UHGV virus genome: UHGV-0019040
Strand: one strand, 5' to 3'
DNA from: a virus
DNA: 44,391 nucleotides
The number at the start of each line of letters is the position of its first letter. Position 1 is the first letter of the stretch. Both the position numbers and the translations under genes were made by a program. Under the pieces are notes generated by a model, which saw only the letters and a program-made list of their open reading frames with translations, was not told the origin of the DNA and ran no database searches. Below are positions 1-44,391 of the stretch, one piece after another.

Positions 1-678
1 GAAGCAAAGATTGCGAGTAGCGCGGTGACAACAATGAAGATTGCGAGCGGTGCTGTTACAGAAGCAAAGATTGCAGATGGTGCTGTTACAGCAGCTAAGA
101 TTGCGAGTAGCACGGTGACAGCAGCTAAGATTGCGAGCGGTGCTGTTACAGAAGCAAAGATTGCAGACGGTGCTGTTACAGCAGCTAAGATTGCGAGCGG
201 CGCGGTGACAGCAGCTAAGATTGCGAGCGGTGCTGTTACAGAAGCAAAGATTGCGAGTAGCGCTGTTACAGAAGCAAAGATTGCGAGTAGCGCGGTGACA
301 GCAGCTAAGATTGCGAGCGGTGCTGTTACAGCAGCTAAGTGCAAGAACGGAAGTAACTTGTATATGCACTACTTACGTGTTAGCTCACCGAAAGTGATAG
401 CATATTTCTTATTACTTATAAAGGATAGTAAGTCAATTACTAGCTATGAAACACTGCTAAACACACTAAAAGCCTATCACTCTACTACGCCTATTGCATG
501 TAGTGGTAAGTATGGAACTACCAGTGATACGCCTAGTTATGGTTCGATTTACGCAATCTCAGCCGGGGCTACACATCTGTTTGTAGATGCTATTATTGGT
601 ACTGCATCTTATAGTTTACAATCTGTGAGTGAAGAAGCTACAGTCAAAGATAATGTAATCAAAGTCATACTTGATTAA
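1..678 (+). CDS. Tail fiber protein, C-terminal portion (5'-partial in window). The frame is continuous with 43645..44391 across the window junction if the contig is circular.
   Basis: Codon phase at position 1 matches the phase of the open frame that runs off the window end. About 10 tandem 10-aa repeats (consensus xAKIAsGAVT, 30-nt DNA period) continue the same repeat seen at 44300..44391. A non-repetitive C-terminal domain (about 120 aa) follows, likely a receptor-binding tip. Confidence 0.6.
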   Translation, partial: EAKIASSAVTTMKIASGAVTEAKIADGAVTAAKIASSTVTAAKIASGAVTEAKIADGAVTAAKIASGAVTAAKIASGAVTEAKIASSAVTEAKIASSAVTAAKIASGAVTAAKCKNGSNLYMHYLRVSSPKVIAYFLLLIKDSKSITSYETLLNTLKAYHSTTPIACSGKYGTTSDTPSYGSIYAISAGATHLFVDAIIGTASYSLQSVSEEATVKDNVIKVILD

Positions 679-784
679 GCTATAATAGGTTTTACAATAT
701 CTGTTATGGCTCCTGTACTATCTGCAAATGCAATTGTTCCTGTACTGCAGTACAGCTACATATATTATATAGGGGGAATGAACA

Positions 785-1216
785 ATGAACACTAAGTCAT
801 TGAACAACTACAAGGCCGTATTTGACGGCGGCGGTACACAGTATTGTGTCGCAGAGACAATCAAAGAGGCGGCTGAGCTCTTCACAGAGGACCAGCAGCA
901 GGAGCCGGTACTTATGCAGCGTACAGGGACAGGGGTCAAGGTAATCGTGCCTGAGCCTGAGCTGGCATTTGTCACAAAGGTAGGTGAGACGGAGCATACA
1001 GCGGGATGCAGGGCGTACCCTTCAGGCGGCAATGTCGTAAGGGGACAAAAGCTCTTCCTGTCCGCGGTGGCGGCCGACGGCTATGACTTTGTAGGCTGGT
1101 TCCAGGACGGAGGCGCCGAGGCCCTGTCCACAGAGCCTGAGGCCGAGATTGCTGTAAGCTCAGACAGCAAGGTCCCTGCCACAATCACCTACGAGGCGCG
1201 TTTCCAGCTTCAGTAG
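785..1216 (+). CDS. Listeria-Bacteroides (InlB B-repeat)-like Ig-fold domain protein; possible fiber-associated adhesin or host-range accessory protein
   Basis: The motif 'ADGYDFVGWFQDGG' (GY.F.GW) after a Gly-rich beta stretch is typical of InlB B-repeat / Flg_new domains. Strong RBS GGGGGAATGAACAATG. Markedly GC-rich relative to neighbouring genes. Confidence 0.4.
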   Translation: MNTKSLNNYKAVFDGGGTQYCVAETIKEAAELFTEDQQQEPVLMQRTGTGVKVIVPEPELAFVTKVGETEHTAGCRAYPSGGNVVRGQKLFLSAVAADGYDFVGWFQDGGAEALSTEPEAEIAVSSDSKVPATITYEARFQLQ

Positions 1217-1224
1217 GCTGCATG

Positions 1225-1247
1225 GCACGGGGTAATAACCCGTGCCG
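1225..1247 (+). terminator. GC-rich hairpin (GGCACGGGG-taataa-CCCGTGCC) between 785..1216 and the RBS of 1260; weak terminator or attenuator, with no clear U-tract
   Basis: Perfect 8-bp stem read directly; followed immediately by AAGGAGA and the ATG at 1260. Confidence 0.25.
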
Positions 1248-1259
1248 TAAGGAGATTTT

Positions 1260-1625
1260 ATGCTGAGGAACAAGGTTGAGAACAATGAGCTCGTGGAGCT
1301 TGCAAGGAATGTCGGGGCGATGAACCAGCAGCTGATAGGAATACAGAGTTCAATGGAGAAGCTTGACAAAAAGATAGATGAGCTCACTGAGCAGGGCAAA
1401 GATATTATTGCAGTTAAGCTGAAGCAGGACCAGCTTGAGGAAACACTTATTGATTTAAAGAATAAGAATATAGATATTGAGCTGCGTATAAGCACACTTG
1501 AGGGGGCTGAAGGAAAACGGGCCAAGGGCATAATGTCAAAGACCGGCAACTATCTCCTTGTTGCTGTACTCAGCGCCATTGTGGCAAATATACACAGCAT
1601 CATATCTGTGCTTGGAGGTAAGTAG
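1260..1625 (+). CDS. XhlA-like lysis-associated membrane protein (coiled coil plus C-terminal transmembrane helix)
   Basis: N-terminal heptad-rich region, single C-terminal hydrophobic helix (YLLVAVLSAIVANIHSIISVLGG). Sits just upstream of a holin, as xhlA does in PBSX-type lysis cassettes. RBS AAGGAGA. Confidence 0.35.
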   Translation: MLRNKVENNELVELARNVGAMNQQLIGIQSSMEKLDKKIDELTEQGKDIIAVKLKQDQLEETLIDLKNKNIDIELRISTLEGAEGKRAKGIMSKTGNYLLVAVLSAIVANIHSIISVLGGK

Positions 1626-1626
1626 A

Positions 1627-2415
1627 ATGTCATACTTTTACAATAAAACTGACAAGGCGATAACTGAGGCCTACTACGGCTGCCTTGTACCGGCGATGTC
1701 CTATGTGGACCTGCCTGACGAGCTGAGCTACTATGGTATATACCAGAATATCAAGGGAATACCAGGCGTGTTTGGTATTATAGAAGACATAGCATTTTCT
1801 AAAGTAATCCCGCGGAGCGAAAGGTATCTGTACAGGCACTACAGGAGCATATACCATAAGGACACAAACACAATCGAGTCTTGCATAGTGCCTTCTGTCC
1901 AGGAGGGCACGGAGATAATTGTAAAGGACAGCGGCGGAGGCAGCATCCTTACAACTGTAAAGGAAGGGCTTACAGCGACACTGAACAAGTGCGCCGCTAA
2001 CAAGAAGCCGTGCCTGTATGACGGACGGGAGCTGTACCCCGTGTTTATTGCCCCTGGCGGCATAAACGAGGACTTCGGCGATGAAGGGAATATACATGTG
2101 TCGCTCTTCTCACCGCCCCCAGGGACACTGCAGCTCCTTGTAACAGGTGATGAAACAATGAAGGGTGAGACTATTATAACCCTTCTATACGATACAGGCA
2201 AAAAGGCTACATATAGCTGTATAACGAATCTTAGCGACAGTACAGGAAAGGCTACACTTACGGCGCATGACTTCTCTATGAAGACAGACTCAGGTTTAGA
2301 CTACCTGTCAAGCTTCACAAAGGGCTCTACATGCCGGGTCTATAACAATTTCTTTGACGGCAAAAACTACACTGACTGGCCTGTACAGATTTCAAAAGAG
2401 TTTACATTCAAATAA
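1627..2415 (+). CDS. Hypothetical protein (late/lysis region). Start set at MSYFYNK, with GGAGG 8 nt upstream, rather than the track start at 1558.
   Basis: Long ORF; RBS cttGGAGGtaagtagaATG; no recognisable catalytic motif. Confidence 0.5.
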   Translation: MSYFYNKTDKAITEAYYGCLVPAMSYVDLPDELSYYGIYQNIKGIPGVFGIIEDIAFSKVIPRSERYLYRHYRSIYHKDTNTIESCIVPSVQEGTEIIVKDSGGGSILTTVKEGLTATLNKCAANKKPCLYDGRELYPVFIAPGGINEDFGDEGNIHVSLFSPPPGTLQLLVTGDETMKGETIITLLYDTGKKATYSCITNLSDSTGKATLTAHDFSMKTDSGLDYLSSFTKGSTCRVYNNFFDGKNYTDWPVQISKEFTFK

Positions 2416-2426
2416 AGGGGGAATGT

Positions 2427-2744
2427 ATGGAGATTTTCAGCGGCGTTATTGTATGCGCCATCTGTATTGTGGGTCTTACCCAGGTAATCAAGAACTTTAT
2501 TGACGACGGGGATATAACCACAAGGAACGAGAAGAAGGTAAAGGGATGGGTCTGGACTATTGTCCTGGCTGTAGTCTCGGTTATTGTAGTGTTCGCCTAT
2601 GAAGAGCTTCCGCCGGTTGTGATAATGGTACTGTTGTCGCTGTCCGCCGCGTCGCTGTTCTATGACACAGTGTACAAAGGGTTCCAGGCGATAATAAAGT
2701 CTGTGCTCAAGAAGAACGGGGGGAATGATGAATGCGGAGGCTGA
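2427..2744 (+). CDS. Holin
   Basis: 105 aa with three hydrophobic helices and a charged C-terminus (KKNGGNDECGG). RBS AAAGGGGGAATGTATG. Position after the tail fiber and XhlA-like gene. Confidence 0.55.
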   Translation: MEIFSGVIVCAICIVGLTQVIKNFIDDGDITTRNEKKVKGWVWTIVLAVVSVIVVFAYEELPPVVIMVLLSLSAASLFYDTVYKGFQAIIKSVLKKNGGNDECGG

Positions 2745-3055
2745 CAATTATATTAGCGGCATTATTGCCGCTCTGTGCGCTGCGTGCGTCTTTTTCGTCC
2801 GCAGAGCCTGCTGGAAAAACGCTGACAGGAAAAGAAACAGCAAGGCTGGAGCAGATAATCCAGGAGCTGGAGCAGATAAACAAGGAGCAAGAAGAGCTGC
2901 TAAGGAGCTCAGAGATGCGAATAAATCTGCTAGAAGAAACAATAAAAGAGCAGCAGAGCTCATTGCGGAGGCAAAAAGTATACTCTGTGATTAGCAACGC
3001 AGGGTTCGCCGGGCTCGGCTTCCTTGGCGGCTGTGTATACTGGGAGCTTAGATGA
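2732..3055 (+). CDS. Membrane-anchored coiled-coil protein (signal/anchor, coiled coil, C-terminal hydrophobic segment); lysis accessory?
   Basis: N-terminal hydrophobic signal-like segment (LTIILAALLPLCAL), heptad region, and C-terminal GFAGLGFLGGCVYW. Preferred over the overlapping alternative frame 2725..2994, which has low-complexity K/R/A composition. Confidence 0.4.
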   Translation: MRRLTIILAALLPLCALRASFSSAEPAGKTLTGKETARLEQIIQELEQINKEQEELLRSSEMRINLLEETIKEQQSSLRRQKVYSVISNAGFAGLGFLGGCVYWELR

Positions 3056-3459
3056 ACACATTTGAAAGGTATACAGGAATTCAGGATATACTTAAGGAGT
3101 GCGGCAGGTCTGGATGTAACTTCCTTTGTCTCCTCAGCATAGCTGAGGAGGTCAACGGCAAGCCTGTAGACCTGATTGACGCATACAAGAAAGCCAGGGC
3201 ATCCAACAGTATGGACAGCTCATTCTATGTGTACAACAACCCAAGGCTGCTGAGGGAGCTTACTGGCAGGAACTGGCTCCGCCGGGAGATGTCTAATATA
3301 GACGGAATACTCGGTAAGAATGAATATTCCATAGCCGTGTACTTCAACCCGCGTACAGGACGCCACCATTACAGAAGAAGGTCCTTTGATACCCTGTTTG
3401 ACAGTATCACAGTAAAGGAAGGATATATTGAAAAATACTATATCTATTCACATGACTAG
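3052..3459 (+). CDS. Hypothetical protein; weak resemblance to papain/C39-like cysteine peptidases (GCNFLCLL ... HHY). Candidate endolysin-type peptidase.
   Basis: ORF with start overlapping the stop of the upstream gene (ATGA). A Cys followed by hydrophobic residues, and downstream His residues. The only enzyme-like candidate in the lysis cassette. Confidence 0.4.
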   Translation: MNTFERYTGIQDILKECGRSGCNFLCLLSIAEEVNGKPVDLIDAYKKARASNSMDSSFYVYNNPRLLRELTGRNWLRREMSNIDGILGKNEYSIAVYFNPRTGRHHYRRRSFDTLFDSITVKEGYIEKYYIYSHD

Positions 3460-3471
3460 ATAGAAGTGTTC

Positions 3472-3519
3472 AGGGGCCGCATGGATTCTGTCTCCTTTCC
3501 ATGCGGCCCCTGTTTTTTA
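3472..3519 (+). terminator. Bidirectional rho-independent terminator at the convergence point of the two transcription units
   Basis: AGGGGCCGCATGG...CCATGCGGCCCCT stem (13 bp) followed by GTTTTTT. Located between the last plus-strand gene (ends 3459) and the last minus-strand gene (ends 3517). Confidence 0.55.
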
Positions 3520-3786
3520 CCTTGTGAACTTCTTAATATCTATCGGACTGCAGTTTGCACAGCGCTTCTGCCCGGCGGGGATAAAGTCCAGGGTCTCGGG
3601 ACACAGGAACCTTTTCCTCCTGCCGCAGAACATACAGCTGTCATCCGCCTCATAGAGGCTGCATGACCTACCGTGCATATCACTCTCTTTGTACCAGCAG
3701 GAGTCATTGGCGCTGTCATAGAAGCCACATACACTGTGACCCTTGCCTCCCCTGCAGCAGTCCTCACTGTAAGGCAGGTTAATCAT
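3517..3786 (-). CDS. Cys-rich small protein (multiple CxxC; zinc-ribbon-like)
   Basis: 89 aa with 12 Cys, including CANC, CMFCGRR and CGFYDSANDSC. Confidence 0.4.
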   Translation of the reverse strand: MINLPYSEDCCRGGKGHSVCGFYDSANDSCWYKESDMHGRSCSLYEADDSCMFCGRRKRFLCPETLDFIPAGQKRCANCSPIDIKKFTR

Positions 3787-4225
3787 TTATAACCGCCCCC
3801 ACTATACTCCCAGCCATATCTATGTCACCGGTAAGATGCGATACAAAGTCATTTATGCCGGCATACCACCTGAACGAGCACCAGTCCACAATATTATCTT
3901 TGTATATTGTTCCGAACAGTGCGAGCACCGCGAGCCTGTCCTCATATTGTATCAGAGTGTACACGGGCTTATTTATACGTTTGAAGTATTTATATGCCCA
4001 TGCCTGCTGCCCCGGCCTCCAGTGCACCTTGACAGGGTTCCCTTTCTTCGGCGCCGGGGCCTTCTCAAGCTTCAGCTCAAAGAACTCTTGTATATAGTGC
4101 TTGCCAACAAACAGGTCAGGCACGCCTACATTCATACCCTCTACCTCCAGCTTCTGTGTAAAGAACCCTTTCGCATCAAGGGCCTTGCACAGTGCTGTCC
4201 TGAACTCCGCCTCACTGTTAAACAT
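3779..4225 (-). CDS. VRR-NUC / PD-(D/E)XK family nuclease
   Basis: Motifs GVPDLFV ... EFFELK (D ... E.K) in the N-terminal 60 aa match the VRR-NUC core. Sits at the 3' end of the replication operon. Confidence 0.55.
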   Translation of the reverse strand: MFNSEAEFRTALCKALDAKGFFTQKLEVEGMNVGVPDLFVGKHYIQEFFELKLEKAPAPKKGNPVKVHWRPGQQAWAYKYFKRINKPVYTLIQYEDRLAVLALFGTIYKDNIVDWCSFRWYAGINDFVSHLTGDIDMAGSIVGAVIND

Positions 4226-6017
4226 TTATGCCTACCTCCTTGCACGCCGCAATATAGCCTTCCTCAGACACATCGCCCCAGCTTGTCCCTAGGTCAGGGT
4301 CAGTATACAAAGGTACATCAAGCTTTATTGCGTTGGCAAGTGTCCGCTGTATCTCTATATACGCCTCCATGCCCTCCCTTGTCTTTGGCACAGAAAGTCC
4401 CAGCTCATCATGTACTGTCACGTGGCATCTGCATATATCAAACAGACCTTTCTCATAACATAGCACCATGCCCATCTTCATAACATCCGCCGCCGTGCCT
4501 TGTATAAGGTAGTTCAGCATTGGATAAAGCTTATTCTGCTCCCTCATTTTGTCAGAAACCCGTGCCCTGCGTCCAAGTACCGTACGTACATATCCGCGGC
4601 GCGCCGCCACATTCTGTACAGCATACATTGTAGGCTTTACAAAGGACATATTTGAATAGTACTGGTCTGCTATTTCCTTACACTTTTCCATCGGTATACC
4701 GAACTTGCTTGACATTGTATTAAGACCCATTCCATAAAGGCATCCAAAGTTAAGGTTCTTGGCGTGCTTCCTGTCAAGGCCGGTCAAATCCATTACATAC
4801 TTATGATAGTCAGTCTTCGGGTCTGTGTTATAAGCCTTCCTGATTTCATCCGCACCGGGTCCAGTGGCGAAGTGTGACAATATACGGTACTCTACCTGCT
4901 TAAAGTCTGGCGCACCGTACCAGCATCCGTCATTAGGGATAAATATACTGCGTATATCATCCCCATACTTTTCCTTCTTCGCCGGAATCTGCTGCAGGTT
5001 AGGATAGCGGCATGCGAACCTTCCTGTAATAGTGCCGCCGTCGTCCTTCTTGGCAGGGTAGAAGTTACAATGTATACGTCCGTCAGGACATACAAAGTCT
5101 ACAAGCGAGCCGTCGACAAAGTTGTTCATGACAGTCTTTGTCTCCTTGATATGTATAATCTCATGGCCTACCTCACCGGACGCCAGGAGCGCGGCGTTAT
5201 TGAAAGAGGGGTTCCCCTTGCTTGTATATTCAACAGGTAGGGCGAGCTTATGCCACAGCTCCTCAAGGTCCCTGCTGCTGTTGAAGTTTACAACCATGCC
5301 GTACTTTTCTTCAAACCCGACCAGGAGCTCTCTGTACTTCTTGTGGAGCATATCAGATACTTCCTGGCGTTTCTTTGTATCTATCTTGAACCCTTCCTTA
5401 GACATATCAAGCACAACACGCAGCAGCCTGCACTCTACATCATTGACCTTTAACAAGTTCTCGGCTTCAAGACGTGGCTGCTGCTGTTCAAATATGTACG
5501 CAGGCTCCTCAAGGTCTCCGGACATGTACTCTGATATATCTGACGCGTTCATCTTCCATAGGTGCGCCTGCGGCGCCCCCTTCCATCCGTTCTGTTCACA
5601 GATACGCTTTATCTTGTCCTCACGTTTGCCTTTGCTGCCGTACTTCTTTGAGATGAAGTCCAGTGAATAGCTGGGGGCATACGCGTCAAGAAGGGCCTCA
5701 CGTGTTATTATATCCTCATAACGCCCGGCAATCTCAAAGTGGTACCGCCAGTTTATAAGCCAGCCTAGGTCATACAGGCCATTTACAAATACCTTGACGC
5801 AAGGATTCATAAACAGTTCACGAAGTATCTTTACATTCCTGTCATGCAGCTCCTCTGTACAGTCCGGATGCGTCAGGTTGAAGTATTTACACAGATGCAT
5901 AAAAGGCGCATTCACACCTACACCAAGTATATATCCGTCGTCCCTGAATACACCCGGACCCTTGTCAAGAAGGTTAGGGTCTTTTGTCTCAATATCAATA
6001 ACCATATAGTCAAACAT
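4218..6017 (-). CDS. polA: DNA polymerase I (family A) with N-terminal 3'-5' proofreading exonuclease domain
   Basis: Exo I motif VIDIET. Pol A motifs DYHKYVMDLTG..R..AK, NFGCLYGMG and YLIQGTAADVMK..M, and VHDEL (motif C). The ATG at 6017 is preceded by CAGGAGG and overlaps the upstream stop by 8 nt. The track ORF starts further upstream at a non-ATG codon. Confidence 0.9.
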   Translation of the reverse strand: MFDYMVIDIETKDPNLLDKGPGVFRDDGYILGVGVNAPFMHLCKYFNLTHPDCTEELHDRNVKILRELFMNPCVKVFVNGLYDLGWLINWRYHFEIAGRYEDIITREALLDAYAPSYSLDFISKKYGSKGKREDKIKRICEQNGWKGAPQAHLWKMNASDISEYMSGDLEEPAYIFEQQQPRLEAENLLKVNDVECRLLRVVLDMSKEGFKIDTKKRQEVSDMLHKKYRELLVGFEEKYGMVVNFNSSRDLEELWHKLALPVEYTSKGNPSFNNAALLASGEVGHEIIHIKETKTVMNNFVDGSLVDFVCPDGRIHCNFYPAKKDDGGTITGRFACRYPNLQQIPAKKEKYGDDIRSIFIPNDGCWYGAPDFKQVEYRILSHFATGPGADEIRKAYNTDPKTDYHKYVMDLTGLDRKHAKNLNFGCLYGMGLNTMSSKFGIPMEKCKEIADQYYSNMSFVKPTMYAVQNVAARRGYVRTVLGRRARVSDKMREQNKLYPMLNYLIQGTAADVMKMGMVLCYEKGLFDICRCHVTVHDELGLSVPKTREGMEAYIEIQRTLANAIKLDVPLYTDPDLGTSWGDVSEEGYIAACKEVGINV

Positions 6018-6342
6018 TCTTACCTCCTGTCCTGCACTCTTTTGAGCAGAATATCTGCCACTTCCTGTTAGTGCTGAATGTCCTGCCGCACTTAGGACAG
6101 ACCTTATTCTGGGATTTTTTACCACCGTAATGGTATTTGTAGCGGCAAGATGCGGAGCAGTACAACTGATTGTAGAGTGTAGTCTTAAACTCTTTTCCAC
6201 ATACCCTGCATTTAGCTGTACGCATTACACTCTTTTTTGTATAGTAAGGCAGCTTCCTGCATACAGGGCAGCGCTTCTCTGCTCCGTATACCCTTACAAA
6301 GGACTTACCACATACTGTGCATTCTGCCATGCTGTTTTTCAT
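6010..6342 (-). CDS. Zinc-ribbon protein with three zf-FCS/TRASH-like repeats (CxxCGKxF ... (Y/F)CSxxCR)
   Basis: Three tandem Cys4 repeats: CTVCGKSF..RCPVCR; CRVCGKEF..YCSASCR; CPKCGRTF..FCSKECR. Stop overlaps the polA start. Confidence 0.5.
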   Translation of the reverse strand: MKNSMAECTVCGKSFVRVYGAEKRCPVCRKLPYYTKKSVMRTAKCRVCGKEFKTTLYNQLYCSASCRYKYHYGGKKSQNKVCPKCGRTFSTNRKWQIFCSKECRTGGKNV

Positions 6343-6956
6343 ACTATACTCCCATCAAAATCAGACAGGAACTTGTTTGTAAGCTTGTTTACTTTTTCCT
6401 CAAACATGGCAGAAAAATCCGGACTGCTGTTTATCATAAGCTGCAGCATTACATCGACCTCCTCTGCCACAATGTCCCGTGTCTCCTGCTCACGGTCTGT
6501 CCTTGTACTGTCAGCTATGGCTGTTATAAGCTCCCCACATTCCCCTGCCTCTATTATCCGCTGCTTGTCTTTTCCGTTGAATACAGGAAGATACTTTACA
6601 ATATTAGGGTACAGAGTTATATCAAGCAAGAGTCCCGGGACAATCGGCTTGTGCTGCTCTCCAAATACAATTACATGCTTTACGCCATGCTCCGACATAT
6701 AGCGCTGGCAGTTCTCACATGGAAAAAGGTTCAAGTATACAGTGCAGCCCTCTACAATATTGAGGCACTGCTCCGCGTGTATTGGTGTACAAGTATGGTT
6801 GCATTTTTTATTGCAGCTGTATGTTGTTGAATTATGGCTTACACCAATAATCCTGTGGTCAAGAGCAGACACAGCTGCGACCTGTTTATCTTTACAAGTT
6901 GACAACATCTTAACTGCATTCAGTATGAAATATACTTTCAAATCAAACTTTGTCAT
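6339..6956 (-). CDS. dCMP deaminase (N-terminal) fused to a MazG-like nucleotide pyrophosphohydrolase domain (C-terminal)
   Basis: HAEQC ... PCENC zinc-binding deaminase motifs. The C-terminal EAGECGELITAI ... EEVDVMLQLM resembles the MazG EExxE/D core. Confidence 0.75.
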   Translation of the reverse strand: MTKFDLKVYFILNAVKMLSTCKDKQVAAVSALDHRIIGVSHNSTTYSCNKKCNHTCTPIHAEQCLNIVEGCTVYLNLFPCENCQRYMSEHGVKHVIVFGEQHKPIVPGLLLDITLYPNIVKYLPVFNGKDKQRIIEAGECGELITAIADSTRTDREQETRDIVAEEVDVMLQLMINSSPDFSAMFEEKVNKLTNKFLSDFDGSIV

Positions 6957-7456
6957 TTTAACTCTCCACTAAGTATAAAAGAAAGGTCACATGCAAGGTG
7001 CCATGTATGTGGCAGGCCTGACTCCTCATCTACAGAATCAATATTGTTCCTGGCCTTCTCAGCATGCCTCAGGCACGCCTCCCAGTAATCCTGACGGCTC
7101 ATCATTTTCCAGCCATCCGGCGAGCCATATTTCTTGTTACCATATTCCCGTACCCGGGCTATGCACTCATTTATACCACGAGGTACAAGGGATAATGCAA
7201 GTTTGCCTTTTGTCTCCTTCGGTTTGCCTTTGACAGATACAATATTGTTTTTTAATATGTATCTTCCTATCCCAAGAATACTGTCAAGCCTGCCGCATAC
7301 TTCACATGGCACAGCCTTGATGCTGTCTACATATATATAGAATACATCATGCTCTAAGCTATACGTAATCTCAGCGTCAAAACCTGCAAGTCCCTTGTCA
7401 AGCATAACAGCGGTGCCCGCGTCAATATGCCCTTTGCAGCTGTCATTAATAATCAT
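6953..7456 (-). CDS. Hypothetical protein; the C-terminal half resembles phage dNTP pyrophosphohydrolase-like helical domains (KYG..DGW ... LRHAEKA ... W)
   Basis: ORF with RBS AAGGAGCTTAAAAATG. The C-terminal pattern YGNKKYGSPDGWK ... CLRHAEKARNNID ... HTWHLACDL; low-confidence domain call. Confidence 0.35.
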   Translation of the reverse strand: MIINDSCKGHIDAGTAVMLDKGLAGFDAEITYSLEHDVFYIYVDSIKAVPCEVCGRLDSILGIGRYILKNNIVSVKGKPKETKGKLALSLVPRGINECIARVREYGNKKYGSPDGWKMMSRQDYWEACLRHAEKARNNIDSVDEESGLPHTWHLACDLSFILSGELK

Positions 7457-7547
7457 TTTTAAGCTCCTTAAATATGCGTTCTTAAAGACCTTTTAATAAT
7501 CCCTAAGCATATTTCACTCCTGAAAAGTTTATTATATTTTGAATATT

Positions 7548-8951
7548 CTAGCACAGACAATTATAGCTTGTCCTGGACATAGGCTTTACAAGTGTGAGTG
7601 TCTTCCTTGCCCTTGTGGCCCCTACATAGAATACCCGGTGCTCAGCGTCCGGCATAATGTCGAACTGCACTTTGCACTTTTTTGACATATCTGACAATAT
7701 TACAACATTGTCGGCCTCTCCGCCTTTTACCTGATGTATGGTAGATATATTTATTTTAGGCGGCTGCATCACCTGCTTATGTGACAGCCTGTCCCGCATA
7801 TACAAAATCTTGTCATCAGTCCAGTCAAATACCTCATACCATGGCTTTGAAAGGTCCGCGTCGCCTTTGAGTATACGTGAGAACATATACACATCGTGCT
7901 TTGTCATAGACCCTTGACGCTGCAGCCGTGTCCATTCTGTAATGGCCTTTAGGTCCTTGTCATTATATACAAGCTCGCCATTTATAAGGTACGGAACGCA
8001 CAGCTTGTCAAGCCATTCTGTATACCATTTCTGCTGGTACTTGTTCCTTGACAAAAGCAGGTACTCCGCGTTCCTGTCAAGGTATATCTCACTAGGTTTA
8101 TTCACTACTTCTATGATACCTTTTGTCCCGTTGCCGCTGTACTCCTTGTCAATCCTGTTATGTATATTGTCGGTAATATGCCTGGCGTAATGTACAAGGT
8201 TATCAGGCAGACGGTATGACTTTGACAAAGTCTCTGTATGCCCTTTGAGTGAAAGGAACGCATTGACATCCGCGCCGCTCCATTCAAATATAGCCTGGTC
8301 ATCGTCTCCTGCTATATACACACGCTTGCAATGTGAGAAGGCTTTATGTACCATCTGCCATTGTAATGTTGTAAGGTCCTGCGCCTCATCTATAATAGCC
8401 ACATCTACAGGCGCCGGGCCCTCATAGTTCTCAATAATATCTGTAAAGTCTACTACTGAGAATGTGTCTTTGTAGTTACGGTACTGCCGCATTATCCAGA
8501 GCGCCTTGTCCCCGTCAAGCTCAGGAAGAATCTTAGCCGCCGCATTCCTGTTGTTCCGGTACAATTCTATATAGTCCATATAGATTTGGTCCTCACCGCA
8601 GTTATTGCTGTTTGCGTCTATGCTTATCCCTGTCTTACTGGCGAAGTCAAACATATCACGTACACGCATTATCTTTTCCTTGTTAAAAGAATGCGCGAAT
8701 GAATGCAGCGTCTTGAAATAAGGGAACGCCTCAGGCGGCAGGTTGAACTTTCCCGCCGCCCTGTTTATGCCCTCATTGGCGCCCTTCCTTGTAAACGTCA
8801 CAAAGGCTATCTTGTCAGACGGGACATTCATCTCGCCCATCTCAAAGTCAATAATCTCTAGGAGCCTGGTGGTCTTCCCTGTGCCAGGTGGACCGTAAAT
8901 TATATTATACTCAGCCATCTTAGAACCTGTCGTCCTCCCGCTCCTCATCAA
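7548..8951 (-). CDS. Superfamily-1 DNA helicase (UvrD/PcrA/Dda-like)
   Basis: Walker A GPPGTGKTT and Walker B VAIIDEAQD. The C-terminal TIHQVKGGEADNVVIL and YVGATRAR match SF1 motifs V and VI. Alternative start MAEYN at about 8918, which would abut the upstream stop. Confidence 0.8.
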   Translation of the reverse strand: MMRSGRTTGSKMAEYNIIYGPPGTGKTTRLLEIIDFEMGEMNVPSDKIAFVTFTRKGANEGINRAAGKFNLPPEAFPYFKTLHSFAHSFNKEKIMRVRDMFDFASKTGISIDANSNNCGEDQIYMDYIELYRNNRNAAAKILPELDGDKALWIMRQYRNYKDTFSVVDFTDIIENYEGPAPVDVAIIDEAQDLTTLQWQMVHKAFSHCKRVYIAGDDDQAIFEWSGADVNAFLSLKGHTETLSKSYRLPDNLVHYARHITDNIHNRIDKEYSGNGTKGIIEVVNKPSEIYLDRNAEYLLLSRNKYQQKWYTEWLDKLCVPYLINGELVYNDKDLKAITEWTRLQRQGSMTKHDVYMFSRILKGDADLSKPWYEVFDWTDDKILYMRDRLSHKQVMQPPKINISTIHQVKGGEADNVVILSDMSKKCKVQFDIMPDAEHRVFYVGATRARKTLTLVKPMSRTSYNCLC

Positions 8952-10479
8952 GATAATTTATATCTATGCCCTGCATATCATCTTCTTCCTGCTCAATTGC
9001 CTCTACAGGCATTGACCATACCCTGTATTCCTTGTCCCCTATAGGATAAGATATAATCTTGGCGCCTCTGTCAATAAGACTGTTCTGCATCTCAGTCTCA
9101 CTGTAACGCTTAAAATCTTTTATTGTAAGCATATACTCAATGTAGTCTGTACCACGGAATATATAGCTACTCAGCTCCTTGTCTTTGTAAATACGTCCCA
9201 ACTTGAGCTGTGATTTTGTATCTGCAAGTTTTCTTGTAGTAAAAAAATCACAAGTGTACTTATACCATAAGCCTCCAGTTGTCATTGAATTCTCAATGTC
9301 CGCCTCATGTACAATTACATTCTCAAGGGCACTATTTACAATAGATGTCCACTTAGGGTCCGCAAGCTTCTTTGGCAGCTTGTGGAGCTTTCGCATACAC
9401 AGTGTACGGAATGCGGTCTGGTTTATAATGTCTTCTTCTTTATAAAAGCGCAGTGCCTGTCCGTTCACTATCCATTCATAGTACGGCGGCTCTGTAAGGT
9501 ACTGGTGGAACTCCTCAAATGACAATGAAGGAATCTGCCCTGAATCCTTTCCATAGGCACGGGCCTCACAAATCTTTTTATTGCAGGCTGTGCATAGCGG
9601 CGGCAGACCGCATTTATAGGAATAGGTCTTCTTGCTCATTGTCTTTATTATTGTCTGATGCACCTCCTCCTCATCGAGAGGCTCCTCAAGAGAATTGTTT
9701 ATAGCCATCAGCTCATCTTCAAATGAATCATCCCCGTACTTGTTCTTACAGTATACAGCTACAGAAAACAGGAACTCATTCCTGTATTCCTGCACACCGG
9801 ATATATACAATGACTGCAGACAAGGAGGCGCGTCATAGAATGGCAGTTCTTCCATCTTCAGCCGCAGCTGCTTTATACTTGTCTTGTGTTTCTCACAGTA
9901 ATCAAGCGCGTCGGAAAGACAGGCAAGTGTCCCGTCTTCCTTGACAAGCTTGCGTCTGTTGTCTTTGTCACTTGCCGCGAAGTACGGCAGGTTTATCCAA
10001 GAGCCAAATGAACTTTTGTCCTTGCTACGCTGCTTAGGAAAAACCTCCGTATTAGCAGGGAGCCCGATTATAAGTTTCAATTCATCTAAGAGGTCTTTTA
10101 CTGCATCCGGCTTCTCTGGCTTTACAAAGAACACATATAAGTGCAGTCCGCCGGACTTTGAATAAAACGGTATAAGCGGGATGTCATACCGGTATATAGT
10201 TCTCAGCTTGTGCTGTACGGCAGGAGAATAGTCATCAATGTCTATTACACCGAATGAGCATAGACCTTCCTCGTTTATAGGCGACAAGCCTATTCCCTGT
10301 ATGCCGTCTATATGGTCTGCTATGTCTTGATTTGTTACAGGTTCCTTACATAAGAAGCACTTAGCCTCAAGCTTCTTATTTTCCCCGGCTACACCAGTTA
10401 TTTTTGTCAGACCCTTGTAGGACATGTTGCCAGCGAAAAGTTCCCTGAAATGGTTTATAGTAAGTATAGAGCAACCCAT
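8920..10479 (-). CDS. DNA primase of the archaeo-eukaryotic prim-pol type with a PriCT_1 domain
   Basis: GVIDIDDY (DxD) and SGGLHLYVFF (prim-pol catalytic motifs). GVQEYRNEFLFSVAVY matches the PriCT_1 G.RN motif. RBS GAGGGActaaATG. Confidence 0.7.
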   Translation of the reverse strand: MGCSILTINHFRELFAGNMSYKGLTKITGVAGENKKLEAKCFLCKEPVTNQDIADHIDGIQGIGLSPINEEGLCSFGVIDIDDYSPAVQHKLRTIYRYDIPLIPFYSKSGGLHLYVFFVKPEKPDAVKDLLDELKLIIGLPANTEVFPKQRSKDKSSFGSWINLPYFAASDKDNRRKLVKEDGTLACLSDALDYCEKHKTSIKQLRLKMEELPFYDAPPCLQSLYISGVQEYRNEFLFSVAVYCKNKYGDDSFEDELMAINNSLEEPLDEEEVHQTIIKTMSKKTYSYKCGLPPLCTACNKKICEARAYGKDSGQIPSLSFEEFHQYLTEPPYYEWIVNGQALRFYKEEDIINQTAFRTLCMRKLHKLPKKLADPKWTSIVNSALENVIVHEADIENSMTTGGLWYKYTCDFFTTRKLADTKSQLKLGRIYKDKELSSYIFRGTDYIEYMLTIKDFKRYSETEMQNSLIDRGAKIISYPIGDKEYRVWSMPVEAIEQEEDDMQGIDINYLDEEREDDRF

Positions 10480-10491
10480 TTAGTCCCTCGT

Positions 10492-10526
10492 AAAAAGGCA
10501 GGATATAATCCTGCCTTTATTTTAGT
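10492..10526 (-). terminator. Rho-independent terminator (GGCAGGATATAATCCTGCC hairpin flanked by A and T runs) after gene 10522..11253
   Basis: Perfect 8-bp stem with a 3-nt loop; AAAAA on one side and TTTATTTT on the other, so potentially bidirectional. Confidence 0.5.
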
Positions 10527-11253
10527 ATTTTCCGTCTGCTGACTTATCTTCAATTGCCAATGGTTGATTATTATCTTCAGACATATTCAACTGGTCAAAC
10601 ATCTGTGGCGCTGTCTCAAGAACAGGCTTTACAAAGTTTGTGTATATCTCCGCCGGAACCCAGTCTGACTTTGTAATAGCAGTGTTCTTGCCGTCACCCA
10701 GTACAAAGAATGTGCCTTTGTCATTCTTATTCTTCTTAGATTCAAGTGTCCAGTAGCAAGAGAAGAGCGGCGCAGGCTTTCCAGACCTCAAGCGGTTCTC
10801 TGACAAGAAGCTGTTCCATGTCTTGCAGTGGCGGATGTTTGTAGATGTACAAGACAAGAGCATAATACCCTCGTCCTCGTGACCACGGATAAGCACAAGG
10901 TAGCACCAGGCTTCTTGTATATCATTGCCTGCCAATGACTTAAGTCCTGTAAACTTGTCTCCTGTCACACGGACAGAGTAAGGTTTATGCCGTGCAACAA
11001 GGCCACCCATGTTCGGCTTCCATTCAAGCCATGTTGTGTTGAAGTACACAGGAACAAGCTCAACCTTAGGTCCGTAACTCTTTCCAGTAAGGCTGTTGTA
11101 GAAGTCCCCGGCCTTTACCTCTGAGCCGTCTTCTGTCAGAATTGATGAAGTAGGCTGCGCAATTTTAAGCATAGGTACTGAGAACTTATCAGCGCCCATA
11201 TTCTCAAAGCCCTGGCCCGCGATGCCGTCATAAATGTCCAATTCGTTTTCCAT
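10522..11253 (-). CDS. Hypothetical replication/recombination-module protein (possible ssDNA-binding or annealing protein)
   Basis: 243-aa ORF between the primase and SNF2 helicase genes; no diagnostic motif recognised. Function inferred from context only. Confidence 0.45.
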   Translation of the reverse strand: MENELDIYDGIAGQGFENMGADKFSVPMLKIAQPTSSILTEDGSEVKAGDFYNSLTGKSYGPKVELVPVYFNTTWLEWKPNMGGLVARHKPYSVRVTGDKFTGLKSLAGNDIQEAWCYLVLIRGHEDEGIMLLSCTSTNIRHCKTWNSFLSENRLRSGKPAPLFSCYWTLESKKNKNDKGTFFVLGDGKNTAITKSDWVPAEIYTNFVKPVLETAPQMFDQLNMSEDNNQPLAIEDKSADGKY

Positions 11254-11265
11254 ATTAATACCACC

Positions 11266-11811
11266 TTATGATTTTGGTTTTGTTACAACAGTTGTATTGT
11301 AACGGTAAAAGTTTACATAGTCCGGGATGTCTTTATAGTTCATCTTAGACACACAACCAACTTTCAAACCAAGCTGTTCACTGAGCCATGATTTAAGACT
11401 GGCTGTATTCACATCACCCTTCGCAATAAAAGGAACCCCGGCCTTGACCAGGCTTTCCGCGAACACATCATCTACTAACAGCTCTTCTTTTACAATATCT
11501 GAACCGCCATGTGCCTTGAGCCATTTTATAAGCTCAGGCTTCTTTGCCTTAGTAGGGCTGCATGCTATTTTCTGCTCTACTGATAAGACCGTTCCGTCTG
11601 CCAGAGATAACTTTGACAAGCCGTTGGTCTTATAGAACTCAGGTATAATATCCATCGCGAGCTTATTATATGCAGCCTGCGCACCCTTGAATGCCTGTTC
11701 CGCCTCTTTCAACCTTTGCTCCGCTTCAAGAAGCTGCCGGCTTAATGCAGCCGCTTCCTCTATCGCGGTGGTAGGCGTTGCAAGTTCCTCATATATAGAG
11801 TCTTCTTCCAT
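11266..11811 (-). CDS. Hypothetical protein with an N-terminal coiled coil (Gp157-like?)
   Basis: Start set at MEEDS, with GGAGG 6 nt upstream. The coiled-coil N-terminus (AAALSRQLLEAEQRLKEAEQAFKGAQAAYNKLA) is common in Gp157-type replication-module proteins. Confidence 0.4.
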   Translation of the reverse strand: MEEDSIYEELATPTTAIEEAAALSRQLLEAEQRLKEAEQAFKGAQAAYNKLAMDIIPEFYKTNGLSKLSLADGTVLSVEQKIACSPTKAKKPELIKWLKAHGGSDIVKEELLVDDVFAESLVKAGVPFIAKGDVNTASLKSWLSEQLGLKVGCVSKMNYKDIPDYVNFYRYNTTVVTKPKS

Positions 11812-11885
11812 ATATACCTCCATAAATCTTTATGATATTATGATAGCATTTTATAAGGACCTTGTAAATACAAAGAAAATACGGA

Positions 11886-11908
11886 AGTGTATACTTTTTT
11901 ATACACAT
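11886..11908 (-). terminator. Conserved hairpin GTGTATAC-T6-(T)ATACACA followed on the minus strand by a T-rich tract; terminator after the SNF2 gene. Member of a 3-copy hairpin family.
   Basis: Inverted repeat read directly. The minus-strand sense reads GTGTATAAAAAAGTATACAC then TTCCGTATTTTCTTT. Confidence 0.4.
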
Positions 11909-11916
11909 ACCCTTTC

Positions 11917-13569
11917 TTATACATTGAACAGGTCGTGCATAGACTGGTCAGATTCTGTCAGGTCCTCTTTGATAGTGGTGTTCCTGAAGAAGTCCAAGAG
12001 GTTACGCTTCTGCCTGAGCGCGGCGTACACCTTCATATCAATTGTTCCTGTAGCTATGAAGTCTACAATAAGACATTTCTCAGTCTGTCCGTACCTTGCA
12101 ATACGGTCTTCAGTCTGGTCCCTGTCCTCAAGGCTATAGCTGCAGCTGAAGAAGTACAAAGTATGAGACAGCTGGAGGTTATGTCCCTTGCTTATCATAC
12201 GTTCATTGGCTATAAGTATATCTATATGCCCTTTCTTGAACTCCTCAACAGGGTCCTTAGGCACTTTCTTAGGGCCAATAAAAAGGCCTACCTTACGGTC
12301 CTTGAATGTGCCACATAGCCTTGTATACAGATACTCAGCCTCCGCTGTGAACCTTGTCACTACTATACAAGGAAGGTCACCGTTCTCAATCCTTCCTACC
12401 AGGGCATCAACCTTCGGGTTGCTCTGTCCTATAGGCACTACCTCAGCCGCGTTTGTGTCATCATCAATAAAAGGGAGGAACCCTCCTGCCAGCTGAGACA
12501 GCCTTGTATACAGGGTTATCTTATTGAGTACAGAAATAACTTTCCCGTCATACTCGGATATATACTCTTCCTCAAGCTGCTGGTACATACGCTTCTGCTC
12601 ATCATTAAGCTCTACAGATACATGCTCATAAATCTTTGGTGGCAGGTCAAAGCACTCTGATGACTTCTTAAAGAACGCGCACTCCTGCATCTTCTCCTTC
12701 AACTCATCAAGATATTTGTAAGGCATCTGCAGGTCCGGGTGCGCCTGGATATACATAATGTCAGCAGGAGATATTCCAAGCTGTGTCTGTACCTCCATCA
12801 TACCTTCTGGTGTACCGCACTTCCTTACTATATCCTGTACATCCTTGGCCGTTGTTGTTATTGTCCTTAGCACATTGCCCTGCCAAATCTGCATCTTCTG
12901 CTCGATTGTATAGTGCGCCTTGAATGAATAGTAAGGCCTGCCAAAGTAGTCCTGTTTCAGGAACTCAAACATAGCCCACGCGTCCAGCGGGCTGTTTGTT
13001 ATAGGTGTACCTGTAAGGATGGCCCTTCCCTTGGACAATGGTACAGAACTTATAAGTCTTCTTCCATGCATCTTGCAGACAGACAAGCCGCGCACAATAT
13101 TTATAAACCTTTTTGACTGTGGGTTCTTTATGCTTGTGGCCTCGTCAAGTATTATGAATACATTGTTAAGCCTGCAATAATCCTGGAAGTAATGCAAGTA
13201 GGTACTGTAGCCGAAACTCTCGACATTCACGCATAGCCACTTCAGCTCATTGCCAGGGTCTGATATGAACGACTTGAACTCGGCTGTCTTCTGCTTACCC
13301 ATACCAGAGTGGAATATAAAGACCTTGTGCGGCACAGAACAGTGAGTAGGAATCTGCTCATTCCCCCACTGGCTGTGTACATGGTTCGGGGCTATAATCA
13401 GGACCGCGTTTATTTTGCCCTCGTCATAGCGCATCCCGCATATATCAATAGCCGTCTTTGTCTTACCTGTACCCTGCTGCATAAACAGGGCGAAGTACTC
13501 CTTGTCCCTGGTAAAGTCATAGGCCTCAAGCTGGTGCCTAAAAGGCCTTGTCTTGAATACAAAATCCAT
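11917..13569 (-). CDS. SNF2/Rad54-family helicase
   Basis: N-terminal RPFRHQLEAY ... MQQGTGKT (motif I). IILDEATSIKN (DExx box). The C-terminal helicase domain has ILIANERMISKGHNLQ and YGQTEK. Start set at MDFVFK (GGAG 7 nt upstream). Confidence 0.8.
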   Translation of the reverse strand: MDFVFKTRPFRHQLEAYDFTRDKEYFALFMQQGTGKTKTAIDICGMRYDEGKINAVLIIAPNHVHSQWGNEQIPTHCSVPHKVFIFHSGMGKQKTAEFKSFISDPGNELKWLCVNVESFGYSTYLHYFQDYCRLNNVFIILDEATSIKNPQSKRFINIVRGLSVCKMHGRRLISSVPLSKGRAILTGTPITNSPLDAWAMFEFLKQDYFGRPYYSFKAHYTIEQKMQIWQGNVLRTITTTAKDVQDIVRKCGTPEGMMEVQTQLGISPADIMYIQAHPDLQMPYKYLDELKEKMQECAFFKKSSECFDLPPKIYEHVSVELNDEQKRMYQQLEEEYISEYDGKVISVLNKITLYTRLSQLAGGFLPFIDDDTNAAEVVPIGQSNPKVDALVGRIENGDLPCIVVTRFTAEAEYLYTRLCGTFKDRKVGLFIGPKKVPKDPVEEFKKGHIDILIANERMISKGHNLQLSHTLYFFSCSYSLEDRDQTEDRIARYGQTEKCLIVDFIATGTIDMKVYAALRQKRNLLDFFRNTTIKEDLTESDQSMHDLFNV

Positions 13570-13585
13570 CAATATCTCCAGTATG

Positions 13586-14203
13586 TCAAAATCCGGACAG
13601 CCCCAGTACCTTGCCGCCTGCCCAGTGCTCAAAATCCTCAAGGAAGTTCTTAGACAAGAAGTCTACACACTGCTCGACCTTATCCTTCAAAGCGGCAAGA
13701 GGCTGTACAACAGGCGCCACTTTATGTATCGACACAGGCTCAAGGCTGTCGGAATCCTGGAACACAGCCACAATATATTTGAACGCAGGCGCGTCCATGG
13801 CATGTGCATATATTGTATGCTGCCATTTGCTATGGTAAGATGACTCATCAAAACGTTTTGTTGTCTTAAGGTCATAGACCATAAGGTTATCTGGACGTCT
13901 GTAGTCGGTGCGGCCCTTGAATACAAACATACCGAACTTTGTCTGTATAACAAGGGGCTTAATCCATTCCTGCTGGAGTGTCCCGCGCAGCTCCTCAAAG
14001 GCCTCCTGCTCAATGTCAAGGTTGAACCTGCCGTTCTCAGCAAGTATCTTATTGACATAACTTTCATAAGCCTCACCCCTTCTTGTAGCGGCGTTGCCTA
14101 CGAACCCTGTTGTAAGTGTCTCATGTAACTGCTGCATTGCCCGCTGACTTCCTGTCTGAAAGTAATAGTCACAGGCCTGCAATAATGATGCTGTCATTTT
14201 CAT
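13586..14203 (-). CDS. PD-(D/E)XK nuclease (Cas4/RecB-like exonuclease fold)
   Basis: GRTDYRR ... MVYDLKTTK supplies the D ... (D/E)xK catalytic core, and QHTIYAH downstream. Adjacent to the SNF2 helicase, as in other phage replication modules. Confidence 0.6.
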   Translation of the reverse strand: MKMTASLLQACDYYFQTGSQRAMQQLHETLTTGFVGNAATRRGEAYESYVNKILAENGRFNLDIEQEAFEELRGTLQQEWIKPLVIQTKFGMFVFKGRTDYRRPDNLMVYDLKTTKRFDESSYHSKWQHTIYAHAMDAPAFKYIVAVFQDSDSLEPVSIHKVAPVVQPLAALKDKVEQCVDFLSKNFLEDFEHWAGGKVLGLSGF

Positions 14204-14205
14204 TT

Positions 14206-14421
14206 CTATAAGTCTCCACTATCTAATAACTCCCAGTCCTCAGCCAGAAGGTCTACATCCTGGATATGCCATTGCGCTTTCCTACCCCCTTTCAACGGGC
14301 ATATCATAATCCTAGTATTCATCCCGTCTGACAATGAAAGGTAAGCTTTCCAGCTTCTGCGCTTTACACACTGCCCAAGTTTCAATGCGGCAATCGCCGT
14401 GCCAAATGATGTCCCTGTCAT
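14206..14421 (-). CDS. DUF2829 (Tad2-like) small protein; candidate anti-Thoeris signal sponge
   Basis: 71 aa from MTGTSF. The pattern FGTAIAALKLGQCVKRRSW ... (hydrophobic beta stretch) ... DLLAEDWELLD matches the remembered DUF2829 consensus (A.k.Gk.v.R..W ... DLLAEDWE). ATGA overlap with the upstream gene. Confidence 0.45.
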   Translation of the reverse strand: MTGTSFGTAIAALKLGQCVKRRSWKAYLSLSDGMNTRIMICPLKGGRKAQWHIQDVDLLAEDWELLDSGDL

Positions 14422-14729
14422 TGCTTTCCCCCTATGCCGTTCCAATGCCCATCGGGTCCTAGCCTCTTGCATCGTTTGCCCTCTGTACATTCAGGGCATA
14501 CAACAAGGCCTTCACCATTTGTGTAATGAAATATGTCCGGGTTCTTATGGTTCCCCCTTTCTACAAATGGAAATATATATAGCTGCTCAACAGGTATCAT
14601 CATAGTTCTGCCTACATATTTGTGGGGCAAGATACTTACACTATTGCCATTCTCTACAAGGTTCCTTATACAAGGAACTGTCCGCTTTACACGGTACGCG
14701 AACTCATGGACTGTAATATACCCATCCAT
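14418..14729 (-). CDS. Helix-turn-helix DNA-binding protein (excisionase/AlpA-like HTH); candidate transcriptional regulator
   Basis: Start at MDGYITV, with AGGAGG 7 nt upstream. ITVHEFAYRVKRTVPCIRNLVENG fits an HTH_17-type helix-turn-helix. A C-terminal CPEC ... CKR Cys cluster. Confidence 0.5.
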   Translation of the reverse strand: MDGYITVHEFAYRVKRTVPCIRNLVENGNSVSILPHKYVGRTMMIPVEQLYIFPFVERGNHKNPDIFHYTNGEGLVVCPECTEGKRCKRLGPDGHWNGIGGKQ

Positions 14730-14742
14730 TGTATTCCTCCTA

Positions 14743-15012
14743 TTATAAATCATCCAGCAAGTCTGTGGCATTCAGGTTATCCAGATTTATCTGGTTATTG
14801 AGTTTATAGTCAGTGAGTACTGTCTTCTCGTTCCTGTCTATAAACTCACGGAGCATTGTGTACGGCGGCATGTCAGGGTCACAACATATAAATACACCAG
14901 GACATTCCTTACAGTCACAGTCACATTCCCCCTCAGCTATTATTTTCTTCGCCTTGTATATAAGACGTGGCATCCGTGAGTCTGTACAAGGGACAAGCGC
15001 TGTAGTCGCCAT
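14743..15012 (-). CDS. Hypothetical small Cys-rich protein
   Basis: 89-aa ORF with ECDCDCKECPGVFICC; located between thyX and the HTH gene. Confidence 0.4.
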   Translation of the reverse strand: MATTALVPCTDSRMPRLIYKAKKIIAEGECDCDCKECPGVFICCDPDMPPYTMLREFIDRNEKTVLTDYKLNNQINLDNLNATDLLDDL

Positions 15013-15016
15013 ATTC

Positions 15017-15673
15017 TTATGTCTCCAGTATAGCCTTCATAAAGACCGGATATTTTTTCCGCAGCTCCTCTGTTAAAAGCCCAATAACATCGTGCATCCT
15101 TACAGAGTCAGCAGGCGCACTGCGTATTTTCAATATACTCCGCAGCTCACGGAAGTTTGTTGTGATATGTATAGTCGTGGCCAGACAGTTTGGCAGGACA
15201 TCTCTTGCTATGCCCGGAACTATACTCTTGTTAAGAAGCCTGCAGTATTCATCAGTAGCTACCTGGCAATACTTCTCAAGCTCAGTATTATAGTTGTCAG
15301 GAAGAGCATAATTGTTTTTGTATACATCTGTAGCGGGAAGCGCTATGAACTCCAGTGTCTCAAACCTGCTATAGTTTACATAGATTGTTGACTCCTGTGT
15401 AAACGCGCAGTGTCTATGCCGTACAAGAGCATGGCTTGTGCCACGGTCTGTCTTGACTGTAAAGGATATTGTCGCGTGCTCCAGGATGGAAGTATGACCT
15501 TTCTTTATACAGTTAAGTACACGGTTTTTGTTGGCCTCGGCAGAGTCCTCAGACCTGTAGCATTCACCCGCGGCCCTTCCACAAAGGTCCAGAAGCTCAG
15601 CCTCACTTTTGTTATGCTTACTTAAGCTTACTGACTGCTGTACAAGGACAGCCTTAAGTTTATTATTCATCAC
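15017..15673 (-). CDS. thyX: Flavin-dependent thymidylate synthase ThyX
   Basis: ThyX signature RHRHCAFTQES (RHRx7S), plus overall size and composition. Confidence 0.85.
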   Translation of the reverse strand: MMNNKLKAVLVQQSVSLSKHNKSEAELLDLCGRAAGECYRSEDSAEANKNRVLNCIKKGHTSILEHATISFTVKTDRGTSHALVRHRHCAFTQESTIYVNYSRFETLEFIALPATDVYKNNYALPDNYNTELEKYCQVATDEYCRLLNKSIVPGIARDVLPNCLATTIHITTNFRELRSILKIRSAPADSVRMHDVIGLLTEELRKKYPVFMKAILET

Positions 15674-15704
15674 ACTATAATCTCACTATACAGTAATTTA
15701 TAAG

Positions 15705-15745
15705 GATTAAAAAGCCCGGGGCTATTGATTCCAGTCCCGGGCCCT
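15705..15745 (-). terminator. Rho-independent terminator/attenuator hairpin (GCCCGGGGCT ... AGTCCCGGGC) with a T-tract on the minus strand, between gene 15760..16224 and thyX
   Basis: Inverted repeat read directly; the minus-strand sense is followed by TTTTTAATCC. Confidence 0.4.
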
Positions 15746-15759
15746 GCCAGCATATACAA

Positions 15760-16224
15760 TTATTTCTTTGTATATGTCTTTGTCGCCTCATCATATTCAA
15801 TGATGATACCTTTGGTCGCGGCACGCTTGCAGAGTGTAATCATTTCTGAGCGTCCCTTTTCAAAGTTCATGAAGATGTCCACAGCCTTTACAGGTTTGTT
15901 GTCCTTGAAAATCTGGTCAAGTACAGAAATCTTGGCAACTGCTGAAGACTTCTTTTCACCTGAGAGATACTCAGCGGCTTCTTTTACCTCCGCGTCTTTG
16001 CCATCGGCGTTCATGCGTTTCGCGAATTCAACAAGTGTCTTGATGGCATTTTTCTTGTGCTCAAGCATCTTCTGCGCAGAAGCCTTGCGCGCTGCTTTCT
16101 TTTCAGTGTCTGTCATATGCTTTACTTCTGCCGGTTTCTTTTCAGCATCTGCCATAGGCTTTACACCGCCATCCACTGTACCCTGTACAGGTTTCTTCAC
16201 TTCATTCTGGTTCTGTCCGAACAT
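15760..16224 (-). CDS. Lys/Ala/Glu-rich hypothetical protein (possible DNA-binding or histone-like)
   Basis: Start at MFGQNQNEVKK, with AAGGAGACAATTATG. The N-terminal 100 aa are highly charged and low-complexity (KKPAEVK..KKAARKASAQK), with a structured C-terminal 50 aa. Confidence 0.5.
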   Translation of the reverse strand: MFGQNQNEVKKPVQGTVDGGVKPMADAEKKPAEVKHMTDTEKKAARKASAQKMLEHKKNAIKTLVEFAKRMNADGKDAEVKEAAEYLSGEKKSSAVAKISVLDQIFKDNKPVKAVDIFMNFEKGRSEMITLCKRAATKGIIIEYDEATKTYTKK

Positions 16225-16384
16225 AATTGTCTCCTTGGTATATACCGGACTTATGATAACCCGCATATACCATAATAAAAATAGATATATAAGAATGTGA
16301 CACATCCTTTATGTTATTATAATAACATACTCCACAATAAAAGTACACGGCATTATAAGAATAATATATGTACTTTTTCCGCAA

Positions 16385-16407
16385 AAGTGTATACAAAAAT
16401 ATACACT
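16385..16407 (-). terminator. Hairpin AGTGTATAC-A5-TATACACT (second member of the conserved GTGTATAC hairpin family) in the intergenic region upstream of gene 16224
   Basis: Inverted repeat read directly. An 18-bp perfect palindrome ATGTTATTATAATAACAT lies nearby (16311..16328). Confidence 0.3.
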
Positions 16408-16678
16408 ATATATAACTGTATATGCCCTCATCGGCAGAATTCCCGGCCTCGTCCTCCGCGGCCTCCTGCACCTCCTTAGGAGTAAAGGACAAGAACTGCC
16501 CTTCCTCGTCCCCCTTGCTTCTTATACAACAGGCGGTTACATCCACCTTGTCTACAATAGCCACGAACAAATCAGGAGTGTCCCTGTCACCTGGCTCATG
16601 GACTTCTCGTCCTGTCCACTCTGCCTCCCACTCATACTCACCGGTAGTCCCGGTTATACAGCCCTTAATTCTTCTCAT
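16406..16678 (-). CDS. Hypothetical small acidic protein
   Basis: Start at MRRIKG, with AAGGAG 8 nt upstream, overlapping the upstream stop. Acidic C-terminus (EAAEDEAGNSADEG). Confidence 0.4.
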   Translation of the reverse strand: MRRIKGCITGTTGEYEWEAEWTGREVHEPGDRDTPDLFVAIVDKVDVTACCIRSKGDEEGQFLSFTPKEVQEAAEDEAGNSADEGIYSYI

Positions 16679-17375
16679 CACTAAACTCCTTCTCATTATT
16701 AAACAGTCTGGCCATGAGCGCCTTGTCAAGGTTTATATCCTCTTCTTTAAGCATTGCACCGCCAGGTATTTCTGCTGGACTATAATAAGGGTGATATTCC
16801 TTGACAGCAGGTTCTTCATCTTTAATCATCTTGAGAGTGAAGCAAGGACGAACGAAAAAATCCGACCAACTTGAATTGTAAGCATAGATAGTACCATAGA
16901 CGCTCACGGCATAGAACTCTCTTTTATCCGTTGTATCTCTCAACCAATAACAGGTAGTGGATATTTCATCTTTTGCAAAAGCAATCCTGTTTTTCCCCTC
17001 CCTAAAGAACGGATTTTTAAGGCGCTTATCTTTTGAAAGAAGGGACACTTTCCAAATAGGTATACCTGAGCGACACATAGCGTCTTTGAAAGCTCCGTTC
17101 AAATAAGCGCACAGTTGTGTATCTTTCCACTCTGCCGCGTTGTTCAGGTCTATAGCAGAGTGGAATAATGCATGGTCAAATATAAGGTAGATTTTTCCAT
17201 TCTTGATATTGTATATAGTTGCTGTATCTTCAACTGTTTGCTTATCGAAGCTCAGCTCACTATATCCACCTATTGTTACTTTAGGTACTGTAAACACAGG
17301 AAGCCTGATAGAATCCCCTATGTTTAAATCTTCCCATACAACCTCATTCCATCCGTATTCTTTAGTTATTTTCAT
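16665..17375 (-). CDS. Hypothetical protein
   Basis: 236-aa ORF; GC content typical of the phage backbone; no recognised motif. Confidence 0.5.
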   Translation of the reverse strand: MKITKEYGWNEVVWEDLNIGDSIRLPVFTVPKVTIGGYSELSFDKQTVEDTATIYNIKNGKIYLIFDHALFHSAIDLNNAAEWKDTQLCAYLNGAFKDAMCRSGIPIWKVSLLSKDKRLKNPFFREGKNRIAFAKDEISTTCYWLRDTTDKREFYAVSVYGTIYAYNSSWSDFFVRPCFTLKMIKDEEPAVKEYHPYYSPAEIPGGAMLKEEDINLDKALMARLFNNEKEFSDEKN

Positions 17376-17397
17376 TTTACCGCCCCCTTTATCTTTT

Positions 17398-17472
17398 ATC
17401 CTTCCAAATCTTTAATGTTGTCAGCGTAACAGCCTTTGCAGACAGGTGTAATCTTCTTTTCTATTTTACGCA
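17398..17472 (-). CDS. Possible 25-aa micro-ORF (MRKIEKKITPVCKGCYADNIKDLEG) with a GGAGG RBS
   Basis: ATG preceded by GGAGGCGC at 5-8 nt; a CxxC pair; below the size cutoff of the ORF track. Confidence 0.2.
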
Positions 17473-17545
17473 TACGCGCCTCCGTAACCCTATATATATA
17501 ATATTATATTTCACTATAAAGTAAAAGTAAATACAAGAAAAACGC

Positions 17546-17573
17546 GGAAGTGTATATTTTTATATACACTTCC
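17546..17573 (-). terminator. Perfect 12-bp-arm hairpin GGAAGTGTATAT-TTTT-ATATACACTTCC followed on the minus strand by GCGTTTTTCTTG; terminator after the Arg-rich gene (third member of the hairpin family)
   Basis: Inverted repeat and U-tract read directly. Confidence 0.5.
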
Positions 17574-17604
17574 TTCCTCTATGAATACCCCGTTGGATAC
17601 CCTA

Positions 17605-18876
17605 TTATACAGAAGGCCCTTTTCCATCCCCCGGCCTGTCCTTAAGCCTGTCCTCCCAGTACTTTCCTGACGCGCCTATACCCGGGCCCAGCATGCTGTC
17701 AAGGCGCCTGAACTGCTCCCTCCGGGCCTCGTCCTCAAGCCGGCGCTCAACCTTGACACGCCGCTTATACATCTGATGCTTGTGACACTTATAATACAGA
17801 TAAAGCCCGCGGCGCTCCGTCCAGTTCGCCGCGTTTATTGCGCTGGTGAAAAGACGCAATATACAAAGAGGGCGGAGGGCACTGTCAAGGTCCAAAGGAA
17901 GGCCGGCCTCGCGCCTCTTGTACAATATATCCAAGACCTGCGCCTTAACACGGCGGCGTATACCAGACAGGATTTTAAGAATCTCGGACCTCTCTGTACG
18001 GAGCAGGTTTATCTCACCCCTTACATCGTCCGGCAGTTCCTCACCATTATTGTACATGTCCACAAGTACAACAGAGTCTGATACGGCCTCATGAATGCGC
18101 GGCAACAGGTCAAGTGCGCCGCTCTCCGACATACATGGCTCCTCCAATAACATTTTCGAGAGCGTCCCGTCCTGCAGCGCGGAATAGAAACTGTCAAGGG
18201 TCCATGAGCCCTCGACTATTGTCCCCTCCTCTGTCTCGTTCCTCTGGACATCGCGCATTTTCTTGCCTCCGCCCTGGACTGTCCACAGTGCAATAGAAGG
18301 CCCTTTGAGGTATGCGCGCACGGCCATGACAATATCCTTACGCAAGGAGACAGCCCTGGCTCTCTCCTCCCTCCGCGTTGCCGCCCTCTGTTTGACAGCA
18401 CGGCCCTCGTCAGTGTCCCACCTTGTGCGGCGTGTCTTCCTCGCGGCGAGGACCTTCTCAGACACGGTATAGCCCCGGGACCCTTGACAAATGCTGTGCG
18501 TAAGCCCTGACTTCAGCCTGTACCTCTCCCTTGAGTACGCCTTCCTGTACTCACGTGCGCCCTCAGGACCCGGGGGAAAGTCTGAACGGGAAACACCCAC
18601 TACAATAGAACCACCTACAGCATCTACAATAGGACCGTGGGTATAATGCCTAGGTTTACGTGACAAATGCTGTGAGTAGGCATGACGCTGGGCCTCCTGT
18701 CTCCTGCCCCGTGACAAGTAGTATTTACGGCAATGGACAGGCAGCCCTGACAATATCTCACAATAAGCGGTGTACTCCTGAGAACCTGTGTCCGGTAAAC
18801 CTGACGCAGGGTCAATGAACCCGGGACTACTTCTTAATGTATCAAGACGACTGTATATATCCTTCTTGCAGTCCAT
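17605..18876 (-). CDS. Arg-rich basic protein encoded in a GC-rich island; candidate DNA-binding protein or replication initiator (function unknown)
   Basis: Start at MDCKKD, with TGGAGGTTTTGTTATG. About 423 aa, very R/K-rich. GC content is clearly higher than the rest of the genome. Directly adjacent to the iteron/palindrome region. Confidence 0.5.
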   Translation of the reverse strand: MDCKKDIYSRLDTLRSSPGFIDPASGLPDTGSQEYTAYCEILSGLPVHCRKYYLSRGRRQEAQRHAYSQHLSRKPRHYTHGPIVDAVGGSIVVGVSRSDFPPGPEGAREYRKAYSRERYRLKSGLTHSICQGSRGYTVSEKVLAARKTRRTRWDTDEGRAVKQRAATRREERARAVSLRKDIVMAVRAYLKGPSIALWTVQGGGKKMRDVQRNETEEGTIVEGSWTLDSFYSALQDGTLSKMLLEEPCMSESGALDLLPRIHEAVSDSVVLVDMYNNGEELPDDVRGEINLLRTERSEILKILSGIRRRVKAQVLDILYKRREAGLPLDLDSALRPLCILRLFTSAINAANWTERRGLYLYYKCHKHQMYKRRVKVERRLEDEARREQFRRLDSMLGPGIGASGKYWEDRLKDRPGDGKGPSV

Positions 18877-18990
18877 AACAAAACCTCCAGTTATACAGCA
18901 TACAATAAAGCATGCCGTATGCGGTATATTATAATAAAGTATGCCATACCATAAGGACAAGATTAAAACGCCCCCGGAAAAAACATACAA

Positions 18991-19870
18991 AATAAGGGCC
19001 CCCCGGGGGGCAAGAAAAACCCCCCCAGAAGAGAACGGGCGCGTCCTAAAGGACCTCCTGGAATAAAACAGGCATATCTTACTCCCCCCAATTTTTAAGG
19101 TCCTTAGAATGCGTATTTAAGGACCCCTGCAAAATGCGTACAAAATACGGCGTACAAAATACGGCCCTGAAAGGCCCGGGGACAAGGGGCCCCCGCGCCG
19201 CAAGGGGACAGCCTGACACGCCACAGGCCCCCCGCATTACAAGGGGACAGCCTGACACGCCACAGGCCCCCCGCATTACAAGGGGACAGACAAGGGGCCA
19301 GGGACCAGGGACAATAGTTATAATTTTACAAGGGAAGTTTATCCTGTATAATACCCGGGCCCCCGGGGGAAAATCCGGCCCCAAAAAAGGGCATACAAAT
19401 GTACGCCCCCTCCCGGGATTTGCAAGAAGAAAACAGATTATATAATACGCGGGTTTCCGGCGGAAATTTCCGCCCCCCAAAAAGGGTATACAAATGTACG
19501 CCCCTTTTTGTATACCCTTTTTGACGGCCCTTTTTAGGGCCCCTAAACCCTTGTAATACAAGGATTTATGAAAAATAGGTATACATTTGACGGCTATTTT
19601 TTTCACTAAATTTTAGGCCCTTCAAAATTGGCACTATACCTTGTATATTCTTCTTGTGATTCCTGAAACTATTGTCCCTTGTCCCCTGCCTTTCCTTTTA
19701 AAACTATTTTCACTATATTATAAACATCTTAGCAAGATATTCTAGCCAATTAACACTACATATAAACCCTCGTTACTGGTCCATTGTCAAGTATCAAGGG
19801 TCCATTGTCCTGCAGTAAGGGACAGTAGAACCCTGTTGCTTTGTTTATTGTACAGTGAAAAATGCTGTAT
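18991..19870. repeat. 880-bp non-coding, GC-rich, repeat- and palindrome-dense region: candidate origin of replication and/or regulatory hub
   Basis: Contains a 2 x 14-bp tandem (GCGTACAAAATACG, about 19136..19163). Two 39-bp tandem units plus a partial third (CAAGGGGACAGCCTGACACGCCACAGGCCCCCCGCATTA, about 19200..19300). Two copies of a roughly 43-bp direct repeat ending AAAAAGGG(C/T)ATACAAATGTACGCCCC. A 16-bp-arm inverted repeat AAAAAGGGTATACAAA ... TTTGTATACCCTTTTT (about 19479..19523). The palindrome GGCGGAAATTTCCGCC. CCCCCCGGGGGG runs. Several CCATTGTCC / GGACAATAG sites. The ORFs the track places here translate these repeats and are not credible. Confidence 0.6.
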
Positions 19871-20104
19871 TTACCATCCATACTGGACAAGTATGTACAC
19901 ACGGAGCACTAATCTATAGAGCAAAGGTGCAATAATCAATACCCCCGTGCCTATGGACAGTACAATCATGAGCCATTTCTTGTTTGTACATGCCCTTGAC
20001 GCTACAATCGCTGCAAGGATATACACAGCAAGCCATATAAGTATGAACATCATGAAGTATGTATCATACTGACGAACAAGCAGTTTGAATGTTATTGTAT
20101 TCAT
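19871..20104 (-). CDS. Small membrane protein (two transmembrane helices)
   Basis: Start set at the second MNTITFKLL copy (GGAGG 6 nt upstream). Hydrophobic helices FMMFILIWLAVYILAAIVA and LMIVLSIGTGVLIIAPLL. Confidence 0.45.
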   Translation of the reverse strand: MNTITFKLLVRQYDTYFMMFILIWLAVYILAAIVASRACTNKKWLMIVLSIGTGVLIIAPLLYRLVLRVYILVQYGW

Positions 20105-20221
20105 CTGCGGCCTCCAGTAGTGCTGTAGTTTAGTACAAGCAGTTTGAATGTTATTGTATTCATATATTCTCCTTGTACCAGGCATTACACAATAACTTGT
20201 GTATGATTGACTGTTGCAGCA

Positions 20222-20647
20222 TTATATATTCTCCTTGTACCAGGTCATGAACCATAAGGACTGCCTGGTGCTGCCGCATGTCCTGCGCAGGTCTATATTT
20301 ATTGTTGTCCCCTGAACCTCCAGTATATGCGGGAAGCCCTTTGTCTGCTTTACGTATAGTTCATTGCCCCTTGACCCTGCCCGTATGTTGAAGCGTTTCA
20401 GTAGTTTATTGTACACTGACAATAAATCAGTGTAGCATGCCCAGAGGGTTACCCGTCCTGTGACCGGGCTGAATGATGCTATGTCAGTGCCTTTGTAGGC
20501 AAGAGTGTACTCAGCGAGAAGTCCGGGCCCCGTGACCATGTACCTGCCGAAGCGCCCCGTCTTCCGGGACAGCATGGCGCTGAGGGCCTTGTCAGACATC
20601 TCCTGCCCTATTGTGTAGACCTTCTTATTTGATAGACCTGTGTTCAT
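20222..20647 (-). CDS. Hypothetical protein
   Basis: 141-aa ORF in the accessory cluster; no motif recognised. Confidence 0.45.
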   Translation of the reverse strand: MNTGLSNKKVYTIGQEMSDKALSAMLSRKTGRFGRYMVTGPGLLAEYTLAYKGTDIASFSPVTGRVTLWACYTDLLSVYNKLLKRFNIRAGSRGNELYVKQTKGFPHILEVQGTTINIDLRRTCGSTRQSLWFMTWYKENI

Positions 20648-20963
20648 TGTTGTTTTCCTCCATGTAACTTAGATAATCATCCCATCCTGTTGTCCGCTCG
20701 AAACGGAAAGCGTCAGTCCTTAGTTTCTTGAACCGTGAGCAGCGGAGCAGTACCCTTCTTCCACTTGAGTCTATGGCACTGACCCCTTGCTCCGTCATAC
20801 TGAAGAACCTTAACTGGCCATATATATAGTCATATGTAAGGCCCATATAACAGGCAAAGCGCCCGTCATAGAGTTCCTTGTATGTTATAAACGGGCCGAA
20901 GTCTCTAAGGGCAGTCAGTATGCTCTCCTGCTCATCAGGAGGCAGGTCATATTCCTTGACCAT
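20625..20963 (-). CDS. Hypothetical protein
   Basis: 112-aa ORF in the accessory cluster. Confidence 0.45.
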   Translation of the reverse strand: MVKEYDLPPDEQESILTALRDFGPFITYKELYDGRFACYMGLTYDYIYGQLRFFSMTEQGVSAIDSSGRRVLLRCSRFKKLRTDAFRFERTTGWDDYLSYMEENNNEHRSIK

Positions 20964-20964
20964 C

Positions 20965-21294
20965 TTACACCTCCATACATCTGGCTACAAGCCTGCGGAT
21001 TGAATTACATATTGTTGTTGGCCTTATACCTGGCGTGCAGAATCTCTTGACTACATCTGGGTCAGCCATGACATCCTGTATATCCTCAACAGTTGTGCCT
21101 TCCTGGATAAGTTGCATATTCTTGTCTATGCATGTCTTTGCTGTTGTGATATTTTCACTGATTATACGCCGTGCGGATATTTTCTCTTTGTCAGTGAGCA
21201 GCCCACTTCTCAACGCCCTCTTCATGTAATTGACTACAAGCATACACTCAATTACACCTTTTCTGTTTAGTTTGAACTCATAAAAATTACCCAT
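20965..21294 (-). CDS. Hypothetical protein (possible small regulator)
   Basis: Start at MGNFYEF, with AAGGAA 7 nt upstream; 109 aa. Confidence 0.4.
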   Translation of the reverse strand: MGNFYEFKLNRKGVIECMLVVNYMKRALRSGLLTDKEKISARRIISENITTAKTCIDKNMQLIQEGTTVEDIQDVMADPDVVKRFCTPGIRPTTICNSIRRLVARCMEV

Positions 21295-21343
21295 TGTATA
21301 TTCCTTCTGGGTGATATACCGCACCCAGCCGGTATTTACTTAT

Positions 21344-21529
21344 TTATTCTTCAGGCCTTTTGACGGCCTTCCAGCCATTAAGCAGCATTTTAATTCGCTT
21401 ATTGCTTCTGTTGAGCAGTTCTATGTTCCGTTCAACCTCTAGGCTGGATATTCTTAGTTCATTCAGCAGCCTTCCAACAGTCATGTTCAACTGCTCAAGT
21501 TTCTCTAAATTGCGTGTTACTTTGTCCAT
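21344..21529 (-). CDS. Hypothetical small coiled-coil protein
   Basis: 61 aa in the AT-rich segment; heptad-like LEKLEQLNMTVGRLLNELR. Confidence 0.35.
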   Translation of the reverse strand: MDKVTRNLEKLEQLNMTVGRLLNELRISSLEVERNIELLNRSNKRIKMLLNGWKAVKRPEE

Positions 21530-21549
21530 TGTCTATTCCCCCTTGACTA

Positions 21550-21891
21550 TTAAGCAGGCAGCCTTTCATAAATGTCTTGTTTTATATAGGCAGATATTTC
21601 ATCAACTGGAATGAGGTCATCATCTGGCTGGATTATGTCTTTGATTGTCACTTTATCAGTAATCAACTCTGTTAACTGATTGAGGGTTTCATAGTCACTT
21701 AAATCATCAGTCAGCATATCTTTCAGTTTATTGATTTCTTTACTGAGCGCAATATCTGTCTCAATCCACAATTTGCTGAATACATCATCAGCCATCTTGC
21801 CACTTTCCTGGTTTAACAGATACCTGACAATTTCAACCCTGATGATACTTTCTTTACAGTCAAGAAAGTTCTTAATAGATTTTATTTTCAT
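21550..21891 (-). CDS. Small acidic protein (D/E-rich C-terminal half); candidate DNA-mimic or anti-restriction protein
   Basis: 113 aa in the AT-rich segment; high Asp/Glu content (DDLSDYETLNQLTELITD ... DDDLIPVDEISAY). Confidence 0.4.
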   Translation of the reverse strand: MKIKSIKNFLDCKESIIRVEIVRYLLNQESGKMADDVFSKLWIETDIALSKEINKLKDMLTDDLSDYETLNQLTELITDKVTIKDIIQPDDDLIPVDEISAYIKQDIYERLPA

Positions 21892-21933
21892 ATAATACCC
21901 CTCTGGTCAATATACAGTGGCCAGCCTGTGTTA

Positions 21934-21993
21934 GTCATCAGACAGTAAGTCATCAGACAGTAAGTCATCAGACAGTAAGTCATCAGACAGTAA
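21934..21993. repeat. Four perfect tandem copies of the 15-bp unit GTCATCAGACAGTAA in an intergenic spacer
   Basis: Read directly: gtcatcagacagtaa x4. Confidence 0.85.
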
Positions 21994-22044
21994 ATTATAA
22001 TTATCAAGTGAGATTAATTTCACTTAATCCCACTTAATTTATTC

Positions 22045-22386
22045 TTAACAGTTGTCTCTGTTATTAAATAATATAACAGACAGATTTTCTTCAAGTTTAT
22101 TAGTTACTTCTAGGTAGTCAATATTTCCACCAAGAAACATAAACTTAGCCAGTGCATAATCAGACAGTATACTGACTACTTGCTTTATTAAATCATCTGA
22201 TGTGTCAGCAGTTATTTTTACATCAAGCAACTGCAATGCCCGGTCAATTAAATCTAACTGCTGATTCCAGACTGCTACAGAAAAATCATCTTGTAATTCT
22301 CCTGATGTGTTTAACTTCTGACTAGTTACAGTTAATATAATTAACTGCTGCTTAATCAGTTTTAATTCAGTTAATTCATTAATCAT
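22045..22386 (-). CDS. Small acidic protein; accessory or anti-defence candidate
   Basis: 113 aa in the AT-rich segment, acidic (ELQDDF ... TADTSDDLIK). Confidence 0.4.
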   Translation of the reverse strand: MINELTELKLIKQQLIILTVTSQKLNTSGELQDDFSVAVWNQQLDLIDRALQLLDVKITADTSDDLIKQVVSILSDYALAKFMFLGGNIDYLEVTNKLEENLSVILFNNRDNC

Positions 22387-22507
22387 TTTATTTTCCTTCT
22401 AGCAGATATACCGCGGCTAGCCGGTTTTAATATTATTAATTAATCCTAATAAATTAATTAATCTTTAATTAATTAGCGCAAAGGCTTAATTATTTGCGCC
22501 AATTAAT

Positions 22508-22550
22508 TAAAAATTAAAAATTAACCGGGGATTAAGTCCCCCGGTTAATC
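22508..22550 (-). terminator. Rho-independent terminator: perfect hairpin TTAACCGGGGGA-ttaag-TCCCCCGGTTAA followed on the minus strand by TTTTTAATTTTTAA
   Basis: 12-bp perfect stem and U-tract read directly, immediately downstream of gene 22553..22864. The flanking region also carries several TTAATTAA palindromes and a GCGCAAA ... TTTGCGC hairpin. Confidence 0.55.
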
Positions 22551-22552
22551 CA

Positions 22553-22864
22553 TTACTTTTTATAGTATTTTCCATTTTTTACTTTATAGTTTTCTTTCAA
22601 ATACCCCTCTTCTTTCAAATAATCCTCTTTGCTGATTTCTATCCAATCAACTGCTCCCAACCTGCCCAACCTGCTTATTAATTTATTACTATTAACTTCA
22701 TCCAACTCCCCGTTAATTAACAACAATAAATCCAAATCTTTTCTGTAACCACAAATCAAACTTTTTAAACTCTTCCCATTTCCACCATTTTCAATTTTTA
22801 CTTCACAATCATTAATAATTTTTTCCAAATTACTAATACACTTCTTAATTAATTCCTTATTCAT
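22553..22864 (-). CDS. Hypothetical Lys-rich small protein; first gene of the leftward early/accessory operon
   Basis: Start at MNKELIKK, with AAGGAG 7 nt upstream; very AT-rich. Confidence 0.45.
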   Translation of the reverse strand: MNKELIKKCISNLEKIINDCEVKIENGGNGKSLKSLICGYRKDLDLLLLINGELDEVNSNKLISRLGRLGAVDWIEISKEDYLKEEGYLKENYKVKNGKYYKK

Positions 22865-22888
22865 AATTAACTCCTTAACTCTCAACAA

Positions 22889-23232
22889 TTATTATTATAC
22901 AATAATTAATTATTATGTCAACAACTTTTTTAAAATAATTTTAATTTATAACCCATTTTTACTGTTTTCACTATACACCTGTACCCCTAACTAAATAGGT
23001 CATTAGGCACGAAACCATAAAGTCTAAATCCAGGCCCCTTGCCAGAAATAAAACAGGCCCATAATCCAGGGGCCATTGTCCCGCGCCGCTCTTGCCCTCT
23101 TTGTAAGCTCTTGCTGAAAATAAAACGGCCTCATTTGTTTTCCTGGCTTTATTGTAGTCCCGGGGCCCGGTTTACTTGTCTGGGCTTTTACGGTATACTT
23201 GTAGCTAAACAATGGATTTTAAGGAGGCTGTT
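22889..23232. promoter_or_regulatory. Divergent promoter/control region between the leftward (minus) and rightward (plus) transcription units
   Basis: 343-bp gene-free region flanked by outward-facing gene starts. Contains a CCATTGTCC site (about 23071..23082) like those in the 19.3-19.8-kb region, paired AATCCAGG(C/G)CCC repeats, and an AT-rich block. Confidence 0.4.
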
Positions 23233-23637
23233 ATGTTTGACAGGGAGCTCTCAGATATAAAAGATACAGTACAGAACGCTTTATCCAGCGGTATGTCTTA
23301 TTCAGACGCGCTGTTATTGTCAGGAGCAAGCGACGAGCAGATAGAGGCGCTTGACAAAGACACAATATTCCAGAAGGAATGCTCACAGGTAGCAAGACAG
23401 CTGGAGCTTGAGATGCTACGAACATTGAAGGATACAATAGAAATTCAGGCCTCAAAGGGCAAGGACCACGGTGTAACCTGGCTTTTGTCTAAGATTAACC
23501 CTTCAAGATGGGGCGGCAGTGACGATGATGCAGGGGCAAATGTCGGTTCTATTGTAATAAATACACAGCCGGTGGACTTCAAGAACCCCGATAACGCTGT
23601 GGAAGTATTTGACGGGGAAGAAGAAATTGAAGAGTAA
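23233..23637 (+). CDS. Putative terminase small subunit
   Basis: First gene of the rightward unit, immediately upstream of and overlapping the large terminase. RBS TAAGGAGGctgttATG. Acidic C-terminus. Confidence 0.4.
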   Translation: MFDRELSDIKDTVQNALSSGMSYSDALLLSGASDEQIEALDKDTIFQKECSQVARQLELEMLRTLKDTIEIQASKGKDHGVTWLLSKINPSRWGGSDDDAGANVGSIVINTQPVDFKNPDNAVEVFDGEEEIEE

Positions 23638-25798
23638 CACGCAGTCAGGGCGCTTCAAGCTTAAGAATGAGCTTGAGTTGTCTTCGTTTATACATCAGAG
23701 CGCCCTCTTACAAGCCATAGATGACTATAAGGACAGGAGTTATTTCTTCCTGCTGGGCGGCTATGGCTGCCTTACAGGGGATTCTTTACTAGATACGAAA
23801 AAAGGCCCTATGCCTTTACACAGCTTTAATGGGGGCTATGTAAAGACTATAGACCTCACCACAAAAAAGACATTGTATAAATACTGTACAAGGCCGGCTG
23901 TATACAATAGGCCTGTGTTTACAGTAAATCTTTCAGGGGATGAGCGCTCTTCCATTCAGTGCAATAGTGCTCACCAGCTCTATTGCCTCTCTGGTAATTG
24001 TCTACCTTTGGCATTCTTGCTTTCTCATCACGCGTTGCATGAAGTTTCTGTATTCCTTCAACACTTACATTGTGAGGAATACCAGCATGCTCAAGGGCAA
24101 GATGTTCACCATTACTTTGGAAAAGTTCTAGGTTCTCTGCTCTGTTGTCTAATGTGTTTCCATTCTTATGGTGAACAACCTCAGATTTATTTAGAAGACG
24201 GCCTAGTTTCGACTCCATTACAAGGCGGTGTTCATACACATAGCCCTTGTTTGAGTAAGAATGCTGCCGGAATCTTATCTTCATGTACCCGTCTTTATCG
24301 ACAATTGCACCGCCTTTATAAGACCCATTCAGGTGGCCAGTCGGACCGCCTCTTGGGAGCTCTCCGCGGAGCTTGTACTTCCATATTGTATCGCCGACTA
24401 CTCCTTGACTTTTACCAAGCCTGTCGGCAATCTCTCTTGTTGTCAGGCCTTGCTCAATCAGTTCCTGCAGGACAGGAACCCACTTCTTACATAGGAATCC
24501 CATACGTACCTCCTGTAAAGATTATAGCTGGTGACGGGGGTTTTGTAAATATCGAATCCGCCTATTATAGCGGAAGGAAAGATATATATGAGCTGCATGT
24601 TCCGTCGACACATAACTACATAGCGAATGGTATACTGCATCATAACTGTGGAAAGTCGTTTACAGGTGTACTTGCGATACTAAAATTGTATAACATGTTC
24701 AAAGGCCATGAGGTAACTGTTGGTATTGGGGGCACAAGCCAGACATTGCTGCGGCTCACTTTATTGTCAGACCTGTTCAAGGTCCTTAACAATGCCCACA
24801 TAAAGTACCACCATAACAAGCAGGAGCATGTAATCACTATAGGTACAGTGCATTTTGTGTATATAAACTGCTCAAACCCTGATGACATATTTGCGTATAA
24901 CTTCACCGCGTTTATATTTGACGAGCTTGACGAGCTGCCGCAGCAGACAGCTGTGGACGCGTTCAAAGCGGTGCAGGAGCGTTCCAGGGTCCTTTGTCCA
25001 GACGGAAGGAAGAGTATATTCATAGGGCTTACGACGGCGCAAGGGCTCCGCGGCTGTTACCAGATTGTACAGATGCTGAAAGAGAAGCGCAGTAAGTATG
25101 TCCTTGTGCGCGGACTGACAAAGAACAACACGACCCTTGACCCTGACTATGTAAAAAGGCTCTATGACCTCTACAGCAAGGAGGAGCAGGAGGCTTTCCT
25201 TGAGGGCAAGTTTGTGAACCTTACCACAGGGCGCGTGTACAAGGACTTTGATGAAAGGACATGTGTTTACGACCCCTCAAAAATATTGTATAATAATGAG
25301 CCTGTGACAGTGGGCCAGGACCTCAACAGCGGGTTCTCAAAGGCCTGCGCCATATTTGAGAGGGACGGTATCTACTATATCTGCCGGGACTTCTCATTCA
25401 ATATTGTGGGTGACGCGCCGCGTGAGCTGCGTGATACATTTCCTTGTAGCCAGATAGACTGGTGGCCTGACGCCTCCTCTAAGGAGATTATGGCAGGGTA
25501 CCAGCGGGAGATAGCCGAGGCTGGCATAATTCTTCACCAGCCTCCTGTAAACCCTAGCGTAAATGAGCGTATACTTGTTGTCAATAAGCTGTTCAAGACA
25601 GGCAAGATGCTCGTGTCTAGGGACTGCAAGGAGCTGATAATGGCGCTTAAGACACGTCAGTTCGACATGAACGGCAAGCCTGAGAAGGGAAAAGGGCCTA
25701 AGGACCCTGACCATATCTGTGATGCTCTTGAGTACGGGGTATGGAACAAGAGCAATATCAAGTCCCTGCGTGAGGCCCTTGACAGGCTTTTCAGCTGA
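23609..25798 (+). CDS. terL: Terminase large subunit, interrupted by an intein inside the Walker A P-loop (extein about 436 aa)
   Basis: N-extein ends ...FFLLGGYG, C-extein begins CGKSFTG, so splicing restores the Walker A sequence GGYGCGKS. Walker B AFIFDELDE. Nuclease-domain region toward the C-terminus. Confidence 0.85.
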   Translation: MTGKKKLKSNTQSGRFKLKNELELSSFIHQSALLQAIDDYKDRSYFFLLGGYGCLTGDSLLDTKKGPMPLHSFNGGYVKTIDLTTKKTLYKYCTRPAVYNRPVFTVNLSGDERSSIQCNSAHQLYCLSGNCLPLAFLLSHHALHEVSVFLQHLHCEEYQHAQGQDVHHYFGKVLGSLLCCLMCFHSYGEQPQIYLEDGLVSTPLQGGVHTHSPCLSKNAAGILSSCTRLYRQLHRLYKTHSGGQSDRLLGALRGACTSILYRRLLLDFYQACRQSLLLSGLAQSVPAGQEPTSYIGIPYVPPVKIIAGDGGFVNIESAYYSGRKDIYELHVPSTHNYIANGILHHNCGKSFTGVLAILKLYNMFKGHEVTVGIGGTSQTLLRLTLLSDLFKVLNNAHIKYHHNKQEHVITIGTVHFVYINCSNPDDIFAYNFTAFIFDELDELPQQTAVDAFKAVQERSRVLCPDGRKSIFIGLTTAQGLRGCYQIVQMLKEKRSKYVLVRGLTKNNTTLDPDYVKRLYDLYSKEEQEAFLEGKFVNLTTGRVYKDFDERTCVYDPSKILYNNEPVTVGQDLNSGFSKACAIFERDGIYYICRDFSFNIVGDAPRELRDTFPCSQIDWWPDASSKEIMAGYQREIAEAGIILHQPPVNPSVNERILVVNKLFKTGKMLVSRDCKELIMALKTRQFDMNGKPEKGKGPKDPDHICDALEYGVWNKSNIKSLREALDRLFS
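23768..24646 (+). mobile_element. Intein (293 aa) in terL. Hint blocks A/B are at its N-terminus and blocks F/G at its C-terminus. The central region has no recognisable sense-strand domain.
   Basis: Begins CLTGDSLLDT (block A) and ends DIYELHVPSTHNYIANGILHHN, followed by Cys (blocks F/G, HN|C). The open frame is maintained throughout. The central 180 aa are H/C/L/Q-rich low complexity. Confidence 0.8.
23919..24503 (-). CDS. HNH homing endonuclease with an N-terminal HTH, encoded antisense within the terL intein
   Basis: GYVYEHRLVME ... VVHHKNGNTLDNRAENLEL is a canonical HNH_3 motif. N-terminal LTTREIADRLGKSQ helix-turn-helix. Its own expression signals sit on the minus strand: TATAAT, then AGGAGG, then 5 nt, then ATG. 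Confidence 0.75.
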   Translation of the reverse strand: MGFLCKKWVPVLQELIEQGLTTREIADRLGKSQGVVGDTIWKYKLRGELPRGGPTGHLNGSYKGGAIVDKDGYMKIRFRQHSYSNKGYVYEHRLVMESKLGRLLNKSEVVHHKNGNTLDNRAENLELFQSNGEHLALEHAGIPHNVSVEGIQKLHATRDEKARMPKVDNYQRGNRAGEHYCTEWKSAHPLKDLL

Positions 25799-25811
25799 TT
25801 TTGGAGGAAAA

Positions 25812-27452
25812 ATGTTAAACTTTGAGGAAGCCAGAAGCAGTACAGACAGCAAACTGTTCAAAGAAGTGTACGGGATATTGTCCAGGGGCAAGAGGCAAGG
25901 CTCATTTACAGCCGACGGTACAGGCCGTAGGTCTCATACGATAGGTGATATTGACGAGATTAAGGCTGTAACATGGGACCATATCCTCGCGTCAAGGGCT
26001 GCGGCAGGCGAGGAGACAGTATCTGTTGATGAGGTGCGCAGAAGCCTTAGGATGACAAAGGACAGTTTCTATAACCCTATGTCTAAAGTTGGTACACATG
26101 AGGACCCTAGCACATTCTCAGCGGCTACTATCCCTGTAGCCATTGGACCTTTTGACGCGACAAGTATATATTCATCTGGCGGCCTGGCTGAGATTATAAT
26201 TAACAAGAAGTCAAAGGGTGTATTGCTAAACGGCTATAAGTTTGAAAGCCAGAATAAGAAGATATGGACAGAAGAAAAGCTTGACCTTATAAAAGAGAAG
26301 CTTGACCAGACAGGGTTTATAGATAAGCTTGTAGACACTATGCGTGACGGCTTCTTGTACGGCGGCGCTGTGCTATACCCTGTTTTTAAGAATGACTCCG
26401 GTGAGTCGTTCTCTTATACACCACAGGAGCTTCTGAGACGCGGCCTGCTGCACAAGGACTGTATATCACGATGGGTAGAAGTGGACAGATGGAATACTGT
26501 TCTTGTACCTGAATATAATGTGACAGCTGAGGACTACATGTCAGCCAAGTCGTACTATATTCCTCTGTCTGGTACAGAGGTAAGCACAGGACGCAGTGTC
26601 ATTGTAAAGCCTAAGCGCCTGCCCTATTGGGGCGCGATACGTCAGCTTGGCTGGGGTGTATCTGACCTTGAGGGTTATATGCGTTCTATCTTTGGCTATG
26701 AGATGTCTATAGCATCTATACCTCTTATGGCGCAGCAGATGTCGCTTCTTTTGTATGAGATGCCGCTTGACTCTTTGTTCTCACAGCTTGGTGTAGACGC
26801 CGTAAAGAAACTCATGAGGGAAAACACTGAGCAGATGAAGGACTGGAGTATGGCAAATCCTAAGGTCCTTAATGCGTTCGGAAAAGTATATACTGTAAAC
26901 AGGACATATACAGGTTACCCAGAGCTTATGCTTACAATGCGTCAAGACATAGCGGCACAGTCAGGTATACCTGAGTCTGTATTGTTCCATACACAGCCTA
27001 AAGGGTTCAGTAATAATACAGAGGAAGTGCTCCTGAAAGAGTCACAGACTGTAAAACTGGCCCAGCAGTCTATACTTCCTAGCCTGGATTTTATTGTGCC
27101 GTATGCTGTTATAAACGCGTTCGGTGAGGACAGTGAGGAGGCCAGGTTCATAAAGGATGTGCATTTCTCATTTGATACACCTGTTGTGGCCACTGACTCA
27201 GAGCGTGCTGAGACTTCCGCCAGGTTCGCCGCCGCTGTAAACAGCTTGAGGCAGGCTGGTGTGCCTATTGCTTCTGCTATAACAATAATACAGCAGTTCT
27301 TCCGGGACGTAAGGATTCCACAGGAGACAATGCAGCTAATACAGGAGAAGCAGGACAATATACGGCTTAATGATGACCTTGTAAACGCAGATGCGCTGCA
27401 GGGGTTAATAAATAATATTGGAGGTAACAAAGATGTCACAGCTGATAACTGA
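25812..27452 (+). CDS. Portal protein
   Basis: About 546-aa ORF immediately after terL. RBS TTGGAGGaaaaATG. Size and position typical of a portal. Confidence 0.6.
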   Translation: MLNFEEARSSTDSKLFKEVYGILSRGKRQGSFTADGTGRRSHTIGDIDEIKAVTWDHILASRAAAGEETVSVDEVRRSLRMTKDSFYNPMSKVGTHEDPSTFSAATIPVAIGPFDATSIYSSGGLAEIIINKKSKGVLLNGYKFESQNKKIWTEEKLDLIKEKLDQTGFIDKLVDTMRDGFLYGGAVLYPVFKNDSGESFSYTPQELLRRGLLHKDCISRWVEVDRWNTVLVPEYNVTAEDYMSAKSYYIPLSGTEVSTGRSVIVKPKRLPYWGAIRQLGWGVSDLEGYMRSIFGYEMSIASIPLMAQQMSLLLYEMPLDSLFSQLGVDAVKKLMRENTEQMKDWSMANPKVLNAFGKVYTVNRTYTGYPELMLTMRQDIAAQSGIPESVLFHTQPKGFSNNTEEVLLKESQTVKLAQQSILPSLDFIVPYAVINAFGEDSEEARFIKDVHFSFDTPVVATDSERAETSARFAAAVNSLRQAGVPIASAITIIQQFFRDVRIPQETMQLIQEKQDNIRLNDDLVNADALQGLINNIGGNKDVTADN

Positions 27453-28716
27453 AGATAGCAAGGCGGCGTACAAGCCACTTAAGCTTGTAAAGCATGTCGC
27501 CATAGCCCATTCAGGTATATATACATACTCTAAAAAGGAGCTGGGTACACTCAACCTTGATGACAGTACAGTTCCTGAGAAGTACAAGGACTTTGACAAG
27601 TTTAATGTATACAGGCCGGTATCTTTGTTTGTGGGTACCGCTGACCTGTTTACGAACCTTCCTGTTACAGTAGAACATCCAGACACTCTTGTAGATGAAT
27701 ACAACTGCAGGGATTTAATGAAAGGGTTTACAGGAAATGATTCTGAGATTATAATGGAAGATGGTGAGGCTTATGTACATTCTACCCTGACCCTGATTGA
27801 CAAGGACGCCATAGCATATTATGAGGATAACCATAGGGAGGTAAGTCCGGGATATATCTCAAGGTGTATCTGGGAAGAAGGTGAGCATAACGGCGTGCCT
27901 TACCAGATTAAAATGGTGAGTATCGAGGATGTTAACCATCTTGCTCTTACTGTATGTGGACGTGGCGGCAAGACTGCCTGTGTAAGGGACAGTAAAGACT
28001 GCAGAATGGGCCTTCTTGCCTGGACAAAACTGACTATGGATAGTAAAGATATTAGGGAAAAAATAAGCAAAGTAGCAGAGGACTCTTCTTTTATAGCGCC
28101 GATAATACAGAGCATGTCTGATATTCCGGATGTAAACAGCAAGGAGCTTTTTATGGCATGCCTTGATGATATGAAGAACGCCTCTACTATGGAGCCTACT
28201 GTAATTAAGGCCGCAATTGATAAGCTGTTACAGATATATGACAAGCTTATTGATGAGTGCGGTTCTGAATATAACATAGGAGGAACTATGGCTACAGAGA
28301 ATACTGAAGAAAAGCAGACTGTAGATTATGCCCCTGGTGCGACAGGCACGGCAGGCACTGGCACACAGCAGCCTGCAGAACAGTCTAAGCCAGAAGAAAA
28401 GCCTGCAGAAAAACCGGCTGAGATTAAAGATGAGAAGCCTGCAGAAAAACCAGCTGAGCTTAAAGATGAGAAGCCTGCAGAAACTGAGACAAAGGACGAG
28501 GAGCCTTTTGCAAAAGTTGCCAGTGTACTGTCTGAAGTTTTGTCAGAACTCAAGGCTATTCATACTGCTCTTGGCAGTAAGCCGGCGACAGATGCCTGCG
28601 ACAGTCCTGAAAAGACTGTAGAAAAACCTGAGGCAACAAAGGATTCTGCTGTTGTAGAAGACACAACAGACCATGGAGTATCTATTGAAGACTTCATGGC
28701 TGATATGAGGAGATAA
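27433..28716 (+). CDS. Head scaffolding / head-morphogenesis protein (DUF2213-like N-terminal domain plus PAEKP-repeat acidic tail)
   Basis: RBS TTGGAGGtaacaaagATG. The C-terminal half contains near-perfect repeats (KPAEKPAEIKDEKPAEKPAELKDEKPAE) typical of scaffold-like proteins. Lies between the portal and capsid genes. Confidence 0.4.
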   Translation: MSQLITEDSKAAYKPLKLVKHVAIAHSGIYTYSKKELGTLNLDDSTVPEKYKDFDKFNVYRPVSLFVGTADLFTNLPVTVEHPDTLVDEYNCRDLMKGFTGNDSEIIMEDGEAYVHSTLTLIDKDAIAYYEDNHREVSPGYISRCIWEEGEHNGVPYQIKMVSIEDVNHLALTVCGRGGKTACVRDSKDCRMGLLAWTKLTMDSKDIREKISKVAEDSSFIAPIIQSMSDIPDVNSKELFMACLDDMKNASTMEPTVIKAAIDKLLQIYDKLIDECGSEYNIGGTMATENTEEKQTVDYAPGATGTAGTGTQQPAEQSKPEEKPAEKPAEIKDEKPAEKPAELKDEKPAETETKDEEPFAKVASVLSEVLSELKAIHTALGSKPATDACDSPEKTVEKPEATKDSAVVEDTTDHGVSIEDFMADMRR

Positions 28717-28718
28717 AA

Positions 28719-29246
28719 ATGATTGTAAAAAATATGTCATTTAATCCTGTAAACTTCAAAGGTACAGGAGCGGTAGACGGCCTGCCGGTATTTGTTCACC
28801 AGTTCCCGCTTACAAAAGGTGGGTATATTGACCTTGAAGCTGAGAATGGTTCAGCTAAGTTCGGCCGCATTGTATGTATAGAGCCTACAGAAAAAGACGC
28901 ATTCAAAGTTGGTAAGACAGCTGATGGCGTGATTGTTGGTATGCTTATTGCTGACCCTACAATCATGAAGAATGACCCTACGATGAATGACTACTACTTC
29001 GCAGGAAGACCTGCTACAGTATGCACATTCGGTCTTGTTCAGATTGCTTCTTGGGACAAAGCTGTTACAGGAGCTGTAACACCGGCACTTGGCACTGTTG
29101 TTGTAGTGAATGATAAAACTGGACAGGTAGGATTCCTTGCAGCAGGAACAACCGCTGCTCCGACAGACTATACACTTTTACCTGGTGTAAAAGTTTATGA
29201 TGTTGACGGACCTAACGGTGTTACATTGTTTGTAGACCTTATCTAA
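28719..29246 (+). CDS. Putative head decoration or minor capsid protein
   Basis: 175-aa Gly/Val/Thr-rich beta-type protein directly upstream of the major capsid gene. RBS GAGGAGataaaaATG. Confidence 0.35.
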   Translation: MIVKNMSFNPVNFKGTGAVDGLPVFVHQFPLTKGGYIDLEAENGSAKFGRIVCIEPTEKDAFKVGKTADGVIVGMLIADPTIMKNDPTMNDYYFAGRPATVCTFGLVQIASWDKAVTGAVTPALGTVVVVNDKTGQVGFLAAGTTAAPTDYTLLPGVKVYDVDGPNGVTLFVDLI

Positions 29247-29256
29247 GGAGTAAGTA

Positions 29257-30564
29257 ATGAATACTAGAGTAAGTAAATCTTGCCGCGGCTTTAATAAAGT
29301 ATTGCGGTCTATTGAAAACGACCCGGCGTTCGCGAAAATTGGTGCAGGCCTTTCTGTAGAAATTGGACCTGAGTCTGAAGCTAATTTCGCTGTTCCGGCA
29401 CACGCACAGGACGCATGCTTCGTAGGTGACTCAGCACGTCTTTTGGACCCTATCGCTTCTGCTGAAGTAGCGGCGCTTTTCAAGAAAGACCCTTCAAAGG
29501 TAAATGTATCGCTTGTATATAACCCGGATAGAAAAGCCTGGTCATATAAGTTCACTAAGGACTCACTTCTTGATGGACAGCAGTTCCTTCCTTGGAATGT
29601 TTCTTACTTTAAGAAAATCTTCCGTGAACCGCTTGCTTACACACATGCTTTTGACCTTGTTGCCCGTGATACCGGTGATAACCCTTGGGCAGAAATCATG
29701 TCCCTTGTAATGGAACAGTATGCAGGCTGGGGTGCAATTGGCTCTGCTGGTGACCTACAGAACAAGATGACAAATGACGTTAATGTAATTAACGGCATGA
29801 TGTCTGCAAGTGTAATCAACATGATGGTTACATACACAATCACACAGGCAGAAAAAGAACGTGCCTCAGGCAAGGGTGCAAATCCTTTCGGTGAGTCTTC
29901 AATCGCCACAAAACAGCGCTATGCAAATTATGTAATGAACATGCTTAAAGCATACATGATTTACTACGGCAACGAGGACACTGAAACAAAGGGCCTCTTG
30001 AATGTAAACCCTGTAAATGTTTATACTGGTGATTCACTTGATGCAATATCTAAAGATACTACAAATGCTGCAAAAGGTAATACAGCGTTCAGAGCACTTG
30101 CAAAAATTGTAAATGACTTCCTTGATGCTTCAGACAACAAGTTTGATACTATCAAGATTGCTATGGCTCCTGCGGCTTACAACCTGCTTACATCTATGCC
30201 ATACTCAGACAATTACAACCCTACAGCAGCGATGAAAATCTTTGCTGAGAACTATCTTTCAGGACGTGGTCCGAACGGCAGCGACCCTAAGATTCAGTTC
30301 TTGTCTGACCCTATGCTCAAGGCAAAATCTGTATTCAACCCTGCTAGTGCAGACTACCTTGTTATCACTGCGCCGACTGTTGGTGCTGGTCCGGATGACC
30401 AGAAACAGGATTTGGTACTCTTTGGAAACCCACTTGACCAGTATATGTTCCCGGCTGTACCAGGTATGTACAATACACAGTTCAAGACAATGTCTCGTGC
30501 TGCTGGTATTTTCGCGCCTGTTCCTAACGCGGTTGCTGTATACCAGGGATTCGGTATAAAATAA
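29257..30564 (+). CDS. Major capsid protein
   Basis: 435 aa. Strong RBS TAAGGAGtaagtaATG. A strong terminator follows. Position after the scaffold and decoration genes. Confidence 0.6.
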   Translation: MNTRVSKSCRGFNKVLRSIENDPAFAKIGAGLSVEIGPESEANFAVPAHAQDACFVGDSARLLDPIASAEVAALFKKDPSKVNVSLVYNPDRKAWSYKFTKDSLLDGQQFLPWNVSYFKKIFREPLAYTHAFDLVARDTGDNPWAEIMSLVMEQYAGWGAIGSAGDLQNKMTNDVNVINGMMSASVINMMVTYTITQAEKERASGKGANPFGESSIATKQRYANYVMNMLKAYMIYYGNEDTETKGLLNVNPVNVYTGDSLDAISKDTTNAAKGNTAFRALAKIVNDFLDASDNKFDTIKIAMAPAAYNLLTSMPYSDNYNPTAAMKIFAENYLSGRGPNGSDPKIQFLSDPMLKAKSVFNPASADYLVITAPTVGAGPDDQKQDLVLFGNPLDQYMFPAVPGMYNTQFKTMSRAAGIFAPVPNAVAVYQGFGIK

Positions 30565-30572
30565 TCACTGAT

Positions 30573-30604
30573 AGCCCGGTGGATATTCTGCCGGGCTTTA
30601 TTTG
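30573..30604 (+). terminator. Rho-independent terminator after the capsid gene (AGCCCGGTGGatattCTGCCGGGCT + TTATTTG)
   Basis: Hairpin and T-tract read directly. Confidence 0.55.
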
Positions 30605-30618
30605 CAAAGGAGACAATT

Positions 30619-31047
30619 ATGGCAAATAAGTATATTATTGGTTATACAAACGTTGAGTACCGTATAGGTGCTGTACTTCTTCCTAAAAGGAACTACAACG
30701 ACTTTGAAAAGCAGCACGGCAAGAAAGCATACACAGAAGTTACTGAAGAGCAGCTTGCTGTATTAAAAGAGAATAGTGTGTTCAATACGCTTCTTGATAA
30801 CAAGATGATTCGTGTACTTGACCATATCCCTAACTTCGCTTTGTCTGGTGAGGACAGGGCTAACCAGAAGTTAAAGGAGACTGAGAAGAAGTATACTGAG
30901 CAGATTGATAAACTGCAGGCGACTGAGAAGAAGTATACTGAGCAGATTGATAAGCTACAGGCGGCTGAGAAGAATTATACTAAGCAGATTGATGAACTGC
31001 AGGCAGAACTTGCCGAGGCCAGGGCTAAACTGGCGGAACTGCTGTAA
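30619..31047 (+). CDS. Coiled-coil protein with three tandem 14-aa repeats (TEKKYTEQIDKLQA)
   Basis: RBS AAAGGAGAcaattATG. A 42-bp DNA repeat x3 at about 30880..31005. C-terminal AELAEARAKLAELL. Confidence 0.5.
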   Translation: MANKYIIGYTNVEYRIGAVLLPKRNYNDFEKQHGKKAYTEVTEEQLAVLKENSVFNTLLDNKMIRVLDHIPNFALSGEDRANQKLKETEKKYTEQIDKLQATEKKYTEQIDKLQAAEKNYTKQIDELQAELAEARAKLAELL

Positions 31048-31156
31048 TTTGTTTTTTAAGGGTCTCCAAGGATGCATTCTTAAAGACATTTTTGAAAGCC
31101 GGTATATGATTTCATTCCCGGCAATTTTATTTTATAATGACACCTGGAGCGTACTG

Positions 31157-31546
31157 ATGACGGTAGAATCATTTATATTTAGGAATAAGTTCAAAGATGG
31201 TCTTACAGATGAAGAGATACAGTTAGCCATTAACAGTATAGAGGCTGACTGGAGCGGAGTCCCTACACTATGGCAGGTACTGCCTAAGAAACAGCGTGAC
31301 AATAAGATAAACCTTACAATGAATTATCTGGTAGCCTGGTGGCTGGCAGACTATGACCCTTCATTGGTTACAGGCGTTTTTGTTACAGGCGGCGTGCCTT
31401 TGCTTGAGAAGGAAATAGGCGGTGTACGCCTCAAATTCCGGGACCAGGAAGTGCAGGACAATTACAGCAAGCTGAAGTCTAATTACTTTGGTCTGCGTGC
31501 CCTTGACCTTCTTTTGTCTGCTCCTGAGAAATACCAGCTTTACTGA
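31157..31546 (+). CDS. Putative head-tail connector / head completion protein (alternative start at 31106)
   Basis: ORF following a conserved intergenic element. GGAG 9 nt upstream of the ATG at about 31157; about 129 aa. Confidence 0.4.
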   Translation: MTVESFIFRNKFKDGLTDEEIQLAINSIEADWSGVPTLWQVLPKKQRDNKINLTMNYLVAWWLADYDPSLVTGVFVTGGVPLLEKEIGGVRLKFRDQEVQDNYSKLKSNYFGLRALDLLLSAPEKYQLY

Positions 31547-31558
31547 TGGAGGTACATA

Positions 31559-31972
31559 ATGGTTTATGGAGACTTCCTAATACACTTCAGTGAGTTGTTT
31601 ATTGAGGTAGACTATTATAAGGACACACCGAATGTTGGCGCGGGGTTTACACGTGAGCACCTTGGAAAGGTGAATGTTATACTACAGCCAGGAAGCGGCG
31701 AACAGCTGCTAGGGCCTTCTGGACGTCTTGCAGGTAGAAGCAATTGGCGTGTGGCTGATTCTTCTGATAATGAGTGCCTGTGGGTAGAGGAAAGTTCCCC
31801 TTTAGAGATAGGCCATACAATACGGCATCCTGATAATAAACAGTTCTACCGTGTTGTTGATTATTCATCCTGGGGGTTTTATGCCGGGTTTAAGTCATTC
31901 AAAATCCAGAAAATACAGGGTAATAACTGTAATAACAATGACAGCATAGAAATAAACCAGGGGGTTTTCTAA
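31559..31972 (+). CDS. Neck / head-tail joining protein (hypothetical)
   Basis: 137-aa ORF in the connector region; GGAGG upstream. Confidence 0.4.
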   Translation: MVYGDFLIHFSELFIEVDYYKDTPNVGAGFTREHLGKVNVILQPGSGEQLLGPSGRLAGRSNWRVADSSDNECLWVEESSPLEIGHTIRHPDNKQFYRVVDYSSWGFYAGFKSFKIQKIQGNNCNNNDSIEINQGVF

Positions 31973-31973
31973 A

Positions 31974-32435
31974 TTGCCCGGACAAGCTAGAATAAACAAT
32001 ATAAAGGATGTTCTGATTGATACTGCTATAGACAGCAAGAACAAGCTTCTTATTACTATTGGAGCTGGTGTAAGCCGACAGAAGCTCTTTGGGTTTATAT
32101 ACGGTAGCAATACAACTACCATTAGCGGCAAGGAGTATAAGATTCCAGGCCGTGATATATTTAAACAGTATATTGAGGATGACGATAACTACACATTTGT
32201 AGTTGAGACACTCAGAAAGTCACTCAGATACCGTTTTAAACATATGAATGTAAAGGAACAGCTTGAGACAGCGGGCAAAGAGATTTGCGCGGATATAGAA
32301 CGGTTCGTCCGTGAGGACAGGCTTAAGCCTGAGAACGGGCCTATATACAAAAAAGAAAAAGGCAATAAGCCAGTAGGTATCAATACCGGTGAGCTTATTG
32401 AGTCCCTGGAGGCTGTATATGTCAGAGAATCTTAG
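31974..32435 (+). CDS. Neck / tail terminator-like protein (hypothetical)
   Basis: 153-aa ORF, tightly packed with its neighbours. Confidence 0.4.
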   Translation: MPGQARINNIKDVLIDTAIDSKNKLLITIGAGVSRQKLFGFIYGSNTTTISGKEYKIPGRDIFKQYIEDDDNYTFVVETLRKSLRYRFKHMNVKEQLETAGKEICADIERFVREDRLKPENGPIYKKEKGNKPVGINTGELIESLEAVYVRES

Positions 32436-32925
32436 GATGTCTAGTCTGCGTGAGTCACTGAACAATATACTGTTTTCCGGCAAAAAAGATGCACTTAGGT
32501 ATATTGTGCCATTACAGGGAAACTGGTACAACCCTACTACAGTGCCAGACAGTAAAAACACGTGGGTAGGCTATTGTATAGACAATATTGTATACAGCAG
32601 TGCCGCTATAAACCGTGGAACTGAGATTATAAGGCAGGCCAAAGCGCAGATACACCTTACATTTATAGGGAACAACGCCGAGGCTATGGCAAATGACATT
32701 GTTTTCTGGCCTTACAGGGCTGATGTTGTCAAAGAGTTTGAAAGGTATGACGGGGTATTGAACAATAAAGACTTCCGCGTGTACACTTCTTTGTATATGC
32801 AGGAAGGCCTTGCCAATACCTTGTGTTATAACATAAATCTTGTTGTTTCATACAATGAGAAAAAAGTAATAAACTCACCTATTCTGTCTAAAGCAGACAT
32901 AACTGGTGAGATAATTGTTAGATAG
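32419..32925 (+). CDS. Tail completion / sheath stabiliser-like protein (hypothetical)
   Basis: Start at MSENLRM, with GGAGGctgtatATG; 168 aa. Confidence 0.4.
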   Translation: MSENLRMSSLRESLNNILFSGKKDALRYIVPLQGNWYNPTTVPDSKNTWVGYCIDNIVYSSAAINRGTEIIRQAKAQIHLTFIGNNAEAMANDIVFWPYRADVVKEFERYDGVLNNKDFRVYTSLYMQEGLANTLCYNINLVVSYNEKKVINSPILSKADITGEIIVR

Positions 32926-32935
32926 GGGGAATACT

Positions 32936-34084
32936 ATGGATGATTTTCTCGGCTCAGTAGCACAGGAAGACGTTGAGTTCTCTACAGAAGTCCTTGTTAC
33001 AGCCAATCCAGGTGATAACTATGCACACTTAGCAATCTACATTGAAAAGGAACGCTTCATAAAAGACGCGGATGCCTTTTCTACTGTAAAGAAAGGCGGT
33101 ATTGCTGTTGCAGAAATGGCTGAAGTTACTTCTAGTAACTACAATACTGTAGCAAAAGGACAGCTGGCTACTTGGCTTGCCAAGTATTTTGCCACTGGAA
33201 CAAGCAATTCTGTGTTCCTGATTGCATTCTGTGATAAACTTCTCACAGGTGATGCATTTAAAGCAGAGGATTTGACAGCAGCTTTTGCCGCGACACATCA
33301 GCTCGCATACTTTAAGTCCATTCTTGTATGCTCTGATGACAAGGAAAATGAGCTTTTGTCATCCGCTGTAGTAGAACTTTGTAAAGCGGCCGCAGCAGAT
33401 ACTCTTCTGTCATCTCTGCCGCTTCTTCCAAGCTATGCTGGTGATGCAGACACATTGTACACTACTGTAAAGGCCGCGGGATATGACGCGTTCTTCTCTT
33501 ACAAGAAGCTTGACACAGCAAATGGAGATGAACTGTATAACCCTGCTCTTATTACACTTGGAATTGCCCTTTCTGTAATAAATGCTTCTGGTGTTTATGC
33601 AGGAAACGCTTTTGACTTTGTAGGTACAAATGTAATATCTGCAAGTGGCGAAGGCGGCGAGGCGCTTTCTGTTACAGAACAGTCTGCACTGAAGAATATC
33701 AATATGCAGTATTGGAAGTATGTTGGTGACTCTACAGGTCAGACAGTTGCTTATGGTGCAAAATCTATAAACGGTTCACACATGTCTGCTCTTTGGCTTG
33801 TTGCATACTGTAACTATATGTGTAAAGTACGTACTGCTAACTATATGGCAGGACGTGGTGTAAGGGTGAATCTTGACTCTTATAACGCTATCATCGCGAT
33901 GATGACAAACGTTGTAGGTTCATTCTCACTTGTAGGAATATTGACTAACTTTGTAGTAACAGCTCCGGCTTATGCTGACAGACCTGTTTCTGCTTCAGAT
34001 GAAATTATTATTCCTAACGCTTGGCAGGCTACTTTCCAGGACAAGCTCCGCAAGGTTAAAGTAACCGGGCAGCTTACAATCTAA
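32936..34084 (+). CDS. Tail sheath protein
   Basis: 382 aa, at the first position of a sheath-tube-chaperone-tape-measure series. RBS GGGGGAatactATG. Confidence 0.5.
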   Translation: MDDFLGSVAQEDVEFSTEVLVTANPGDNYAHLAIYIEKERFIKDADAFSTVKKGGIAVAEMAEVTSSNYNTVAKGQLATWLAKYFATGTSNSVFLIAFCDKLLTGDAFKAEDLTAAFAATHQLAYFKSILVCSDDKENELLSSAVVELCKAAAADTLLSSLPLLPSYAGDADTLYTTVKAAGYDAFFSYKKLDTANGDELYNPALITLGIALSVINASGVYAGNAFDFVGTNVISASGEGGEALSVTEQSALKNINMQYWKYVGDSTGQTVAYGAKSINGSHMSALWLVAYCNYMCKVRTANYMAGRGVRVNLDSYNAIIAMMTNVVGSFSLVGILTNFVVTAPAYADRPVSASDEIIIPNAWQATFQDKLRKVKVTGQLTI

Positions 34085-34097
34085 TAGGAGGTAAACA

Positions 34098-34607
34098 ATG
34101 GCAGCAGATTATATTGTACAGGCGACTGGTGAGTCAACCATTACCTACGCCTACCCAAAAGATTTGTCTATTGGTAATGACACGCTCAAAGCTAATACAG
34201 GTGTAACCCTTACAGGGTTCAAGCTTAACAGCCAGTTCATCGACACTGCTCAGGCTTTACAGAACTCTGTACTTATTCCGCTTCTTAATGGTGGAAGCAT
34301 ACAGCTTACAAACGCGAACAAAGCTGGAAGTATTACATTCTCTGTTATTCGTATCGGCGCCAACATGGACACTGATAATAAAAAATGTGATATTACTGCT
34401 ATCGCGGATGCACAGCGCTCTATTGGTGACTCAATTGGCTCTACTATAACAGTTTCCTGGAACTTTAATGGAATGTCTTATTCTATTGTGTTCAAGAATT
34501 GTACTGTTGTTGATACACCGCCGCTTAAGCTTGCTGGTAACGACGCGCCTGACTACAATGTAACATTTAACTATGCTACTTGGGACTGGGTAAATCGCGG
34601 TAACTAA
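34098..34607 (+). CDS. Tail tube protein
   Basis: 169 aa immediately after the sheath. RBS TAGGAGGtaaacaATG. Confidence 0.5.
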   Translation: MAADYIVQATGESTITYAYPKDLSIGNDTLKANTGVTLTGFKLNSQFIDTAQALQNSVLIPLLNGGSIQLTNANKAGSITFSVIRIGANMDTDNKKCDITAIADAQRSIGDSIGSTITVSWNFNGMSYSIVFKNCTVVDTPPLKLAGNDAPDYNVTFNYATWDWVNRGN

Positions 34608-34657
34608 GTAATTGTGCCGGGTGAATAAACCCGGCATATTCTGTTAAGGAGACAAAT

Positions 34658-35035
34658 ATGGCAGAAAATAAGACACTGAGGTTCGACAATGACACTTTGA
34701 ACAAAATCTCTGAGGACTTTGTCCAGTCAAGAAAAGAAGTAAGTGAGGTCGTAGTAGAAGTTGACAGGGTAAACGACATTGACCCGCTTATTGTTATACG
34801 TGCTGTAAGCACTGGCAGCGCCCCGGATATAGAACAGCTGTGCAGTATAGCTGAGCTCTTGTTTGACGGTGCTACCATAACATTCATGCATGGAAATGAC
34901 ACAATAAAGTCGTTAATCTATGCACGTAACAATGGACACAACAAGCTTACACTTGCAATCCCAGAAAGCTATCTGCTTGACCGACTGCTTGATGTAACTT
35001 ACGCATTACTGTTAAAAAAATCAATGCCGCTGTAA
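34658..35035 (+). CDS. Tail assembly chaperone (gpG analogue); its frame ends on a slippery A AAA AAA site
   Basis: 125-aa acidic protein between the tube and tape-measure genes. RBS TAAGGAGAcaaatATG. The final codons ...tta aaa aaa tca... provide a canonical X XXY YYZ heptamer. Confidence 0.55.
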   Translation: MAENKTLRFDNDTLNKISEDFVQSRKEVSEVVVEVDRVNDIDPLIVIRAVSTGSAPDIEQLCSIAELLFDGATITFMHGNDTIKSLIYARNNGHNKLTLAIPESYLLDRLLDVTYALLLKKSMPL

Positions 35036-35283
35036 AGAAGCTCAGCGATACTGTCGGCACAGATAAAAAGCCTAAGGACGATACAGACAGAGACCCGTTT
35101 GCCGCCCTTAGGAAAATACTGAGTAAGAAGAAAACATTCAGTGAGAAAATTGATGAGCAGCTGGGCAGGCTGCTTTTTTTATATTATAGATACCTTCATG
35201 CATTTCATAAAGCCCCTCTTGACTTTACAGATATGATTGACGGTATGATATACTTGTCTATAATAGGAGAACCTGATGAGTAA
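34658..35283 (+). CDS. Tail assembly chaperone frameshift product (gpGT analogue), made by a -1 ribosomal frameshift at about 35014..35020 that extends translation by 88 codons to 35283
   Basis: The -1 frame downstream of the AAAAAAA run is open for 88 codons (INAAVKKLSDTVGTDKK ... IGEPDE*) and contains no internal ATG, so the ORF track did not list it. It ends by overlapping the tape-measure start. Confidence 0.5.
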
Positions 35284-37993
35284 AGAAGATGACCTTACAC
35301 TGCAGATTGGATTTGCGCCGGACCTTGCATCCTTGAAAAAAGCCGCAGAGGAAGGGGCGAAGGCTTACTCCGACAAGTTTTCACAGCAGCTTGCTGCAAG
35401 GCTCAGACTGCCTAAAGGATATACATCTTCTTTTGAGACAGGTCACCATCTGCATAACGCACAGAAGCTCGCTGAGGATGACTTTATCCGAGACAGTGAC
35501 ATATCACGTGTGACCAGGGAATTCAGAGAGGCAGCACTGTCAATGATTAAGGGCCTTACAAAAGGCTTCACTAGATTCTCAGGACAGCTTATTGGTGAGG
35601 CTTACAATGGTGTAAAAGGTGAAGTAAACTGGGTACGTGGGCACTACCCTGATAGTTCTATGTGGCATAGACCGCAGGCCCTCCCGGCTCCTGATACTCC
35701 TGGCATGCTTTACCTTGAGCACCCTGCTGTGTCATCTGCACGTCGAGACCTTGAAGATTTTAATGGCAGTATCAGGAATGAAAGGCCTTATACAAGACAG
35801 GTAGACAAACTGCGTATGCAGGATATAGCAAATGCCGCCCGTGTACATAAGCACTTTGATATGCCAGACAGTGTGTACTATGACTCCCAGCTTCATTCTG
35901 CGGCTAACTTTGACAAGGCTGACAGCGCATACAGGCTTCATGCCACACAGTTTATTAAAGACCCTGGGTACCGTAAGAAGTTTACAGACCTGTTGAATGC
36001 CTACGGAAAGCCTGAAGGCTTCTTTGAAATGCCTGCCGCGTCTACCTGGAAATACCACCCGTTGTTTGCGCATGGCTACGGCGGACTTGCACGGCATACA
36101 GATGCCGTTATGCAGGGTGTATTCCAGGACGCTGTAAAAGCGGGGTTCTCTCCTGCAGATACAGATAAACTGTTGTTTGCATCCGGCCTGCATGATGCGT
36201 TGAAATATCAGGGTGGCAGGCCTAACGCTACCCATGCACACGATATGGCATTTGTACTTGACCAGCTTGGTTATAAGGATGAGGCCAAGTGGGTTAAGAC
36301 ACACATGGGTGAGGTTAAGTCCGGCTATGGAAAAGGCAAGGGCCCTGAGGAAGGGAACCTGTACCAGAAAATTATAGCTGATACTGACTATCTTGTATCA
36401 CGACAGTACGCCCAGAACTTTGTGTCCACACGTAACGGCTCAATGTCACCAGATATGAATAAGCTCCGTGAGGAGGCCGTAAGGCGCGGCGAGGGCCGCT
36501 GGATAGACCCAGATAAGCCACACACATTTGATAACTGGGAGCGTGTTGTCAAGGACTCCGGTAAGGTAAAGGACAATACAAAAGGGACACTGGAGTATTT
36601 AAGGAACATAGCCGGGGTTCTGGCTGTCATACATAGCATAAACAAGGCCATCAACGCGGTAAAGACATTCGACAGGAACGCTGAGAAAGGCATACAGGAG
36701 GCCGCCACAGGACTCCCTAACCGCCGTTATTACGCTGACTTCGGCACATATGGCGCGCTTCGTAACCAGAGCGCGGCGGCCGCTGTAGGTATATCACGTG
36801 ACGCTGTAAACAGTGATGTCATAAACTTCTCCGCGAAACGTGGTGAGATGACACTTATGGGCAAGGGCTTTGACCTGCTGCCTGTATCTGTATTAGGCCA
36901 ATGGCAGAATATGATGAAGGAGGGCGACGCCAATACAGCCTGGTGGAATACACTGGACGCTATATCCAAGAGGTATGCCGGCGCGTCACAGAAAGAACGT
37001 GAACAGCTGCAGAAGCTTATTGATGATACACTTGGCAAGTCCGCGACAGAAGTCCTTGCGTTCTCAAGGAACACTGGTATACCGTTAGGCCAGCTTACAG
37101 CGCTGCGAGAGAATCCTAACTACTCTGCTTATGGCTCTGCTGAGGGTATGAATTATGACATCAGCAAGCTTAATGACAGCATAAGGGCCTCATACCTGAA
37201 AATGTATGAGGACTGGATGAAGGCGTTCGGCATCCCGTTCAGGGACTTCTGGGACAGGCTTCTTATTGACTTTACAAATAACCCGCTGTACAAACATATT
37301 GTAGGCGCCGGCGGCAACTCTGTAGAGGCTGACGTGGCTTCTATATTGTATCAGCCGTGGTCTATACAAGGACTGCTTGATTTTACAGTAGGCAAGAAGG
37401 CCCGTGCAAGGGACGCTGTGTCAGGGGCGATAAACCCGCATACTGTCGCTTATGAGGCCAAGGGCAGGAAGCAGGCCGTCGAAGAGATGGGCATGCTTGT
37501 AAAGAACAGGCCTGCAGGTGTCTCTATCTCCAGGAGCCAGGACGAGCTCGCGGAGGCATACACATACCGCCAGGCGCTTGTAAAGCTCCAGGAGCTTGGC
37601 CTTGACTTCCCTATATACCGTGAGGCCATTGCGCCGTTAAATGACTGGGTAAGCAATGAGAAGGACTATACAGCCAGGAACTTCGCTCTTACACTGTTCA
37701 AGACAATGAACAAGAACAAAGGGAAAAGCACAGCTGAGCAGATAGATGCTGTAAATAGTGCCCTTACCGACTTCCTTGGGAATGTGAAGTACTGGGACAT
37801 AGCCCAGAACCCTAACCTGACCAAGAGGGACAAGATGGAGTTTACCACAGGGACACTGAAGATAGACCTTACACATGACTATGCCCAGGACACTTCTGAG
37901 ACTATCCGTGTGAACGGCAAGATTGTAGGCCCTGGATGGAACAATATGGTAGAGTTGCCGATGAAACTACAGGCCCTGCCAACAGGAAAATAA
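35276..37993 (+). CDS. Tail tape-measure protein (905 aa) containing an HD-phosphohydrolase-like motif block
   Basis: Positional: the gene directly downstream of the G/GT chaperone pair. Residues about 250-335: LFAHGYGGLARHTDAV ... LLFASGLHDALKY ... THAHDMA (H ... HD..K ... H ... D pattern). Confidence 0.6.
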   Translation: MSKEDDLTLQIGFAPDLASLKKAAEEGAKAYSDKFSQQLAARLRLPKGYTSSFETGHHLHNAQKLAEDDFIRDSDISRVTREFREAALSMIKGLTKGFTRFSGQLIGEAYNGVKGEVNWVRGHYPDSSMWHRPQALPAPDTPGMLYLEHPAVSSARRDLEDFNGSIRNERPYTRQVDKLRMQDIANAARVHKHFDMPDSVYYDSQLHSAANFDKADSAYRLHATQFIKDPGYRKKFTDLLNAYGKPEGFFEMPAASTWKYHPLFAHGYGGLARHTDAVMQGVFQDAVKAGFSPADTDKLLFASGLHDALKYQGGRPNATHAHDMAFVLDQLGYKDEAKWVKTHMGEVKSGYGKGKGPEEGNLYQKIIADTDYLVSRQYAQNFVSTRNGSMSPDMNKLREEAVRRGEGRWIDPDKPHTFDNWERVVKDSGKVKDNTKGTLEYLRNIAGVLAVIHSINKAINAVKTFDRNAEKGIQEAATGLPNRRYYADFGTYGALRNQSAAAAVGISRDAVNSDVINFSAKRGEMTLMGKGFDLLPVSVLGQWQNMMKEGDANTAWWNTLDAISKRYAGASQKEREQLQKLIDDTLGKSATEVLAFSRNTGIPLGQLTALRENPNYSAYGSAEGMNYDISKLNDSIRASYLKMYEDWMKAFGIPFRDFWDRLLIDFTNNPLYKHIVGAGGNSVEADVASILYQPWSIQGLLDFTVGKKARARDAVSGAINPHTVAYEAKGRKQAVEEMGMLVKNRPAGVSISRSQDELAEAYTYRQALVKLQELGLDFPIYREAIAPLNDWVSNEKDYTARNFALTLFKTMNKNKGKSTAEQIDAVNSALTDFLGNVKYWDIAQNPNLTKRDKMEFTTGTLKIDLTHDYAQDTSETIRVNGKIVGPGWNNMVELPMKLQALPTGK

Positions 37994-38005
37994 GGAGGCT
38001 GCTAT

Positions 38006-38668
38006 ATGAATTTAGCCGCGATAGGTGTAAATACAGCTGCTGTGGCCGGAGCAGGCGCCATAGCCACGATTACAGGGCTTGCAAAAGGCTCAGGAAAAGA
38101 GGCGCTGTCAGACTTCCTGCAGGTGCTGTCGCAGCCTACATTGTGCTATGTCCCTATATCTTGTGATATGATTGAGGAAAATTGTGAGGCTGAGGTGGCC
38201 AACACAATGATTATAGCACAGCTTACTGGGCTTAAAGGGTATATAACAGACAACGTGGCGCCTAAGCCGCGTACATGGACAATACACGGGTATATCACCG
38301 CGCTTGTCCCTATTCTTGAGGACTACCTGATGATTAAACCTACACTCCTTGTGCAGCGCTTTCTTCTTGACGCGGCGTTCCAGTCAAGGAACACTGTGCC
38401 GTTTAAGACTGATACAGGCGAGATTGTAGATGTAGTGATAACAAGAAAATCAATAAAGACGCTGCCTAACGCGCAGAACGCCTATGAGGTCAATATAACT
38501 GTGCAGGAGGTAGAGGTCCTTGATACTTCAACCGCCGGCAATATATTGAATCTCAGCAGTATAGCTAAGAAGTCTGTCGCACTAAGGACAGTAACAAACC
38601 TTGGCAGCGCGTCTATTGTATCAGGCTCAGTGTCCGCCGCGGCGCTTATCACGAAGCTTGTAAAGTAA
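38006..38668 (+). CDS. Tail/baseplate assembly protein (hypothetical)
   Basis: 220-aa ORF after the tape-measure gene. RBS TAAGGAGGctgctatATG. Confidence 0.45.
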   Translation: MNLAAIGVNTAAVAGAGAIATITGLAKGSGKEALSDFLQVLSQPTLCYVPISCDMIEENCEAEVANTMIIAQLTGLKGYITDNVAPKPRTWTIHGYITALVPILEDYLMIKPTLLVQRFLLDAAFQSRNTVPFKTDTGEIVDVVITRKSIKTLPNAQNAYEVNITVQEVEVLDTSTAGNILNLSSIAKKSVALRTVTNLGSASIVSGSVSAAALITKLVK

Positions 38669-38677
38669 GGAGGCTGT

Positions 38678-39010
38678 ATGAAGAGCTACTATTTCAGTGT
38701 ACCTGTACAGGATGGAGATGTCAAGGATGCTATATTTACAGCTGATACTGACTCTGAGTCATTTATTATACAGGCGTCATGGGAAGATGACGCTGAGTCA
38801 CCAAGCAAAGGGCACTGGATATTTGTCATAGACCGTATAATCGACGAGGACAATACAGAGGAGAGGTCTGTTGTCGTGAACCCCGGCTCTATATATTTCC
38901 AGTATGATGACATATACTCACTTACTGTATACAGCGAGAAGGATGCCATCGGCATGGAAGACCTCAAGGACACTGTCCTTATATTCAGTATAAGGGGCGA
39001 GGAAGAATGA
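38678..39010 (+). CDS. Small acidic baseplate-region protein (hypothetical)
   Basis: 110 aa. RBS TAAGGAGGctgtATG. Confidence 0.4.
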   Translation: MKSYYFSVPVQDGDVKDAIFTADTDSESFIIQASWEDDAESPSKGHWIFVIDRIIDEDNTEERSVVVNPGSIYFQYDDIYSLTVYSEKDAIGMEDLKDTVLIFSIRGEEE

Positions 39011-40023
39011 GCGCTTTATCAAAACTTAGAAAACTGCTTACAGGAAGCGCCGGTCTTTATGACAGGTATGTAAACATAAAGCTGTCGTCAAGCAAGACAA
39101 AACGCTCTGTAAGCATAGCCACACCTAAGTCAGGCAGGAAGCCGAACATAGCGGTACAGATGAGGACCAATCCCTCTGACATGGTGTCACAGTTTACTAT
39201 AAGTATCATGAACTGCTCACTGGGGATAAACCTGAGCCAGTTTGATACTATAACTGTCGTAATGGGATATTACTCAAGCCTTGAGAGCTTCGCGTTTACA
39301 GGTGAGATTCTGCAGATATTCCAGGAGTCCCCTAACCCTAATGGCGTTATAACCATGCAGGGTAATGTAGGGTTCACTACGGCGTACAGCTCGGCCTCTA
39401 CTTTGTCTGTGACATTCCCGCCGGCGGCGCTGCCTGCTGTCGTTATAATACAGAATGTTGTAAGTCAGATAAATACAGCGCTGAGCAAGATAAACAAGTC
39501 CGCCGCGCTTGTACTTGACATTACAAGTATGCCTGTACAGTGGCAGTCTGTTGTTATAAACCTTGCGGGGAGCACAGAGCAGTTCACAAATGTATATGAG
39601 GCGGTAAGCTGGCTCAACAGCCTTTTTATAAGCTATGTATACAGCAAGGATAACACTGTCTCCGCGCCTCCAATACATCTTACTATTGACGGCAAGAGGC
39701 TTGTTGTGTCAAGTACAGTGGCCGGGCCCTCCGTGCCTGTGCTGCCACTGCTTTCTACTGTAAGCAGTATATCTGTTTCAGGTATACACGTATCTATAAC
39801 ATGCCCTTTTGTACCGACAATAAGGGCCAACACATGCTTTTATCTCGCAGCCCAGAACTTTACCGCCATGCTCAATGTGAACGGCATAAGCGAGCTTGGT
39901 TTTATGTCCCTGATAAAGGCAAATTATACTGAGGTCAAGTTCGCCACGGTAGGCACGAACCAGATGCTTATTGACGGTATCAAGCTTGACCCTGGAAAAG
40001 TGCTAGGCAAGGAGCTGCAATAA
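39007..40023 (+). CDS. Baseplate hub-like protein (hypothetical)
   Basis: 338 aa, overlapping starts and stops with its neighbours, positioned before the spike gene. Confidence 0.4.
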   Translation: MSALSKLRKLLTGSAGLYDRYVNIKLSSSKTKRSVSIATPKSGRKPNIAVQMRTNPSDMVSQFTISIMNCSLGINLSQFDTITVVMGYYSSLESFAFTGEILQIFQESPNPNGVITMQGNVGFTTAYSSASTLSVTFPPAALPAVVIIQNVVSQINTALSKINKSAALVLDITSMPVQWQSVVINLAGSTEQFTNVYEAVSWLNSLFISYVYSKDNTVSAPPIHLTIDGKRLVVSSTVAGPSVPVLPLLSTVSSISVSGIHVSITCPFVPTIRANTCFYLAAQNFTAMLNVNGISELGFMSLIKANYTEVKFATVGTNQMLIDGIKLDPGKVLGKELQ

Positions 40024-40904
40024 TGAATGGAATAGAGCTTAACGCCGCCTTGAACGGTATGAACCAGTTCAATATGGTGCAGGGCATAGCTAAAAACCTG
40101 AGGATTATTGACTATGCAAAAGTGACAATGGTCAAGGGGAAACTTATTGACGCCGCCCGGGGGACACATAAATACACAAACATTGAGGTCCTCAATATAG
40201 GCGGGAACGGTTATTCACTGAATATTGTCCCGGCTGTAGGGGACTCTGTCCTTCTCTTGTCGTGCTGTACTGCCATAGTAGACACAGCGAAGATGCAGGA
40301 GAACAAAGTCGTAGACAGCTACAGCGCCGCCACACTTAAATGCATACCATTGTGCAGCACTGACAATAAGACGGCCGCGGGTGTATTGACAATAGACATG
40401 AATGGTGTCAAGTTTGTACACGCGCCTAACGGGCAGGAGCAGATGTCTGTTACATACCTGAACTCTGACGCCTCTGTCGTGGTAAAGGGCAAGGGGCCAT
40501 TGACGGCTGATATAAACGCCGGCGACGACGGCTCTAACAATATACAGGTCAACGCCGAAGGTATAAACGTCACAGACATAAAGGGCAACAATATTGTATG
40601 CGGAGAGGACGGGGTGGCCGTCATGGACCTTAATGGTAACACTGTAACATTGAACGGGGACGGCATAGACATAAAGGACCTGAGCGGGAATGATGTGGCT
40701 ATGACAAGTGACGGTACAACTGTCACAGATGCCAACGGAAACAAGGTGGAGATGACAAGTTCCGGCATGACCCTGCAGGACGCGAACGGAAACAAGGCAG
40801 AGATGACAAGCAGCGCCTTCAACCTTACGGCGGCTACAGGGTGCAAAGTCGAGATGGGCGCCTCCGGGACGGTCATAAACGGGAAGCTTACAGTTCTTCC
40901 TTAG
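40023..40904 (+). CDS. Baseplate central spike protein (gpV/gp5-like: OB-fold N-terminus, beta-helical repeat C-terminus)
   Basis: The C-terminal 150 aa consist of short repeats (MDLNGNTVTLNGDGIDIKDLSGNDVAMTSDGTTVTDANGNKVEMTSSGMTLQDANGNKAEMTSS) typical of spike beta-helices. Confidence 0.5.
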   Translation: MNGIELNAALNGMNQFNMVQGIAKNLRIIDYAKVTMVKGKLIDAARGTHKYTNIEVLNIGGNGYSLNIVPAVGDSVLLLSCCTAIVDTAKMQENKVVDSYSAATLKCIPLCSTDNKTAAGVLTIDMNGVKFVHAPNGQEQMSVTYLNSDASVVVKGKGPLTADINAGDDGSNNIQVNAEGINVTDIKGNNIVCGEDGVAVMDLNGNTVTLNGDGIDIKDLSGNDVAMTSDGTTVTDANGNKVEMTSSGMTLQDANGNKAEMTSSAFNLTAATGCKVEMGASGTVINGKLTVLP

Positions 40905-41016
40905 ATATACATTTTTAAGGTCTCCAAGGATGCGTTTTAAAGGACCTTTTGGGAATACCTGGTATAATATGCCTCGGTATAATTTTAAGATAAAGTAAAT
41001 ATTTAAGGGGGACATT

Positions 41017-41397
41017 ATGCCGGGGAAGCCTATAGCAGTACAGGGCTGCACAATACTTATAAACGAAGGGGCCATTCAGCCGCCGGCGCCGCTTGTACCT
41101 GTAACCCCGCCGGATTCCAACATACTTGCCGGTGGTAAGCCGTGCTATTTCGGTAACCTGCAGGTCACTGTCCCGTCGGGTACATCTGGCCCTGCCGGCA
41201 CGCTCACAGCCTCGGTAACTGTTACCATAACAGCGACTGGCACGAATGTCAAGGACGCCACAGGCCCGGCTGTCTTGATGGGTGATAAGTCCTCAGGCAC
41301 TGACACAGGGTCGTTCCAGGCGGGGACCGTGACGACAAGTGTACCGCTCCTGCTCGTGATTACGAACGCAGGACAGACAGATGTGCTGGTAGGATAG
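41017..41397 (+). CDS. PAAR-like spike-tip protein (tentative)
   Basis: 126 aa following the spike gene. GKPIAVQGC / AGGKPCYFGN / VLMGDKSSG resemble degenerate PAAR repeats. Confidence 0.3.
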   Translation: MPGKPIAVQGCTILINEGAIQPPAPLVPVTPPDSNILAGGKPCYFGNLQVTVPSGTSGPAGTLTASVTVTITATGTNVKDATGPAVLMGDKSSGTDTGSFQAGTVTTSVPLLLVITNAGQTDVLVG

Positions 41398-41454
41398 GCC
41401 GGGTGGGTTTACAACACTAGCCTTATATTGTAAAATACAATTTGGAGGAACATC

Positions 41455-41805
41455 ATGGAGCTTAAACTGTTCTCTACAGACAACGCCGCGGTAGACAACT
41501 ACAACTGGGATATAGATGTTGTAGACGGGCTCCCTGTGCTGCTTGACGAGAAGAGCGAGATTGACCAGATTGCCACTGTAGCCGCATACCTTGGCAAGGG
41601 TACCGTGCCCCTTATGGAAGAAAAAGGCAACGACTGGGCAGGCTACCTCCTCAGTGAGAAGACACTAACACAGCTTGACAGTGAAGTCAGAGACAATATA
41701 AATACATATACAGACCAGGCTGACCATGTGCCTATGTACTACATAGAAAATGAGCAGCTTAAGGTTACCATAGGAAGAGTAAATATCAATACAGGGGCGA
41801 TGTAA
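41455..41805 (+). CDS. Baseplate wedge protein (gpW/gp25-like), tentative
   Basis: 116 aa immediately upstream of a baseplate-J-sized gene. RBS TTGGAGGaacatcATG. Confidence 0.4.
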   Translation: MELKLFSTDNAAVDNYNWDIDVVDGLPVLLDEKSEIDQIATVAAYLGKGTVPLMEEKGNDWAGYLLSEKTLTQLDSEVRDNINTYTDQADHVPMYYIENEQLKVTIGRVNINTGAM

Positions 41806-42998
41806 TGATTGAATTTGAAGGAAAAGAATATATTGTAGATGACCCTACCACAAACGCGTATAACCTGCTTAACTACATAAATGAGTACCTTGCTGACAAC
41901 AATGTAAAGAACAGGAAAGGTGAGCTTGTACAGCTTAAAATCAACCTCGGCTCACCTATCTGGCTTATTGTATTCGGGCTTGGATATATGGCCACAGTCC
42001 TGCAAAAGATAATGTACTCTGTAGGCCAGGCTTTCTCTATTGGAAGCTGCAGTGAACAACAGGTATTGTCCCTTGCGCAGATTGCACGTGTCGAGCGTAA
42101 GCAGGGTTCATACACAGTGCTCCCTATGCGTGTTACAGCGGGGGCGGGTGTATGTACAATAACCCAGGCGGACACTGTTACCTACAAATATAACGACATT
42201 GAATATGTATTCACACCTGTAAACGAGGTGTCCATCCCCGCGGGGAACACAGACACTGTTTACTTCACGGCTGACAAGACAGGACCTGTATATATAACCA
42301 CCGGGGACATAACAAAGCTTGACACGGAGCCCGTGAACCTTGCCTCTGTATCAAACCTCGGCGCGGAGCCTGGTACGAATGTTGAGACAATAAACCAGCT
42401 CCGTACCCGTATACAGGAGAACGAGCGTGTTACACCGGTAGCCGCAGCAATATCCGCGATTAACGGGCTTACAGGTGTAAATAAATGCAACATCATCTAC
42501 AACATAAGCAATGTTGAGAGCATTGAGAGGGCGGGGCACATGGTAAAGCCGCGCTGCGCCATACTCTTTGTGCAGGGCTCAAGCCGTGATATTGCCGAGA
42601 CGTACTATTCACATATGTACGCCGAGACCACAAAGGACACAGGGAGCATAGAGCAGTCATTCACAGCAGAGAACGGGCAGGAGTTTACAGTAAGCTACTT
42701 CCCTCCGGACCCTATAAATCTGTATGTCAAAGTTATACTGAGCAAGGAGCTCAAGGACAACCAGCTTGAGGAGATACGCAATGTTATATCTTCTTTGTCC
42801 AACTCGCTCCCTATGGGGAAGGCCTATACACAGGCCTATATGCTGAACCAGATAAGCGGGTTTGAGCTCTACCAGTATATTGCAGGCTTGTACCTCTCAT
42901 TTGACGGGTATGACTGGGGCACTCGTGCTTTTATGGGTGACAATAACATAGGCATCATACAGAACAGTGACAAATATATAAAGGTGGAGGTGCTGTAA
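41805..42998 (+). CDS. Baseplate J-like protein
   Basis: 397 aa; conserved gene order (gp25-like, then J-like, then a roughly 210-aa wedge protein, then fiber); ATGA overlap with the upstream gene. Confidence 0.5.
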   Translation: MIEFEGKEYIVDDPTTNAYNLLNYINEYLADNNVKNRKGELVQLKINLGSPIWLIVFGLGYMATVLQKIMYSVGQAFSIGSCSEQQVLSLAQIARVERKQGSYTVLPMRVTAGAGVCTITQADTVTYKYNDIEYVFTPVNEVSIPAGNTDTVYFTADKTGPVYITTGDITKLDTEPVNLASVSNLGAEPGTNVETINQLRTRIQENERVTPVAAAISAINGLTGVNKCNIIYNISNVESIERAGHMVKPRCAILFVQGSSRDIAETYYSHMYAETTKDTGSIEQSFTAENGQEFTVSYFPPDPINLYVKVILSKELKDNQLEEIRNVISSLSNSLPMGKAYTQAYMLNQISGFELYQYIAGLYLSFDGYDWGTRAFMGDNNIGIIQNSDKYIKVEVL

Positions 42999-43643
42999 AT
43001 GGACAGGCCGTATTTCGCCCGGCAGCTTAACGGGCCCGTTATAACAAATATACTTGAGGCCATATACAGGTTCTTCTACATCAAGTGCGGGTTCAGGAGT
43101 CTGTTTGACTACTTTAGTTCTATCACAATAAAAAACGCAGAGAAATACCAGCTTAACTTCATAGGCTCGCTTATGGGCCTGCAGAGGTTCAGCGTACGGG
43201 GTGTAGATACATCTGACAAGAACTCTTTGTCATTTACCGCGGACTACGAGGAACAGACTGTGTACCCTGAAAAGATAGGGTTCTCAGATGAGTACATGAA
43301 ACAGGACCCGGAGAACCCTATATACGGAAAGTTTGCAAACAGCTACGCCGGCGCCGGTGAAGTGCTTCCCATCCCTGAGCCGGAGTTCCGGCAGCTGCTG
43401 CTGACTATATCAAAGTACGGTGATTTCCTGAGCATGAAGTCCCTTGTCGTCCTTGTAAGGACCGGGCTTAACGGCAGTACAGACTTCAGGATAGAGAAGA
43501 ATACAAAGGCCAATGACAGCTATATTGTAAAGACAGGTAAGACTATTCTTCCTGTAATACAGCTGCAGCTCAATATAATCTTGTCAAGTGTATACGCTGA
43601 GTATATACAGTTTAATATAGAGTCAATAGAAGAAGGAGACTAG
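42999..43643 (+). CDS. Baseplate wedge / tail-fiber attachment protein (Mu gp48 / P2 gpI position)
   Basis: 214 aa between the J-like and tail-fiber genes. Confidence 0.45.
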   Translation: MDRPYFARQLNGPVITNILEAIYRFFYIKCGFRSLFDYFSSITIKNAEKYQLNFIGSLMGLQRFSVRGVDTSDKNSLSFTADYEEQTVYPEKIGFSDEYMKQDPENPIYGKFANSYAGAGEVLPIPEPEFRQLLLTISKYGDFLSMKSLVVLVRTGLNGSTDFRIEKNTKANDSYIVKTGKTILPVIQLQLNIILSSVYAEYIQFNIESIEEGD

Positions 43644-43644
43644 T

Positions 43645-44391
43645 ATGAAAGAGAACACCACAAAAGATATGGATGTATATAGCAATGACTCCACTGTAAT
43701 TGAAAGGCCTGAGTCTTACAATATCGGTGTAAAGGTAGGATGGACGGCACCGGCGAAATGGTGGAACTGGCTTTTCAAGAATGTGACAGAACGGCTCAAG
43801 GATATTTTTGTGACTACCACATCAATCCATAATGAGATAAAGAACGCGGTGGGCGGGACCCTTGACCCTGAGTCAGACACACAGCTCAAGGACAAGCTTG
43901 AGCAGATGAAGAAGGAGCTTGCAGACATGACCGCGCAGGTTTCGGCGAACCTTACCGCGCTTGAGGCCACAAAGGCTAAGCCTAACGGCCTCGCGTCCCT
44001 TGACCCTGACGGACGCATCCCGTACTCCCAGCTCCCTGAGTCAGCAATGGAGTTCAAGGGCGACTGGGACGCGTCTACAAACACACCGACACTTGTGGAT
44101 GGCACAGGGAACCTTGGGGACATGTACCTTGTATCTGTGGACGGGACGGTGGACCTCGGCTCAGGGAGCATAACGTTCCTTGACGGCGACCGTGTTATAT
44201 ACAACCAGGCTGGCAGGTGGGAGAAAATCTCCGGCGGCTCCGTGAAGTCTGTAAATAATACAACACCTGATGGCACAGGAAATGTCAATGTTGTTGTTGA
44301 CGGTAGTTATATTGCAGACGGTGCTGTTACAGAAGCAAAGATTGTGAGCGGCGCGGTTACAGAAGCAAAGATTGCAGACGGTGCTGTTACA
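43645..44391 (+). CDS. Tail fiber protein, N-terminal portion (3'-partial in window; continues in frame at 1..678)
   Basis: RBS AGAAGGAGActagtATG. The conserved fiber motif KPNGLASLDPDGRIPYSQLP. The last 30 codons begin the xAKIAxGAVT repeat array. The frame runs exactly to the last base of the window. Confidence 0.65.
   Translation, partial: MKENTTKDMDVYSNDSTVIERPESYNIGVKVGWTAPAKWWNWLFKNVTERLKDIFVTTTSIHNEIKNAVGGTLDPESDTQLKDKLEQMKKELADMTAQVSANLTALEATKAKPNGLASLDPDGRIPYSQLPESAMEFKGDWDASTNTPTLVDGTGNLGDMYLVSVDGTVDLGSGSITFLDGDRVIYNQAGRWEKISGGSVKSVNNTTPDGTGNVNVVVDGSYIADGAVTEAKIVSGAVTEAKIADGAVT

Follow-up and report, generated by a model that had tools for sequence, protein, structure and literature searches.

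Introduction

Convergent-promoter switches and antisense pairs are known from coliphages 186 and P2 (pR-pL), pAD1 (par RNA I/RNA II, with a shared bidirectional terminator), and pCF10 (prgQ/prgX). Transcription-dependent origins of replication are represented by T4 ori(uvsY) and ori(34) and by ColE1 RNA II, and iteron origins by lambda ori, P1 oriR, and the plasmid RepA-type origins. In type III toxin-antitoxin systems, tandem repeats of 34-45 nt and a terminator precede a ToxN/AbiEii-type endoribonuclease. To our knowledge, compact phage genomes rarely leave 1 kb free of genes. The primary origin of T7 has the tandem promoters phi1.1A and phi1.1B (PMC8373140). T4-type phages carry composite terminator-promoter cassettes termed PeSL and PmSL (Arbiol et al. 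2010, PMC2839356; Comeau et al. 2014, PMC4122927), and the PeSL cassettes mark sites of gene gain and loss (PMC4122927). The PeSL stem-loop of phage nt-1 has the form A3-4 G3 - loop - C3 T3-4 (PMC2839356, PMC4122927).

Here, we describe a non-coding gap in the virus genome UHGV-0019040; the whole stretch analysed, 44,391 nt in length, is referred to as the window. An initial annotation had proposed the gap as an origin or control hub. Comparison with related genomes supported the control hub, with conserved promoters, terminators, and operator-like boxes in a fixed order, and gave no positive support to an iteron origin with initiator sites. The best explanation, to which we assign about an even chance, is that the gap serves as a transcription control hub composed of stem-loop and promoter cassettes, which would operate at the early or middle stage and give rise to short structured RNAs.

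Results

The gap and the adjacent orphan gene

The gap covers ~1 kb, or ~2% of the genome, and is the longest gene-free stretch in it. Its extent and the features of the adjacent gene are as follows.

18877-19870, upstream of ORF423 (gene strand, minus): non-coding gap
17605-18876, minus strand: ORF423, encoding an orphan Arg-rich, all-helical protein of 423 aa
18931-18960, minus strand: promoter-like site of ORF423, TTGTCC N18 TATTAT (TATAATATGCC in relatives), followed by a GGAGG ribosome-binding site
17546-17573, minus strand: predicted intrinsic terminator of the ORF423 unit, a 12-bp stem followed by a T-run

The gap is placed within a leftward (minus-strand) operon, with small early genes (19871-22900) on one side and ORF423 on the other; nucleotide-metabolism and replication genes lie beyond ORF423. 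The claim that no credible gene lies here was borne out, since reading frames are not preserved in relatives: of the two mechanical ORFs, at 19079-19606 on the minus strand and at 19134-19445 on the plus strand, relatives show only scattered pieces in differing frames, and small conserved ORFs within the gap were rejected for this reason. Small-gene insertions seen in two relatives (L016 and L019) fit cassette-rich plastic regions. The description of the region as GC-rich applies to 18950-19550 (47-68% GC, except for one 100-nt window at 42%) but not to 19550-19800 (29-41% GC), and the gap as a whole has 46% GC compared to about 45% for the genome. A strand bias is seen in the region for GGCCGT, G-runs, and T-runs, the gene strand being G+T-rich.

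Rfam 15 gave no matches at the gathering score in the whole window; in 17400-20300, relaxing the cutoff to E = 10 added only chance-level matches and no family. A search for tRNA and tmRNA was also negative. Neither the region nor ORF423 had a match among cultured-phage DNA and proteins. Identity to the closest cultured phages is only 23-33%, in the portal or primase, and thus no annotated origin is transferable. Scans of public collections with conserved motifs returned only already-known contigs or chance matches (L009 and probably L011) and no bacterial genome, and therefore provided no host or prophage context. The phage shows no lysogeny genes and is probably lytic. It encodes PolA (a family-A DNA polymerase), an AEP primase, and helicases, and no phage RNA polymerase is present.

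ORF423 is found immediately downstream of the non-coding region in every relative recovered, and its dN/dS is about 0.28. Its sequence matched nothing in Pfam, PHROGs, PADLOC, or PDB sequences, replication-initiator families included, and an AlphaFold2 model (pLDDT 73, all-helical) resembled no fold in the PDB or BFVD libraries. Among 1.8 billion representatives scanned in full with HMMER, only 8 proteins reached E <= 0.001, and the top four of these are clearly related. The earlier assignment of 17605-18876 as the first gene of the replication operon was not demonstrable. ORF423 forms a unit of its own, bounded by predicted terminators, and the replication genes are 7-14 kb away.

Conservation among relatives

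The gap is kept upstream of the ORF423 homologue in every relative recovered, including very distant ones, and measures 0.75-1.2 kb even at very low protein identity (L008, L019, and L020). The synteny of the flanking genes is also conserved, and therefore the linkage of the gap to ORF423 is not specific evidence. The core of the gap (19531-19725) is 81-92% identical among relatives, with a dS of 0.4-0.65 in the flanking genes. This divergence is far below neutral, indicating at the sequence level that the core is under purifying selection. The order and strand of the elements are the same in 10 genomes (the window and close relatives).

The contigs of several relatives (L004, L005, L007, and L018) end inside this repeat-rich non-coding region, as might be expected if it contained a packaging site (pac or cos) or a partition site. 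We consider this reading highly improbable. The contigs break at repeats, which is typical of assembly breaks. The terminase genes (23212-25798) lie 4 kb away, about 3.3 kb separating the region from the gene in the small-terminase position at 23212, and have a GC-rich non-coding region of their own at 22960-23200, making packaging unlikely. As for partition, no ParA or ParB gene was found.

Predicted convergent promoters with a common upstream box

The promoters and terminators described here are consensus matches. The promoter-like sites, the boxes, and the direct repeat associated with them are listed below.

19325-19352, plus strand: P_A, TTTACA N16 TATAAT, 11/12 to the sigma-70-type consensus, pointing against the surrounding genes
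19419-19446, plus strand: P_B, TTTGCA N16 TATAAT, 10/12, a second antisense-pointing promoter match, in direct-repeat unit B
19362-19409 and 19457-19504: 48-nt direct repeat (units A and B), 83% identical
19633-19660, minus strand: Pm2, ATCACA N16 TATAGT, a gene-strand match homologous to P_A and convergent with it
19701-19726, minus strand: Pm1, TGTTTATAATATAGTGAAAATAGTTT; TTTACC N16 TATAGT in relatives
19842-19861, plus strand: P_C, in which the Pm1 -10 region is repeated in inverted orientation (TGTTTATTGTACAGTGAAAA), divergent from Pm1
19308-19320, plus strand: GGGACAATAGTTA box, 4 nt upstream of the P_A -35
19666-19678, minus strand: GGGACAATAGTTT box, 5 nt upstream of the Pm2 -35
19778-19828, no strand: 21-bp repeat in two copies, with two GACAATGG boxes and an inverted GACAGTAG box, varying among relatives
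23045-23080, minus strand: leader motif GCCTGTTTTATTTC and GGGACAATGG box, in an early control region adjoining the terminase genes

A scan of the region found 12 promoter-like sites, compared to 4.9 +/- 2.0 in shuffled sequences, and the two best were on the plus strand within the two direct-repeat units. These units had been given as about 43 bp long; two copies are indeed present, but their length is 48 nt. On the anti-gene strand, TTTACA N16 (T/G)ATAAT occurs in nine of ten genomes (the window and nine close relatives), and in the tenth, L016, only TTTGCA N16 TATAAT, of the P_B type, is retained. The P_A-type promoters have invariant hexamers, with ATAAT unchanged throughout, a fixed spacing, and a variable spacer sequence. 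Equivalents of Pm1 and Pm2 are found on the gene strand in relatives. The -35 of Pm1 is poor in this window, and its TATAGTGAAA motif is also present at 22966-22975 and 17509-17518. P_A and P_B converge on Pm1 and Pm2, with hairpin/T-run terminators between and beyond them.

In both P_A and Pm2, a GACAATAG box lies 4-5 nt upstream of the -35. The 12-bp inverted sites noticed previously at a distance of about 350 bp (GGGACAATAGTT, 19308-19319, and AACTATTGTCCC, 19667-19678) are 347 nt apart, and the pair extends to 24 nt at 88% complementarity. An inverted repeat of this kind around 347 bp with two same-facing promoters raises the possibility of an invertible promoter switch, in which the segment between the GGGACAATAGTT sites, carrying P_A and P_B, would flip ORF423 on or off. 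This reading, to which we give hardly any probability, was rejected: the orientation is the same in 10/10 independent assemblies, no serine or tyrosine recombinase domain was detected among the 40 ORFs scanned across the window, and the inverted sites are explained as the same GACAATAG box upstream of two homologous convergent promoters. The two direct GGTCCATTGTC sites, at 19778 and 19799, were also found, with a spacing of 21 nt rather than 20. The window contains 13 GACARTRG boxes, compared to 5.3 expected over its full length, and five of them are clustered within 520 bp here.

A stem-loop and promoter cassette with a second copy between late genes

The part of the gap nearest to ORF423 contains a block of constant length, and a cassette within it recurs elsewhere in the genome.

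18985-19172, minus strand: constant-length block, 189-190 nt in 9 genomes with 70-87% identity
19099-19125, minus strand: hpG, hairpin GGTCCTTAAATACGCATTCTAAGGACC with the conserved loop AA(A/G)nA(C/T)GC(A/G)
19060-19081, minus strand: promoter part of the cassette, a -10-like TAAGAT followed by the leader motif ATGCCTGTTTTATTCC
40908-40973, plus strand: second cassette copy, with the hpG stem-loop and a TGGTATAATATGCC promoter match

The block comprises hpG, the -10-like TAAGAT with the leader GCCTGTTTTATTCC, a helix CCAGGAG...CTTCTGG, and the predicted terminator T3. The cassette consists of hpG, the -10 (TAAGAT or TATAAT), and ATGCC at 19060-19125; L016 has TGGTATAATATGCC where this promoter part lies. 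The window holds two full copies on opposite strands, each on the local coding strand. The copy at 40908-40973 is located between the late genes 40023-40904 and 41017-41397, directly upstream of a late-gene ribosome-binding site, and shows the full layout of stem-loop, -10, ribosome-binding site, and start codon. The leader motif GCCTGTTTTATTCC recurs at 23045-23058, with a GACARTRG box at 23073. The hpG and promoter cassette is also present in L016, L014, L008, and the distant relative L002, where it occupies another location. Copies of the cassette and leader motif total only 2-3, far below the numbers in T4-type phages. The characteristics of PeSL-like elements found here are a stem-loop beside a sigma-70-like promoter as a conserved module, dispersed copies oriented with transcription, and an association with indels.

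Cassettes are duplicated or moved in L008 and L014, small genes are inserted in the gap of L016 and L019, and the tandem repeats expand and contract. Together with the role of T4-type PeSL cassettes as marks of gene gain and loss (PMC4122927), these changes could indicate that the gap is the residue of a hyperplastic region, namely promoters and terminators left over from lost small accessory genes, with no collective function beyond termination. We think this quite improbable, as the core is conserved at 81-92%, the element order is fixed in 10 genomes, and a gap of similar size persists where the ORF423 homologue is barely alignable.

Hairpins, predicted terminators, and RNA structure

The remaining hairpins of the gap are listed below, together with T3.

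18998-19011, minus strand: T3, GC hairpin GCCCCCCGGGGGGC then CCTTATTTTG, a predicted gene-strand intrinsic terminator
19163-19176, minus strand: terminator-like hairpin, GGCCTTTCAGGGCC then GTATTTTGTA
19383-19408, minus strand: T2, hairpin GGGCGTACA/TGTATGCCC then TTTTTT, a predicted gene-strand terminator in direct-repeat unit A
19459-19474, no strand: palindrome GGCGGAAATTTCCGCC, where the P_B transcript is predicted to begin
19478-19523, no strand: T1, a perfect hairpin with 17-bp arms and A-run and T-run flanks, terminator-like in both directions
19527-19542, no strand: hairpin GGCCCTTTTTAGGGCC, part of a 13-nt periodic CAAAAAGGG array
19544-19568, minus strand: hpK, a near-perfect palindrome AAA(C/T)CCTTGTATTACAAGGGTTT, nearly invariant in relatives
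19571-19601, no strand: hpT, a AAAAATAG...CTATTTTT hairpin with an invariant 14-15-nt loop (GCCGTCAAATGTATAC)

The repeats described in the initial annotation are all present, with small corrections. The inverted repeat at T1 is perfect as stated, but its arms (19478-19494 and 19507-19523) are 17 nt rather than 16 and its spacer is 12 nt rather than 10; the palindrome GGCGGAAATTTCCGCC (19459-19474) and the blocks CCCCCCGGGGGG (18999-19010) and CCCCCGGGGG (19360-19369) were found as reported. Along the direction of transcription, T3 immediately precedes the predicted ORF423 promoter, and relatives keep its GGGCCC...GGGCCC hairpin and TTATTTTGTATG. The T2 equivalent in L014 is GGCGTACATTTGTATGCC CTTTTT, and the T1 equivalent in L003 was called as a terminator. 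A hairpin at the GGCGGAAATTTCCGCC position is kept in L014 and L017 with a different sequence, and hpK is recognisable even in L008 and L019. Terminator-like hairpins fall on the gene strand in 4/4 cases here, 6/6 in L003, and 4/7 in L014.

In folding of the central part, both strands were more stable than all 200 shuffles (z = -4.5 and -3.9). The RNAalifold covariation terms for the two best-conserved blocks, the core and the 189-nt block, were -1.3 and +1.2 kcal/mol; with stems that hardly vary, these values are uninformative. The tally of G-T versus A-C mismatches in the hairpins was 18:13, which is not significant and picks no strand. A comparison of minimum free energies favoured the gene strand at 12/13 loci and was discounted because the G+T-rich gene strand alone yields that bias. 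No RNA target complementary to the hpT loop or hpK was found elsewhere in the genome. The hairpin loops are as invariant as the stems, which exceeds the need of simple terminators and suggests an additional sequence-specific factor (a protein or RNA-RNA pairing).

This loop conservation, the folding z-scores, and the many serial terminators downstream may also point to one or more functional structured non-coding RNAs acting in trans or in cis, for example hpG and hpK as put- or nut-like elements, or an RNA partner of ORF423. In the put- or nut-like version, the promoter-proximal hpG and hpK would make RNA polymerase pass the downstream terminators. At two loci, one on each strand, the hpG-type hairpins are oriented with transcription. 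Their stem shows compensated changes in the L014 5' copy (GGTCC/GGACC versus GGTCT/AGACC) and in L019 (GGTCCC/GGGACC), and the hpK variants of L006, L012, L013, L016, L008, and the window retain their pairing only via G-U on the gene strand. However, in L006 and L017 the hpG variants disrupt the pair on the gene strand and fit the other strand better. The mismatch tally does not separate the strands significantly, covariation is close to zero, no Rfam family was matched even at E = 10, and ORF423 has no recognisable RNA-binding fold. We therefore judge a functional RNA of this kind to be improbable.

Tandem repeats and the question of an origin

Two tandem repeats lie in the GC-rich half of the gap.

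19136-19163, no strand: 14-bp tandem repeat GCGTACAAAATACG, two copies here and one to four in relatives (four in L015)
19187-19289, no strand: 39-bp tandem repeat, 2.3 perfect copies and one diverged copy starting at 19187

The two 14-bp copies are 100% identical, as are the 2.3 copies of the 39-bp unit at 19201-19289, in agreement with the two units and partial third recorded earlier; each 39-bp unit holds a CCCCTTG...CGGGGGG hairpin. A type III toxin-antitoxin locus with ToxI-like repeats was rejected, since half of the relatives lack the 39-bp repeats, and ORF423, at 423 aa, has no ToxN-type or PADLOC match.

A replication origin, of the iteron type or primed by transcription, could coexist with a control hub; we regard it as possible but rather unlikely. 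In such an origin, P_A/P_B or G-rich leftward transcripts would give a primer or R-loop extended by the family-A DNA polymerase. The repeated boxes would be bound by ORF423 or some other protein. The density of hairpins and of direct and inverted repeats in the longest gene-free stretch, a GC-rich half adjoining the 29-41% GC stretch at 19550-19800, the strand bias of GGCCGT, G-runs, and T-runs, and the presence of PolA, AEP primase, and helicases all suit this reading. In addition, the two tandem promoters recall phi1.1A/phi1.1B of T7 (PMC8373140), and the gap and ORF423 stay paired across very distant relatives, as ori-initiator pairs do. The low-GC stretch at 19550-19800, which an iteron origin would use as its adjacent AT-rich unwinding element, is filled by conserved promoters and hairpins, and no 13-mer-type repeats were seen in it.

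Several observations argue against it. The conservation check proposed in the initial annotation turned out negative, as close relatives have the supposed iterons in other copy numbers or lack them (the 39-bp repeat is absent from half of the relatives). Their periods, 13 (three units of the CAAAAAGGG array), 14, 21, and 39 bp, form no phased array of at least 3 conserved sites, whereas an iteron origin is recognised by at least 3 conserved phased direct repeats of about 17-22 bp and an adjacent initiator gene with a Rep/O/DnaA-type domain. ORF423 resembles no initiator in the libraries searched, by sequence or fold, and lies far from the replication genes, and its linkage to the gap is unspecific given the flanking synteny. 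No DnaA boxes were found in the region. The proposed GC-skew check did not support an origin either: the cumulative skew, which follows the gene strand in this genome, runs straight through the gap and changes direction only near 23 kb, where the coding strand switches. Promoters directed into an initiation zone, as a transcription-primed origin has, are provided by P_A and P_B; this feature is necessary and not specific. Among the conserved modules is a promoter cassette that is also found between late genes.

Discussion

The elements of the gap are real, their order and strand are preserved, purifying selection acts on them, and one cassette has a further copy in the same genome. Promoter and terminator activity, RNA sizes, the regulator, and the role in timing are predicted from these elements. 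As a control hub, the gap would work as follows. Leftward transcripts from upstream, Pm1, and Pm2 would meet the serial terminators T1, T2, the 19163-19176 hairpin, and T3, which may insulate the early block from ORF423, a gene with its own predicted promoter. P_A and P_B, strong host-type promoters on the other strand, would fire towards Pm2 and Pm1, and the opposing transcripts would converge over the hpT-hpK-T1 hairpin cluster. From this convergence, short RNAs of ~70-170 nt with extensive structure would arise in both sense and antisense orientation, and transcription in one direction would interfere with that in the other. The GACAATAG boxes by the P_A and Pm2 -35, together with the related boxes at 19781-19828 and 23073, may be operator or activator sites for a putative phage regulator, which would set the balance between the two directions. 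Points that weigh against this model are the poor -35 of Pm1, the covariation terms near zero, a mismatch tally that picks no strand, and loops more invariant than simple terminators need.

A more tentative proposal, which we hold to be distinctly unlikely, is that the gap and ORF423 constitute a functional module of an undescribed kind. As a transcription-primed origin, its convergent host-type promoters and purine-rich A5G3-4 tracts would supply primers for PolA; as an RNA-hairpin system, promoter-proximal hpG and hpK with the Arg-rich ORF423 would control read-through of the serial terminators.

The gap is a 1-kb gene-free stretch under selection as strong as that on neighbouring proteins, across a whole lineage of uncultured gut phages, and the elements listed here provide a testable map of candidate promoters, terminators, and operator boxes for a phage group without a cultured member. 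They also suggest that PeSL-like mobile regulatory cassettes exist outside T4-type phages. ORF423 represents an orphan protein family whose only fixed partner is this gap. If the hub is also an origin, it would offer a compact ori cassette for engineering these phages.

Compared to the known systems, the gap resembles iteron origins in having direct repeats beside the gene of a basic protein and AT-poorer and AT-richer halves, but its repeats vary in sequence, number, and phase among relatives, and the neighbouring protein has no initiator-like domain. With the T7, T4, and ColE1 origins it shares tandem promoters in a non-coding stretch, A/G-rich tracts (CAAAAAGGG) downstream of the promoters, a lower-GC stretch nearby, and a phage-encoded family-A DNA polymerase. 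In contrast to those origins, the promoters here are host-type and directed against the genes, there is no phage RNA polymerase, and the A-run/G-run motifs can equally be read as U-tracts of gene-strand terminators; R-loop formation or priming is hypothetical for this gap.

The likeness to PeSL and PmSL lies in a stem-loop (AAAAAGGG...CCCTTTTT here) paired with a sigma-70-like promoter in a short conserved module, in the repetition of modules within one genome, and in their ties to indels, small-gene gain and loss, and local plasticity. It is a likeness of architecture only; this phage belongs to a lineage apart from the T4-type phages, and its cassette sequences are probably unrelated to theirs. 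Here, several cassettes stand within 1 kb with no genes between them, units A and B have the promoter opposite to the terminator direction of the stem-loop, and the array is conserved as a whole rather than plastic.

Unlike coliphages 186/P2, pAD1, and pCF10, the gap has two promoters on each side and is accompanied by no lysogeny module, toxin peptide, or known regulator. As in these systems, the facing promoters are a few hundred bp apart, a terminator hairpin common to both directions lies between them, and short overlapping transcripts are expected, here on the evidence of the sequence.

Conservation of the non-coding gap upstream of ORF423

The best-supported reading of the non-coding gap at 18877-19870, put at about an even chance, is that it is a conserved transcription control hub. 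ORF423, the minus-strand gene (17605-18876) of an orphan Arg-rich protein, belongs to a tiny family: 31 proteins among 5.8 billion, and four clearly related clusters at 50% identity among 1.8 billion. The surrounding DNA was compared at the loci of eleven family proteins and at two IMG/VR loci. In every locus reaching far enough, a gene-poor gap of 0.75-1.2 kb lies upstream of the ORF423 homolog, and it is kept even in the distant loci L008 (44% protein identity), L019 (E = 8e-29), and L020 (E = 7e-11). The element order is identical in the window and nine close relatives, from which the window differs by a synonymous divergence of 0.4-0.65. Identity to the relatives is 81-92% in the core (19531-19725), 70-87% in a 189-nt block, and 70-81% in units A and B, the two copies of a 48-nt direct repeat. 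Set against the synonymous divergence, the non-coding core is about as constrained as the neighboring coding sequence. As the initial annotation held, no credible gene lies here: no reading frame is conserved, and the matches of two long mechanical ORFs in relatives are fragments with shifting frames. The region was also called GC-rich, which is true of its left half but not of the remainder.

The dN/dS of ORF423 (~0.28) indicates a real gene. It has its own predicted promoter and ribosome-binding site after the terminator-like hairpin T3 and is closed by a predicted terminator at 17546-17573, and is thus a separate transcription unit. ORF423 also has one copy (residues 96-120) of the short motif R-x-DFP-x-(G/T)-PEG-x(2,3)-Y-x(3)-Y; three unrelated small proteins, P0034-P0036 (117-135 aa), have two copies each, and the motif appears to be an uncharacterized basic repeat module. 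Beyond the gap, a ~30-bp direct repeat (ACAAGCAGTTTGAATGTTATTGTATTCAT; 20074-20107 and 20134-20167) duplicates the start region of a small membrane-like gene (19871-20185), with duplicated copies at the same place in L015 and L017.

Predicted promoters and terminators

A scan found 12 promoter-like sites in the gap against 4.9 +/- 2.0 expected, together with several hairpins between and beyond the promoters, several of them followed by a T-run on the gene (minus) strand. The main elements are as follows.

19325-19352, plus strand: promoter P_A, TTTACA N16 TATAAT, 11/12 consensus
19419-19446, plus strand: promoter P_B, TTTGCA N16 TATAAT, 10/12 consensus
19842-19861, plus strand: P_C, a further inverted copy of the Pm1 -10 region
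19660-19633, minus strand: promoter Pm2, ATCACA N16 TATAGT
minus strand: promoter Pm1, TATAGTGAAAATAG (TTTACC N16 TATAGT in relatives)
19478-19523, bidirectional: T1, hairpin and T-run
19383-19408, minus strand: T2, hairpin and T-run
19163-19176, minus strand: terminator-like hairpin followed by a T-run
18998-19011, minus strand: T3, hairpin and T-run

The two top-scoring sites, P_A and P_B, point against the genes, and each copy of the 48-nt repeat holds one of them. The best gap promoter is on the anti-gene strand in 10/10 genomes. The P_A hexamers and spacing are the same in 9/10, L016 keeping only the P_B-type TTTGCA N16 TATAAT. Across the alignment ATAAT and TGTAAA do not vary and the spacing stays at 16 nt, whereas the sequence of the spacer is unconstrained, a pattern that marks a promoter on the anti-gene strand. 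P_A and Pm2 are homologous and convergent, and both carry a GGGACAATAGTT box 4-5 nt upstream of the -35 element. These shared boxes account for the pair of 12-bp inverted sites about 350 bp apart in the initial annotation. The window contains 13 GACARTRG boxes where 5.3 would be expected; five lie in 19310-19828 and one, at 23073, in the early control region. The TATAGTGAAA motif also marks two other sites: one, at 22966-22975, is upstream of the AT-rich island, which lies near the early control region, and the other, at 17509-17518, precedes the next operon. The terminators called in relatives are nearly all on the gene strand.

The proposal of a control hub is supported by the promoter, box, and terminator elements conserved in a fixed order. 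Such a hub would combine promoter pairs that converge and share upstream boxes with a series of terminators on the gene strand and with cassettes like the PeSL promoter/stem-loop cassettes of T4-type phages; it would set the early genes apart from ORF423 and the replication genes, and its output would probably be short structured sense and antisense RNAs.

Structure of the hairpins

The gap's hairpins also include hpT, the hpK palindrome, and a GGCCC hairpin. RNAalifold gave no useful covariation because the stems are invariant. Inspection by hand revealed compensated changes in the hairpin hpG (the L014 5' copy and L019) and in the GC palindrome after T1 (L014 and L017). In the hpK variants pairing survives, through G-U, on the gene strand alone; other hpG variants favor the opposite strand, and a mismatch tally over the hairpins showed no significant strand choice. 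The evidence on whether RNA or DNA is the functional form is mixed. The invariance of the loops points to sequence-specific recognition.

Repeats and the question of an origin

The dense repeats had been proposed to be iterons of a replication origin. The repeats themselves were all found where reported, and that observation is confirmed, with small corrections: the arms of the perfect inverted repeat are 17 nt long with a 12-nt spacer, rather than 16 bp with N10, and the two direct GGTCCATTGTC sites are spaced by 21 nt, not 20. An origin, which could coexist with the control hub, is unlikely, and no positive evidence for it was found. The tandem repeats (14, 39, 7, 13-15, and 21 bp) grow, shrink, or disappear between relatives and form no conserved phased array; the region has no DnaA boxes and no skew inflection. 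The Arg-rich neighbor, taken for the first gene of the replication operon, is the separate unit ORF423 and resembles no initiator in the Pfam, PHROGs, PADLOC, PDB, and BFVD libraries searched. The points in favor of an origin are generic ones: the repeats are dense, promoters stand in tandem as they do in the T7 primary origin (PMC8373140), a lower-GC stretch adjoins, and the phage encodes PolA. Separately, the octamer TTGTAYRC, which includes the GTATAC palindrome, has 27 copies genome-wide (6.9 +/- 2.6 expected), 6 of them in 18898-19515.

Genome setting

The window spans an entire phage genome, ~44 kb in length. The same 30-bp (90-bp super-unit) coding tandem repeat at both ends (1-339 and 44311-44391) indicates a circularly permuted contig and a complete genome, the contig break falling inside a repeat-containing plus-strand gene (25-678). 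Minus-strand genes, from ~23000 down to 3800, comprise small early ORFs, ORF423, ThyX, a Tad2-like protein, SNF2 helicase, AEP primase, UvrD-like helicase, a MazZ-like domain, dCMP deaminase, and PolA; structural genes occupy the plus strand from 23212 onward. The ORFs scanned included no integrase or repressor, and no close cultured relative was found. The strength of the GGAGG ribosome-binding sites suggests that the host is a Firmicute. The co-occurrence of a MazZ-like dATP/dGTP diphosphohydrolase N-terminal domain (6953-7456), dCMP deaminase (6339-6956), and ThyX (15017-15673) suggests nucleotide-pool remodeling and, possibly, base modification. The Tad2-like (anti-Thoeris) domain protein (14206-14490) is kept in all relatives. 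The large terminase ORF (23609-25798) encodes 729 aa, the L003 homolog 436 aa; a weak intein-splicing-domain match lies just ahead of the Terminase_6N domain (starting at residue 347), and the extra length may come from an intein or some other insertion.

Next to the terminase genes lies another GC-rich stretch of non-coding DNA (22960-23200), which shares short motifs with the 19-kb gap (a GGGACAATGG box and the GCCTGTTTTATTTC leader) and is a candidate region for early control and/or packaging. The neighboring AT-rich island (21990-22960; 28-33% GC against 45% for the genome) contains three small minus-strand ORFs, a perfect 12/12 promoter (TTGACA N16 TATAAT, 22921-22894), and a strong predicted bidirectional terminator (22518-22551), and looks like a recently acquired moron. 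Just downstream is an intergenic perfect 15-bp tandem repeat (AGTCATCAGACAGTA, 4.1 copies, 21933-21993).

A dispersed cassette and its known counterparts

The hairpin hpG (19099-19125), an adjacent -10-like element, and a ATGCCTGTTTTATTCC leader constitute a cassette with a second copy on the plus strand at 40908-40973, reading GGTCTCCAAGGATGCGTTTTAAAGGACC ... TGGTATAATATGCC, between two late genes and immediately ahead of a ribosome-binding site and start codon. The leader motif is also present at 23045-23058. At the 19-kb site, L016 has the sequence version seen at 40.9 kb. An additional or moved copy lies at the gap's far end in L014 and L008, and in L002 a copy is found at a different locus. 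The sequence family is a new one, but it is assembled from ordinary building blocks. The PeSL terminator-promoter cassettes of T4-type phages, whose stem-loop runs A-run/G3 ... C3/T-run and which are linked to indels (PMC4122927), have the same architecture as the hpG cassette, and their indel association is paralleled here by the small genes inserted in the gap of L016 and L019.
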